From a virus (taxonomy: Duplodnaviria > Heunggongvirae > Uroviricota > Caudoviricetes), in the IMG/VR virus record IMGVR_UViG_3300035698_009402, positions 1 through 51,658 of that record: a stretch of DNA of 51,658 nt; one strand, given 5' to 3'. Within the stretch, counting starts at the first letter, position 1, and each line of letters opens with the position of its first letter. Below are positions 1 to 51,658 of the stretch, one piece after another. The position numbers and the translations under genes are program-made. The notes beneath the pieces were generated by a model. That model made no database searches. It had not been told where the DNA came from and was given only the letters and a program-made list of their open reading frames with translations.

Positions 1-1059
1 AGAGAAAGAAACGGTGAAGCACCTTTAACTAAATCTGAAGTAACAAAATTACTAGAAAAAGTTGCTGTTGAAAATCCAAAAGAGTTGGCTAATAGAGTAG
101 CTGCAGTTAAGGATAATATATCAAGTACAGGAAGAAATACTAGATTAGCAATTGATAATGAATTTAGTAATAAATCTGATATTAATAGTATCAATAAAAA
201 CTCTCTTTCCGAAAGGTTAATTTCTTTAGATGATATAGCTACAAAAGAAAATGATATAACTAAACGTAAAAACGCTTCTATAGATAAAGTACGTAGACTA
301 GAGATTAAAGCAATAGATCTAAAAGATAAAGGACTAGATAGAGAGTTAGATAGAACTGAAGAATCTTTCGCAGAAAGAGCAGTAATACTACAAGAAGATC
401 ATGAAATACAAATTCAAAATTTAGAAGTACAAAAACAAGCGGCCAAAGAAGCGTCTAATGTATTCCAAAGTCTTGGAAAGGCATTAGGTACTGATCTTAA
501 GGGAGCTTTTAGTGACTTTTTTAATACAGTATTTACAGAAGTTATTCAAGGTAGCAAATCCGTAGGACAGGCTTTTAGAGATTTATTCGGTAATATTCTT
601 ACTAAATTTATTGAAACTATTACTGATCAATTAATAGTTGGTCCTTTAGCTAAATTAGCAGGAGAACTAGCTGGTAATGCAGGTAGTTTTATTTCAAGTT
701 TCTTTGCCAGTGGTGGTCCTGTTAAAGGGTTTGCTAGTGGTGGGGTAGTTGAAAGCTTCGCTAGCGGGGGTATGAAGAGAGATAGTGTACCTGCGATGTT
801 AGAACCCGGTGAATTTGTTATGAGAAAAAGAGCTGTACAGCAAATTGGTGTAGGTAGTTTACGTCAAATGAATGAAGGAAACGGTGGTGGAGGTCAATCT
901 GTCCCCATAATTAATATAATTAATAAAGGAACCCCTCAGGAAAACGAAGGCCAGCCTAAAGTTGAATTTGACGGTAAGCAAATGATAGTAGATATTTTTA
1001 CTACAGATATGAGAAATAATGGACCTATGAAAAAGAGTATACAAGGATTAAGAAGATAA
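1..1059 (+). CDS. Tail tape measure protein, C-terminal part (5'-truncated by window edge)
   Basis: Frame 1 is open from base 1. Helical Ala/Glu/Lys-rich sequence ends in the typical TMP C-terminal block FASGG.V...RDSVPAMLEPGEFVMRK, directly upstream of distal-tail/tail-tip genes. Confidence 0.85.
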   Translation, partial: RERNGEAPLTKSEVTKLLEKVAVENPKELANRVAAVKDNISSTGRNTRLAIDNEFSNKSDINSINKNSLSERLISLDDIATKENDITKRKNASIDKVRRLEIKAIDLKDKGLDRELDRTEESFAERAVILQEDHEIQIQNLEVQKQAAKEASNVFQSLGKALGTDLKGAFSDFFNTVFTEVIQGSKSVGQAFRDLFGNILTKFIETITDQLIVGPLAKLAGELAGNAGSFISSFFASGGPVKGFASGGVVESFASGGMKRDSVPAMLEPGEFVMRKRAVQQIGVGSLRQMNEGNGGGGQSVPIINIINKGTPQENEGQPKVEFDGKQMIVDIFTTDMRNNGPMKKSIQGLRR

Positions 1060-1100
1060 TGAGTAAAGAATTATTAATTAAAAAGGAAATTAAGAGATAA
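1059..1100 (+). CDS. Putative 13-aa mini-ORF (MSKELLIKKEIKR) bridging TMP and the next gene
   Basis: Its ATG overlaps the TMP stop (TAATG at 1057-1061) and its own stop overlaps the next ATG (TAATG at 1098-1102). Too short for the ORF track. Confidence 0.35.
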   Translation: MSKELLIKKEIKR

Positions 1101-2047
1101 TGGCAACGTACCCTGATGACGCTATTTGGAGCGCAGAAAATGTATTTACTACTATAAACAGTGTTGAATTTACGAGCACTGGCGCTACTACTGCGTTTAA
1201 TTTGGGTGCTTTTGCAGGAAGTGTTGGAGAAGTGTTTGCTATTGTTGATAGTATTGTGCAGCAAACTACTTCTTACACTTTATCTAATGGTGGAGGTACT
1301 GTTAATTTTTTAAGTGCGCCAGCAGCTAGTAATTTAACCTTAAGAACTTTAACAATTCCTGCTATATATCAAAAAAATCAAAGTGTAGATCAATTTTATA
1401 CTGTTAATTATACTAATACTGCAATAACTACTGTAGATAGTAATGTTTATATAATAAATGGCGTAATTACTGATTTTGCGTTACCAACAGAAGTGAATCC
1501 GTCTACTAAGAATGAAATATTTGTCTTAGTAGACGGAACTATTCAACCTAATAGTGCTTATACATGGCCTTCAGGTACCTTAGGAATTAATGGATTAGAC
1601 ATAGAACCTGCATTAGATAGTAATGCTAGCTTGGAAGTAAGAGTATTTAGTGCTTCTAGTGATTTTACTAGTAGAAAAGATAGTATGGCCGATAGAAAAC
1701 CTGACGTAGGGTTTAGTGTAGGAGTACAATTTGATAGTCTTAATTTTGAGAGTCAAGCAGGTTACACTAGTTATCGTTTAAGAAGTAGAAGACCTAAAAG
1801 AGATTATAGTCTTAGCTATACTAACATAACTGGTATAGAAAAAGCAGCTTTAGAAGATTTTTATTATGCTAGAAACGGTAAATTTGAATCTTTTACTTTC
1901 GATTTAGATCATATCAATGAATCTGGCACAGTAACTGTTAGATTTGATGGAGATAGTTTACTTTTTGGCCATAAAGGTATGAGAAGTAGTAATATGATAG
2001 ATAATTACTATGACGTTACAATTAACTTAAAGGAACATTTTATTTAA
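1100..2047 (+). CDS. Distal tail / minor tail protein (lambda gpM / DUF2460-like C-terminal domain) with two N-terminal repeat modules
   Basis: Lies right after TMP. The C-terminus FESQAGYTSYRLRSRRPKRDYSLSY...LEDFYYARNGKFESFTF resembles gpM/DUF2460-type Dit domains. Confidence 0.65.
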   Translation: MATYPDDAIWSAENVFTTINSVEFTSTGATTAFNLGAFAGSVGEVFAIVDSIVQQTTSYTLSNGGGTVNFLSAPAASNLTLRTLTIPAIYQKNQSVDQFYTVNYTNTAITTVDSNVYIINGVITDFALPTEVNPSTKNEIFVLVDGTIQPNSAYTWPSGTLGINGLDIEPALDSNASLEVRVFSASSDFTSRKDSMADRKPDVGFSVGVQFDSLNFESQAGYTSYRLRSRRPKRDYSLSYTNITGIEKAALEDFYYARNGKFESFTFDLDHINESGTVTVRFDGDSLLFGHKGMRSSNMIDNYYDVTINLKEHFI

Positions 2048-2048
2048 T

Positions 2049-3542
2049 ATGACAAGCAGAACTTATGATACCATACTAACTTTAGATAGCGTTGTAGGAT
2101 TTACACAAGGTAATAACATAGTAGGAATAGATACTTCTGCTGAAGGTATTATCGCTAATGTAAATATTCTTAACAACACTATAAAAGTTAAGTTAAATAA
2201 TACTTATCAACAGTTTGGTAATTCCGAACAAGTTCAAAGTACGGTAATTGCCTTAACTGTTGGGAGTGCTAATACTAATATACAACCTTTTGTACCTAGT
2301 ACATTCAATTCATCTACAGTTACTATAAGTGCTAATATTAGCAACACTGCCCCAAGCAACTACGTTGCTGAAAAGAACGCTTTTATTCAACAACCTTTAG
2401 TTCGTTTATATACTTTATATTACCCTGGAGAGTTCTACCCTCCTACTGTAGGAGATAACCCTAATGGGCCTGGGTTAGGATTAGCTTGGCCTGAAAGTAT
2501 TCCTTTTAGATTTGCAGAGGTTAGAGGGGATTTTTCTAGTGATGTAGGTTATAGAGTTACTTACGATGGAGTAGATTATACTCCTTATCCTGTAAATAGT
2601 GGTGGGATAGATATAAGTTCTGAAGGAGAAGTAGCAGAAACTACTATAACTTTATCTAATTTTGATAATGTTATAACTACCTTAGTAGAAGATCCATTTT
2701 TATTCGGTAATAATACTAGCAATAGTGTTACAGGTATAGTAAATGGAGAAACTTTAGGTAATATAGACCCAAGAACTAACCCTACTCACGTTAATTACGA
2801 CGCGACAGTAGCTTCTAGAAAAGGTGGAGATAATGTTGCTTGGAATTATTCAGATACTATAGCTTTTGGAGATACTTGGAAGCCTCTTAAGGGGGATACT
2901 AGAGATTTACTAGGTGGAGTAGTAGAAATTAAATCCACTTTTGCAACAATGATAGATTTCTGGCCTGAATATGGAATAGTAACTAGCGTAGCTAGTAACA
3001 GCGTTCAAATGACTAGTTCTTTACCATATAGAGTAGGAGATACCGTTAGAAGCAATGTAGATGCTCAAACATTTAGTGTACTAAACGTTTTTGATGATTT
3101 TGTAATCTTAGATAGCAATACTCCTAGCAGTAATATTTCTTCTGGAGATAGATTGTACATAATAAATGAAGATGCAGATACTGAAGCTTTTACTAAAGAT
3201 GTCTTTAAAATAGACAGTTTACAAGCATTAAATGAACAAGTAGGAATATTCAGCTTAACTAATTTCTTACAGTTTTTCAAGCTACAAGTACCTAAAAGAA
3301 AGTTTTTTAAGAACACATGTCAGTGGGTTTACAAAGGAGCTGAATGTCAATATCCAGATAATGGATCTGATACTATACCAGGAACTACTTTAACTGCTAA
3401 TGGTTTTTTTGATATTAATAATCAAACAGTATTTAGTGCAGAAGATGATGAATGTCCTAATAATAGACAAGCTTGTGCATTAAGAGGTAACCTTAGACAC
3501 TTTGGAGCTTTCAGCGGAACCGGTCGTACGATACCACGATAA
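2049..3542 (+). CDS. Minor tail tip protein, lambda gpL-like, probable Fe-S binding C-terminus
   Basis: YTPYPV and TITLSN motifs plus C-terminal KNTCQWVYKGAECQY...ECPNNRQAC...HFGAF with four Cys, as in the gpL family. Position between the M-like and K-like genes. Confidence 0.8.
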   Translation: MTSRTYDTILTLDSVVGFTQGNNIVGIDTSAEGIIANVNILNNTIKVKLNNTYQQFGNSEQVQSTVIALTVGSANTNIQPFVPSTFNSSTVTISANISNTAPSNYVAEKNAFIQQPLVRLYTLYYPGEFYPPTVGDNPNGPGLGLAWPESIPFRFAEVRGDFSSDVGYRVTYDGVDYTPYPVNSGGIDISSEGEVAETTITLSNFDNVITTLVEDPFLFGNNTSNSVTGIVNGETLGNIDPRTNPTHVNYDATVASRKGGDNVAWNYSDTIAFGDTWKPLKGDTRDLLGGVVEIKSTFATMIDFWPEYGIVTSVASNSVQMTSSLPYRVGDTVRSNVDAQTFSVLNVFDDFVILDSNTPSSNISSGDRLYIINEDADTEAFTKDVFKIDSLQALNEQVGIFSLTNFLQFFKLQVPKRKFFKNTCQWVYKGAECQYPDNGSDTIPGTTLTANGFFDINNQTVFSAEDDECPNNRQACALRGNLRHFGAFSGTGRTIPR

Positions 3543-3994
3543 TGAATATACCATATTACAATGAGAAATGGGGATTACCAATGGGTACTATTTTACAAAA
3601 TACTGTTCCTAAGTATCTAGGAATAAAACACGAATATGATGGAAATAATTGTTTATCTATAATTTTTGATTTTTATGAAAAAGAATTAGGAAAATCATTA
3701 AAAGATACTTTGTCCAGAGTAGATACAGATTTAAAGGTAGATAAGAAATGGTTTACCAAATTTACTACAAATGTTGTGTCAGAGGAATCTAAATATTTTA
3801 AACAAATAAGTTTGGTAGATTTACATAACTTTGATATACTAGTATTTAAAGATGGAAAAGGAAGAGTTAATCATTTCGGTATGTATGTAAATTCATTACA
3901 ATTTTTACATTTACCTGAAAATAGTTATTCTTCACTATCACCATTGGATGATTATTGGAGAAATAGACTATATGGATGTTACAGAAAAGTATAA
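3542..3994 (+). CDS. NlpC/P60 family peptidase (tail assembly, gpK C-terminal-like) #1
   Basis: YLGIKH...NNCLS (Cys), DILVF...NHFGMY (His), FLH (His): complete Cys-His-His triad. Confidence 0.8.
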   Translation: MNIPYYNEKWGLPMGTILQNTVPKYLGIKHEYDGNNCLSIIFDFYEKELGKSLKDTLSRVDTDLKVDKKWFTKFTTNVVSEESKYFKQISLVDLHNFDILVFKDGKGRVNHFGMYVNSLQFLHLPENSYSSLSPLDDYWRNRLYGCYRKV

Positions 3995-4424
3995 AAAATA
4001 CTGCAATAAAAAATATAAACATTTAGGTAATGATATTGTATTAGGAATAGATTGTGTTAATTTAGCATTATACGTATTGAAAAAAGAATTTAATATATCT
4101 CGAAATTATACTACTAAAGATTTTTGCACTATGGAAGGCAATTGGTATAATGACGTAGATAGCGTAAAAAATAATCCATTAGGTAATTTTAGTAACCTTG
4201 AAAACGGGTGGGTTCCTGTAAGTAAAGACAGTTTAAAAGAGGGTGATATTATTATTATAACCATAGGTAGTAGTAATATACCCAACCATTGTGCCTTATA
4301 TTTAGGAAATAATAAAATATTAATGATATTAGAAGGGAAGAGAAGTTATATTGGAACTTATGGAAGTACTTATAAACAATATACCAATCAGTGTTACAGA
4401 TGCAAAGAATTTATGAACAATTAA
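3972..4424 (+). CDS. NlpC/P60 family peptidase #2
   Basis: YKHLG...GIDCVNL (Cys), EGDIIII...PNHCALYLG (His). ATG 3972 chosen because GGAG lies upstream; the track start is 3948. Confidence 0.8.
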   Translation: MDVTEKYKKYCNKKYKHLGNDIVLGIDCVNLALYVLKKEFNISRNYTTKDFCTMEGNWYNDVDSVKNNPLGNFSNLENGWVPVSKDSLKEGDIIIITIGSSNIPNHCALYLGNNKILMILEGKRSYIGTYGSTYKQYTNQCYRCKEFMNN

Positions 4425-4789
4425 AAACAGATATGGGCATGCACGCTCAAAGTAGTTACCCTTTAGAGAGTTGTGGTATTATAACTAAAGATTTTAAATA
4501 TATAAAATGTGATAATGTATCTAGTGATCCTAAAAACAGTTTTATTTTAGATCCTTTAGCTCTATATAACTATGAAGATGATATATGGGGTATAGTACAT
4601 AGTCATCCAGGAGATGAAAATCCTATTCCTAGTGACGAAGATGCTCCTAGTACTGTATTTACAGAATTTAAATTCTTAGTAGGATTTGCAAATAAATACT
4701 TTATATATTGGAGACATACTAAATTAAATACTTTAATATACGAACCCTTTGAGGAAAAACATTTAAATGAAGACTATCCATTTTCATAA
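4400..4789 (+). CDS. JAB/MPN (Mov34) metalloprotease, gpK N-terminal-like
   Basis: YPLESCG (catalytic Glu) and IVHSHP...PSDED (HxH...SxxD) JAMM motif. Confidence 0.9.
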   Translation: MQRIYEQLKTDMGMHAQSSYPLESCGIITKDFKYIKCDNVSSDPKNSFILDPLALYNYEDDIWGIVHSHPGDENPIPSDEDAPSTVFTEFKFLVGFANKYFIYWRHTKLNTLIYEPFEEKHLNEDYPFS

Positions 4790-5456
4790 AAGTTTACGTC
4801 AGTATACTAATAATCATGAGTGTATAAATGTAGATGTAGTAACTTATTACGATTTAATAAAAGCTACTATGGATTTATTTAAAAAATTCAATGATCTTAT
4901 AGTTAGAATGGGTACTCATAATAATGCAGAATTAGCTTTAGTAGTTGATGGTAAATTGTTAAATATAGGCAATTTAATGATGCCTGCTACTGGAAAAGAG
5001 ATTAAATTAGTTCCTATTATTAAGGGTAGTGGTAGAATAGGTATGATAATAGCGGCTATAGCTATAGTTGCTTTAATTATCGTTACAGGGCAAGTAGAAT
5101 TATTACCTGCGTTAACGGTTATATCAGGGGCTACAGGTAGTATCGGTGCTGCTGCATTAGCAGGAGGTACTGTAATCAGTCTTACGACTATTGGACAGTT
5201 AGCTTTAGGGATTGCAGCTAGTTTATTTTTATCTGCCTTGCAACCAGCTCCTAAGCCTCCTAGATTTGAAACTTCTACAGGAGGGTTTCGCAGAGATAAT
5301 GATGCATTTGGATCATTAACTAATACAGTTGATAGTTCTATATCAGTACCTTTAAATTATGGAGAAATTCGAACTGCAGGACATCTTTTAAGTGGGTTTG
5401 TTAAAACCATAGATCACGGAAAAGAAGATATAATAGAAGTATCGGATCAATTTTAA
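4767..5456 (+). CDS. Tail assembly protein I-like (ubiquitin-like N-domain) paralog 1
   Basis: Ubl-like N-terminus ending LVPIIKG-SG, then a hydrophobic Gly/Ala-rich segment, then C-terminal VPLNYGEIRTAG, matching lambda gpI architecture (IVPRVAG...LPVLYGE). Confidence 0.85.
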   Translation: MKTIHFHKSLRQYTNNHECINVDVVTYYDLIKATMDLFKKFNDLIVRMGTHNNAELALVVDGKLLNIGNLMMPATGKEIKLVPIIKGSGRIGMIIAAIAIVALIIVTGQVELLPALTVISGATGSIGAAALAGGTVISLTTIGQLALGIAASLFLSALQPAPKPPRFETSTGGFRRDNDAFGSLTNTVDSSISVPLNYGEIRTAGHLLSGFVKTIDHGKEDIIEVSDQF

Positions 5457-6179
5457 ATGAGAGTAAAAATACATTTTCACAAATTAATTCAACCTTATAC
5501 TAGAGATTTACCTTCTATAGAAATAGAGGTAGATGATTTACATAGTATTTCGTTTGCTATAAATACTTATTTCCCTGAATTAATACAACATTTTATAAAT
5601 GAATCTACATTAGTAGAAAATAAAACTCATAATGACTTTTTATTAATACTGGATAAAGATAAAAAAATGCTTAATGAAAGTAGAATGTTAAGAAATAATT
5701 TAAAGCCTAATGAAGATGAATTTTATATTCTTCCTTGTATATGTGGAAATGGTAACGGTAAATCTGCTATATTAATAGGTGCGCTAGTATTAGCTACAGC
5801 ATTTTTTGCTATACCTGCTATAGCAGGGGCAGGGGCAGGAGCTATAGGAAGTCTTAGTGGTTTTAGTAGTGTATTATCTTCTGGGTCAGTATTGGGATTT
5901 TTAGGTAAAGCTGTAGTAGGGTTTGGGCTAAATCTTATATTAGGTGGAATACTTAGTTTAATTAACAAACCCCCTGAATTAGGTAATCAAGAAACAGATT
6001 CCGATAGTAGAAATAATGACAGCTTCGGTCCTTTAGTGAACAGTACTGATAGTAGTAATTTAATACCTTTAAATTATGGAGAAATAAGAGTAGCCGGACA
6101 GTTGTTGAGTGGATTTTTAAAAACAATAGACCACGGTAAAGAGGATATAATAAACGTAAATGACCAGTTTAGCGCATAA
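5457..6179 (+). CDS. Tail assembly protein I-like paralog 2
   Basis: Same architecture: ILPCICG-NG, hydrophobic segment, IPLNYGEIRVAG...KTIDHGKEDII, nearly identical to the paralog 1 C-terminus. Confidence 0.85.
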   Translation: MRVKIHFHKLIQPYTRDLPSIEIEVDDLHSISFAINTYFPELIQHFINESTLVENKTHNDFLLILDKDKKMLNESRMLRNNLKPNEDEFYILPCICGNGNGKSAILIGALVLATAFFAIPAIAGAGAGAIGSLSGFSSVLSSGSVLGFLGKAVVGFGLNLILGGILSLINKPPELGNQETDSDSRNNDSFGPLVNSTDSSNLIPLNYGEIRVAGQLLSGFLKTIDHGKEDIINVNDQFSA

Positions 6180-9099
6180 ATATTACCTTAATATAAAAAA
6201 CAAGCAAGTTCCGTTAATATACGGAGGAAAAGGTTGTTTTGTAGCAGGAACTTTAATAAAGACTCCTACAGGGTATAAAAAAATTCAGGATATTAAAAAA
6301 GGAGATTTAGTATCTTCTTTTAATTCCGACGGTGTTGTTACTTCTAATAAAGTAACAACTACTTTTATGCATAGAGGAATTCAAGATACTATAAAATTTA
6401 CTTTATGGAATAAACAAGTTATAGAAGTTACTCCTAATCATTGGATGTTAACTCCCGATAATAAATTTATGGATGCATGTATGTTCGATGAAGGAGATTG
6501 TTTAGTAGATATTTTTGGCAATTTCGTATCTATAGTAAAAAAGGAAATTAAAAAAGCTAGAATAACCTTTAATTTAACTGTTGAAAATAATCACACATAT
6601 ATAGCTAACGATATATTAGTACATAACAAAGGTGGAAATAAAGGAGCAGCTACGGGGGGCGTAGAAAGCCCTAATAGTCTATTTTCTACTGATATATTAT
6701 TCTTAACTATAGGGTTAGGAGAAGGTCCTGTATATAGAGTTAATCCTAATGGTCCTCAAGATATAGAATTTAATGAAAGTAATATTGATGATTTTATAAC
6801 TGTTGACGGTGTAGAAGATACTGAATTTCTAAAAACTTTAGTTAATACTGGTACCTTAAGTCAGGACCCTCTTGAGGTCTTCGGAGATGAAGTTGCAGTA
6901 CCACAATCATTTTCCAGTCCTATAAGTTTAAAAAACGGAAACGTAGAAGGAATACCAGAAAACAAGGTATTTCTACAAAACACTAGTGTTGCAGAAGTTC
7001 ATAGATTAAGATTCAATTTTGTACTTGGAGGATTATTACAAGTTAATGATAAAGGAGATATATTTGCTACGTCTGTAAGCGTAAAGGTAGATATATTCGA
7101 TAGAACAGGCACAACTTTATTACTTACTAAAGAATCTACTATAGAAGGAAAGACCAATACAGATTATAGATTTCAGTTAGACTTAACTATTCCGGAAGAA
7201 GATAGATCCGTCAGTGGTCATAAATTTACTATTACTAAAACTAGTTTAGATAGTGAAGATAGTAGAAATAGAGACGACGTTCAAGTAATTGGTTGGGATG
7301 AAATAACCAATGATGATGTATCTTATATAAAAACAGCAGTTATCGGGTATGCAGTAAAAGCTAGTTCGGACTTCAGAGGCGGAATACCTACTATTACTAC
7401 TTTAGAAAAAGGATTAATAGTAAAAACACCTAGTAATTATAATCAACCTATATTAGAAAATGGTGAAATTGATTGGAGAGAGTTAGAAGTAGTAGATGAT
7501 GATGGAGCCTCAGATACTAATAGCTATCAATCTGCAGGATATAGATTACAAAATTCAGGTAGTACAATATTAACTGCCGATGAACCTGAAATATATAAAG
7601 GTATATGGGATGGAAGTTTTACATTTAGTTGGACTCAAAATCCCGTGTGGATATTATATGATTTATTAACCAATACTGTTCACGGATTAGGCATTCCCGA
7701 AGAAAACATTGATAAATATAAGTTTTATAAAGTATCTCAGTATTGTGACGCAGTTGATAGTGCTACAGGTAAATTTGTAGGAGTTAGAGGGTATGCTGAT
7801 GGAACTTTTAGACATAAGCCTTTAGGAACTTTGACCGGCGTTAGAAATGTATTAATAGGTTTAAATGAAGGTATTGAAGTATTAAATAGAAGATTTACCT
7901 GTAATGTAACCATCAGCTCTCAGGAACAAGCTTTTCAGACTATACAAAAAATTGCTAGTGTATTTAGAGGAATATTATTCTATAGTGGTGGTAAGATTAG
8001 CTTAAACGTAGATATGCCTGATGAATTACCAGTAGCTACTTTTTCGGAAGCTAATATAGAAAAAGATAGTATAAGTATTTCTGGTATAAGAGAGAGTGAA
8101 ATCATAACTGGAGTAGAAATAGCTTACATAGAGCCTAATAATCACTTTAGAAGAGAATTAGTGCGAATTAATGATCCAGATCTATTAAGAGAACAAAATC
8201 ATATAGAAAACGTAGCTACAGTAGAAGCTACCGGATGTACAAGACGAAGCCAGGCAATCAGATTTGGACAATATTTTCTAGCAAATAATAAATATGTTAG
8301 AAGAAAAGTAACTTTTAGAACAAATATAGCAGGAATAAATTTAAGTGTAGGTGATGTTATAAGCGTATCTAACAGAATGCCGGGCACTGCTTGGGGTTAT
8401 GCTGGTAGAGTTGCTAGTAATGCTACGGTTAGTACTAATAACGTATTTTTAGAGCATTTTACAAGTCCTGCAATATCAGAATCTACTTTTTCAAGCAATA
8501 CTAATCCTTTAGCATTAAGATTAGTTAACTTACAAAGCGATAAAATAGATTTGTTTATTTTAGATAATAACTATACTACTGCTGCTAGCGGTAATGCGGC
8601 CAATGGTATAGATCTAATAGAAGTTCAGACTAGTCTAAAATTTGATGATGCTACTAAAACATTTGGTAGTAGTAATGTAGCTTTTAATATTCATAATACA
8701 CCTATAAAAGGTGATTTATGGACTTTAGGGGAAATAGACCCTACTAATTACTTAAGCAATCTAGGTGATAAACTATTTAAAATTACTAATATACAAAGAG
8801 ATGAAGATGAGAAAATTAATATAGCAGCTAGTGAGTATATATCTAATGTATATACAGATAGTGATAGTTTAATTAACTATGTACCTGTTAAATACACTGA
8901 TATTATTAGTCCGTTAGTTAAACCTCCTTCACCTATCTTAAGATTGAGCAATCAGCCAAAAAGGCAAGAAGATGGTAGTATAGGATATGATATTCACGTA
9001 TCTGCTACTACAGATACTTCTAGTTATCCTATTCAGATTACTACTGAAATAGAATACGCTCAATCTTCCGAGTTTAGAGAAATAGAAGAAATATTATAA
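6160..9099 (+). CDS. Central tail/host-specificity protein J-like, N-terminal part, with Hint domain
   Basis: GLGEGPV, WTQNPVWILYDLLTN, YCD, CTRRSQAIRFGQY and VGDVISV motifs typical of gpJ-like tail tip proteins. Confidence 0.9.
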   Translation: MTSLAHKYYLNIKNKQVPLIYGGKGCFVAGTLIKTPTGYKKIQDIKKGDLVSSFNSDGVVTSNKVTTTFMHRGIQDTIKFTLWNKQVIEVTPNHWMLTPDNKFMDACMFDEGDCLVDIFGNFVSIVKKEIKKARITFNLTVENNHTYIANDILVHNKGGNKGAATGGVESPNSLFSTDILFLTIGLGEGPVYRVNPNGPQDIEFNESNIDDFITVDGVEDTEFLKTLVNTGTLSQDPLEVFGDEVAVPQSFSSPISLKNGNVEGIPENKVFLQNTSVAEVHRLRFNFVLGGLLQVNDKGDIFATSVSVKVDIFDRTGTTLLLTKESTIEGKTNTDYRFQLDLTIPEEDRSVSGHKFTITKTSLDSEDSRNRDDVQVIGWDEITNDDVSYIKTAVIGYAVKASSDFRGGIPTITTLEKGLIVKTPSNYNQPILENGEIDWRELEVVDDDGASDTNSYQSAGYRLQNSGSTILTADEPEIYKGIWDGSFTFSWTQNPVWILYDLLTNTVHGLGIPEENIDKYKFYKVSQYCDAVDSATGKFVGVRGYADGTFRHKPLGTLTGVRNVLIGLNEGIEVLNRRFTCNVTISSQEQAFQTIQKIASVFRGILFYSGGKISLNVDMPDELPVATFSEANIEKDSISISGIRESEIITGVEIAYIEPNNHFRRELVRINDPDLLREQNHIENVATVEATGCTRRSQAIRFGQYFLANNKYVRRKVTFRTNIAGINLSVGDVISVSNRMPGTAWGYAGRVASNATVSTNNVFLEHFTSPAISESTFSSNTNPLALRLVNLQSDKIDLFILDNNYTTAASGNAANGIDLIEVQTSLKFDDATKTFGSSNVAFNIHNTPIKGDLWTLGEIDPTNYLSNLGDKLFKITNIQRDEDEKINIAASEYISNVYTDSDSLINYVPVKYTDIISPLVKPPSPILRLSNQPKRQEDGSIGYDIHVSATTDTSSYPIQITTEIEYAQSSEFREIEEIL
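6235..6627 (+). other. Hint (intein-like/BIL) domain, 131 aa, no homing endonuclease
   Basis: Begins CFVAGTLI (block A, Cys1), has VTPNHWML (TxxH block B), and ends FNLTVENNHTYIANDILVHN. The +1 residue is Lys, not Cys/Ser/Thr. Confidence 0.9.
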
Positions 9100-12000
9100 T
9101 GGCATTTAAAAGATTTTCCACAAGCAACGTAGATTTTACCTCAAATGGTGTTTCTGCTATACTAACAGGTAAAAACGGTTTCATAAGTAGAGCTGGGTCT
9201 ATTCCTGTGCTTATAGAAAGTGTTAGTATTATAGATTCTAGTAGTAATTTAGAACTTACTGCTAATAATATGAGTATGTTATATGATAATAACTTTAGTA
9301 ATCATGTATTAGAAGTTAATGATGGATTTTTTGCGGGGTTAAAAGGATTTGATAGTATAGGACTACCTGTAAATCAAAAAGCTAATAGTTTTAGCGATTT
9401 TGGATTTGTAGGATTTAACACTACTATTACCCAAATTTCTAGTAATATACTTATCCATAGTTTAGCAAATAATACTGTTGTAGTAGAAAATACTCTTACA
9501 GGAAGTACTAGATTGGTAGATAAATTACCTGCCACTCCTTTTTATGCATTATTACCTCAAATAATAGATACTAGATATTTCTCTAGTAAAGAATTATTCA
9601 TAAAAGGTACTAGTTTAGTAAAACAGAGATATCACAATGTTAATTCTGTGGCTAGTAGTTATATTGCAGATCTAGGAGTAGTCCCTAGAACTAAAAATGA
9701 AATTATGGTATGGCTTGATGGTATTGAGTTAGCTGCTAGTAATTATACTTGGGATAATTTATCTAATGTAACTTTATCTTTGTTAGATAACCAATTATTA
9801 AGAACAAGAGTTAGTACTTATACAGTGCCTAAAGTAGAGCAGGGGGATAATATATCCTTTTTTGCAGATAATACTTATAGTGTTGCTAATGTTTTTTATG
9901 ATATAGCAGATGGTAGTAGTAATACTTCTTTAACTGATAATCATTTTTATAAGATTAAATTAGGAGAAGCTATAAGGGCTAATGTTAGTGGAGTAAGTTT
10001 TACTAATAAAACATTAGATATCGAAGGAAAAATAAATAATGTTTATGCAAGTAATAATAGTTTTACCTTAGATTATAATGACGCCGCCTATCCTAGTAAC
10101 TATAGGTTATCTAATAATAAATTATATAGCGTACAGAGTGCATTAAGCTTCACTCCTATTACCTTAGGATCAGATAAGGTAATAAGAGGAGTACCTGTAG
10201 GCTTAAATTTAGTAAGAGCTAGAAACAGAAATAGTCAAGCACGTGTAAGTGATACTATTACTGAACAGGTATTTATTGATCAAATACCTATTAGAAAAGT
10301 TACTGATATATCTATAACCGAAAGTTTATTTGTTGACACTACACAAGGTGTATCGGTTAGAATAAGTATTTCTTTTAATGCAATACAAAATCAAGAAGTT
10401 ACAGACTATGAATTAAGTTATAAACTTAATAATTTAAGTGGAGATTTAAGTAGTTTTAATACTGTTAAGCTTCCTTCTTCAGGTATAGGATCAGACGGTA
10501 AAATACGTTTTACTATAAATAATATAGATAGAGGTGCTAGTAGTGCTACTAACGAGATAACTGTAAGAGTAGTTCCTTTAAATAGAAGTATAAGAGGAAT
10601 AGTTAATGAAGTTACTCAAGAAATTATAGGAAAATCTTCAAGCCCTAATGCTGTAGAAACTATATCAGGAGGTCAACAGGGTGAAAATATAATTTTAGCC
10701 TGGTCTTTCGTTACTAACTCTGATGGTACTGTGGCAGACTTAGATCTACAGGAAACTTTAATAAGAAAAATATCAGGAATTATTACGGAAGCAGATGCTT
10801 TAGATAATTGGAATATAGCCTCTACAGTAGCTAGAGTAGCTACCCCTGCTACTAGTATTGTATTAAATATTTCTACTTTCGATATTACGGAAACTTATCT
10901 ACTTAGAGCTAGAGATACTTCAGGAAATGAGAGTGATGAGGTAAAAGCTTTAACTATTACAACTTTTAAACCCGCTAATTCAGAGGTTTTTAAAGTGTAT
11001 AGTGAAGATGCTCCTTCTGTTAGTGTAATAACGGGTATTACTAATGATAATTCTACAGAAAATAATTATCCTAGTTTCTCCGATAGCACTACTGGAGGAA
11101 TAGTAGTTAGTGGTCACAGTTATGCAGATTTATCTAACGGCACAAGCTCTGGATGGACTAGTGTTACGGAGCCTACAGATTTATCTGCGGCGGGCTCTTC
11201 CGCTTTTTATCAAACACAGGTAAGAGATATAGGAGTTTCTGCTACAGGAATAGTAACTATTCGAGCAAATGGGATTAGCACTACAGCTAGTACTTGGAAT
11301 AGTTTATTAAGCAATGTATTAACGGGGGTTACTGAAGCAGGTAGTTCTAATAATGTATTTGTAGATTCTGATTTCGGAGGTATAGGTACGATACTAGGGT
11401 TTAGTAATATAAATGCTGCTACTGTTACTTATGATACTAATAATGGAACTTTAATAAGTGGCGGGTCCTCAGGAAATGTATACGCTATATGGAATTACGG
11501 ACAATTTTCTGGAGACGGAAGTAATGCTAACAGTTTTGCTTTAATAGCAGGTACTGTAGACGCAGATACTATAGAATTAGGGTCTACTTACTATGCTAAC
11601 GGAGAACCTACTGGTTCTAATAATTTTACCAATTTAAATAGTTCCACTAGTTATGCTTTAGTAGATTTAGTACAATACGTAGATGATACTGGTAGTATAA
11701 ATTTCTTAGGACCTAATGAAGCTGTTACTAGCAATATATTAATAAGGTATTCTGAAACTAGTCCTTACGATGCTAACGGCAATGTAGATATAGGAGTATT
11801 TTCTGCAACTCCTAGTACAGATAGTAATGGGTGGAAAAACTATACAGGAGTTAAAAGAACTTTTAGATATTTTCAATTAAAATACCAATTATTTAATAGT
11901 TCTCCCGCTCAAGCAGATTTCGTATTAGATAAGTTTAATTATTTAGTAGATTTAGAAGATAAAATATATAAAGAAAAAATAGACGTTTCTACTACTCCTT

Positions 12001-12191
12001 ATTCTGTGGATTATTCAACAGAAGGTTTTATATTACCCCCAGTAATTAGTATGGTAGTAGAAGGCGATGATAATTTAGTACCTGTAGTAATAGCACCAGC
12101 TACTGCAACTAGTGCAGATATAAATGTATATAATAATGTAGGAGTAGCACAATCTAGTATTAATGTGTACTTCGTAGCAACGGGAGTTTAA
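9099..12191 (+). CDS. Tail tip protein, gpJ C-terminal-like (FN3-type domains)
   Basis: TAATG-coupled to the J N-part. FN3-like segments (VRARNRNSQ, ITVRVVPLNRS, YLLRARDTSGNES); C-terminal FRYFQLKYQL...DLED segment typical of J C-termini. Confidence 0.7.
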   Translation: MAFKRFSTSNVDFTSNGVSAILTGKNGFISRAGSIPVLIESVSIIDSSSNLELTANNMSMLYDNNFSNHVLEVNDGFFAGLKGFDSIGLPVNQKANSFSDFGFVGFNTTITQISSNILIHSLANNTVVVENTLTGSTRLVDKLPATPFYALLPQIIDTRYFSSKELFIKGTSLVKQRYHNVNSVASSYIADLGVVPRTKNEIMVWLDGIELAASNYTWDNLSNVTLSLLDNQLLRTRVSTYTVPKVEQGDNISFFADNTYSVANVFYDIADGSSNTSLTDNHFYKIKLGEAIRANVSGVSFTNKTLDIEGKINNVYASNNSFTLDYNDAAYPSNYRLSNNKLYSVQSALSFTPITLGSDKVIRGVPVGLNLVRARNRNSQARVSDTITEQVFIDQIPIRKVTDISITESLFVDTTQGVSVRISISFNAIQNQEVTDYELSYKLNNLSGDLSSFNTVKLPSSGIGSDGKIRFTINNIDRGASSATNEITVRVVPLNRSIRGIVNEVTQEIIGKSSSPNAVETISGGQQGENIILAWSFVTNSDGTVADLDLQETLIRKISGIITEADALDNWNIASTVARVATPATSIVLNISTFDITETYLLRARDTSGNESDEVKALTITTFKPANSEVFKVYSEDAPSVSVITGITNDNSTENNYPSFSDSTTGGIVVSGHSYADLSNGTSSGWTSVTEPTDLSAAGSSAFYQTQVRDIGVSATGIVTIRANGISTTASTWNSLLSNVLTGVTEAGSSNNVFVDSDFGGIGTILGFSNINAATVTYDTNNGTLISGGSSGNVYAIWNYGQFSGDGSNANSFALIAGTVDADTIELGSTYYANGEPTGSNNFTNLNSSTSYALVDLVQYVDDTGSINFLGPNEAVTSNILIRYSETSPYDANGNVDIGVFSATPSTDSNGWKNYTGVKRTFRYFQLKYQLFNSSPAQADFVLDKFNYLVDLEDKIYKEKIDVSTTPYSVDYSTEGFILPPVISMVVEGDDNLVPVVIAPATATSADINVYNNVGVAQSSINVYFVATGV

Positions 12192-12194
12192 TAA

Positions 12195-13445
12195 ATGGTA
12201 TCAAATACATTCGCAACACCTTCAGCAAGCAAGGCTATAAACTTAGCTAGAATAGATTTTAATGAATCTATTAAAGCTACAGTAAGTAATTTTTATGGCC
12301 CTAGTTTTCCTACTAGTGCAGATGTAACTATTCTAGGGAGTGCTACAGCGCCGTTAGATGGAACTTTACATAGAAATTTACATACAGGAGTGCTTTATAT
12401 AAAAGATACTGCTAATGCTAAGGGATTATCTGGAGATTTTACTACTAATGGTATAGGAAGCAGAATAATAGAAAGTTTAGCTGATTATTTTGGGCAAGAA
12501 TCTGGGTTTGAGTTAGGTGAGCTATTTAAAACAGTTGGCGGAAACTCTAGAATATATATGAAAACTAGCAATAGTACTGGCGACAGTAGTATTACTGATT
12601 TAGGTATACCTCCGGAAAACGAGTCTATTACTGCGGGAATGCTAGGCAGTGGAATAGTAAACGGATTAAAAGTTGGTAGTAATGTATCCGTTTTTGAAAG
12701 AAACGAAGTATTTACCGGGCAAAAGGAATTTAAAGGTAATACATTAATAGTTAGTAACACTGATGCTAGCGCTTCGAGTGGTCCAGATTTAGAATTATTT
12801 AGAAATAGTGCTAGCCCTGCTGACGCAGATTTAGCTGGTAGAGTTATTTTTACAGGAAAAGATAGTGGTGGGGATAATGTTGTTTATGCCTCTATAAGTA
12901 CAATATTAAATGACGTAACTGCTTCACAAGAAGACGGCGAATTATTAATTCAACTAATGAACGCAGGTACTTTAAATAACGTAATTCATTTAATTACTGG
13001 AAATATAATGGCATATTCCAATTTAGTATTATCCGATACAAGTAATATATATTCTTCTGAAAATTTTGGAGTATATATGAGTAATACCGCAGCTATAAGC
13101 TTAGATAGTGGTAGACAACATACAATTCAACAATCCTTCAATACGGCTAGTTTATCCGATGGAGCTAATATTTCTTGGAATTTAGATAGTGAACAAGTTT
13201 CGGAAGTTACTTTAGCAGGTAACAGAACTTTGGATAATCCTACTAATATGAAAGATGGCGGAACTTATATAGTAAGAGTAAGACAAGATGGAACTGGGTC
13301 TCGTACCTTAAGTTTTGGTAATGCTTACAAATTTGTGGGAGGTATTTCCCCTACCTTAAGTACTGATGCTAATGCTTTAGACATACTTAGTTTTACTAGT
13401 AATGGTAGCGCTATGTTAGGGGTAGGGTTAATAGGTATAGCGTAA
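12195..13445 (+). CDS. Tail fibre protein
   Basis: C-terminal LSDGANISWNL...VTLAGNRTL.NPTN...IVRVRQDGTGSRTL...DILSF domain, commonly seen at phage tail fibre C-termini; tail context. Confidence 0.7.
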   Translation: MVSNTFATPSASKAINLARIDFNESIKATVSNFYGPSFPTSADVTILGSATAPLDGTLHRNLHTGVLYIKDTANAKGLSGDFTTNGIGSRIIESLADYFGQESGFELGELFKTVGGNSRIYMKTSNSTGDSSITDLGIPPENESITAGMLGSGIVNGLKVGSNVSVFERNEVFTGQKEFKGNTLIVSNTDASASSGPDLELFRNSASPADADLAGRVIFTGKDSGGDNVVYASISTILNDVTASQEDGELLIQLMNAGTLNNVIHLITGNIMAYSNLVLSDTSNIYSSENFGVYMSNTAAISLDSGRQHTIQQSFNTASLSDGANISWNLDSEQVSEVTLAGNRTLDNPTNMKDGGTYIVRVRQDGTGSRTLSFGNAYKFVGGISPTLSTDANALDILSFTSNGSAMLGVGLIGIA

Positions 13446-14155
13446 TGTTAACTTTTTTCTTTTCAGGGAATACTATCCTTAATGTAATAATATCTAGTAA
13501 TGATACTGACGTAAATTTAAGAACTTTAGTAGATTCTTTAGGTTATTTAGCTGCATCGCATACTGTAGTTAATATTACTATTAATTCTGGAATTGTTATA
13601 GGAGCTACTTCTACTAGTAATCCTGCTATTACTACGGGCAGTTTTCCTGCAGGTACTTTAATTAATCTTATAAATAATGGAATAATTGCAGGTAAGGGTG
13701 GCGCAGCTAGTTCTGGAGGAGTTCCTTTTGGATCGGATGTTGCGGGTCAGAACGGGTTTTCGGGCGGAGTAGCTCTAGAAGCTACTAACGCTATTACTGT
13801 TACAAATAATAATATTATTGGTGGCGGCGGAGGTAGTGGCGGTGGAGGAGCTGGAGATTACATTTTTATAGACAAAGGAAGTCAACAAAATTATAATGGA
13901 GGATCCGGAGGAAGCGGGGCTGGTTATACTAATACAGGATCAGCAGCTACGGAAACAGGGGCTGCAGGCGTAGCAGGACAAGTTAGTGCAGGAGCCGGCG
14001 GAGCGGGCGGAGATTTAGGAGATAACGGTACCGCAGGTACTGCGGGCAATTCTAGCCAGCCAGGCGGTTCTGGAGGTGTTGCAGGATTAGGCGTATCTGG
14101 TATATCTTTTGTAACTTACGCAGTAGAAGGAAGTATTTTAGGAGGCACAAGTTAA
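13445..14155 (+). CDS. Glycine-rich tail-associated protein
   Basis: INNGIIAGKGG and GGGGGSGGGGAG tracts; coupled to the tail fibre gene by TAATG. Confidence 0.6.
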   Translation: MLTFFFSGNTILNVIISSNDTDVNLRTLVDSLGYLAASHTVVNITINSGIVIGATSTSNPAITTGSFPAGTLINLINNGIIAGKGGAASSGGVPFGSDVAGQNGFSGGVALEATNAITVTNNNIIGGGGGSGGGGAGDYIFIDKGSQQNYNGGSGGSGAGYTNTGSAATETGAAGVAGQVSAGAGGAGGDLGDNGTAGTAGNSSQPGGSGGVAGLGVSGISFVTYAVEGSILGGTS

Positions 14156-14346
14156 TGATAATAGAAATTGATAATAAATTTACTACTACTGACGTTATTA
14201 GGAAGGGTATTATACAGAATAAAGAACAATTAGATGAATATATTAAATATAGAAGATCACTTAATTATAAACCTATAATTAGTAAATTACAGTTTCCAGA
14301 TAAAAAATACTGTTATCATAATACTTATGAAGAGGTTACGGTATAA
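14155..14346 (+). CDS. Hypothetical protein (63 aa)
   Basis: TAATG overlaps at both ends; GGAGG upstream. Confidence 0.6.
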   Translation: MIIEIDNKFTTTDVIRKGIIQNKEQLDEYIKYRRSLNYKPIISKLQFPDKKYCYHNTYEEVTV

Positions 14347-14843
14347 TGGATAGATGGGTTAATACTTTTTTTGTAGAAGAAAATATAATGCTTACTGAAT
14401 GGCAATATCGAAAAAATACTATTGATTATGGAAACTATTTAAGAGACATACCTGCTTTAACGATTCCAGATACTTATATTTATATATCCAAGGGTGGATA
14501 TACTAGATTTAATTGTAATAATATAGAAGAACCTGCGTTTACTGAAAAAACGTTAAATAGTAAATATAACTATCCTATAAGTAAAGGATTGTATACTTTT
14601 AAAATGACACAAGAAACACATAAATGGTGTGTTTCAAAAAATAATTTAGATAATTTAAAAGTAGCTTTTTATACCGATACTGCTGTATCTTTATCGAAAG
14701 GCTTCATTTTTATACTAGAGGGAATTCTTGCTATAAACGGTATTAAGTACAATAAATATACAAAAGTTAATATTTCAAAAAATATTAATTTGAATATAGA
14801 CAAAAACTGTGATATAGTACACATAATTAATAATGGTAACTAA
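14346..14843 (+). CDS. Hypothetical protein (165 aa)
   Basis: TAATG coupling, GAGGT upstream, fills the gap before the next gene. Confidence 0.65.
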   Translation: MDRWVNTFFVEENIMLTEWQYRKNTIDYGNYLRDIPALTIPDTYIYISKGGYTRFNCNNIEEPAFTEKTLNSKYNYPISKGLYTFKMTQETHKWCVSKNNLDNLKVAFYTDTAVSLSKGFIFILEGILAINGIKYNKYTKVNISKNINLNIDKNCDIVHIINNGN

Positions 14844-17800
14844 AACAACTAATAATATAATCAATAATAATACAGTAATGTCTAACCACTATCAAATAGA
14901 ACAGATAGAGGATAGACATTTAGTGTCTGCGTTATTTAACAATGTTAGTTTAGGAAATAACAATTCATGGGTTAATAGTAATGATTTTGTTACATATACC
15001 CTATTAAATAGCAATATCAATTTAACAGAGAGTAATCTTACCGCTTTAATAAAGAATTTTAAAAATAATATTCAATTTACTACTAATTCTTTTTTTAGTG
15101 ATGGGTCAAATGTATTTATTTTAGATAACGCTGCATTAAATGACTTGTCAATAGATGTTTATATTAATGGGTCTAGACAGTCTAATACTGATTGGGTATC
15201 TCATAGTAATAATACTGTTCAATTTAAAGACGATATCCCTGCTAATACTAGTATAGATTTAAAATATATTATAGAAGCACCTAACGTAAAAGTAGATAGT
15301 GATTTAATATATGACTTAAGTGAGAGATATGCAGGTAAAATTTTAGGTAGTACTTCTAAACCTAACTTCTCCATTAATTTTGAGAAAGTAAATAACTCAG
15401 AAACATTGGTTACCGCTGTTCAAAGTGCTGAAACATATACTATAAATGCTAAAAGAGAATTAGAAAGAGTTCCACCGAACACACCTCGTGTGTACCACGA
15501 GCCTAGCACAGGTAAAAGACTTGGAATACTTAGCGAACCTGATAGATATAATTTCTGGCTTGATTCAAGTAATGTGTTGGCTAATACACTTATGTATCGT
15601 ACTGAAGGGACAGGTACTATTAGTGGTAATGTTGCTGAAGCTCCTGACGGTAGTGATAGTGCTTTTTCTTTTATACCTGATACAGATACAGCTACTCATG
15701 CTATTACTATGCATAGCACGTATAGCCCTGGTGTAGGGGATATGGAGTATATAGTAGATATTTTTGTTAAAGACGCTGGATATTCTAATTTTGGACTAAG
15801 AGTATTTGATGATTCTGTTAATTACTTTTTAAGAGCAACTGCAAACCTAGCTAATGGCACAGTATATAATCAAGAAGCGGGTTCTTGGAATATAGATAAA
15901 TTATCTAATGGATGGTTTTGGATTCAGGGGGCTGCTACTCCCACTGCAGGATTCGTATCTCTTTCTGTTAATTTTGAAACACTGCCTGGCGGTGAAATAG
16001 TTCAAGCTAGTTTTCCTGGAGATGGAATTAGTGGTATGTATTTTTGGAAACCTAGAATATCTGCGGGTAATACTGCTTTTATGCCTATTATATATGAAAA
16101 TGATACTGATAATAGTATAATACAAGCCGATAATGTACATTTTGATTTTAATGATTTAGTATCTACAGAAGATAGTGTATACAGAATTTCATCTGTAAGT
16201 ACCTCTACAAATGGTAGTACTGATACTAAAATATTAGATTTAGTAACTGATGATTTTAATGTAATAGTATCTAGTAATATTGTAGGAAGTGTTAGTTATA
16301 GTAATTCATACACATCAACATTAGTTTTAAATGATAGTAATACTACTGCCACCTATAATACCGATTCTAGTAATGTTTTAGCTTTTTATAACAATAGCTC
16401 TGAAAATATAACTAAAGGCAAATTAGGTAGTAATGTTGTACTAAAAAGTGTTGAAGTGTGGAACAAAGAAAAAGATTATGCTAATGCTTATAATATAACT
16501 AATAATATACAAAATCTTCAAACTAGTGATAATTTAATTTTTGATATTACTACTATAGCTGATAGTGAATCTTTTGTGTTACCTGTTATAGGTGGTCAAC
16601 CTTATAATTGTACTATTTCTTGGGGGGACGGTATAAGTAATGTCTGTACTTCTTCTAGTGATAATACTACTCATACTTACGATACTGAAGGTACCTACAG
16701 AATAAACATTGAAGGGGAGTTTGCAGCTTTAAGATTTAGTACTTTAACTACTAGTAGAGATAGAATGACCAGAGTATTAAATTTAGGAAATGTTTCAGCT
16801 ACTTATTATGAATCCATCTTTTATTTATGTTCAAACTTAAAAGAGGTTACAGTAGGTAATGCTAATACTGATTTAGTTATTAGCGGAATGGATTCTTTTG
16901 TTAGTGGATGTTCTGAATTAGAATATTTAAATTTACAAGGATTAGATACTACTCATATGACTACCTTTTCTAGTACTTTTAGAGATTTAGATAAAATAAA
17001 ATATATAGATGCTTCTAATTTAAATACTAGTAATGTAACTTCTATGTTTTATACTTTTGGATATGCTTATGCGGCAGAAAATATAAAAGTAGATAACTGG
17101 ATTACTAATAATGTTACTGATATGACAGGAATGTTTTATGAATGTAATAGCATAGAGAATTTAAATTTATCTAGTTTCAATACTCAAAATGTTACTCATA
17201 TGTCTAGTATGTTATCTCATTGTTATGATGTTTTATCTTTAGATTTAACCAGCTTTATTACTCCTAGTCTAACTAATATGGCAGCAATGTTTAGAAATTC
17301 TAATAGTTTGGTTACTGTAGATGTGTCTAATTTTGTAACTAATAATGTTACTGATATGAATCATGCTTTCGAATCTTGTAAAGCTTTAACTACTGTTGTA
17401 GGTATTGAAAATTGGAATACTTCCAATATTACAAGTTTAGCAGCTTTTGTAAGAAATTGTTCTGAATTAGTTAATTTTGATATTTCTACGATGGATACTT
17501 CCAAAATAACTAGTTTAAATAGTTTTGCAACTCAAGATATACTTTTAGAAACTATAGACATGTCTATTGTTACTAATAATGTATCTGATATGGCTGTTAT
17601 GTTTGATGGTTGTGCTTCCTTAACTACTGTAACCGGTAGTGAAGATTGGAATAATTCTAATGTTACATCTATGGGTTACATGTTTAGAAATTGTACTTCT
17701 TTAGAAACTTTAGATATTACCAACTGGGATACTGTTAAAGTAACTACTTTCATTAGTACATTTTATAATTGTAGTAGCTTATCTAATATAGATCTAAGTG

Positions 17801-18426
17801 TACTAAAAACTTCTAATGCTACTAGTTTTAGTTCTATGTTTTATAATTGCGAAGCATTAGAGACTATTGATTTAACTAATTGGAATACTAGTAATGTTCT
17901 TACAACTTATAATATGTTTGCAGGTATTGCTACTCCCACCACTATTGATTTAACTGGTTGGAATACTTCCAAAAATGCTTCTTTTTATACTATGTTTGAT
18001 CAATCTACTGGAATAACTACTATAACCGGATTAGGGGGTCTTGTTACTTCCAATGCTACTACTATGGGATATATGTTTAGAAATAATTATGACTTACTAG
18101 AAGCAAATGTAACTAATTGGGATACTAGTAATGTAGTTGAGATAACTCAAATGTTTTATAATTCGGACGCCGTTGCAGCTAATGTAACTATAAATGGTTG
18201 GAATGTAGAAAGTGTTGTTTCTGCAAGTAATTTTATGGGATTAACTCAATTACCAACTGCAGAATATGATAATGTATTAGTTAATTGGGAAGCTCAAAGT
18301 GTTCAAGACGACGTTGTTATTAGTTTTGGAACTAGTACTTATACTTCTGGCGGAGCAGTAGAAACTGCTAGAACAGCTTTAATAAACGATCATAATTGGA
18401 CTATAACCGATGGAGGACCAGCTTAA
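14833..18426 (+). CDS. Large tail/receptor-binding protein A with DUF285/BspA-like repeats
   Basis: C-terminal half has many ~25-aa repeats of the form (W/F)xTsnVtxMxxMFxxCxxLxxxdL, ending YDNVLVNW...WTITDGG, preceded by a PKD-like ISWGDG segment. N-terminal ~430 aa are paralogous to 18606..22631. Confidence 0.8.
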   Translation: MVTKTTNNIINNNTVMSNHYQIEQIEDRHLVSALFNNVSLGNNNSWVNSNDFVTYTLLNSNINLTESNLTALIKNFKNNIQFTTNSFFSDGSNVFILDNAALNDLSIDVYINGSRQSNTDWVSHSNNTVQFKDDIPANTSIDLKYIIEAPNVKVDSDLIYDLSERYAGKILGSTSKPNFSINFEKVNNSETLVTAVQSAETYTINAKRELERVPPNTPRVYHEPSTGKRLGILSEPDRYNFWLDSSNVLANTLMYRTEGTGTISGNVAEAPDGSDSAFSFIPDTDTATHAITMHSTYSPGVGDMEYIVDIFVKDAGYSNFGLRVFDDSVNYFLRATANLANGTVYNQEAGSWNIDKLSNGWFWIQGAATPTAGFVSLSVNFETLPGGEIVQASFPGDGISGMYFWKPRISAGNTAFMPIIYENDTDNSIIQADNVHFDFNDLVSTEDSVYRISSVSTSTNGSTDTKILDLVTDDFNVIVSSNIVGSVSYSNSYTSTLVLNDSNTTATYNTDSSNVLAFYNNSSENITKGKLGSNVVLKSVEVWNKEKDYANAYNITNNIQNLQTSDNLIFDITTIADSESFVLPVIGGQPYNCTISWGDGISNVCTSSSDNTTHTYDTEGTYRINIEGEFAALRFSTLTTSRDRMTRVLNLGNVSATYYESIFYLCSNLKEVTVGNANTDLVISGMDSFVSGCSELEYLNLQGLDTTHMTTFSSTFRDLDKIKYIDASNLNTSNVTSMFYTFGYAYAAENIKVDNWITNNVTDMTGMFYECNSIENLNLSSFNTQNVTHMSSMLSHCYDVLSLDLTSFITPSLTNMAAMFRNSNSLVTVDVSNFVTNNVTDMNHAFESCKALTTVVGIENWNTSNITSLAAFVRNCSELVNFDISTMDTSKITSLNSFATQDILLETIDMSIVTNNVSDMAVMFDGCASLTTVTGSEDWNNSNVTSMGYMFRNCTSLETLDITNWDTVKVTTFISTFYNCSSLSNIDLSVLKTSNATSFSSMFYNCEALETIDLTNWNTSNVLTTYNMFAGIATPTTIDLTGWNTSKNASFYTMFDQSTGITTITGLGGLVTSNATTMGYMFRNNYDLLEANVTNWDTSNVVEITQMFYNSDAVAANVTINGWNVESVVSASNFMGLTQLPTAEYDNVLVNWEAQSVQDDVVISFGTSTYTSGGAVETARTALINDHNWTITDGGPA
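15466..15494 (+). repeat. 29-nt exact direct repeat, copy 1 (AGAGTTCCACCGAACACACCTCGTGTGTA)
   Basis: Identical to 19242..19270; contains the inverted repeat ACACAC-CTC-GTGTGT. Confidence 0.9.
15637..15705 (+). repeat. 69-nt near-identical repeat with 19413..19481 (4 mismatches)
   Basis: Manual alignment gives 65/69 identity; all four differences are transitions. Confidence 0.85.
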
Positions 18427-18602
18427 TGGCCATATTGAATAAAGTTCAAGGAATTTTTATAATTAATGGAGAATTATTAACTGTTTCCTCCAACAGTATG
18501 ATAAGCTATAGACATGATGCTATAGTAGAAGAATTTAATACTTACGAAGAAGCTTTACAAGAGCATAAAAATAGGTTTCCAGAAGCCTATTTAGAGGGAT
18601 AA
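18426..18602 (+). CDS. Small hypothetical protein (58 aa)
   Basis: ATG overlaps the upstream stop (TAATG) and GGAGG lies upstream; the track start is 18396. Confidence 0.6.
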   Translation: MAILNKVQGIFIINGELLTVSSNSMISYRHDAIVEEFNTYEEALQEHKNRFPEAYLEG

Positions 18603-18605
18603 CCA

Positions 18606-21600
18606 ATGGTTTTAAGAAAAATTACTAACGCAACAATTGAAAGTAACACTATTATGGGTTACAATATGCAAAATACCCAAGTAGAAGATTATCATTTAGT
18701 TTCTGATTTACGTGCAAACATACAATCAGGCAATAATAACGCTTGGGTTAATGCTAACGACTATATTACATATAATTTACTTAATGAAAGAATTAATATA
18801 GTACAAGATAATGTTGCATTAATCTCTCCTAATAAAGCTAATTTTTTATGGACTAATACTATTACTACAGATGGTAGTAATATATACTTTATAGGACAAG
18901 ATGTAGAAAGCATTGATCAAACTAGTGTTTATTTAGATGGTGTTTTACAGAGTCAAAATGCGTATATAGTTAATACAGGCAATTCTACTATTCAATTTGT
19001 GGATAGTGTTTTACCGGGAGCATCTACTTTAGTAATAGACGCATTTTACTACTCTGGAACAGAATTTCTTTATGAAAAAGATATTTTACAAGATTTATCT
19101 AGATTGAGTTTTATAGATAACTTTGATGTTCAACGCCCAACTCACAGTATTGACTTTCAAAACATAAAGAAAACTGAAAATTTATTAATAGTTGAACAAC
19201 CTAATGAAACATATACTATTAATGCTAAGAGACAGTTAGAGAGAGTTCCACCGAACACACCTCGTGTGTATCATGATCCTAATACTGGAGAAAGACTAGG
19301 AGTATTAAAAGAAGCTGCAAGATATAATTTTTGGCATGATTCTAGTAATGTTTTAAATAATGCATTTGTTTACACTACTAGTGGTACTGGTACTATTAAT
19401 GCAAATGCAGCAGAAGCTCCCGACGGTAGTGATAGCGCTTTTTCTTTTATACCTGATGCAGACACAGCTACTCATGCTATTGACATGAGATTAACTCAAT
19501 GTCCGGGAGAGGGACAAGCTGAGTATGTTTTTGATATGTTTATTAAGTCTGCTGGATATTCTAATTTTGCTTTTAGAGCTTATGATGGAAATAATTATTT
19601 CTTACAAGTTACTGCTAACTTAGCTAATGGAGTAATATTTAGTGAATTAGGCGGCTCTTGGAATATGGACAAATTATCTAATGGATGGTTTTGGCTTCAA
19701 GGAACTAATACCTTATCTGAAACATCAACAGGTTTTACTTCTGTATGCGGATTTGAGTCTCTTGCTAATAATCAAATGTCTAGAGGTTCTTACTTAGGAG
19801 ATGGAGTTAACGGTACTTATTTCTGGAAGCCAAGAATAGCTATAGGAAATGTAGCTGCTATGCCTATAATTTATGAAAATGATACATCTAATGATACTAT
19901 TCAGGCAGATATAGTATATACTAATGTTCCTTTACAAGATTACGAAGATTTTGAAAATAGTTTAAGACTAAAAGTTATTAATAGAAGTAATGTGTCTAGT
20001 GATAATGAATATATTACTATAGCTAGAATGGCTAATACTAGAGGTAATACTACTCAAGAAATTAAAGTATTGGCTAATAGTAATGTTAATGCAGTAACTG
20101 ATATATCTGTATCTTTCGATAGTTACCAAAATATAATTACTAATACCAGAGGTACTAGTAACGTATTAAGTAATACTAATATTTATCCTGAAAAATTTTT
20201 TAGTATAAGTGCTACTGCATCAGCGTCTGAAAGCGTGCAATTTAAATATGACGGAACAAAAATGTTTATAGCTACTGGAGCAGATGAAATTGTAGAATAT
20301 GATTTATCTGAAAGTTGGAATATAGATTCTGCTGTACAAATAGGATCTTTCAATACGTCTTTAGGCACTACTTTAAAAGATGTAAAAATATCTCAAGATG
20401 GTACTAAAATGGCAACTCTGGATCAAACTACAGAAACTTTATCTAGTTTTGCTCTAAGTACCCCTTGGCAAGTAAATACCTCTTCTTATGTAAGTAATTT
20501 GGACTTAAGTGTAGATACTGCATTATGCTTAGGATTTACTATATCTCCTTTAGGCACTGAATTAATAGTAGCCGATTATTCTAATGATAAATTATTTCAA
20601 TATAATCTAGCATCTTCTTGGGATATAGCAAACGCTACTTTACACGATAGTAGTCTACCTCTAACTTATTACGGTATTAATCCTGTATACTCTATATTTA
20701 TAGATGATTCTGGTAAAGAATTATATATAGGAGAACGTAATAGAGGAAATGTTATGCAAATGTCCATGACAGATTCTTGGGATATATCCAGTATAATATA
20801 TCAAAAACAATTAACTCTTATAGACATATCTGGAGCTACTACTACAGGTTCTCTGGCTTTAAGTAATACTGGATCCAAGGCATATGTACATAGTAGTACT
20901 AATAATATTATAGAATTTAATTTAGGAATTAACTACGATATTTCTACTGCAGAATATGTACAGGAATTTGGTACCAATGTTAGTTCTCTTACTAGAGGAA
21001 TTACTTTTGATAATGTCGGGTCTAAAATGTACGTATTGGACCAAACTACCGCAGATATAAAACAGTTTAATCTATCAGAAAGTTATAATATAGCTACTAG
21101 TAGTTATCATAATATATTTAGTACTGTAGGACAAAATCCTACTGCGCAAGATATAGCTTTTCAAAATGACGGAAGTAATGTATTTGTTATCAATACATCC
21201 AACTTATCTAGATACAGTTTATCTACTTTATATGATATATCCACATGCGTATTAGAAGAAAGTCATGATATTGGTGATAATTTATATGAAACTACTACTT
21301 TAAAGGGTTTAGATGTTTCTCCCGACGGCACTAAATTCTTTTTAAGTACTACAGGAAGTTTTGTATATCAATTAAATACTGAAGTACCTTTTTCTGTTAA
21401 TGATATTATTTATGAAAGAGAACTATCTCTAATAGGTGATACTACTCTTTCTTACGGATTAAGAATATCTGATAGCGGACATAAATTGTATGTATTAGAT
21501 AGAGGTGCTAATGTTCACGAATATGATTTATCAAGTAATTTCGATTGCAACACAGGAACTTTAGTAAACGAATTTGATACTACGAGTTTTGTGGAAAATC

Positions 21601-22631
21601 TTACTACAGGATTAGAATTTAGTGAAGATGGAACAAAAATGTATATAAGCGGGTATGCCCTAGATAATGTAGCTCAATTTAATTTATCTTCTGCATGGGA
21701 TACTAGCACTGCTGTAGTATCTAATAATTTACAAATATTAGTTGCTGGATCTTCAGAAACATCTAGTACTGCTATGCGTTTAAAAGATTCGGGAACAAAA
21801 CTGTTTATAACCGGTCTTGGAAGAAAAGTTAGTAAATTTGATTTATCTATACCTGATGATATAACTAGCGCAACTTTTAACGGGGAAATAACTCTAAGTA
21901 ACGTATCTTCACAAACAGTTGCTGGACTAGAATTTAATAATGATGGAACAAAAATGTTTCTTTCTGAGTATACTCACGATAAAATACATCAATATGATTT
22001 ATTAGAGGCTTGGAATCTAGATACTGTTGTAAATTCTCTTACTATGTCTATGTTTCATTATGACACAGTAGGTACAGGAATTGCCTGGGATTCTGCTGGT
22101 TCTAACTTATACATAACAGGTTTCATAACAGATCAAGTTACTCAAATAAAAGTATTTAATAATCATGATTTATCGTCTATCAGTAGTAGTACTAGAGCTT
22201 ATTTCGTAGGTCAAGGAAATACTCCTACTAGTGTGAGATTCAGCCCTGATGGGATGAATGTTTATGTTACGGGAGATACTTATGATAATGTTATGCAAGT
22301 ATCTTTAGGTGAAAGTTTTAAAATATCAACAGTTACTTATGATTTTCCAGTATACTCTATAGACAATTCTTCTTCCTCTAAACAATTTATTATAACTCCA
22401 GATGGTAGTAAATTAATTACTTTATTTGAACAATCTGGAATAGATAATGTACAACAGTACGCCTTACATACAAGTCATAATCTTAATAAGTATAATCCAA
22501 ACGTAGGGTTCGATTTCGATACTGTATATTTTGGAGAAAATAAAACAAAACATTACAGCATGATTATTCAAAGTATAGATACTTTTAATAATAACTTAAG
22601 TAACGCTGACTTAAGTACTTTATCTACATAA
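18606..22631 (+). CDS. Large tail/receptor-binding protein B with ~15 beta-propeller-type repeats
   Basis: I count 15 repeats of the form FsxDGtKmyv...v.qy.Ls..wDisTa (~20240-22490). N-terminal region is paralogous to protein A. Confidence 0.75.
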   Translation: MVLRKITNATIESNTIMGYNMQNTQVEDYHLVSDLRANIQSGNNNAWVNANDYITYNLLNERINIVQDNVALISPNKANFLWTNTITTDGSNIYFIGQDVESIDQTSVYLDGVLQSQNAYIVNTGNSTIQFVDSVLPGASTLVIDAFYYSGTEFLYEKDILQDLSRLSFIDNFDVQRPTHSIDFQNIKKTENLLIVEQPNETYTINAKRQLERVPPNTPRVYHDPNTGERLGVLKEAARYNFWHDSSNVLNNAFVYTTSGTGTINANAAEAPDGSDSAFSFIPDADTATHAIDMRLTQCPGEGQAEYVFDMFIKSAGYSNFAFRAYDGNNYFLQVTANLANGVIFSELGGSWNMDKLSNGWFWLQGTNTLSETSTGFTSVCGFESLANNQMSRGSYLGDGVNGTYFWKPRIAIGNVAAMPIIYENDTSNDTIQADIVYTNVPLQDYEDFENSLRLKVINRSNVSSDNEYITIARMANTRGNTTQEIKVLANSNVNAVTDISVSFDSYQNIITNTRGTSNVLSNTNIYPEKFFSISATASASESVQFKYDGTKMFIATGADEIVEYDLSESWNIDSAVQIGSFNTSLGTTLKDVKISQDGTKMATLDQTTETLSSFALSTPWQVNTSSYVSNLDLSVDTALCLGFTISPLGTELIVADYSNDKLFQYNLASSWDIANATLHDSSLPLTYYGINPVYSIFIDDSGKELYIGERNRGNVMQMSMTDSWDISSIIYQKQLTLIDISGATTTGSLALSNTGSKAYVHSSTNNIIEFNLGINYDISTAEYVQEFGTNVSSLTRGITFDNVGSKMYVLDQTTADIKQFNLSESYNIATSSYHNIFSTVGQNPTAQDIAFQNDGSNVFVINTSNLSRYSLSTLYDISTCVLEESHDIGDNLYETTTLKGLDVSPDGTKFFLSTTGSFVYQLNTEVPFSVNDIIYERELSLIGDTTLSYGLRISDSGHKLYVLDRGANVHEYDLSSNFDCNTGTLVNEFDTTSFVENLTTGLEFSEDGTKMYISGYALDNVAQFNLSSAWDTSTAVVSNNLQILVAGSSETSSTAMRLKDSGTKLFITGLGRKVSKFDLSIPDDITSATFNGEITLSNVSSQTVAGLEFNNDGTKMFLSEYTHDKIHQYDLLEAWNLDTVVNSLTMSMFHYDTVGTGIAWDSAGSNLYITGFITDQVTQIKVFNNHDLSSISSSTRAYFVGQGNTPTSVRFSPDGMNVYVTGDTYDNVMQVSLGESFKISTVTYDFPVYSIDNSSSSKQFIITPDGSKLITLFEQSGIDNVQQYALHTSHNLNKYNPNVGFDFDTVYFGENKTKHYSMIIQSIDTFNNNLSNADLSTLST
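19242..19270 (+). repeat. 29-nt exact direct repeat, copy 2
   Basis: Identical to 15466..15494. Confidence 0.9.
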
Positions 22632-22646
22632 TTTTAAAAATAATAT

Positions 22647-22675
22647 TTGAGGTATGATAATAAATAAGTTATAGT
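22647..22675 (+). promoter_or_regulatory. Putative sigma70-type promoter TTGAGG-N17-TATAGT
   Basis: 17-nt spacer and AT-rich upstream tract, just before an AGGAGA RBS and two small ORFs. Confidence 0.45.
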
Positions 22676-22699
22676 ATAATACATAATAGGAGAAAGACT

Positions 22700-22840
22700 A
22701 TGAAAGAGAAAAAATCTGTTGAAACTATTCATGAAGTGGGTTCAAACCACGTACACCCGGATTTTAAAAATCTCGGTAAAGTAGGTCATCACCTACAAAT
22801 CGGTAAAGCAAAACCGGGAAAGATTAAACTTAAAAAATAA
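22700..22840 (+). CDS. Small basic His/Lys-rich protein (46 aa, MKEKKSVETIHEVGSNHVHPDFKNLGKVGHHLQIGKAKPGKIKLKK)
   Basis: Strong RBS AGGAGA upstream of ATG 22700; its stop abuts the RBS of the next ORF. Not in the ORF track. Confidence 0.65.
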   Translation: MKEKKSVETIHEVGSNHVHPDFKNLGKVGHHLQIGKAKPGKIKLKK

Positions 22841-22854
22841 GGAGAACTAATACT

Positions 22855-23169
22855 ATGGTTAATAAAAAAACAGCTAGTGGCGGTCCTTTTCCAGTACAGG
22901 ATGTTACAAGATCAACTAAATATCCAGGTGGTGGAGTAAGCGGCGGGCCTAAGAAATTAAATAACGCAAAACTAAATGGTCAAGTAGATCAGAATGTTTT
23001 TGGTTACTATGATGTAAAAGATTCAGATGTAACCGCAGGAAATGCACCTAAGCAAGGAGTAAACGATACTTCTAAAGGTCCAGGATCTTACGGCGTTACA
23101 AAGAAAATGAATGCAGGTCAGTCTTTTAACACTCTTGACTCAAATAAAGATGTTAAAGGCGGCATGTAG
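22855..23169 (+). CDS. Gly/Lys/Asn-rich low-complexity hypothetical protein (104 aa)
   Basis: AAGGAGA RBS; followed by a terminator. Confidence 0.75.
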   Translation: MVNKKTASGGPFPVQDVTRSTKYPGGGVSGGPKKLNNAKLNGQVDQNVFGYYDVKDSDVTAGNAPKQGVNDTSKGPGSYGVTKKMNAGQSFNTLDSNKDVKGGM

Positions 23170-23232
23170 TTTTTGTCGACAACTCCACAAAATTAAATAA
23201 CTTATTTACTTAAAAAGAGTAGGCGACAAACT

Positions 23233-23264
23233 AAAAGGCCCGGAAGCAATTCCGGGCCTTTTTT
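23233..23264. terminator. Bidirectional intrinsic terminator between the convergent arms
   Basis: AAAAGGCCCGGAA-GCAA-TTCCGGGCCTTTTTT: perfect GC-rich stem with A- and T-tracts on either side. Confidence 0.9.
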
Positions 23265-23268
23265 ATTG

Positions 23269-24123
23269 CTATAATTTACTTAGAAATTCTTTAAATCTAC
23301 TATCACTCATTCCTGTCGGCTTGTCAAATAACTCTTCAATACTATTAACCATACCTCTTTCTGCGCTACTAAGTATTATTTCATTTATCAAATCCATTTC
23401 ATCCTTACTGAAAGTCGTTGACTTCAGTATATGATTTTCAAAAGAATTGCATAATTCTGGATGAAGTTTCTTAGTTAAATCATATACAGCTTGTGCAAAC
23501 ATCCTAATTTCGTATTGAGCATGGCTGTCTAACCTAAGTTTTAGAAAGTGAAATAGATTATTTAAGTCCATTTTCCAATACATTTCAGTATAATTACTAA
23601 CAGGTAATACTATTCTAGCTAATTCTCTAGTAAGATCTCTAGATAGCAATTCTTTATAATTTTCATAACTATTTTTGTTACTAATACCTATGGTACTACT
23701 TAAAATATCCTTGGCAGAATCAGATAACTCACCTTCTCTACCTTGATTATTGTTTTTACTCTGGGGTTGCATAACTTCGTTATCAGGTGAGTAAAATTCA
23801 TCCGTCATTTCTGAGTATCTTGCAGAATATTCATTAAGACTAGCCGTTCTATGCCTAATCCATTGTCTAGCTACGAAAATAGGCATTTTAATATGAAATA
23901 CTAATTCTATCATTTCTAGAGGAGAAGTATGTTTGTGTCGTATTAAATAATCTGCTAATTGTATATTAGATTGCCTAGAGCTAGTACCTTTACCATAACT
24001 AGTTCTAGCTGCTCTACACACTCCGTCTATATTACCCATACTATCTACGATACCTACAAAACCATCATCAAATACTTTGATGTAATCTTCATTATTTTCC
24101 GTTATTTCAGATTGTTTTGTCAT
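23269..24123 (-). CDS. thyX: FAD-dependent thymidylate synthase
   Basis: HTSPLE and QWIRHRTASLNEYSARY (RHRx7SxR) signatures; HAQYEIR. Confidence 0.95.
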   Translation of the reverse strand: MTKQSEITENNEDYIKVFDDGFVGIVDSMGNIDGVCRAARTSYGKGTSSRQSNIQLADYLIRHKHTSPLEMIELVFHIKMPIFVARQWIRHRTASLNEYSARYSEMTDEFYSPDNEVMQPQSKNNNQGREGELSDSAKDILSSTIGISNKNSYENYKELLSRDLTRELARIVLPVSNYTEMYWKMDLNNLFHFLKLRLDSHAQYEIRMFAQAVYDLTKKLHPELCNSFENHILKSTTFSKDEMDLINEIILSSAERGMVNSIEELFDKPTGMSDSRFKEFLSKL

Positions 24124-24310
24124 ATGTGGTATTTATTACCTTTCTAGCTGAATATTGTAATTCATTTAAAATTCCCATAGCTTTTTGATAAGCTTCTATA
24201 TCCGTTAGTTCTATACTAAATTTATCAGTATTTTTAGATATTATATATTTTTCATCTAGTGTTTTTTCTACAATATCATAATCTGATTTATTTCCAAAAT
24301 GTACTATCAT
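24107..24310 (-). CDS. Hypothetical protein (67 aa)
   Basis: Co-oriented ORF overlapping the thyX start. Confidence 0.6.
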   Translation of the reverse strand: MIVHFGNKSDYDIVEKTLDEKYIISKNTDKFSIELTDIEAYQKAMGILNELQYSARKVINTTYDKTI

Positions 24311-24355
24311 TATATAATACTTCTCAACATTTCTTGTATATATTTATCAATATAA

Positions 24356-24859
24356 TTAAGTTTTACCACTGCTTCCAAAGCCTCCTCTATCCCTTTGTTC
24401 GATTTTTTCTACGTTCTTTATAGTAACTCTAGGAATCGGCCTAAAACATAATTGAGCAATTCGTTCATTTGGTTGTATAAAATAACCTTCAGAACTAAAA
24501 TTACTTAATAAAATATGGATTTCGTCCCTATACTCAAAATCAATAGTTCCAGGACTATTTAATACAAACACATTATGTTTAGCTGCTAATCCACTTCTAC
24601 TTCTAGCTTCTATTTCCCAATCAGGTGTTTCTAATTGAATTTTTAATCCTGTAGGTATTTTTACGGAACCCCAAGGAGCTAGAAAAATAGGATTAGGTAT
24701 ACAAGCTCTAACATCATATCCAGCATCTGATTCTCTATTTTGAAATAAATCAAAATTATACTGCTTATCTTCTTCTAGCATTAAGGCTTCGTGTGTTTTT
24801 TCTATTTTTACTAATAATTCTAAAGTACTACCTTTAGATTCTATTGTATTTATTCTCAT
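24356..24859 (-). CDS. dut: Trimeric dUTPase
   Basis: AGYD, RSGLA, GTIDFEYR, RIAQL and RGGFGSSG motifs; T5-like position after the D15-like gene. Confidence 0.92.
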   Translation of the reverse strand: MRINTIESKGSTLELLVKIEKTHEALMLEEDKQYNFDLFQNRESDAGYDVRACIPNPIFLAPWGSVKIPTGLKIQLETPDWEIEARSRSGLAAKHNVFVLNSPGTIDFEYRDEIHILLSNFSSEGYFIQPNERIAQLCFRPIPRVTIKNVEKIEQRDRGGFGSSGKT

Positions 24860-24867
24860 CTATTTCC

Positions 24868-25317
24868 TCAAAAAATTAACTTGGTAACGTCTTCGTTGTC
24901 TAACCAACTTATGTCTAATTTCCAAGTATAATTACTTCTTTCATCATATTTAGCAAATGCTTTTTTTACTTCCAACTCGGCCATATGTTTACTTAAATTA
25001 TTTACTTTCATAAATTTACTTAAAGCTAAATCATAATTACCGTTTATTCTAGCAAGCCCAATATGTTTTACCATGTGACAAACAGGGCATAGACTTATTA
25101 AACCTTTTAGTTTTTGTATTTTATTTATATCATCATAATACCAAATTTCATGGCATTCTACGGGGTGTTTAGTACCTTTACCTCCGCATATTTCACATAC
25201 ATATTTAGCTTTAGCATAAGATTTTTTTCTTAATCTATCCCATTCACTTCTACTAACATTACTTCTAACATTCTTAAAGTGGCAGCTTTGAGGTACTAAT
25301 TCAATAGTTAATTTCAT
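24868..25317 (-). CDS. HNH-family Zn-binding nuclease-like protein
   Basis: CEICGG...ECHEIW...LCPVCHMVKH. Confidence 0.7.
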   Translation of the reverse strand: MKLTIELVPQSCHFKNVRSNVSRSEWDRLRKKSYAKAKYVCEICGGKGTKHPVECHEIWYYDDINKIQKLKGLISLCPVCHMVKHIGLARINGNYDLALSKFMKVNNLSKHMAELEVKKAFAKYDERSNYTWKLDISWLDNEDVTKLIF

Positions 25318-26171
25318 AGTAAACTATTTTGAAGGGCGTGCCAGGCGATATCCCCTTCTTTTCCTGCTCTAATAGCTTCTTCATAATAATCTAATAGATT
25401 AATTAGATTTTCATTTAATTCTAGAGTGTAAATACTATCATTTAAATTCTGAATATATTTGGATTTACCCGGTATAGGTAACGCGGATATAACATTATCA
25501 ATAGTTTTATATTGTTTAGCTAATCCTATACCTCTTTTAGGCCCTATACCTTCTACTCCATCAATATTATCTCCCTTATCTCCCATTATAATTTTAGCAG
25601 TTAGATATTCATAAGGGGTACAATCTAAATCTTGGTGTAAACTCTCTTTAGTAACTTCTTTTCTACTAAATATATTAAAGATACTAACATCTATATCTAG
25701 TAATTGATATAGATCCTTATCGCTAGAAATAATCCAAGTATGATCGTAACTATCTGCCATATTTTGTACAAAGAAAGTTATAAGATCATCAGCTTCTACA
25801 CCTCGGAATTTATAAAATTCTAATTCTAAATAGTTGTCTATTAAGTCATTTAGACAATCAAAAAATTCAGTTTTCTTTAACTGTTCTTCTTCTGTTAAAT
25901 CTTTTTTGCGATTATCTTTATATGAAGGTAATATGATATTTCTGTAATAGCTTTTACCGTAATCAAAACATAATATTACTCTTTCTGCATTATAACTTTT
26001 TCCTATACTAATTGCTTTTTTAATATAATCTTCTTGGTAAGAAGCATAGTTATATTTTCCTACGTATGAGAAAGCGAAATTATTACCGTCAATTAATATT
26101 AAATTTTTACCATCAGTATTAGCAAGAATCTCTTCTTCCATATCTACCAAATCATCCCATGTCTCTGACAT
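25314..26171 (-). CDS. 5'-3' exonuclease / flap endonuclease (T5 D15-like)
   Basis: LIDGNN, GVEADD, SSDKDL and MGDKGDNIDGVEGIGPK (H3TH) motifs. Confidence 0.92.
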   Translation of the reverse strand: MSETWDDLVDMEEEILANTDGKNLILIDGNNFAFSYVGKYNYASYQEDYIKKAISIGKSYNAERVILCFDYGKSYYRNIILPSYKDNRKKDLTEEEQLKKTEFFDCLNDLIDNYLELEFYKFRGVEADDLITFFVQNMADSYDHTWIISSDKDLYQLLDIDVSIFNIFSRKEVTKESLHQDLDCTPYEYLTAKIIMGDKGDNIDGVEGIGPKRGIGLAKQYKTIDNVISALPIPGKSKYIQNLNDSIYTLELNENLINLLDYYEEAIRAGKEGDIAWHALQNSLL

Positions 26172-26236
26172 TTTTTATCCTTTTCTTATTTTATACCGAA
26201 TTTTACCATCATAATGACTAATGTGCAAATTAATTT

Positions 26237-26716
26237 TTATTTACTTTTACTTATCATATCTTTTAAATCTTGATTTTCTTGTATAAATTCTTCTAATATA
26301 CCTATTTTAAAATCGTAACCAAATGAATCTATATGTAATTGATTTTTACACTTAAATCCAGTATTCCAACATACAAAATTCTTACTTCGATTCCATCGAA
26401 ATATTACTAATGGGTAGTATATTCTATTACTAAGTTCAGTCATAACATCAGCTTCTTCTTGACTTTGGTCCCAAAAACTGTATATTTCATTACTCTTAGC
26501 TGTAAGTAGATTATTAAAGTTTATCTCTTTATAATGTTTACACTCAATAGTAAAAGGCCATATATGCATATGATGAGGCGCCCATACGTCTCCTTTTAAA
26601 TAGCTTAAGGCTCCGCTGCTAGGAACTCTTTCAAAGTTTATACCATATTCTTTAGTTAAAATATCTCTTATTTTTCTTTCGAAGGCTCCACCTTTTGCTG
26701 CGCTTTTATTGACCAT
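26237..26716 (-). CDS. Holliday junction resolvase-like endonuclease (T5 D14-like)
   Basis: KGGAFER...ERVPSSGA...KGD...IECKHY PD-(D/E)xK pattern. Likely start ATG 26716 rather than the track's 26785. Confidence 0.8.
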   Translation of the reverse strand: MVNKSAAKGGAFERKIRDILTKEYGINFERVPSSGALSYLKGDVWAPHHMHIWPFTIECKHYKEINFNNLLTAKSNEIYSFWDQSQEEADVMTELSNRIYYPLVIFRWNRSKNFVCWNTGFKCKNQLHIDSFGYDFKIGILEEFIQENQDLKDMISKSK

Positions 26717-26814
26717 AATCTTTTTCCTTTCCTCAAACGGCACATATTTATCCAGTATTCTGAAGTATCTCCATTTTTGGCCCATTTTCTCTTGGGTATT
26801 ATTTTTAGACTCAT
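26668..26814 (-). CDS. Small basic protein (48 aa, MSLKIIPKRKWAKNGDTSEYWINMCRLRKGKRLWSIKAQQKVEPSKEK)
   Basis: AGGAG RBS upstream of ATG 26814; overlaps the D14-like start by 49 nt. Not in the ORF track. Confidence 0.55.
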   Translation of the reverse strand: MSLKIIPKRKWAKNGDTSEYWINMCRLRKGKRLWSIKAQQKVEPSKEK

Positions 26815-26862
26815 AATGTATGCTCCTAAATTTTTATTTACGTAAAATTAAATAAAAACATT

Positions 26863-26904
26863 AAAAAAGTCATGTTCTGCACTATGACGGAACATGACTT
26901 TTTT
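26863..26904 (-). terminator. Intrinsic terminator after nrdJ/glutaredoxin (symmetrical)
   Basis: AAAAAAGTCATGTTC...GAACATGACTTTTTT inverted repeat with T tracts. Confidence 0.8.
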
Positions 26905-26922
26905 ATTTTAAAAATTCAAATT

Positions 26923-27162
26923 TTATGAAATTTCTTCAATGTGAGTTTTTAGTTCCGTATATCCACCTATTAATTTGCTTCTAAACACAATAATAGGAGC
27001 TGTTTTCATATTATACATAATTCCTACTTGTTTCTTTTTATCTAAAGTAGTCATAAGAATATACTCAAAATTTATCTTTTTCTCTTTTAATAATTCTTGA
27101 GCCTTGTCGCAAAAAGGACAATTAGGTATTCCATATATAGTATAATCTAGAACAATAGACAT
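26923..27162 (-). CDS. Glutaredoxin
   Basis: CPFC active site, TAPII, IGGYTEL. Confidence 0.9.
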   Translation of the reverse strand: MSIVLDYTIYGIPNCPFCDKAQELLKEKKINFEYILMTTLDKKKQVGIMYNMKTAPIIVFRSKLIGGYTELKTHIEEIS

Positions 27163-29288
27163 GAGTCTCCCTCACAAAACTTGTTGGCCTCTAAGTTCTC
27201 GCCTTCGCTAGCTTCTACTTCTTCTTGAGTCATAACACTAAAATCTAAAGGTAGTAAGCTATTTTGGTATTCTATTATTTCTTCTCTAGGGGCGTCAGTG
27301 TAGGGAGCTTGTACATAATTATGATCACTTAAAGGTAGTAGACTAATACCTTTTAGTTCTTTATCAAAAGCACTTAAACATCTACTTATTTGAGAAGCTT
27401 CTTCTTTATTAAAAGTTACTGTTATACTTACCTGATTATCGGCCCAATAATATTGCATATCAGCAGCATTTTTAAATTGTTCCCATATACTTACTGAAGT
27501 TTTAGATACTATATTAGTTTCATGCAACATAGGAAAATATACTACTACAGTTTTCTTACTATCAGTAACACTAGGCTCTATTCTATAATTAGCATCTTCT
27601 AATATTTTAACTAGGGGGGATATAGACGCTATCCTAACTAGTCTATAATAACTAGAACTTTCTACATAATGTATTCCAGGTAATGCTCCTGCTACTAAAC
27701 TAACAGTACCGCTTGGTTTAACACTAGTAGATTTAATACTAAGAGGAATACCAAACCATTCACTATATTTTCTATCTACATATTGAATATAGGTATATGC
27801 TTGATCGCAGAATTGTTCAAAATACTTCTTTCTACCAAACTTATGAATGGCTTCTTGAATACCACTTTGTGAGCATCCTATTCTTCTATTTCTAGCGATA
27901 ACTCTATTAGTTTCATGCCAATGAGTTCCCATTAAAGTAACTGCTTTAGCGTATAAATAAGAAAATTTCAAAGTTCTTTGGAAGTCCCAGTAATCATCAT
28001 GAGCAGCAGGGAAGTTTTCTACTAAGCAGCATAATTCGTAACTTTCTAGAGATTGTTCAAGACAAGGATTTCCGCCTTCAACACGATAATCTTTATTATT
28101 AATACCATCTTTCATTCTACCGTAAGCTTTCATGTTATCTAACCAAGCAAATCCAGGTTCCCCGTTTATAGCAATACTTTCAGCAGCTTTATCATAGTTC
28201 ATTCCTACATCGCCAAATAAACTGTTATTAGAAGCCCAACGCCAACCACCTAATTTCCATGACCAAGCATGATCTGCGTACTTAAATTCAATCTCTTGTC
28301 GTCTTTTATACTCGTTATAATCGTTATAATCTTCTTCAGATAATTCTTTTAGCTCTAAAGGAGCTCTATTACCGACAGCTACTGGATGTTTATTCCAATC
28401 TTTCATATTAGAAAATTCAATATCATCAGGACTTCCAAAAGCTATTTCAGCTGTTCTTCTGACATTACCTGCTACTACGATTTTTCCAATAATATTCATT
28501 ATATCAGTAATTTCCACACTAGTTAAAAAATTATCTGCCTGATTAGCTCTATTTTCCAGTATTTCTTTAATACCGTTAAATCCTGCTATTAGAGGTTCTG
28601 GCCCGCTGGCTACGCCTCCAAATCCGTGAATTAAGGCTCCGTAGGGTCTAACATCCCTAGTATCAGGAATTACTGGACAAGCTTCTGGCTCCATGTAGCT
28701 ATCTATTACTCTACATATTAGTTCAACCCAGCCTTCTCTACTATCCTCTACATATACTATCTCGGGTTCTCCCTCAGGAACATATAAATCAATAGTATCT
28801 GCTCCGACAGTATCAAATCCTACTCCTACTCCCAACATACTCATATCCATTAAAAACGAAAAAGGTTTGCTATATTCAGTAGCTATATTCTTAGTTGAAA
28901 CAAACGCACAATTGTTAAGAGCAGCACCCCCTTTATCCCAAACCATATCTGTACCCATTACCCATAGTCCACGACCTGGAGGAGTCCATTTGAACTCAAA
29001 CATACGTTCAGCAGCTTCTTGAGCTAATTTTTCAGCTTTTTTAACATCCCAAGTAATATGTGAATATTCAGCATTAGTTTTTAGAATGGTAAACATACCT
29101 TCTATTACTCGGATAACACAATCACCCCAAGTTTCTAACTTACCATTATCTTTTTTTCTGGAATAAGTCCTGTAAAAAGTAAACTCACTTAATCCTCCAT
29201 AACCCCAAATTACGGGCTTACTTCTTAATTTTTCTTTGAAAGTACTATCTAATTTGTACTTAATTGGAATATATCCAGGTGCTAACAT
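27147..29288 (-). CDS. nrdJ: Class II (adenosylcobalamin-dependent) ribonucleotide reductase, monomeric type
   Basis: RTYSR, TPPGRGLW, NNCAF, GGNPCLEQSL, CCLVE, VKPSGTVS and C-terminal CEGDSC redox pair; no beta subunit in the window. Confidence 0.9.
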   Translation of the reverse strand: MLAPGYIPIKYKLDSTFKEKLRSKPVIWGYGGLSEFTFYRTYSRKKDNGKLETWGDCVIRVIEGMFTILKTNAEYSHITWDVKKAEKLAQEAAERMFEFKWTPPGRGLWVMGTDMVWDKGGAALNNCAFVSTKNIATEYSKPFSFLMDMSMLGVGVGFDTVGADTIDLYVPEGEPEIVYVEDSREGWVELICRVIDSYMEPEACPVIPDTRDVRPYGALIHGFGGVASGPEPLIAGFNGIKEILENRANQADNFLTSVEITDIMNIIGKIVVAGNVRRTAEIAFGSPDDIEFSNMKDWNKHPVAVGNRAPLELKELSEEDYNDYNEYKRRQEIEFKYADHAWSWKLGGWRWASNNSLFGDVGMNYDKAAESIAINGEPGFAWLDNMKAYGRMKDGINNKDYRVEGGNPCLEQSLESYELCCLVENFPAAHDDYWDFQRTLKFSYLYAKAVTLMGTHWHETNRVIARNRRIGCSQSGIQEAIHKFGRKKYFEQFCDQAYTYIQYVDRKYSEWFGIPLSIKSTSVKPSGTVSLVAGALPGIHYVESSSYYRLVRIASISPLVKILEDANYRIEPSVTDSKKTVVVYFPMLHETNIVSKTSVSIWEQFKNAADMQYYWADNQVSITVTFNKEEASQISRCLSAFDKELKGISLLPLSDHNYVQAPYTDAPREEIIEYQNSLLPLDFSVMTQEEVEASEGENLEANKFCEGDSCLLF

Positions 29289-29297
29289 TTATTCTCC

Positions 29298-29686
29298 TTA
29301 TATCTTAACGTCACTATTTATTTGATCTGATTTCGCATTAAAAGTAGTTTTAATTCCCTTTTTTAAATCTACGTTTAAATGATCACATAATAAAACCAAA
29401 TATTGATAGCCATCAGCTAATTCTTTTTCTATTTCTTGTCTAAGGTATTCTTCGGTTTCTTCTTTTCTATTACCTTTTACATTAGTTTGTATTCGTCTAA
29501 GTTTTTTATCTTGTTAGCGGCTTCTCCAAATTCTCCAAACATAGCATTAGAGTAATCAGCAGCGTTCCAAGGTTCTGTAGCTTCGGTTACCCAGTCTTTT
29601 TGTCGATATATAATTTTATTATTTATCAATTCCATTTCATCTATAACGCCTACCATTTTTTTAGGGTTAGTAAAAAATCTTACCAT
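29298..29686 (-). pseudogene. MazG-like NTP pyrophosphohydrolase split by a -1 frameshift (pseudogene, recoded gene or sequencing error)
   Basis: The 0-frame gives ...GEFGEAANKIK, then reads out to a stop at 29477. Shifting -1 at A-AAA-AAC (29507-29501) continues KLRRIQ...EIEKELADGYQYLVLLCDHLNVDL...KI* to 29298, completing the MazG ExxE...ExxD pattern (129 aa) and exactly filling the gap to the nrdJ RBS. Confidence 0.8.
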
Positions 29687-31513
29687 TTATTGTTCCAATC
29701 TGCTTATATTATTTTCTTTTATTATGTTTATTTTTTCCATTAATGGATGTTCAAAGTCATGGCTCACTATAAATACATTAGTATCCATCTCTTCTAATAA
29801 TATATCTACTAATTTAGTTTTTCCGTAACTATCTAAAACTCCAGTAATTTCATCTAAAAATAGTAAATTTATACTTTCTCCATTAATTTCTGCTAGTATT
29901 TTTCTTAAACCTAATAATACACTAAATTGAACTCTACTAAACTCGCCTTTACTTAAACTTTCTATACTACATTCTATACCATTATTAACTATAACGATAT
30001 TTAATTTTTCTTTATCTAATCTAAATAATAGCTGAAACTGTCCGTCACTTAATTCATTTAAATAATTATTAATAGTATCTTCAAAGTTTTTTGTGTAATT
30101 TTCTAACTTGTAGGCAACTATTCCAGAAGCACTAAATGCTTTTTTTGATATATTTAAATGATTTATCGACTGTTGAAGTTTTACTATATCATCATTTAAT
30201 AGTATTTGTCTAGCGTAAAAATTTTGTTTTTGTTGAATTAGCGTTTGTATTTGTATATTTCTATTGTCTACTTTGTTATTGAAATCCTTTATATTGGATA
30301 ACTCTTTTTCATTATCTTCCTGTAAGTCTTTCAAAGATTTTAAATTAGACTCTAATTGTTTATAATCTTCTTGAGTATCCGGCAAAGAGTCGTCAATTAG
30401 ATTAGATAACTCTTCAAATCTCTTTATCTTATTTTGATTTTCCAAAAAACGACTCTGTTTTAATCGTAAATCTACAATTGTTCTTTTATGTGAATCTATA
30501 TCGTTTAATAAAATACCTTCATCATTTGTAAGACAAAGTATTTCGTCTTCTAACTGTTTTTTCATTTTTACGCTATCAGTAACATCTAGATAATGCCCAC
30601 AAGCATAACAAGTATCTTTTAAATCTAAAGATTTAATTTTATTCTTATTATTTTTTATTTTATCAGTAGTTATAGGTAAATTATTTGTTACATCTACCAA
30701 TACCTTTTCATAATATCTTAATTCTTCTTGCTGTTCAAAAATCATATTAACATCAAAGGTTAATTCATTTCGTTCGTTTGAGTAAATATTATTATTACTT
30801 ATTGCTTTATCTTTAATTCTATAATTAGAAATAGTAGCAGATAAATCAATAATTTCTTGGGATAAATCTTCAAAAATAGGTAATTCTCTTTTGTTTGCTT
30901 TTTCAGGTATTACAGTATCTTCTATAAAATCATTAACACTTTTTGCCTCACCTTTTAGTGAAGTTAACTGCTTCTCTTTAGCTAATAGTATTACTTTAAT
31001 ACTTTCTCCAATATCTAAGTATTTTTGTAAATTACATAGTTTTATCAAAAACTTTTTACGGTTAGTATCTGTAGCCTTAAGAAACTCTAGCAAATCTTCA
31101 CTACTTTGATACATTAGTTGAAAAGTTAATTCCATATCTCCAAATATACTGCTTAAAAGTTTGTAAGTATCTGGTATTTTATGTTCAGATATATCTATAC
31201 CATTTTTTTCTAAAGATACTTTACTAGTTTTACCTTTTCTAACTACTACTAAACGATAATCATCTTTATTCTTACTAAAAGTTACCTGTATAGTATAACC
31301 ATCTTTATCAGTATGTCTATTAGGAATTTCATCTTTCTTTAGCTTTTTAATATTTTTACTAGCTAAAGCCTCTTGTAAGATGTACATTAAAGAAGATTTA
31401 CCGCTACCATTAGCTGCGTTTAGTAAATTAACTCTATTTTTAGTAAAATCAATTTCATTATCGTTCCCATAACTGAAACAATTATCAAATTTTAGAGTTT
31501 TTAGTATTATCAT
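29687..31513 (-). CDS. SbcC/Rad50-like recombination ATPase (T5 D13-like)
   Basis: Walker A AANGSGKS, CYAC zinc hook, LSKGE signature, LFLDE Walker B, coiled coils. Confidence 0.92.
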   Translation of the reverse strand: MIILKTLKFDNCFSYGNDNEIDFTKNRVNLLNAANGSGKSSLMYILQEALASKNIKKLKKDEIPNRHTDKDGYTIQVTFSKNKDDYRLVVVRKGKTSKVSLEKNGIDISEHKIPDTYKLLSSIFGDMELTFQLMYQSSEDLLEFLKATDTNRKKFLIKLCNLQKYLDIGESIKVILLAKEKQLTSLKGEAKSVNDFIEDTVIPEKANKRELPIFEDLSQEIIDLSATISNYRIKDKAISNNNIYSNERNELTFDVNMIFEQQEELRYYEKVLVDVTNNLPITTDKIKNNKNKIKSLDLKDTCYACGHYLDVTDSVKMKKQLEDEILCLTNDEGILLNDIDSHKRTIVDLRLKQSRFLENQNKIKRFEELSNLIDDSLPDTQEDYKQLESNLKSLKDLQEDNEKELSNIKDFNNKVDNRNIQIQTLIQQKQNFYARQILLNDDIVKLQQSINHLNISKKAFSASGIVAYKLENYTKNFEDTINNYLNELSDGQFQLLFRLDKEKLNIVIVNNGIECSIESLSKGEFSRVQFSVLLGLRKILAEINGESINLLFLDEITGVLDSYGKTKLVDILLEEMDTNVFIVSHDFEHPLMEKINIIKENNISRLEQ

Positions 31514-31691
31514 ATTCTACCCCACATTTTGGACTACATAAACTTTTATCCAACGTTCTATCAAAAAATCCAGGTCCTTGTACTTTATAAGCTATAAAAT
31601 ACATAGGACCCAAATTATTACTGTCTTCATAGTATTCTAGTTCTACTATTTCTTTACTACAATTAATGCAAGTTAAGGCTTGTAAACTCAT
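31485..31691 (-). CDS. Small Cys-containing hypothetical protein (68 aa)
   Basis: CINC...CSPKC possible Zn-binding motif; overlaps both neighbours. Confidence 0.55.
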   Translation of the reverse strand: MSLQALTCINCSKEIVELEYYEDSNNLGPMYFIAYKVQGPGFFDRTLDKSLCSPKCGVEYDNTKNSKI

Positions 31692-32646
31692 TTACTATTC
31701 CTTTTACATCTAATATTTTATTATGTTCTAAATATATAATAAATTCTTCTACTACATCGTCTTTAGCAGTTGATAAATCTAATGTTACATCTTCTTTAGG
31801 CTTTTCTGCTATTTTTTTATCTATAGTTACAGATAAGTCTCCAATATTTTGTAATTCATTTATATCTCCAGTTATTTCATATATAACATTATTATATAAA
31901 TCTGGTTTAATAGTATCTTTATCTTTTATATCTACTGTTTTTCTTATTAATTTAGGTAATCCTAAATCCACATATTGTATATCGTAATCATCTATACTTC
32001 TAAAATCTACTATGTTAACGCCGTATTTGTTATTGTTATTTCTATCAAAACTAACATTCATAGGGCTACCTGGATAATATGCAGGATAATCTTTATACTT
32101 CATATTCATATGTATATCTCCTAATAGTATCAATTTCCAGTCTCTTAACTTCTCAAAATCAAATTCTGCTGAAATATGAGGAGGTATCTCACCTCTTATA
32201 TGAGTAACTAAAATACTATCTTCAACATATTTAGGAACATTGTTTTTTTGCATATCAGTGTAAGGGAATAGTTGAAAAGTTACTCCATTATGTTCTATAT
32301 CTTTATTATTAACATATATTTCAACGTTTTTATTAATTATACTGTTTTCATTAACATTATAATTATCTAAAAAACTTTCGCCTTTCTTAGTAGCTTCATG
32401 ATTTCCAGGTATAATAATAGTTCGTTTTTTTACTTTATTAGCAAAGTCTTCGAACAAGGTACTTTCGGATAAATTAGGTGCTTTGTCAAACACATCACCG
32501 GCAATAATGTGGATATCAATATCATCTTCTATTTCTAAAAATAAGTCAAACATAGATTTAAAGCGATTTATTTGCCAATCTTTGTTTATTTTCTTATCAT
32601 TACTCTTTATATTTATATGCCAATCTGCCGAGTGTAGTATTTTCAT
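31663..32646 (-). CDS. SbcD/Mre11-like metallophosphoesterase nuclease (T5 D12-like)
   Basis: HSADWH, AGDVFD, PGNHE, GDIH motifs. Confidence 0.92.
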   Translation of the reverse strand: MKILHSADWHINIKSNDKKINKDWQINRFKSMFDLFLEIEDDIDIHIIAGDVFDKAPNLSESTLFEDFANKVKKRTIIIPGNHEATKKGESFLDNYNVNENSIINKNVEIYVNNKDIEHNGVTFQLFPYTDMQKNNVPKYVEDSILVTHIRGEIPPHISAEFDFEKLRDWKLILLGDIHMNMKYKDYPAYYPGSPMNVSFDRNNNNKYGVNIVDFRSIDDYDIQYVDLGLPKLIRKTVDIKDKDTIKPDLYNNVIYEITGDINELQNIGDLSVTIDKKIAEKPKEDVTLDLSTAKDDVVEEFIIYLEHNKILDVKGIVNEFTSLNLH

Positions 32647-33156
32647 TTATTTAATTCCTAAGTATTCTAATATTTCGTCTTCATTTTGTACTACTACATA
32701 AGATACTTTACTAAAAACTAACATACTCTCTATTAAATTATCTAATTCAATAGCTTCTTCTTTAGTCTGACTTCTACCATATGTTTGATATTTTTTTGTC
32801 CTATTTAATAAAAAATTGATATTATCATATTCATTATAACAATCCAAAATTACCTTCTTTAAATTATCACTTGCTCCGTATACTATACCTAGTAGTAAGG
32901 AACTATCGGTAACTAAATAATCTAGTTTTTTATCGTATTGTAGTATTCTTTTAAATCTTCTATTCTGTTTTGCTGTTATATATAGCTGATCTTCAAATAA
33001 CCTGTATCTTTGTTCGTACTCAACTTCTTTAGCGTATTCAGTGATATATTCACATGTAATATCTTTTCTTTTTAATTTAGAAAATAAAGCAGCAGCAGTA
33101 GTACTTTTTCCTGCTCCAGGACCTCCTAAAATGTTAATTACTTTCATAAGCCTCAA
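32647..33156 (-). CDS. P-loop ATPase/kinase (NadR/Ttd14-like AAA_28 type)
   Basis: GGPGAGKST Walker A, EYAKE, VTDSSLL, R.Q..EEA. Confidence 0.75.
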   Translation of the reverse strand: MRLMKVINILGGPGAGKSTTAAALFSKLKRKDITCEYITEYAKEVEYEQRYRLFEDQLYITAKQNRRFKRILQYDKKLDYLVTDSSLLLGIVYGASDNLKKVILDCYNEYDNINFLLNRTKKYQTYGRSQTKEEAIELDNLIESMLVFSKVSYVVVQNEDEILEYLGIK

Positions 33157-33551
33157 TCTCCCTAATATTAAATGGATAATAACCTTCGTAGTTTTTGCAT
33201 AAAGGTATTAACCAATGTAAGTTATACATTAATGGTATATCTAAACTCTCTCGTACACTTACTATTTTTATTTCTTCTTCTTCTTGAGTAGTACATTCAT
33301 ATATTTTATCTGTAAAACAGTTAAATACATGTACACAATAACTATCAGAAGAAAAGTTACCACAGTAACCCCAAATCATCCAATACTATTCCAGTTTCCT
33401 CAGTAAATTCTCTAGTAATAGCATACTCATCTGATTCGTTATGCTCTATTTCACCTTCTACTCCGTTGAAAAAATCTTTCTGTTGATGTTTTTTAATTAA
33501 GAATACATCAGTTTTGTCTAAATTAAAGGCTAATCCTAATGAATACAGCAT
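33134..33551 (-). pseudogene. Nudix hydrolase split by a +1 frameshift
   Basis: ORF 33551-33357 has an intact Nudix box, G-EIEHN-E-SDEYAIT-REFTEETGI. The rest (GYCGNF...VHVF...TTQEEEEI...NLHWLIP) is in ORF 33379-33134. Removing one base in TTTGGGG (33375-33369) gives a single 138-aa protein. Confidence 0.78.
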
Positions 33552-33553
33552 TA

Positions 33554-34450
33554 TTACTTCCTACTTTCAAATATTCTAGCAACATCTCCGTGGAATGTAT
33601 AGCTTCCAACATGATTTAGTTTAGTATTGAGATCCAACCAAACTTGTCCACCCATTTTCTGAAGTAATCTACAGAAATAATAGTCCTCAGACAAATATCT
33701 TCCACTATCTGGATCAATTCCTGTATCAAATAAAGCATAACAATATTTATTAAATTTAGGATCAATATTACTATCATTAATATAGTGAAGTTCTGGGTAT
33801 TCTAACATCATTTTATCCATAACTTCTCGTTTAACTAAGAAAAATCCTGTACTAGCATCTAATAGTTCTACAGCACCATTCTCAAAATTAACTTTACCAG
33901 TTTTTCTATCTAGTAATTTTAGATTAATAGCATAATCTGCTTGATACTTTTCTAAGTCTGTTTCCCCTCGGGCAGCTGCTTCTTTAATAGCGTTCCAATT
34001 AATAGTTTTCTTAGGATATGCTCCTACAGCTAAGTCTTTATCCATAGTTATTAAACGTATTACGCTCTGTGCATCAAATTCAATATCTGCATCAATAAAC
34101 ATTAAATGGGTGCAATCGCTATCTAAAAACATACTATTTAAGATATTTCTAGCTCTAGGAACTAAACTTTCATTTCTTAAGGTAGTAATTCTAAAATTAA
34201 TACCTAATTTACTAAATTCTTGAGATAATCTAAACATACTTAAGAAATACTGATCAGTTATTTGCCCTCCATAGCAAGGGGTTGCAAAAAAGATATTAAC
34301 CTTTCTCAACTCTTCTAGATTTAGGTCTACTTGACCTGTTTCTTTATTTATACTATTAATGTATTTATTCTGGTAAGAGGAATCAGGAGAAGGAGACTGA
34401 GTACTCTCAGCCTCCCCTGATTTCCAATCACCTAATTTAGTGACTGTCAT
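33554..34450 (-). CDS. GT-A fold glycosyltransferase-like protein
   Basis: FFATPCYGG, ESLVPRARN, HLMFIDADI (DxD), STGFFLVKR, YLSEDYYFC, HVG. Confidence 0.7.
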   Translation of the reverse strand: MTVTKLGDWKSGEAESTQSPSPDSSYQNKYINSINKETGQVDLNLEELRKVNIFFATPCYGGQITDQYFLSMFRLSQEFSKLGINFRITTLRNESLVPRARNILNSMFLDSDCTHLMFIDADIEFDAQSVIRLITMDKDLAVGAYPKKTINWNAIKEAAARGETDLEKYQADYAINLKLLDRKTGKVNFENGAVELLDASTGFFLVKREVMDKMMLEYPELHYINDSNIDPKFNKYCYALFDTGIDPDSGRYLSEDYYFCRLLQKMGGQVWLDLNTKLNHVGSYTFHGDVARIFESRK

Positions 34451-34453
34451 ATA

Positions 34454-35125
34454 TTAGATATCCTCTTCAGTTTCATACTTATTTTCATCGCCTGCTTCTC
34501 CAATATAAAATAAGGTATTATCAATTAACCATTTTCTCTGCTCATCATAAGTAGGTCTTTTAATCAACTTATCTAACTCATAAAGAGCTAAGCCTCTTTC
34601 GTGCTCTGATAAAGGTCTTTTTACAGGACGGGGTCTTACGTCGTATTTAACATTTTGAGGTAGAGGTCCAGTCTTGGTTTTCATGATATTTACATCATAA
34701 CCAGACTCTATATCAGCAGGATTACCAAAATCAGGGTCTTTTGCACATTCTATTAAACCATCATAGACAGTTTTCTTAAGATCACATAATTCCATGATTT
34801 CTTCACCATCTGGAAAGTCCTTATTGATAGTATTGCATACATATGCAAACTGAGGCTTAGGTCTCTCACCTCCAAATACTTCATCCTTAAGTTCTTTAAT
34901 AGGGTCCATAGCATTATCTACAAATGCCTGTTTTTCTCTATCAAATCCCAAGCATTCAATAGGGTTTCTTTTGCCTTCTTTAGTAGTAATCCAATATACA
35001 TATCTAGGGCATACTCCTCCTACTAATCGTCTCTGGTTCTTTCCTTCTTTCCATTTAGTTCTTACTATGTCTCTGTTATCACCGCTACTCTTTGGTGCTT
35101 GTGAATCTGTCCATGATACTGTCAT
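34454..35125 (-). CDS. ssDNA-binding/annealing protein, T5 D11-like
   Basis: RLVGGVCPRYVYW, KTGPLPQNVKY, acidic C-terminal tail; T5 synteny between D10 and D12. Confidence 0.7.
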   Translation of the reverse strand: MTVSWTDSQAPKSSGDNRDIVRTKWKEGKNQRRLVGGVCPRYVYWITTKEGKRNPIECLGFDREKQAFVDNAMDPIKELKDEVFGGERPKPQFAYVCNTINKDFPDGEEIMELCDLKKTVYDGLIECAKDPDFGNPADIESGYDVNIMKTKTGPLPQNVKYDVRPRPVKRPLSEHERGLALYELDKLIKRPTYDEQRKWLIDNTLFYIGEAGDENKYETEEDI

Positions 35126-35138
35126 TATATTCTCCTTA

Positions 35139-35573
35139 TCAATAGTTTAAAATTACATCATCGTTTTGTATAGTTATTATACTATTATTTAAATGATTTT
35201 CTTTTATAAACATTTTATCTACTTTGTTAGTTTTATCAGCAATACTTCTATTACTCGCTATAGATAAATATACTACTTTCTCGTAGGTAGTATATTTCTT
35301 AGACCACAAAAAACTTACATCGTTAATATAACTTTGAGGTTCTTTAGTGGTATATTTATTAATAATAGTATTAGGATAATCACCTCTTATTAATAATTTT
35401 CTGTTTAATATATATCTAGGTATGAACGGTATTTTTAATATTTCACACAGTTCTTTACTATTTTTACCTAGTTGCTTATTATATCCTTTATGCAGACCGT
35501 ATGTCAATAACAAAATAGAATTAAAATCATTATCTGCACTTTGTTTCAATTCTCTCCAATTATAATAAATCAT
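35139..35573 (-). CDS. Conserved hypothetical protein (T5-like, between D10 and D11)
   Basis: Co-oriented 144-aa ORF in the syntenic position. Confidence 0.6.
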   Translation of the reverse strand: MIYYNWRELKQSADNDFNSILLLTYGLHKGYNKQLGKNSKELCEILKIPFIPRYILNRKLLIRGDYPNTIINKYTTKEPQSYINDVSFLWSKKYTTYEKVVYLSIASNRSIADKTNKVDKMFIKENHLNNSIITIQNDDVILNY

Positions 35574-36867
35574 TTGTTTCTATGTATCCTTTATTATTAT
35601 AATAACTAACCCTTTTCTTTTGCTGTTTAATCATCAAATTTCCTTTAAGTTGTGTATCTCTAACTAAAGGAAAATTTAGTCTACCGTCGTAATCGTTTTG
35701 TATTCTGCCTATTCTTTGTTCCAATTTACTGGGATTATTACTAGGAGATATTAAGTATAAAGTATCTAATCTAGCGCAAGTTATGGCTTCGTCAAATAAA
35801 GTAGTTGTTAAAATGCCTTTAACATCTTTGCCAACTCTACTGACTATACTATCTCTAGCGGCACTATTAGTAGAACCAGTTACTACCTCCATACCATGTA
35901 TTAGTTCTTTCAGTCTCTGTAAAGCATCTACTCTTTCAAATATAATAAGAGGACATCTATTATTATGTATGTCTCTTACTGCATACTTCCCCACTAACTC
36001 TAAATAGGATTGTTGTTGCCCTAGTGCCGTAATACTTCTAGACCAGTCTTTTTTAACATCTACTATATGCATTTTGTAATCAGTAGGTATTAAACAATAG
36101 TAAGTAGTCATAGGTTTTTCTTTAGCATCATATAAAAAAGGGGTAAAATAGTAAGGCATTAAAACATCCCTACCATCTTTTCTTTTAGGAGTACCGCTTA
36201 TTCCTATACTTATTCTAGCATTTATACCATTTACACATTTAGAATACATATTAGCCCCTACATTATGACATTCATCAATCATAATCATGCCAAAACTATC
36301 ATGTAAGTAAGATAAATTATTAAGAACAGTTTTATATATACCTACAGTTATAGGTTTAATATCTACAGTTCCATCCCCTAATTTACCTGCATCGTAATTT
36401 AAAAATGTTTTTATTTCACGTATCCATTGATTTAAAGACATTATATCCTTAACTAGTATTAAACATGTAGTAGGTGTTTTAGATATTATATTACAAGCTG
36501 CTACAGTTTTACCCCATCTAGGTCTTGCCATTAATATACCAGATCTAGTTATATTATTTTTAGTATTAGTAAAACTATCAACAGCAATTTCTTGAGTCTC
36601 TCGTAATTGTCCTATAAAACTAGGTGTTTCGAATTTAGGATAATTTCGTTTATCCACTATTTCATCCCATTCTAAATCCCACCAGCTATTCTTAGGTAAA
36701 TAGAAATAGTCACAATTATTATACTCTTGCACTATAGTATAGTGTTCGTTTTGCAAGGCCCAACTATACTTTTCATGAACTTGATCTATATCAAAATCTA
36801 TTAAATCTTTTTTATAAATCTTTATCTTATCAGATACTTCTATCTTTTTACAACGTAATTTGCTCAT
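35560..36867 (-). CDS. SF2 DNA helicase (T5 D10/UvsW-like)
   Basis: ARPRWGKT, IDECH, GISGTPKRKDG, EQRIGR motifs. Start taken at MSKLRC (track start 36900). Confidence 0.88.
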   Translation of the reverse strand: MSKLRCKKIEVSDKIKIYKKDLIDFDIDQVHEKYSWALQNEHYTIVQEYNNCDYFYLPKNSWWDLEWDEIVDKRNYPKFETPSFIGQLRETQEIAVDSFTNTKNNITRSGILMARPRWGKTVAACNIISKTPTTCLILVKDIMSLNQWIREIKTFLNYDAGKLGDGTVDIKPITVGIYKTVLNNLSYLHDSFGMIMIDECHNVGANMYSKCVNGINARISIGISGTPKRKDGRDVLMPYYFTPFLYDAKEKPMTTYYCLIPTDYKMHIVDVKKDWSRSITALGQQQSYLELVGKYAVRDIHNNRCPLIIFERVDALQRLKELIHGMEVVTGSTNSAARDSIVSRVGKDVKGILTTTLFDEAITCARLDTLYLISPSNNPSKLEQRIGRIQNDYDGRLNFPLVRDTQLKGNLMIKQQKKRVSYYNNKGYIETNDLL

Positions 36868-37333
36868 CTTCTTGTCTGAAATGACTAATAGAATATACAT
36901 ACCAGCAATTATCTATATATACTACTTGAGCATACATACCTATTAATTCTACTTCTGTAAAATAGTTAGGTATTTTAATAGGATAAGATATTCTATCTAA
37001 TATTATATAGTTACCTATTTTATTCATAATTTTTTTACTGGATCTTTTAAATTTCTGTTTTTTATGTAAATCATATATAATGCAATTATTATCTATTGCC
37101 CATACAGTTTTACTATTTATTAGTTCATTTATATTTCTACATGTATAATCAAATTTCATTCTATTTTTCATAACTAATAGTTTTTCTAAATATGAACAAT
37201 TTATACTAGTATCATTAATCAAGTACCAAACTGTGGATTTACACCCAAACAGTTTGGTACTTTCATATTTTAATGTAGGGTTAGTTTGTAATCCGAATAT
37301 GGGATAATTTATATTCGAAAATTTACTCTTCAT
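36848..37333 (-). CDS. Conserved hypothetical protein (T5-like, between pol and D10)
   Basis: 161-aa ORF in the syntenic position. Confidence 0.6.
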   Translation of the reverse strand: MKSKFSNINYPIFGLQTNPTLKYESTKLFGCKSTVWYLINDTSINCSYLEKLLVMKNRMKFDYTCRNINELINSKTVWAIDNNCIIYDLHKKQKFKRSSKKIMNKIGNYIILDRISYPIKIPNYFTEVELIGMYAQVVYIDNCWYVYSISHFRQEDEQITL

Positions 37334-39599
37334 TTGCCTCCGCCCAAGTATCTCCTACTCCAAAATCTACTTTAATAGGAGTTCCAGCTATACTTAAACC
37401 TCTATCTAGTTGAAGAAAGTCTCTAGTAATCTTAATATATTCTTCTACTAAATCTTCTCTAACTTCGCTAACAATAGAGTCGTGAACCAGTGTAAAAGGT
37501 AAAACAGCTTCTTCATATTGGTTAGCGGCTATCCAATCCATTAAATCACTAAATCCCATAAGGTTAATATCACTAGCAACACTTTGTACTAAGAAATTGA
37601 CACCACTACGTACCGCATGACCTGCTACGCCTTTATTTTTGCTCTTACTTTCAGGTAATCTTCTTTTTCTACCGTAATAACTATAGATATATGCGTTATC
37701 CTGAATAAATCTGTTACTACTATTAATAAAAGATCGTAGATTACTAGCTTCTTTGAAGTAGGTTTTAATATGTTGTTCAGCTTCTTTAACGGTAATTTCA
37801 TTACCCGGTTCACAACTTGCATTAACTTCTTCTGCAACTTTATAAGGTCCTGCCTGATACATGATACCGAAAGTAATAGCTTTAGATATCTGTCTAAGAT
37901 CGGGAAGTAACTTTTTAATATCCGCCACGTCACACGCAGGTTTGAACATTTTCTTAGCAATATAACTATGAAAATCTAGTCCGCTCTTAAAAGCTTCTTG
38001 TAAAAATGGATCATTACTTAGTACTGCTGCATAATACACTTCAGCAGTACCTAGGTCGCATTGAACAATCTTATATCCGGGTCTAGCTCGGAAAATACTT
38101 TTAACAGTTTTATCATCTCTTTGAATATTCTGATAGTTTAGAATACCACTACTAGATAGTCTACCACTAGTTGTTCCATGCAGATTAAAATTACTTCTTA
38201 ATCTACCGTCTTTATCTACACCATTTTTGATATTCATCAAATAAGTATTAAGTAGTTTACTCTTTTTTCTTAAATCTAATATAGCTTCTGCTATAGGATG
38301 TTCTAATTGTCCTAATACTTCCGCATCAGTACTTGCTACTCCTGTAGCCGTTCTTTTAGTAGGAGCTAATCCGATTATTTCAAACAATAACTTACGTAAT
38401 TGTAAAACACTATTTGGATTAAAAGGCTTACCTTGGATACTTTCTAATTCCAGTATTTCAGGACTTTTATTAATATCATATAAACAATCTTCAATATCAT
38501 CTTTTAACATAGAAATATGTTTATCTAAATCTGTTATCTCAATAGGTCCGCCATTATTTTCCATTTTCATTAGGTTTACTAATATAGGTAATAGAATATT
38601 ATAGTATAGATACTTAAATCTTTCATTTCTTTCAATTGCTGGTAAAAATTTATCCCTTAATTGATAAGTACCGTCCCCGTCCCTGAAAGCATATTCACAA
38701 AGTATTTCAGTAGGTATCATACCATAATTAAAATCGGCTAATTTAATCTTTTCTGCTCTGCAAAATTCTTTCTTGAATACATCTAATTCTTTTTCGTAAT
38801 CTCCTAGATCAGTGTATTTCATTGCTAACCCTTTTAAGCCATGACTACCTGTAGCTTCATTTAACACATAATGCATTATCATAGTATCATGGAAGTTAGG
38901 GAAAATTAATCCGTATTCATACTTTAGGAAAGCCATATCGAACTTAGCGTTATGAAAGATAGCTATTTTTTCATTAAAATAATCTTGTAATTCATCTAAA
39001 TATTGTTTAAATACTTCTGCTGTAACATATATTCCTTGATGCTTATAACAACTAAGCACAACTCCAAGTATATTACCTTTTCTAGGAGATAAACTTGTAG
39101 TTTCAATATCTACTACAACTTCACCAACTTCTTCCATTTCTTCAAGATAATCTTCAAAATCTTCACAATTAGATATATATCTATAGTCTTTGAAATTAAC
39201 TTCTATTGTATTAGTATCAGTTAATAATTGTTTTAATAATACAAAAGCTCTTAGGATATCTTCTTTATACTGAGGCTTAAATTCTACCATACTAGGATTA
39301 ATTATAGGAAAGTATAAATCTTCAATCAACATACCGTTATACTTAGTAATACCCGTCATACTCTTGTCCCCTAGTAAAGGGGGGGTATATTTTAAACTTT
39401 CGGCACCTACTGGGCAAATATAGGTATAATTCTGTAACTCTGTAGCATCTAAATCTACATTCTTTGATAATATTTTATCACGTTCTTCACTACATAAAAA
39501 AAGTATATCAATATTTATTCCGATATAATCGAAATATTCTTTAAAAATACTATATGCATCATCTGTTTTGCTAGGTAATATTATTACTGCTGTTTTCAT
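37323..39599 (-). CDS. Family A DNA polymerase with 3'-5' exonuclease, T5-like
   Basis: VVDIETT, FHNAKFD, TTSGRLSS, DLGTAE (motif A), RQISKAITFG (motif B), LVHDS (motif C). HGLKGLAMKYTDLGDY closely recalls T5 polymerase. Confidence 0.95.
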   Translation of the reverse strand: MKTAVIILPSKTDDAYSIFKEYFDYIGINIDILFLCSEERDKILSKNVDLDATELQNYTYICPVGAESLKYTPPLLGDKSMTGITKYNGMLIEDLYFPIINPSMVEFKPQYKEDILRAFVLLKQLLTDTNTIEVNFKDYRYISNCEDFEDYLEEMEEVGEVVVDIETTSLSPRKGNILGVVLSCYKHQGIYVTAEVFKQYLDELQDYFNEKIAIFHNAKFDMAFLKYEYGLIFPNFHDTMIMHYVLNEATGSHGLKGLAMKYTDLGDYEKELDVFKKEFCRAEKIKLADFNYGMIPTEILCEYAFRDGDGTYQLRDKFLPAIERNERFKYLYYNILLPILVNLMKMENNGGPIEITDLDKHISMLKDDIEDCLYDINKSPEILELESIQGKPFNPNSVLQLRKLLFEIIGLAPTKRTATGVASTDAEVLGQLEHPIAEAILDLRKKSKLLNTYLMNIKNGVDKDGRLRSNFNLHGTTSGRLSSSGILNYQNIQRDDKTVKSIFRARPGYKIVQCDLGTAEVYYAAVLSNDPFLQEAFKSGLDFHSYIAKKMFKPACDVADIKKLLPDLRQISKAITFGIMYQAGPYKVAEEVNASCEPGNEITVKEAEQHIKTYFKEASNLRSFINSSNRFIQDNAYIYSYYGRKRRLPESKSKNKGVAGHAVRSGVNFLVQSVASDINLMGFSDLMDWIAANQYEEAVLPFTLVHDSIVSEVREDLVEEYIKITRDFLQLDRGLSIAGTPIKVDFGVGDTWAEANEE

Positions 39600-40486
39600 A
39601 TGGTTTCCTCATTCAATGTTTGCCTTATTTCTTCTAATGTGAGATCACCTGGATCTTTGTTGAAAGGTACTCTGGCTATATTTGTTTTAATATAATTTCT
39701 CTCTAATAATTCTTTTACTTTGTGAGCACCTGCTATACCGGCCTTATCTCCGTCAAACATAACAGTTACTTCAGTACAGTTTATATTATTTAATAATTGT
39801 ATCTTAGTTTTAGTTAAGTTAGCAACTCCAAAATTACATAATGTAGAGGTGTAGCCGTGCTGCCATAGATTTAGTAAATCATATAAACCTTCCACTAATA
39901 TAACATGCTTTTTAAAGGATAATCTGTCTATAGGAAATAGAACATCACTCTTTTTACTATTTTCTGGATATCTCATATATTTAGGTCTAATACTATTAGG
40001 AATAGTATCCCTGCATTCTAGAAACTTAAGTTTCCCATATTGATAAACAGGAACACATATATACTTTTCTAAGTTATGTTTCTGAGTCCAGAAAGCTTTA
40101 AAGTCTCTCATAGTTTCATTATTTACTAATTTAACAGAACCTTCTACAGGTATTGCATCATCAGGAATAATTAAATTACTAATGCTCTTTATATTTCTTA
40201 TTTTATCTTGTAATAATTCTTTCTTAAATGTTTGATTAGTAGTTATCTCTAATTTAGTAGAGATACCTAAATGTTTTAGAAAAGATTTATAGCTACCTGA
40301 ATACCCACAACTCCAACAGTTGTATATATTTTTGGCAAGGTTAAATTGCATACTAGGACTAGTATCTTCATGTTCGGGATTTATACATTTTATCTTTATT
40401 TCTTGTACATTATTTGTTTTTATATAATTAATACCATTGTCGTCTAATATTTTAAGTATATCCATTATTTTACAAACATCCCACAA
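39596..40486 (-). CDS. DNA primase
   Basis: CINPEH...CWSC zinc finger; TOPRIM LVEGLYD and MFDGDKAG. Confidence 0.92.
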   Translation of the reverse strand: MWDVCKIMDILKILDDNGINYIKTNNVQEIKIKCINPEHEDTSPSMQFNLAKNIYNCWSCGYSGSYKSFLKHLGISTKLEITTNQTFKKELLQDKIRNIKSISNLIIPDDAIPVEGSVKLVNNETMRDFKAFWTQKHNLEKYICVPVYQYGKLKFLECRDTIPNSIRPKYMRYPENSKKSDVLFPIDRLSFKKHVILVEGLYDLLNLWQHGYTSTLCNFGVANLTKTKIQLLNNINCTEVTVMFDGDKAGIAGAHKVKELLERNYIKTNIARVPFNKDPGDLTLEEIRQTLNEETI

Positions 40487-41325
40487 CTAGCCTTAACATC
40501 ATATCCTACTCTATTTATTAACTTAACATCAGCTATTGTTTTTAGCATTTTTACATTTTCATTAATTAAATTAATATCGCTTTCTTCACTATGACCTTCG
40601 TAAGGGGGGTTGTATTGAATAATATTTACTTTAGGAACATATGGTAATTCTAACTTTTCTATAAAAGACATTATATTTTCTGTATTTTCAATACTATCGT
40701 TTTCATTCTTAATATACGCCCAATGAAATCTTATATAAGCACCTTTTTGTTCTGCTGTTTTTAAGTAATAATAAGTTTGTTCTAAATTACTAGCTTTAGG
40801 TAGCCATTTTTTTCTAAAAGTCTGATTGGTACTATAAAGACTGTGATACAGATGAGTACTATAATCTTTATGAAAATAAGAACTAAAATGCTTACTATTC
40901 ATTGATTTAGGTAATATACTAGAAATATTAAATCTAACATTATATATACCTACGTTGTACGCTAAATTTTGTAATTCATAATATAAGCTACTATTCAATA
41001 TACTACCAAAACTTAAAGGCTCTCCTCTAGCCATAAAATTGAAGTGAACTTTGGTAATTTTTTCTCTATTATCTACATTGGTTAAATTAGCTAAAGCAAT
41101 ACTGGCTTGTATTAGTAGCTCATCTAAAGTAGCACGTATTTCTTCTGTTTGTCCCGTTTGTGTTAAATGACAAAATCTACATGATCTATTACAGCCATTA
41201 TAAGTACTTAAATAGATAATAATATAATCTGATTTTCGTTGCACAAACCTACTTTCAAAAAACCCGTCTTGTTTTTCAAAAGTATAATTAACACTACTAT
41301 CTATTTTACTTCTTAATATTTCCAC
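40465..41325 (-). CDS. RlmN/Cfr-like radical SAM protein
   Basis: GCNRSCRFC (CxxxCxxC), FMARGEPL (RlmN MGMGEPL-like), C-terminal ASCG (RlmN AACG-like). Confidence 0.8.
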   Translation of the reverse strand: MEILRSKIDSSVNYTFEKQDGFFESRFVQRKSDYIIIYLSTYNGCNRSCRFCHLTQTGQTEEIRATLDELLIQASIALANLTNVDNREKITKVHFNFMARGEPLSFGSILNSSLYYELQNLAYNVGIYNVRFNISSILPKSMNSKHFSSYFHKDYSTHLYHSLYSTNQTFRKKWLPKASNLEQTYYYLKTAEQKGAYIRFHWAYIKNENDSIENTENIMSFIEKLELPYVPKVNIIQYNPPYEGHSEESDINLINENVKMLKTIADVKLINRVGYDVKASCGMFVK

Positions 41326-42710
41326 TATCCTATATCCCTATCACTTTCTTTACTTCCATATCTGATTTTATTAGTTACGCTTTCGTTAAGTAAATTAGAG
41401 TTACTGTTATCAATACTTACAGTATCCCAATCCATATTAATATCAAAATTAATAGCTGCTCCGTTTCTTATTTTTGCAGTATGAATATTAATACTTGTTC
41501 CACCATCTTTCGGAGGAAAGAATACAAAACTTTTATCTGCACTGTCCAAAATACCTTTAGCAAATCTAGCTTCACCAGATTCATCTATTTGATACGGACT
41601 TAATAATGTTATATCATACTTTCTAGATATTGTTTTTAAATTTTCAGCTAATTCTACTTGAGCCTTCCAATCTTTTTTATCTGGGTGACTTATTATGTTT
41701 ATATAATCTACTACAGCTAAGGTAAAATTAGGATATTTATTCTTAAATAAGTTACAATAGTGATCTATTCTGGATAATGTAAGAGACTCATCGTCAATGA
41801 TAAAAAATCTATTATCCTTAAACTTAGGCTTAGTAGCGTTATTGAATTTAAATTCAAATTGTTTAAAATCTTCGTCAGTACCACATTTACTTAATAGTTC
41901 CATATATTCTTGATACTTACTATCTTTTTGATAGAAATGATCCATCTTACCTTTAGCCATTTGTACTTTTTGACCTAGATCAATTTGGTTTTTGTATATA
42001 TCTAGAAAAGGTACTTTACTTACCATAGATACTAATCTATCATGTACTTCTTTATATCTCATTTCAATAGTAAAGAAAGCTACAGTATTTCCTCCATTAT
42101 ATCTGTGATTAGCACAATTTAAAGATATAATAGATTTACCACTACCTCTTCTACCGCCTAACATGACTAACTCTTGTAAAGCAAATCCTCCATTTTTAGA
42201 GTCAAAATGTTCACTTAATCCACTAGGATGTAGATCAAAACTATCTCCTGAAGGTATCAAATCTAAATCTGCCGCTACGTCAAAACATTCATCTTCAATA
42301 GTTATATTGTTATTTAGTTTTAGTAGATGATTTTGTAAACTATCCATAACTTCTACAGTTTCAAATTCTTCTATTTGATCTAGAAACTTATCTAAGAAAT
42401 TTAAAGTATTATCTCTAACATAATAATCTTGTAATTGAGATACTATAAATTCATTTTGTATATTAGCTACTTCATTTTCTTCAGTTAATACTTCATTCTC
42501 TAAATAATCTTGTATAAAACTATCCTTATAACTAGATAGTAATTCATCTTTGGTAGGCAGCCGTGTATTAGCACTATAGAATTTTTCTATAGTAGAAAAC
42601 AGAGTAAAAGACGATCCTGAGAAAAACTCAGCACGCATTTTACTATAAAATTCATGATTTTCATCTGTTATAAGTCTACTTAAAGCTACTTGTTGTAAAT
42701 CTAAGCTCAT
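41325..42710 (-). CDS. Replicative DnaB-like helicase (T5 D6-like)
   Basis: GGRRGSGKS Walker A, FTIEM, VVDYINI, SPYQ, ARFAKGILDSAD. Confidence 0.88.
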   Translation of the reverse strand: MSLDLQQVALSRLITDENHEFYSKMRAEFFSGSSFTLFSTIEKFYSANTRLPTKDELLSSYKDSFIQDYLENEVLTEENEVANIQNEFIVSQLQDYYVRDNTLNFLDKFLDQIEEFETVEVMDSLQNHLLKLNNNITIEDECFDVAADLDLIPSGDSFDLHPSGLSEHFDSKNGGFALQELVMLGGRRGSGKSIISLNCANHRYNGGNTVAFFTIEMRYKEVHDRLVSMVSKVPFLDIYKNQIDLGQKVQMAKGKMDHFYQKDSKYQEYMELLSKCGTDEDFKQFEFKFNNATKPKFKDNRFFIIDDESLTLSRIDHYCNLFKNKYPNFTLAVVDYINIISHPDKKDWKAQVELAENLKTISRKYDITLLSPYQIDESGEARFAKGILDSADKSFVFFPPKDGGTSINIHTAKIRNGAAINFDINMDWDTVSIDNSNSNLLNESVTNKIRYGSKESDRDIG

Positions 42711-43489
42711 TAACCCTCCTTAACAGGGAATAAAAGTTCTCTACCAATTGTTCTAAAACACCTATGATCTCCTAAAACCCATATTCTGTAATATTCTCTA
42801 CCTGTTTTTTCCAATCCGTCTTCTACTGCTTTTACAATATTAGAAACTGCTGTTCTTTTTATCTTTTCGTTATTAGGGTATAAATAATATACAGTATAAT
42901 GAGTATCTTCTTTCATATCTTCTTCTTTACAAATAATGTTACCTTTTCTATCCTTGATAGCACCTGAATGTTCTACGTATTCTTCCTTTACAGGGTTTAA
43001 TAAATATTCTACATAATCTTCATCAAATACTTTATCTACTTCCGCAAAACTACTTTCCTGACTGTAAAACACTTTATCGCCTATTTTAAATTTAGTATCT
43101 AAATCTTGAACAACATGTTCTGTTTTTGCAGGTTTCTTCTTACCTCTACCACGTAAAGGTATATTATTTTCAGTAAGTAATTTTTTAATTCTGTAATCAG
43201 TAACAAAATGATTGTTAGCAATTCTACTTACAGGCATCCCGGAAGTATAATCTTTGATTATACTACTTATTTCTAAACTTGTAAATACCTTCTTTTTATT
43301 TTTATCTCTAAGGTCTTTTTCTCTAGTAAGTGAAGTCTTATAATCTTCAATTAAAGTACTTAATCTTTTAGTATTATAAGGTATTGATAAAAATTCACAA
43401 CAAGCTTTTTTTGTTGCATTTTTATATTCTAACATCCATATAACTTGTCTTACTTTATCTTGGTCTATATCTGTAGCTTTTTTGCTCAT
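42710..43489 (-). CDS. Putative HTH DNA-binding protein (T5-like conserved hypothetical)
   Basis: ATKKACCEFL and DYTSGMPVSRIA HTH-like segments; first gene after a promoter. Confidence 0.55.
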   Translation of the reverse strand: MSKKATDIDQDKVRQVIWMLEYKNATKKACCEFLSIPYNTKRLSTLIEDYKTSLTREKDLRDKNKKKVFTSLEISSIIKDYTSGMPVSRIANNHFVTDYRIKKLLTENNIPLRGRGKKKPAKTEHVVQDLDTKFKIGDKVFYSQESSFAEVDKVFDEDYVEYLLNPVKEEYVEHSGAIKDRKGNIICKEEDMKEDTHYTVYYLYPNNEKIKRTAVSNIVKAVEDGLEKTGREYYRIWVLGDHRCFRTIGRELLFPVKEG

Positions 43490-43518
43490 ATTTAATACCT
43501 CTTAATTTATATTCTATA

Positions 43519-43547
43519 ATAATATCTTAAAATTATCTAATCAGCAA
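43519..43547 (-). promoter_or_regulatory. Sigma70-type promoter TTGCTG-N17-TATTAT with upstream A-tract (T5-early-like)
   Basis: Exact 17-nt spacer, upstream AAAAAA, and an AGAGGT RBS before ATG 43489; would drive the helicase-primase-pol operon. Confidence 0.7.
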
Positions 43548-43574
43548 GTAATTTTTTAAATAATTTTATCCCCT

Positions 43575-43624
43575 AAAAAATCCATAAAAAAACTCAGAGA
43601 TTAATCTGAAGCTTTTTATGGATT
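43575..43624 (-). terminator. Long hairpin / intrinsic terminator upstream of the replication operon promoter
   Basis: On the - strand: AATCCATAAAAA...TCAGA-TTAATC-TCTGA...TTTTTATGGATT followed by more T. Confidence 0.6.
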
Positions 43625-43759
43625 CTTAAAATCAATATAAATACCTGTGTCCGCTTTTTTCTTTTAATCCTAATGTAAAAAATACGCAATAAAATAAAGT
43701 CTTCCAATCACGATTAGAAGCTATACAATATTTAGTATCTAGGGTTATAAAAATATCCT

Positions 43760-44065
43760 TTAATTAATTGTAGTATTAAACGTATACATATTATTTATAA
43801 TTGATTTTATTAGTCCTGTATCTGTGTATTCTATGTCAAAACTTGTTTCTAAGAAATCATAGTGACGTAATAATTTTTCCATGTTAAAGCTGTTTCTATA
43901 ATGATTTTGTAGTTCTTTGTATGTATGATCTTCGTTTTCTACGTTTGGATAAAATCTTTTTATTAGTTGATCAATATACTCTGTTATATCTTTTTCTTCT
44001 AAGTTTAAAATTACATCTAAATTAACTTCCGGTATATTTTTTAAGAATAAATCATCCTGGTTCAT
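43760..44065 (-). CDS. Hypothetical protein (101 aa)
   Basis: Co-oriented ORF; no clear RBS. Confidence 0.55.
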   Translation of the reverse strand: MNQDDLFLKNIPEVNLDVILNLEEKDITEYIDQLIKRFYPNVENEDHTYKELQNHYRNSFNMEKLLRHYDFLETSFDIEYTDTGLIKSIINNMYTFNTTIN

Positions 44066-44076
44066 CTTAAAAACAC

Positions 44077-44100
44077 AAAAAGGCAGCAGAGTTAACTGCC
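44077..44100 (-). terminator. Putative intrinsic terminator after the D5-like gene
   Basis: GGCAG-N9-CTGCC followed by TTTTTGTGTTTTT on the - strand. Confidence 0.55.
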
Positions 44101-44117
44101 ACCCTTATTTGTCGTAT

Positions 44118-44141
44118 TAAGTAAGAAATATTTCTTACTTA
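44118..44141. repeat. Perfect 24-bp palindrome TAAGTAAGAAATATTTCTTACTTA
   Basis: Checked base by base as its own reverse complement; spans the D5-like stop codon. Confidence 0.9.
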
Positions 44142-44833
44142 TCTTTGAAAGGACGATCCTTAGCAGATAGCTTTCTGCGAGTTAGAACAGTCTTAATGCC
44201 TCTGTCGGTTGCACCAACTTCCGCAAAATGTTCTACCAATTCAGCTACAGTCATAGTAGCTGCAACTTCATCAATACCATCGTACTTGCTCTTCTTAGCT
44301 TCCTTCTTGTCTCTCTGAGTAGCGGTTAGCTTCATGCTCAATAGCTTACCACGAACACTATTAGTGCTCTTATTTACTGCAGCAGCAATATCTTCAAGGA
44401 AATCCCCATTTTCAGCCATAGAACGTACTGTAGCTTCTTCGTCGTCAGTATAGGTCTTAGGCTTTTCCTTCTTCTCAGTAGGCTTGACGTGCATAGTCAT
44501 TTCCATAGATAGTACCTTACCGGCAATCTGCTTGTTGCTTACGACTCTACCGAAAGTATCACTAAGCTGAGAAGCAATTTCTTCTGCATTGTAAACTCCG
44601 CTATTAGCTTCTAAGAAATTCTTTAATTCCTCAGTTTCCTCTGGGCTAAAGGCAGGCGCTCTGTCAATCTTGGGTACATCATAATCCATTCTACGTAGTT
44701 TAGCGGTTAGGCTTCTACGAGGAACAGCCATTTCTTCCATAACAGATTCTAGCTTTCCTTCAGTTACTCCGTCGGCGAACACTTCGTGTAAACGCTCTAC
44801 TTGTTCTTCTGTGTAATTATACTTTTTTACCAT
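44135..44833 (-). CDS. T5 D5-like DNA-binding transcription regulator
   Basis: KQIAGKVLSMEMTMHVKPTEK, SVRGKLLSM and MTVAEL...RGIKTVLTRRKL repeated HTH-like units recall T5 D5; position between ligase and helicase as in T5. Confidence 0.75.
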   Translation of the reverse strand: MVKKYNYTEEQVERLHEVFADGVTEGKLESVMEEMAVPRRSLTAKLRRMDYDVPKIDRAPAFSPEETEELKNFLEANSGVYNAEEIASQLSDTFGRVVSNKQIAGKVLSMEMTMHVKPTEKKEKPKTYTDDEEATVRSMAENGDFLEDIAAAVNKSTNSVRGKLLSMKLTATQRDKKEAKKSKYDGIDEVAATMTVAELVEHFAEVGATDRGIKTVLTRRKLSAKDRPFKDK

Positions 44834-44902
44834 ATTTTTATCTTTTCTCCTGATTTATTTGGTTTTTTATGAGATTGAGTTTTCCAACCTTCAATACTAT
44901 GT

Positions 44903-44931
44903 ATATTAACAAAGATTCGATTGTTGAGCAA
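44903..44931 (-). promoter_or_regulatory. Sigma70-type promoter TTGCTC-N17-TAATAT for the D5-like gene
   Basis: 17-nt spacer, TG upstream of the -10, and AGGAG RBS before ATG 44833. Shares the TTGCT -35 with the promoter at 43547. Confidence 0.65.
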
Positions 44932-44948
44932 CTCAAAATTTATTGTTT

Positions 44949-46688
44949 TTAAGGCACTAGTCCTTTTAAAATTTTAGATTTTTCTGTCCAGTAATCTAAA
45001 ATAGGAATATTGTAACTAAGTGCTTTTTTACACTTGGTTGAATCTCCCGGTCCCGCATTAATTAGGTAGTCGCAGGATTTAGTAAGACTGATAGATACTT
45101 TAATTCCATAACTATTTAAAGTATCTTCTAAGTCTTGTTTAGTCATATCCATTTTCCCAGTTATACAAACTGTTATTTGCTTACTGGTAGGAACAGAAAT
45201 ATTACTTGTCTCTTCTTTCAAGTTTATAGGAAGATTATATACCCATTCTTGATTGATAAGCAACCAGTTTAAAATATTATTAACTGTTTTGGGGCCAATT
45301 CCTTTTATACTAATTTCCCCTATCTCGGATAAATTTTTAAAATCAGGTATCTTATTTACTATTAATTTAGCTGTAGACAACCCTACTCCTTGAATACCGA
45401 GACTAGATAACACCACATGATATGGCTTAGTTTTAGTAATTTCTACTTGTTGTTTTATTTTTGAACCATTAACCCCTAATAATTCCCAATCTCTATAATT
45501 ATATATATCGGAAATACTAGTAAATTTTACTTTATCTAAAGTAGCTGGTCCTAAATGTTTAATTCCCATACACTTTATGAAGTATTCAACTGTTTTTCTT
45601 CCATGTATTTCGTTATTATACTCTGTAACTAATCTAATACCGTTTTCCAGTTTTGTAGTCATTCCTATTTCTTTTTCTACATCTTCTTTAGTGATAGAAG
45701 AAGCATGTTCGTTATCTACTACCTTAGAAACGAATTTAGGAATAACACTACCAGCTCTTTCTATTTCAATAACATCTCCAGGTTTAATATTGTTTAGTTT
45801 AACCATACCAAAATTATGAAGAGTTACTCTACTTATGGTAGCTTCTTCTATTACTACTGGGTCAATATTAGCTACAGGAGTAACTGCCCCTGTTCTACCT
45901 ATAGTCCAATCAATACTTTGAATAGTAGAGACGGCTGTTTCAGTTTCTCTAGTTTTTAAAGCTACTGCAAATTTAGGATATTTACTAGTATATCCTAAAG
46001 AAGTTTGTAACTTATAATTATCTACTCTATATACTAACCCATCTGTAGGATAATTTTTTGTCATGTTTAATACAGTAGTAAAACCCATATTACTAAGAAT
46101 TTCCATTCTTTTAGTATAGTCTAATTTTATATTCAACCAATCGTGGGCTATAAAAACTATTTTTCTAGTCTTAAATTCGTTTTCATCCTTTAACCCTAAT
46201 GCACCTGATACATAATTTCTAAAATTAGTAACATCATTATCTGTTACACATTCACCTACTATTACTGCATCATAATTTTCATCAATTTTCTTAGGTATAT
46301 TACTGATATGTCTTGCTAGATAAGTTACGTCATCCCCATATTCCCCGTTACCTCTAGTTAGGGCTAACCTTAGTTTTCCTTTATCAAAAGATAAACATAG
46401 ATTAGCACCATCTATTTTAGGAGTACATACAGTGAAGTTATCAGCAACTTCAGAACTATTATACACTTTGTTAAGAGAATATAAAGGTAATACGTGTTTA
46501 ACCTTGCCACGTAAGTGGCCTACCTTAAGAGTAGGTGAATTACTGTCTTTCCAGTTTTGACTAGTCTCAAAAGATACTAATGCATCATATAATCTATCAT
46601 ATTCTTCATCTGTGATTTTAGGATTATTTAAGTCATAATACTTATTATTATGATATTTTATAGTATCCATTAATTCTTGATAGTTCAT
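44949..46688 (-). CDS. ligA: NAD-dependent DNA ligase (single polypeptide, C-terminal BRCT)
   Basis: YHNNKYY...ITDEEYD (domain Ia), PKIDG (KxDG), DGLVYR, GRTG, RAGSVIP, CITGK BRCT. Confidence 0.93.
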   Translation of the reverse strand: MNYQELMDTIKYHNNKYYDLNNPKITDEEYDRLYDALVSFETSQNWKDSNSPTLKVGHLRGKVKHVLPLYSLNKVYNSSEVADNFTVCTPKIDGANLCLSFDKGKLRLALTRGNGEYGDDVTYLARHISNIPKKIDENYDAVIVGECVTDNDVTNFRNYVSGALGLKDENEFKTRKIVFIAHDWLNIKLDYTKRMEILSNMGFTTVLNMTKNYPTDGLVYRVDNYKLQTSLGYTSKYPKFAVALKTRETETAVSTIQSIDWTIGRTGAVTPVANIDPVVIEEATISRVTLHNFGMVKLNNIKPGDVIEIERAGSVIPKFVSKVVDNEHASSITKEDVEKEIGMTTKLENGIRLVTEYNNEIHGRKTVEYFIKCMGIKHLGPATLDKVKFTSISDIYNYRDWELLGVNGSKIKQQVEITKTKPYHVVLSSLGIQGVGLSTAKLIVNKIPDFKNLSEIGEISIKGIGPKTVNNILNWLLINQEWVYNLPINLKEETSNISVPTSKQITVCITGKMDMTKQDLEDTLNSYGIKVSISLTKSCDYLINAGPGDSTKCKKALSYNIPILDYWTEKSKILKGLVP

Positions 46689-46700
46689 TTATAGCCTCTT

Positions 46701-47237
46701 CTATTTTTGAGATTCTATTATAGAATGTAAAGTATTATAAAGTATAGGCAAAGTATAGTTATTGTCTATAATATAATCCCAATTGTTCCAATTATCTAAA
46801 GCAGTTTCTGATTCGTGAGTACTATCTCTAGTATGTTCTAAAGATGTATTATCTCGTACAATTTTTATCAAAATTCCATTATTGTCTAAAATTTTGTTCG
46901 CTTCATTTTCAAATCTTACATCAGAAATGACCCACTGGCAAGAAGTTTTATAATTTGAAAAAAGACCAAGGACCCAAGCATCTTGATGTAAATTGTTTCT
47001 CATAACCTCAGTTCCTAGTTTTTGTTGAAACTGTCCTATAGTCATTCCCCAATTAGGTAGATATTTATTTTTGCCATCTTGGCTATAACAATCTTCTATA
47101 TCACACCCCGTCATCATATGTGTTATAGTTTTTAATTTAGTAGCAAATTTCTTATTGTCAAATCCATACTTATCTACTAAATAATCTGCTGCAGTATCTT
47201 TACCAGACCTTATTTTACCGTGTATTCCTATTAACAA
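46701..47237 (-). CDS. Deoxynucleoside monophosphate kinase
   Basis: GKIRSGKDT, QKLGTEVMR, VISDVRFENE, HESE. Confidence 0.88.
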   Translation of the reverse strand: MLIGIHGKIRSGKDTAADYLVDKYGFDNKKFATKLKTITHMMTGCDIEDCYSQDGKNKYLPNWGMTIGQFQQKLGTEVMRNNLHQDAWVLGLFSNYKTSCQWVISDVRFENEANKILDNNGILIKIVRDNTSLEHTRDSTHESETALDNWNNWDYIIDNNYTLPILYNTLHSIIESQK

Positions 47238-47254
47238 TTATTCTTCCTTTCTTG

Positions 47255-47563
47255 TTAACCTTTTTCATCTTCTTGTACCCATTCCCATAATAATTTAACG
47301 TTCTCTTTTTTGTTTAAATTTTCAGTTAAAAATCTAATACCACAATACTCTTCTATATCTCTAACCATCTGTTTAACAGTAGGTTCTCTATATTTTTCTT
47401 TAGGTAGATCATAAACTCCTAAACTAACTAATTTTCCTATAACATTTCTATGTCCTGTTTTAAGGATATCTGCCAATTTAAATACGTTTTTCTCTTTTTC
47501 ATATAAGTTTACTAATTTCTTAGTATCTCTATCTTCCCACGTCATTCTATTCTCCAAAATCAA
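47255..47563 (-). CDS. Hypothetical HTH-like protein (102 aa)
   Basis: W...DT..LV.LY...LA..L....R.VIGKL.SLGVY pattern. Confidence 0.55.
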   Translation of the reverse strand: MILENRMTWEDRDTKKLVNLYEKEKNVFKLADILKTGHRNVIGKLVSLGVYDLPKEKYREPTVKQMVRDIEEYCGIRFLTENLNKKENVKLLWEWVQEDEKG

Positions 47564-47816
47564 AAGATAATTGATCTAAATCTTTTGAATAATAATGTCC
47601 TAAAAATTTGCTAACATTTTCCAGTTTAGCAATGACATCATCTAAGTAAGCTCCTTGAATAGCGTATCCGGACTTTGTAGGAAACATTACTCCATTATCT
47701 CCATCTAGATTGTATTCTCTTATATGTATATACATACTACCCCGAAACTCACTTGCAGTTACTTTTACTCCAGTACCTAATCTTTTACTATATGCTATTC
47801 CAAAATCTTTTTCCAT
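47547..47816 (-). CDS. PC4/Sub1-like ssDNA-binding protein
   Basis: VTASEFRGSMYIHIREY...FPTKSGYAI PC4-like signature. Confidence 0.75.
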   Translation of the reverse strand: MEKDFGIAYSKRLGTGVKVTASEFRGSMYIHIREYNLDGDNGVMFPTKSGYAIQGAYLDDVIAKLENVSKFLGHYYSKDLDQLSFDFGE

Positions 47817-48133
47817 TAACTAAAGCTACTTCCACAACCACAAGTATTAACAGCCTTTGAATTACTAATTTGTATAGATTTATATATCTCGTTCCCTGTA
47901 TAATCAATTATACAATCTTTTAAAAAAGATAAGCTACTTTCATCAGTAATAATTTTTAAAGATTCGTCAATGAATATATAATCTTCTAATTCATCTACTA
48001 AAGAAAATTTATACTGAAATCCGGCGCAACCTCCGGTTACTACTTCTATGTTCATATATTGGTTTAATTCTAAACTAGATATATAAATTTTAAATTTACT
48101 AGTTAATTTAGGTAATAACATTTCTTCTGACAT
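47816..48133 (-). CDS. iscA: HesB/IscA A-type Fe-S cluster carrier
   Basis: GGCAGFQY and CGCGSSFS: all three conserved Cys present. Confidence 0.9.
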   Translation of the reverse strand: MSEEMLLPKLTSKFKIYISSLELNQYMNIEVVTGGCAGFQYKFSLVDELEDYIFIDESLKIITDESSLSFLKDCIIDYTGNEIYKSIQISNSKAVNTCGCGSSFS

Positions 48134-49253
48134 TATTAAATCCTTTTATAGTTCTTAAATTATCTTCTAATATCTTAGTAGCATCTTCCCAACTATTTAC
48201 TTTAGTATTTAACTGCTTAGTTTTTAATATATTTTTTCGCTCTATGCCGTCATATAGATAAAACATCTGATTAGCCATATCTTCTTGGCTAGGTTCAAAA
48301 ATAGTGGCGTGACTGTGCATTGGTGACATACTATCCCCAGGTCTACTAGCCATAACATTAGGGTTGGATAAATCTACTAATCCTAAAGATCCTTCTAATA
48401 AATAACCATTATCCTCTGTTACAAAATCTTGTGTAGATCCCAATTTTGAAACCATAGGTACTGCTCCACATGCCATAGCTTCTTGTATATGCATACCAAA
48501 ACCTTCACCTCTATAAGGGTGAATTAATATATCGGTTTTTTTAAATAAATCAGCCATTTCTAATTCAGATAAATTATCATCTATGTACAGTATTTTAGCG
48601 CAATCTGTATGATATTGGATTTTTATAATATCATCTAATAACTTAGTATGCCCATACACATTAGGATTATCTTTTATTACTAATTTTACTTTACTAGCTT
48701 TTTTAAATATTTTAGGCCATACTCTTAATAGTAAGTCTATACCTTTTCTATATTGTGCATTACCAACAAAAGTAAAAGTAAATTCATTATTATCTACTCT
48801 ACCATCTGTATTATATATACTCTTATCAACACCTAAAGGTACTGTTGCTACTCTTTTAGGGTTTAATCCGGCCTGCATATATACATTACTACACCAATTA
48901 CTTGGAGTTATTAAAGCATCGGCAAAAGTATCAAATTTATACTGCCATTCAGTAGGTATTTTAGTAAATTCCCAAGGCTGCATATAAACTATCTTAGTAG
49001 TATCGTTGTCAGGATACATCCAATTAGGTGGGTAAGTATGTCTTATCTGTATATCTGGTACTGATATATAAGGGTCATCTCTAAGTTTAAATAAAGCATT
49101 CACTATTTCTGTATCTAATTTAGCTTCATGAGAAAATTCATCTAAACAAGTTATTTTTACGTTATTATTTTTTGACAACTCTAAAGCTGTATATCTATTT
49201 ACTTTTGATAAACTATGATTATCAAAAAACTTACCTACTATTTCTATATTCAT
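48108..49253 (-). CDS. GT4 (GT-B fold) glycosyltransferase
   Basis: RKGIDLL and HPYRGEGFGMHIQEAMACG (Ex7E motif). Confidence 0.85.
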   Translation of the reverse strand: MNIEIVGKFFDNHSLSKVNRYTALELSKNNNVKITCLDEFSHEAKLDTEIVNALFKLRDDPYISVPDIQIRHTYPPNWMYPDNDTTKIVYMQPWEFTKIPTEWQYKFDTFADALITPSNWCSNVYMQAGLNPKRVATVPLGVDKSIYNTDGRVDNNEFTFTFVGNAQYRKGIDLLLRVWPKIFKKASKVKLVIKDNPNVYGHTKLLDDIIKIQYHTDCAKILYIDDNLSELEMADLFKKTDILIHPYRGEGFGMHIQEAMACGAVPMVSKLGSTQDFVTEDNGYLLEGSLGLVDLSNPNVMASRPGDSMSPMHSHATIFEPSQEDMANQMFYLYDGIERKNILKTKQLNTKVNSWEDATKILEDNLRTIKGFNNVRRNVIT

Positions 49254-50071
49254 TAATATGCTCTCTTTACGTGACTATCTAACCACTTAGGTAATTCCTT
49301 AGTAGGAATTTTAACTAACCTATTCCATTGATTTTCACCATATCCAGAAGTTTTAAAGTTTCTCAACGATTGGTAATTATCTAATGTAATACTTTTCCAT
49401 ACATTAAAAAATGGATCTTCTTTAGTTTTATCGCTATGTCCAAAGTTGCGAAGTTTTAAATCTAAATCGGTATCTTCTCTGCAGAAACTCCAATGTAGTA
49501 TACATAAAGGGCTTAATAGTTGTTTTTCTGTGTCAGTCCATCTGCAATAGGTATAGTTACTATTTTTATTAGTGGAAAATCCTTGTATATCTCCCATAAA
49601 AGGGCTTCCATCTTCATTAGCTATTACTAAAGTATCTTCTTCAAACTGCTTGTAGGGAAGTATCCATTTAAATAATAAATCTCTATTTATATAATCAGAA
49701 TATATAGGAATGTACTTAGTAAAAAATTCTTTAGCATTAACCAACTCTTCATCAGCATCAAAACTCATAATAATTTCATTATTACAATATGTTTTTAATA
49801 AATTTCTCTCATAATTATCATTATCTAAAGGTACAGAAAATTTATGAAAGTCATCTTCTACTATGATTATCTTTCTATCAGTGTCTAACATCTGCAATTT
49901 GTTCATAATATAATTTTCATCAAAGGAAAACTTATTACCACTCCAACTTATTCTATCTTTATCTAACCCTATTATTATTTCGTCTACATAACTATAATAC
50001 GACAATACGCTGTTAATCATATATATAGCATCATAGCTAAGTAAAGTTATTACACTTATTTTTTTACGCAT
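49253..50071 (-). CDS. GT2-like (GT-A fold) glycosyltransferase
   Basis: YVDEIIIG, ERN, MSFDADEE (DxD) motifs. Confidence 0.7.
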   Translation of the reverse strand: MRKKISVITLLSYDAIYMINSVLSYYSYVDEIIIGLDKDRISWSGNKFSFDENYIMNKLQMLDTDRKIIIVEDDFHKFSVPLDNDNYERNLLKTYCNNEIIMSFDADEELVNAKEFFTKYIPIYSDYINRDLLFKWILPYKQFEEDTLVIANEDGSPFMGDIQGFSTNKNSNYTYCRWTDTEKQLLSPLCILHWSFCREDTDLDLKLRNFGHSDKTKEDPFFNVWKSITLDNYQSLRNFKTSGYGENQWNRLVKIPTKELPKWLDSHVKRAY

Positions 50072-50079
50072 AGTATCTA

Positions 50080-50838
50080 TTATTTCCCCTTAACTTTTTT
50101 ACTTATAACATATAATCCTACGCCTGTATACCATCCATTATCATTTCTTCCTTGTTCTCTAAGAAAATTAGTATGCTTTACATCTATATCAGGTAATTTA
50201 TGTATAACTTCATTTATCATATCAAAGTTACTTTGCTTATTTATATTAGCAATACTTAATATAAAATTATCCTGACAACTATCAATAACTTTCTTTAATA
50301 AATTGGAATAATCAAATCTATTAAGGGCGGATTTAGTTTTAACACCGTTTTCAGATTTTATTGATATAGGGGTTATAGGATCTAAATCTATATTTACTAA
50401 ATTATTTTGATTAAATATATTAGAAAAAGAAGTAATGGTATCTAATACATCTAATTTAACTATTTTAACTTTATTAAGTAGCGAATATCTCTCCAAGTTA
50501 TCGTGAATTGAATTTTCTACATCAGGCCAACCTTCTTCTCTCCATCTAGGACTTCTGTAAGGGTTATAGGTAAAATTATCAATACCTACACAACTATTAC
50601 ATTTTGAAAGTCCTACTGGAATTATTGTACCACCTCTAAAAACACCTAATTCTAAATAATTAACGTCTCTAAAGTTTGCTAAATTACTGTGTAGTATTTT
50701 GTTTCTCATATTAGTAAAAGCAAATAGTTCTAGACAAGGTAAGGGTAGAAATGTTTTATTCTTAGTGGTAAGTGCTACACTATCTTCAACTCTTTTTATT
50801 AATATTGTATCGACTATTTTGGCCATATTTTTCTCCAT
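50080..50838 (-). CDS. Class I SAM-dependent methyltransferase
   Basis: YLELGVFRGGT (motif I) and VGIDNF. Confidence 0.7.
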   Translation of the reverse strand: MEKNMAKIVDTILIKRVEDSVALTTKNKTFLPLPCLELFAFTNMRNKILHSNLANFRDVNYLELGVFRGGTIIPVGLSKCNSCVGIDNFTYNPYRSPRWREEGWPDVENSIHDNLERYSLLNKVKIVKLDVLDTITSFSNIFNQNNLVNIDLDPITPISIKSENGVKTKSALNRFDYSNLLKKVIDSCQDNFILSIANINKQSNFDMINEVIHKLPDIDVKHTNFLREQGRNDNGWYTGVGLYVISKKVKGK

Positions 50839-51053
50839 GTGTATTTGCTATATTTTACTAATAAATGTATTACTACTAACAGTAGTGTAATAGGTATTAA
50901 TAATATTGTTATAGCAAATATACATAATCCTAAAAAACATATAAATACAAATATTAAAAAAGTATCTATTAAATTTGTCTTTTTATTAGGTTTAACGTCT
51001 ATGTTTTCTAAAACCTGTCTCAGCTCAGAATCATCCATAGTATTCACTACCAA
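50814..51053 (-). CDS. Small membrane protein (79 aa)
   Basis: Long hydrophobic stretch; co-oriented and overlapping both neighbours. Confidence 0.55.
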   Translation of the reverse strand: MVVNTMDDSELRQVLENIDVKPNKKTNLIDTFLIFVFICFLGLCIFAITILLIPITLLLVVIHLLVKYSKYTWRKIWPK

Positions 51054-51658
51054 ACTACCTTTCTATTTACGTAATATTTGCAAATATTTTTTATTTCTTT
51101 ATTAAAATTCATTTGTTCCTGCCATCCGTATTTTCTTAATAGTTTATCGTCTAAGGAATACCGGATATCTTGACCAGGACGATTGTAATTACAGTTTACA
51201 TAATTTTCTATACAATCAGAATTTTTGATATTCTTTATAATACTACTAACCACTTGATTATTACTTAGTTCATAATTACTAGATATGTTATATATAGTGT
51301 TAATAGGCAAACTATTATTAATTATAAATAAAACAGCAGAAATACAATCATCTACATGTAACCAAGTTCTTACAGGAGTCCCGTTATTATGTAAAGGTAT
51401 TTTTTTACCTCTTAATAAACACTCAATACTATAAGGTATTAATTTTTCTATATATTGTCTTATTCCATAATTATTAGTAGGTCTTACTATTATATAATTT
51501 AAATTATAAGTTCTAGCCCAGCTTTGTATTAGTAAATCGGCAGAAGCTTTACTTGCAGCATAAGGATTACTAGGCTTCAAAATACTACTTTCATTATGGC
51601 TTCCAATATCTATATCACCATACACTTCATCAGTACTAAAATGTACAAACAAAGGAGG
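51047..51658 (-). CDS. rmlB: dTDP-glucose 4,6-dehydratase-like NAD-dependent SDR (5'-truncated)
   Basis: HFSTDEVYG, PYAASK (YxxxK), RPTNNYG, EKLIP, RTWLHVDD, RPGQDIRY; frame open to the window edge. Confidence 0.85.
   Translation of the reverse strand, partial: PPLFVHFSTDEVYGDIDIGSHNESSILKPSNPYAASKASADLLIQSWARTYNLNYIIVRPTNNYGIRQYIEKLIPYSIECLLRGKKIPLHNNGTPVRTWLHVDDCISAVLFIINNSLPINTIYNISSNYELSNNQVVSSIIKNIKNSDCIENYVNCNYNRPGQDIRYSLDDKLLRKYGWQEQMNFNKEIKNICKYYVNRKVVW

What the first reader, a model, noticed from the sequence alone, without database searches (positions are those of the whole stretch)
3542..6660. Doubled ubiquitin-like tail-tip processing module: 2 NlpC/P60 + JAB + 2 gpI-Ubl, with a matching cleavage-like motif on gpJ
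Seen: instead of one gpK (JAB+NlpC/P60) and one gpI, there are two separate NlpC/P60 genes (one Cys-His-His, one Cys-His with Met at the third position), a standalone JAB, and two gpI paralogs with divergent Ubl domains but near-identical C-termini. Each Ubl ends P-x-I-x-G (VPIIKG|SG, LPCICG|NG). The J protein begins with a 22-aa leader ending VPLIYG|GKG. Known: lambda gpI has a Ubl domain ending IVPRVAG, gpK is JAB+NlpC/P60, and lambda gpJ starts MGKG. Inference: one JAB could process three substrates (I1, I2 and the J leader, exposing a lambda-like GKG N-terminus), and the two NlpC/P60 enzymes may each pair with one Ubl. That would be a phage Ubl-type maturation or ligation cascade that may build two tail-tip variants or a heteromeric tip.
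Basis: partly seen in the sequence, partly recalled or inferred. Interest (0 to 1): 0.75.

Follow-up and report, generated by a model that had tools for sequence, protein, structure and literature searches.

The report
Twin tail-plug genes sharing one protease
A group of uncultured aquatic phages keeps two old copies of the lambda-type tail-plug gene whose docking ends evolve in step, and its central tail fibre starts with a short tag that mimics the plug's cleavage site; the trimming chemistry is already known from lambda, but the twin plug and the fibre tag were not found in the papers searched.

Summary
In detail: two NlpC/P60 genes, an intact JAB, two gpI genes with ubiquitin-like (Ubl) caps, and a gpJ leader ending P-x-I-x-G. 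It is a variant of the lambda gpK/gpI/gpJ module; gpK cutting gpI's Ubl was predicted in 2006 and reported for lambda in a conference summary.

Three additions. (1) The gpI duplication is old. In 12 genomes the Ubl domains sort by paralog, while the hub-binding C-termini sort by genome, so both proteins probably fill the same tip sites. (2) The gpJ leader is not special to this phage. It occurs in 75/75 clade N-termini and in T1-like, N15-like and cyanophage gpJ. It persists with JAB where NlpC is absent, and it docks in the JAB active site in a model (0.63; best control 0.02). Cleavage is unproven: an F-pyocin structure retains residues before the site. (3) An A-type Hint domain follows the leader.

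NlpC-Ubl pairing fails its own test: two NlpC with one gpI is the commonest layout. No E1 was found, so ligation is unsupported. This scan noted related K/I and Ubl-gpJ cases on other DNA.

The parts
2049..3542 (+). gpL-like hub protein (context)
   Evidence: Pfam Phage_tail_L E 3.6e-22
3542..3994 (+). NlpC/P60 paralog N1, Cys37-His111-His123
   Evidence: dN/dS 0.50 vs L103
3948..4424 (+). NlpC/P60 paralog N2, Cys36-His114-Met126 (Gln/His in most relatives); start may be 3972
   Evidence: dN/dS 0.29
4391..4789 (+). Stand-alone JAB/JAMM metalloprotease (probable start 4400)
   Evidence: Prok-JAB E 6e-8; motif intact in all 23 aligned homologs; dN/dS 0.12
4767..5456 (+). gpI paralog I1: Ubl aa 1-87, hydrophobic helices, C-terminal hub-binding arm
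   Evidence: phrog_32; lambda gpI 8iyk_I E 1e-5; beta-grasp model
5013..5027 (+). I1 predicted JAB site P83-x-I-x-G87, cut after G87
   Evidence: G invariant in 36 clade gpI motifs
5457..6179 (+). gpI paralog I2: Ubl aa 1-97, hydrophobic helices, C-terminal arm homogenised with I1
   Evidence: phrog_32; beta-grasp; trees
5733..5747 (+). I2 predicted JAB site P93-x-I-x-G97
6160..6225 (+). gpJ 22-aa leader that mimics the last Ubl strand (P18-x-I-x-G22)
   Evidence: 75/75 clade J; docks in JAB active site in model; dN/dS 0.09 over 25 codons
6235..6627 (+). A-type bacterial intein-like Hint domain in gpJ (Cys1, TxxH, His-Asn; -1 Gly, +1 Lys)
   Evidence: PT-HINT E 6.5e-11; BIL 2LWY E 7.7e-13; conserved in about 26 J homologs
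6628..9099 (+). gpJ hub/central-fibre body (first half of a split J)
   Evidence: phrog_31 E 1.6e-113; T1, pyocin and lambda J structures

Best explanation
This is a lambda-type tail-tip maturation module in a distant T5-like aquatic phage clade. gpK is split into a stand-alone JAB and two NlpC/P60 genes, and gpI was duplicated long ago. Step 1 (shown for lambda; inferred here, about 0.9): I1 and I2 are made with soluble Ubl caps, dock on the gpJ/gpL hub by their C-terminal arms, and the JAB cuts each cap after the P-x-I-x-G glycine as an assembly checkpoint. Step 2 (inferred, about 0.6): the two arms are kept alike in every genome, so both proteins fill the same three hub sites, most simply as a mixed plug trimer; their different Ubls may set the order of addition. 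Step 3 (binding about 0.75, cutting about 0.55): the J leader copies the Ubl's last strand and is engaged by the same JAB. Step 4 (about 0.85): the Hint excises itself, mainly by C-terminal Asn cleavage, leaving J starting K-G-G like other J proteins. The NlpC/P60 pair is unrelated to gpI copy number; my best guess (about 0.35) is processing of the hydrophobic gpI helices or the tape measure protein.
For: Lambda gpK cleaves the gpI Ubl after gpI joins the tip (PMC12908700; predicted in PMC1779556), and the F-pyocin homolog loses its N-terminal domain. Beta-grasp folds of both caps; intact JAMM motif. The Ubl tree separates I1 from I2 (1 change, 95/91, 100% of bootstrap trees), while the C-terminal tree needs 10 changes and largely pairs paralogs by genome. 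Over the last 30 aa, paralog identity (0.70-0.93) equals or exceeds the best ortholog in 12/12 genomes, and L275 shows 182/195 identical bases. Both genes are under purifying selection. J and gpI share V/I-P-x-I-x-G. P1 is Ala in both proteins in Webervirus and Gly in both in sister L240. The leader stays where NlpC is absent. Leaderless J of L278/L279 begins at the predicted site; lambda J also lacks the leader. ESMFold2 JAB + J(1-27): 0.63 vs best control 0.02 (mark reached by 51 of 78 solved and 2 of 108 mismatched pairs; runs agree in at least 81% of contacts; partner pLDDT at least 62), with G22/G23 touching H67, H69 and D81. A-type BILs mostly cleave (PMC4031507).
Against: No experiment exists on this phage. 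The F7 pyocin fibre was modelled from residue 5 (PMC12874032), while the matching site in the F2 sequence is G7|H8; if the numbering carries over, that leader survives in mature particles. The Hint would drop the leader anyway, so a JAB cut looks redundant here. The docking pass may come from memory of solved JAMM-Ubl complexes, and the 27-aa partner is below the calibrated size. The Webervirus co-change, the NlpC-less lineage and the leaderless J are single events. Homogenised arms fit alternative homotrimers or a placeholder equally well. All solved plugs are homotrimers.
Confidence: 0.6

Rival explanations
1. The J leader is bound but not cut. It is a structural N-terminal strand, or a docking tag that brings the JAB to the growing tip so that gpI is cut only after assembly. 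In this phage it is lost, or rejoined, only through the Hint.
For: F7 pyocin model includes residues before the site. The N-terminal region of lambda J packs with the gpL Fe-S domain (PMC10721106). Lambda cleavage is assembly-gated. Splicing of the Hint would rebuild an x-K-G-K-G-G linker like that of Hint-free relatives L049 and L064.
Against: Invariant P1 Gly with a small P1' in both substrates; the model puts the G22-G23 bond at the metal ligands; natural leaderless J start at the site.
Confidence: 0.35
2. I1 and I2 form alternative homotrimeric plugs (two tip variants with different membrane helices), or one is a transient placeholder that holds the hub site until the other replaces it.
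For: Shared arms with divergent caps and helices fit this too; solved plugs are homotrimers.
Against: The genes are adjacent and abut (stop directly followed by start), with no switch element noticed. Like arms in one cell should mix. In the L070/L079 lineage I2 lost a hydrophobic helix while I1 grew, keeping the summed linker length (169-172 aa) within the 157-217 range of the others, which suggests a shared lumen; this is one lineage only.
Confidence: 0.3
3. One reading: each NlpC/P60 serves one Ubl, and the module ligates proteins ubiquitin-style.
For: All two-gpI genomes of this clade also have two NlpC-slot genes; papain-fold enzymes can transfer acyl groups (own knowledge).
Against: 2 NlpC with 1 gpI is the commonest layout (14 of 23); 0 NlpC with Ubl and leader intact; 2 gpI with one fused gpK in L198; no E1 in the 115.7-kb genome, with controls positive; the Ubls are N-terminal caps on structural proteins.
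Confidence: 0.05
4. The second gpI is a recent or redundant duplicate without function.
For: Most lambda-like tips manage with one gpI (159 of 161 loci).
Against: Kept in at least 12 genomes, some with J N-terminal regions only 42-57% identical; separate Ubl lineages; dN/dS 0.28-0.37.
Confidence: 0.07

Closest known systems
Phage lambda gpK (JAB + NlpC/P60) / gpI (Ubl + plug) / gpJ; TAPK/TAPI/TAPJ of Iyer, Burroughs and Aravind 2006 (PMC1779556)
   Same: Gene order L-K-I-J, JAMM motif, beta-grasp cap ending in Gly, hydrophobic helices, C-terminal arm (8iyk_I E 1e-5); Ubl removal by gpK reported (PMC12908700).
   Different: gpK split into three genes with NlpC doubled and placed before JAB; two old gpI paralogs; J has a leader plus a Hint and is split into two genes; T5-like replication backbone (polymerase about 41% identical to its best cultured hits, mostly 106-118 kb enterobacterial phages).
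T1/Drexlerviridae, N15-like phages and F-type pyocin tips (PMC11945409, PMC12874032, bioRxiv 10.64898/2026.02.24.707460)
   Same: J begins with a short hydrophobic-x-Gly leader before x-K-G-G, like their gpI site; plug N-terminus removed in the pyocin.
   Different: One gpI, fused gpK, leader usually much shorter, no Hint; the pyocin model suggests its leader is retained.
A-type bacterial intein-like (BIL / PT-HINT) domains, e.g. PDB 2LWY
   Same: Cys1, TxxH, C-terminal His-Asn, no +1 nucleophile.
   Different: Sits in a virion structural protein directly behind a protease site, with fixed Gly(-1)/Lys(+1) in this subclade.
Bil anti-phage system (E1, E2, Ubl, DUB; bioRxiv 10.1101/2023.09.04.556158)
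   Same: Ubl, a deubiquitinase and the central tail fibre are involved; the authors speculated that tail DUBs are anti-defence.
   Different: No E1 here; the Ubls are caps on structural proteins, and the JAB has its own phage-encoded substrates.

Membership tests
Lambda/T1 TAPK-TAPI-TAPJ tail-tip module | gpI with N-terminal beta-grasp domain ending in a conserved Gly | tested here: met
   (both paralogs)
Lambda/T1 TAPK-TAPI-TAPJ tail-tip module | gpI hydrophobic helices plus C-terminal TAPI-C arm | tested here: met
   phrog_32; 8iyk_I alignment; hydropathy
Lambda/T1 TAPK-TAPI-TAPJ tail-tip module | Adjacent JAB protease with intact JAMM motif | tested here: met
Lambda/T1 TAPK-TAPI-TAPJ tail-tip module | JAB and NlpC/P60 fused in one gpK (typical, not universal, per PMC1779556) | tested here: not met
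   three separate genes; hence filed as a variant
Lambda/T1 TAPK-TAPI-TAPJ tail-tip module | Order gpL - K - I - gpJ | tested here: met
Lambda/T1 TAPK-TAPI-TAPJ tail-tip module | JAB-dependent removal of the Ubl | not testable with these tools
   reported for lambda only (PMC12908700)
A-type bacterial intein-like domain | Hint fold with Cys1, TxxH and terminal His-Asn | tested here: met
A-type bacterial intein-like domain | No Cys/Ser/Thr at +1 | tested here: met
   +1 is Lys in 25 homologs and Gly in the sister group
A-type bacterial intein-like domain | Self-cleavage or splicing activity | not testable with these tools
   inferred from residues and PMC4031507
Canonical intein | Cys/Ser/Thr at +1 | tested here: not met
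   Lys157 follows Asn156
Prokaryotic Ubl conjugation system (Bil-like) | E1 (ThiF) enzyme encoded | tested here: not met
   0 matches in the genome; control rang in 12 of 14 genomes
Prokaryotic Ubl conjugation system (Bil-like) | E2 enzyme encoded | tested here: inconclusive
   no match, but the controls were silent too

The most novel reading that the evidence does not exclude
gpK-type JAB proteases have a second, overlooked substrate across most lambda-like tails, a Ubl-tail-mimicking leader on gpJ that lambda itself lacks. In this clade the tip plug is also an obligate I1/I2 heterotrimer whose two Ubl caps set the order of assembly, and the fibre matures by a JAB cut plus Hint self-excision.
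Probability: 0.3. Interest if true: 0.72.

Novelty: new variant of a known kind. Interest (0 to 1): 0.5.

Why it matters
The core chemistry is known. Two points would be new. First, if the gpJ leader is a JAB substrate or docking tag, it explains how gpK is timed to act only on assembling tips. That can be tested at once in T1, N15 or a Webervirus, where a Gly-to-Ala change at P1 in both proteins predicts a specificity swap. Second, two plug paralogs with separate Ubl lineages but arms in concerted evolution point to a heteromeric plug at a three-fold site, whereas the solved lambda-like tips I read about have a homotrimer. The clade also offers natural variants (0, 1 or 2 NlpC; with or without Hint; with or without leader) for finding what the NlpC/P60 half of gpK does, which none of the papers I read settles.

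Tried and rejected
Co-duplication of NlpC and gpI: rejected. Cys-His-Met as a special active site: rejected; Gln, His, Asn or Met occur there. An invariant C-G-N motif in I2: it held in the first 7 sequences but not in more distant ones. Recent gene conversion as the sole cause of the similar C-termini: clear only in L275; in this window 16 of 26 shared residues use the same codon and in L272 8 of 26, so selection or old conversion is involved. Full Ubl-gpJ fusions (lead from e1-5376139): none among the 13 longer hits checked from the best 150 of a 1.84-billion-protein profile search; those were gpI with C-terminal extensions. tblastn of I2 and N2 against cultured phages: no match. E2 searches uninformative. 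T1 gp33 is modelled from residue 13, which fits either outcome. No RNA holder listed. One search had parsing errors and is replaced; the L002 linker value is a regex error and was not used. Literature searches found no paper on a gpJ leader, twin gpI or a Hint in gpJ, but the library lacks most subscription papers.
Full report
Context. The window is bases 1-51,658 of a 115,658-bp virus record rated complete; the best-matching runs are salt-lake metagenomes. Its DNA polymerase is about 41% identical to its best cultured hits, mostly 106-118 kb enterobacterial phages, which I recognise as T5-like (own knowledge), and the replication gene order also resembles T5 (own knowledge). The tail tip, however, is lambda-like: tape measure, Dit-like gene, gpL, N1, N2, JAB, I1, I2, gpJ.

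Observation. Every element is present at the stated coordinates. Both gpI N-terminal domains were modelled (pLDDT about 76-91 over most of the domain), and their top structural matches are MoaD, CysO, SAMP1 and ubiquitin. The JAB has the full JAMM set. All genes are under purifying selection against the relative L103 (dN/dS 0.09-0.50). Contigs of separate runs bridge the I1/I2 and leader/Hint junctions. One correction matters for the mechanism: after the leader and G-K-G comes a Hint domain (aa 26-156), closest to the bacterial intein-like domain 2LWY, with Lys at +1.

What is already known. Iyer et al. 2006 described this gene trio and predicted that the JAB releases the gpI Ubl at its last Gly (PMC1779556). 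A 2025 conference summary reports that lambda gpK does so, and only after gpI has joined the tip complex (PMC12908700). In F-pyocin the plug's N-terminal region is removed before the tip joins the tube. Mature gpI is a trimeric plug whose C-terminal arm adds beta strands to gpJ and whose hydrophobic helices probably enter the outer membrane (PMC10721106; PMC11101478). JAB action on I1 and I2 is therefore expected, not new.

Test of NlpC-Ubl pairing. Among 80 related viral loci, the 23 non-redundant ones (window included) with gpL in view are 14 with two NlpC and one gpI, 5 with one and one, and 4 with two and two. A further lineage has no NlpC between gpL and J: none was called in L278-L280, and profile searches of 17 loci gave 0 hits; it keeps the JAB, the Ubl site and, in most members read, the J leader. 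Two N15-like prophages carry tandem gpI genes, L198 with one ordinary fused gpK. The Ubl and the leader follow the JAB, not the NlpC count. The Met in N2 is a local change. No E1 is encoded, so there is no basis for a ligation cascade.

The gpI duplication. All eight divergent Hint-bearing J homologs that I traced to contigs have two NlpC-slot genes, a JAB and two gpI-sized genes; for the seven with DNA, both are gpI. Across 12 two-gpI genomes the Ubl tree separates all I1 from all I2 (1 change, support 95/91, 100% of bootstrap trees), although paralogous Ubls are only 21-40% identical: one old duplication. The C-terminal 60 residues give the opposite picture, 10 changes with paralogs largely paired by genome; an I2 clade was already rejected in the smaller set (p-AU 0.005). 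Over the last 30 residues the paralog is at least as close as the best ortholog in 12 of 12 genomes (0.70-0.93 against mean ortholog values of 0.38-0.58). L275 shows recent conversion (182 of 195 bases), whereas this window and L272 keep amino acids but not codons. Inference: both arms must fit the same site on that genome's hub, so both proteins are real tip components. Co-expressed proteins with like arms should mix, and in the L070/L079 lineage I2 shrank by one helix while I1 grew. I therefore put a mixed plug at about 0.6, and alternative homotrimers or a placeholder at about 0.3. Tandem gpI is rare elsewhere: 2 of 161 loci.

The gpJ leader. In the clade, 75 of 75 distinct J N-termini carry the motif (P5 Pro 94%, P3 Ile 94%, P1 Gly 100%), matching the gpI profile at P6, P5, P3 and P1 (the regex fixes P3 and P1, so the informative figure is presence, against 2 of 104 ORFs of this genome). 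A shorter form, hydrophobic-x-Gly before x-K/G-G-G, is in all 13 cultured phages checked and in every J N-terminus seen in N15-like, Webervirus and cyanophage S-CBS4-like loci. In Webervirus P1 is Ala in both gpI and gpJ, while sister L240 has Gly in both. L278/L279 J lacks the leader and its Met aligns just behind the predicted site; lambda J also starts there. ESMFold2 docks J(1-27) on the JAB with score 0.63 against a best control of 0.02 (mark reached by 51 of 78 solved and 2 of 108 mismatched pairs; runs agree in at least 81% of contacts; partner pLDDT at least 62). J19-23 lies along JAB 47-50, and G22/G23 touch H67, H69 and D81. This may reflect memory of solved JAMM-Ubl complexes, and the peptide is below the calibrated size. 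Against cleavage: the F7 pyocin fibre was built from residue 5 at 2.9 A (PMC12874032), upstream of the G7|H8 site in the F2 sequence; I assumed the same numbering. So recognition is likely (0.75) and cutting is open (0.55).

The Hint. It occurs in the two-gpI clade (+1 Lys, -1 Gly) and in a sister group with one gpI (+1 Gly); one origin is compatible with the J tree but weakly supported (84/67). A-type BILs mostly cleave and can splice by aminolysis (PMC4031507). Cleavage leaves J starting K-G-G; splicing rebuilds the linker seen in Hint-free relatives. Either way the product resembles an ordinary J. That the leader stays conserved even where the Hint could discard it suggests the leader acts before release, for example by bringing the JAB to the tip.

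Verdict. A real, conserved variant of the lambda K/I/J module. Shown here: the anatomy, the old duplication with concerted evolution of the arms, the breadth of the J leader, and the failure of NlpC-gpI co-duplication. Inferred: JAB cleavage of I1 and I2, a mixed plug, JAB recognition of the J leader and Hint self-excision. Novelty: new variant of a known kind; interest 0.5. Earlier notes of this scan cover the ordinary K/I pair (e1-426861) and a Ubl on gpJ in other marine phages (e1-5376139); I found none on twin gpI.

Noticed in passing
L014:214-1503, L023:2736-4037, L033:2423-3607, L270:628-1809 and others: A radical SAM gene (Pfam Radical_SAM, with SPASM in L270) sits between gpL and the first NlpC gene in many relatives, next to the gpL homolog (Fe-S-binding in lambda); absent from this window.
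   Followed up: partly
L278, L280, L282-L295: A lineage with no NlpC/P60 whose gpI also has a polar stretch in place of the hydrophobic helices and whose tape measure protein is over 3,100 aa (L278, L280): a lead that NlpC function is tied to those helices or to the tape measure protein. One event only.
   Followed up: partly
window 9099-12191: Second half of gpJ as a separate 1030-aa gene; fused to the first half (about 1,870-2,140 aa) in many relatives.
   Followed up: partly
window 85-1059: The tape-measure C-terminus has three F-A-S-G-G repeats (aa 207, 216, 225 of the ORF). Lambda gpH is cut in a Gly-rich C-terminal region by an unknown enzyme; a speculative NlpC/P60 substrate.
   Followed up: no
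L197:1877-3077 and L198:1844-3077: Independent tandem gpI duplication in N15-like prophages, both copies full length.
   Followed up: partly
L275:2916-4496: Both gpI paralogs share a Ser/Thr-rich C-terminal extension with a long run of identical DNA (182/195 bases): recent gene conversion.
   Followed up: yes
proteins P0115, P0086, P0147, P0195: gpI relatives with 150-440 aa C-terminal extensions, one with a LamG domain, so the gpI C-terminus may reach the tip surface and carry adhesins.
   Followed up: partly
L079:5539-9000, L070:5545-8742, P0011: Longer gpJ alleles (1,065-1,268 aa) with further insertions, possibly more intein-like elements.
   Followed up: no
window 13445-22631: Fibre/adhesin block: gp38-like adhesin (13445-14155), DUF285-repeat protein (14833-18426) and a 1341-aa repeat protein without Pfam match.
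   Followed up: no
window 48108-51652 (- strand): Cluster with a GT4 glycosyltransferase and other apparent sugar-modifying genes that continues beyond the window.
   Followed up: no
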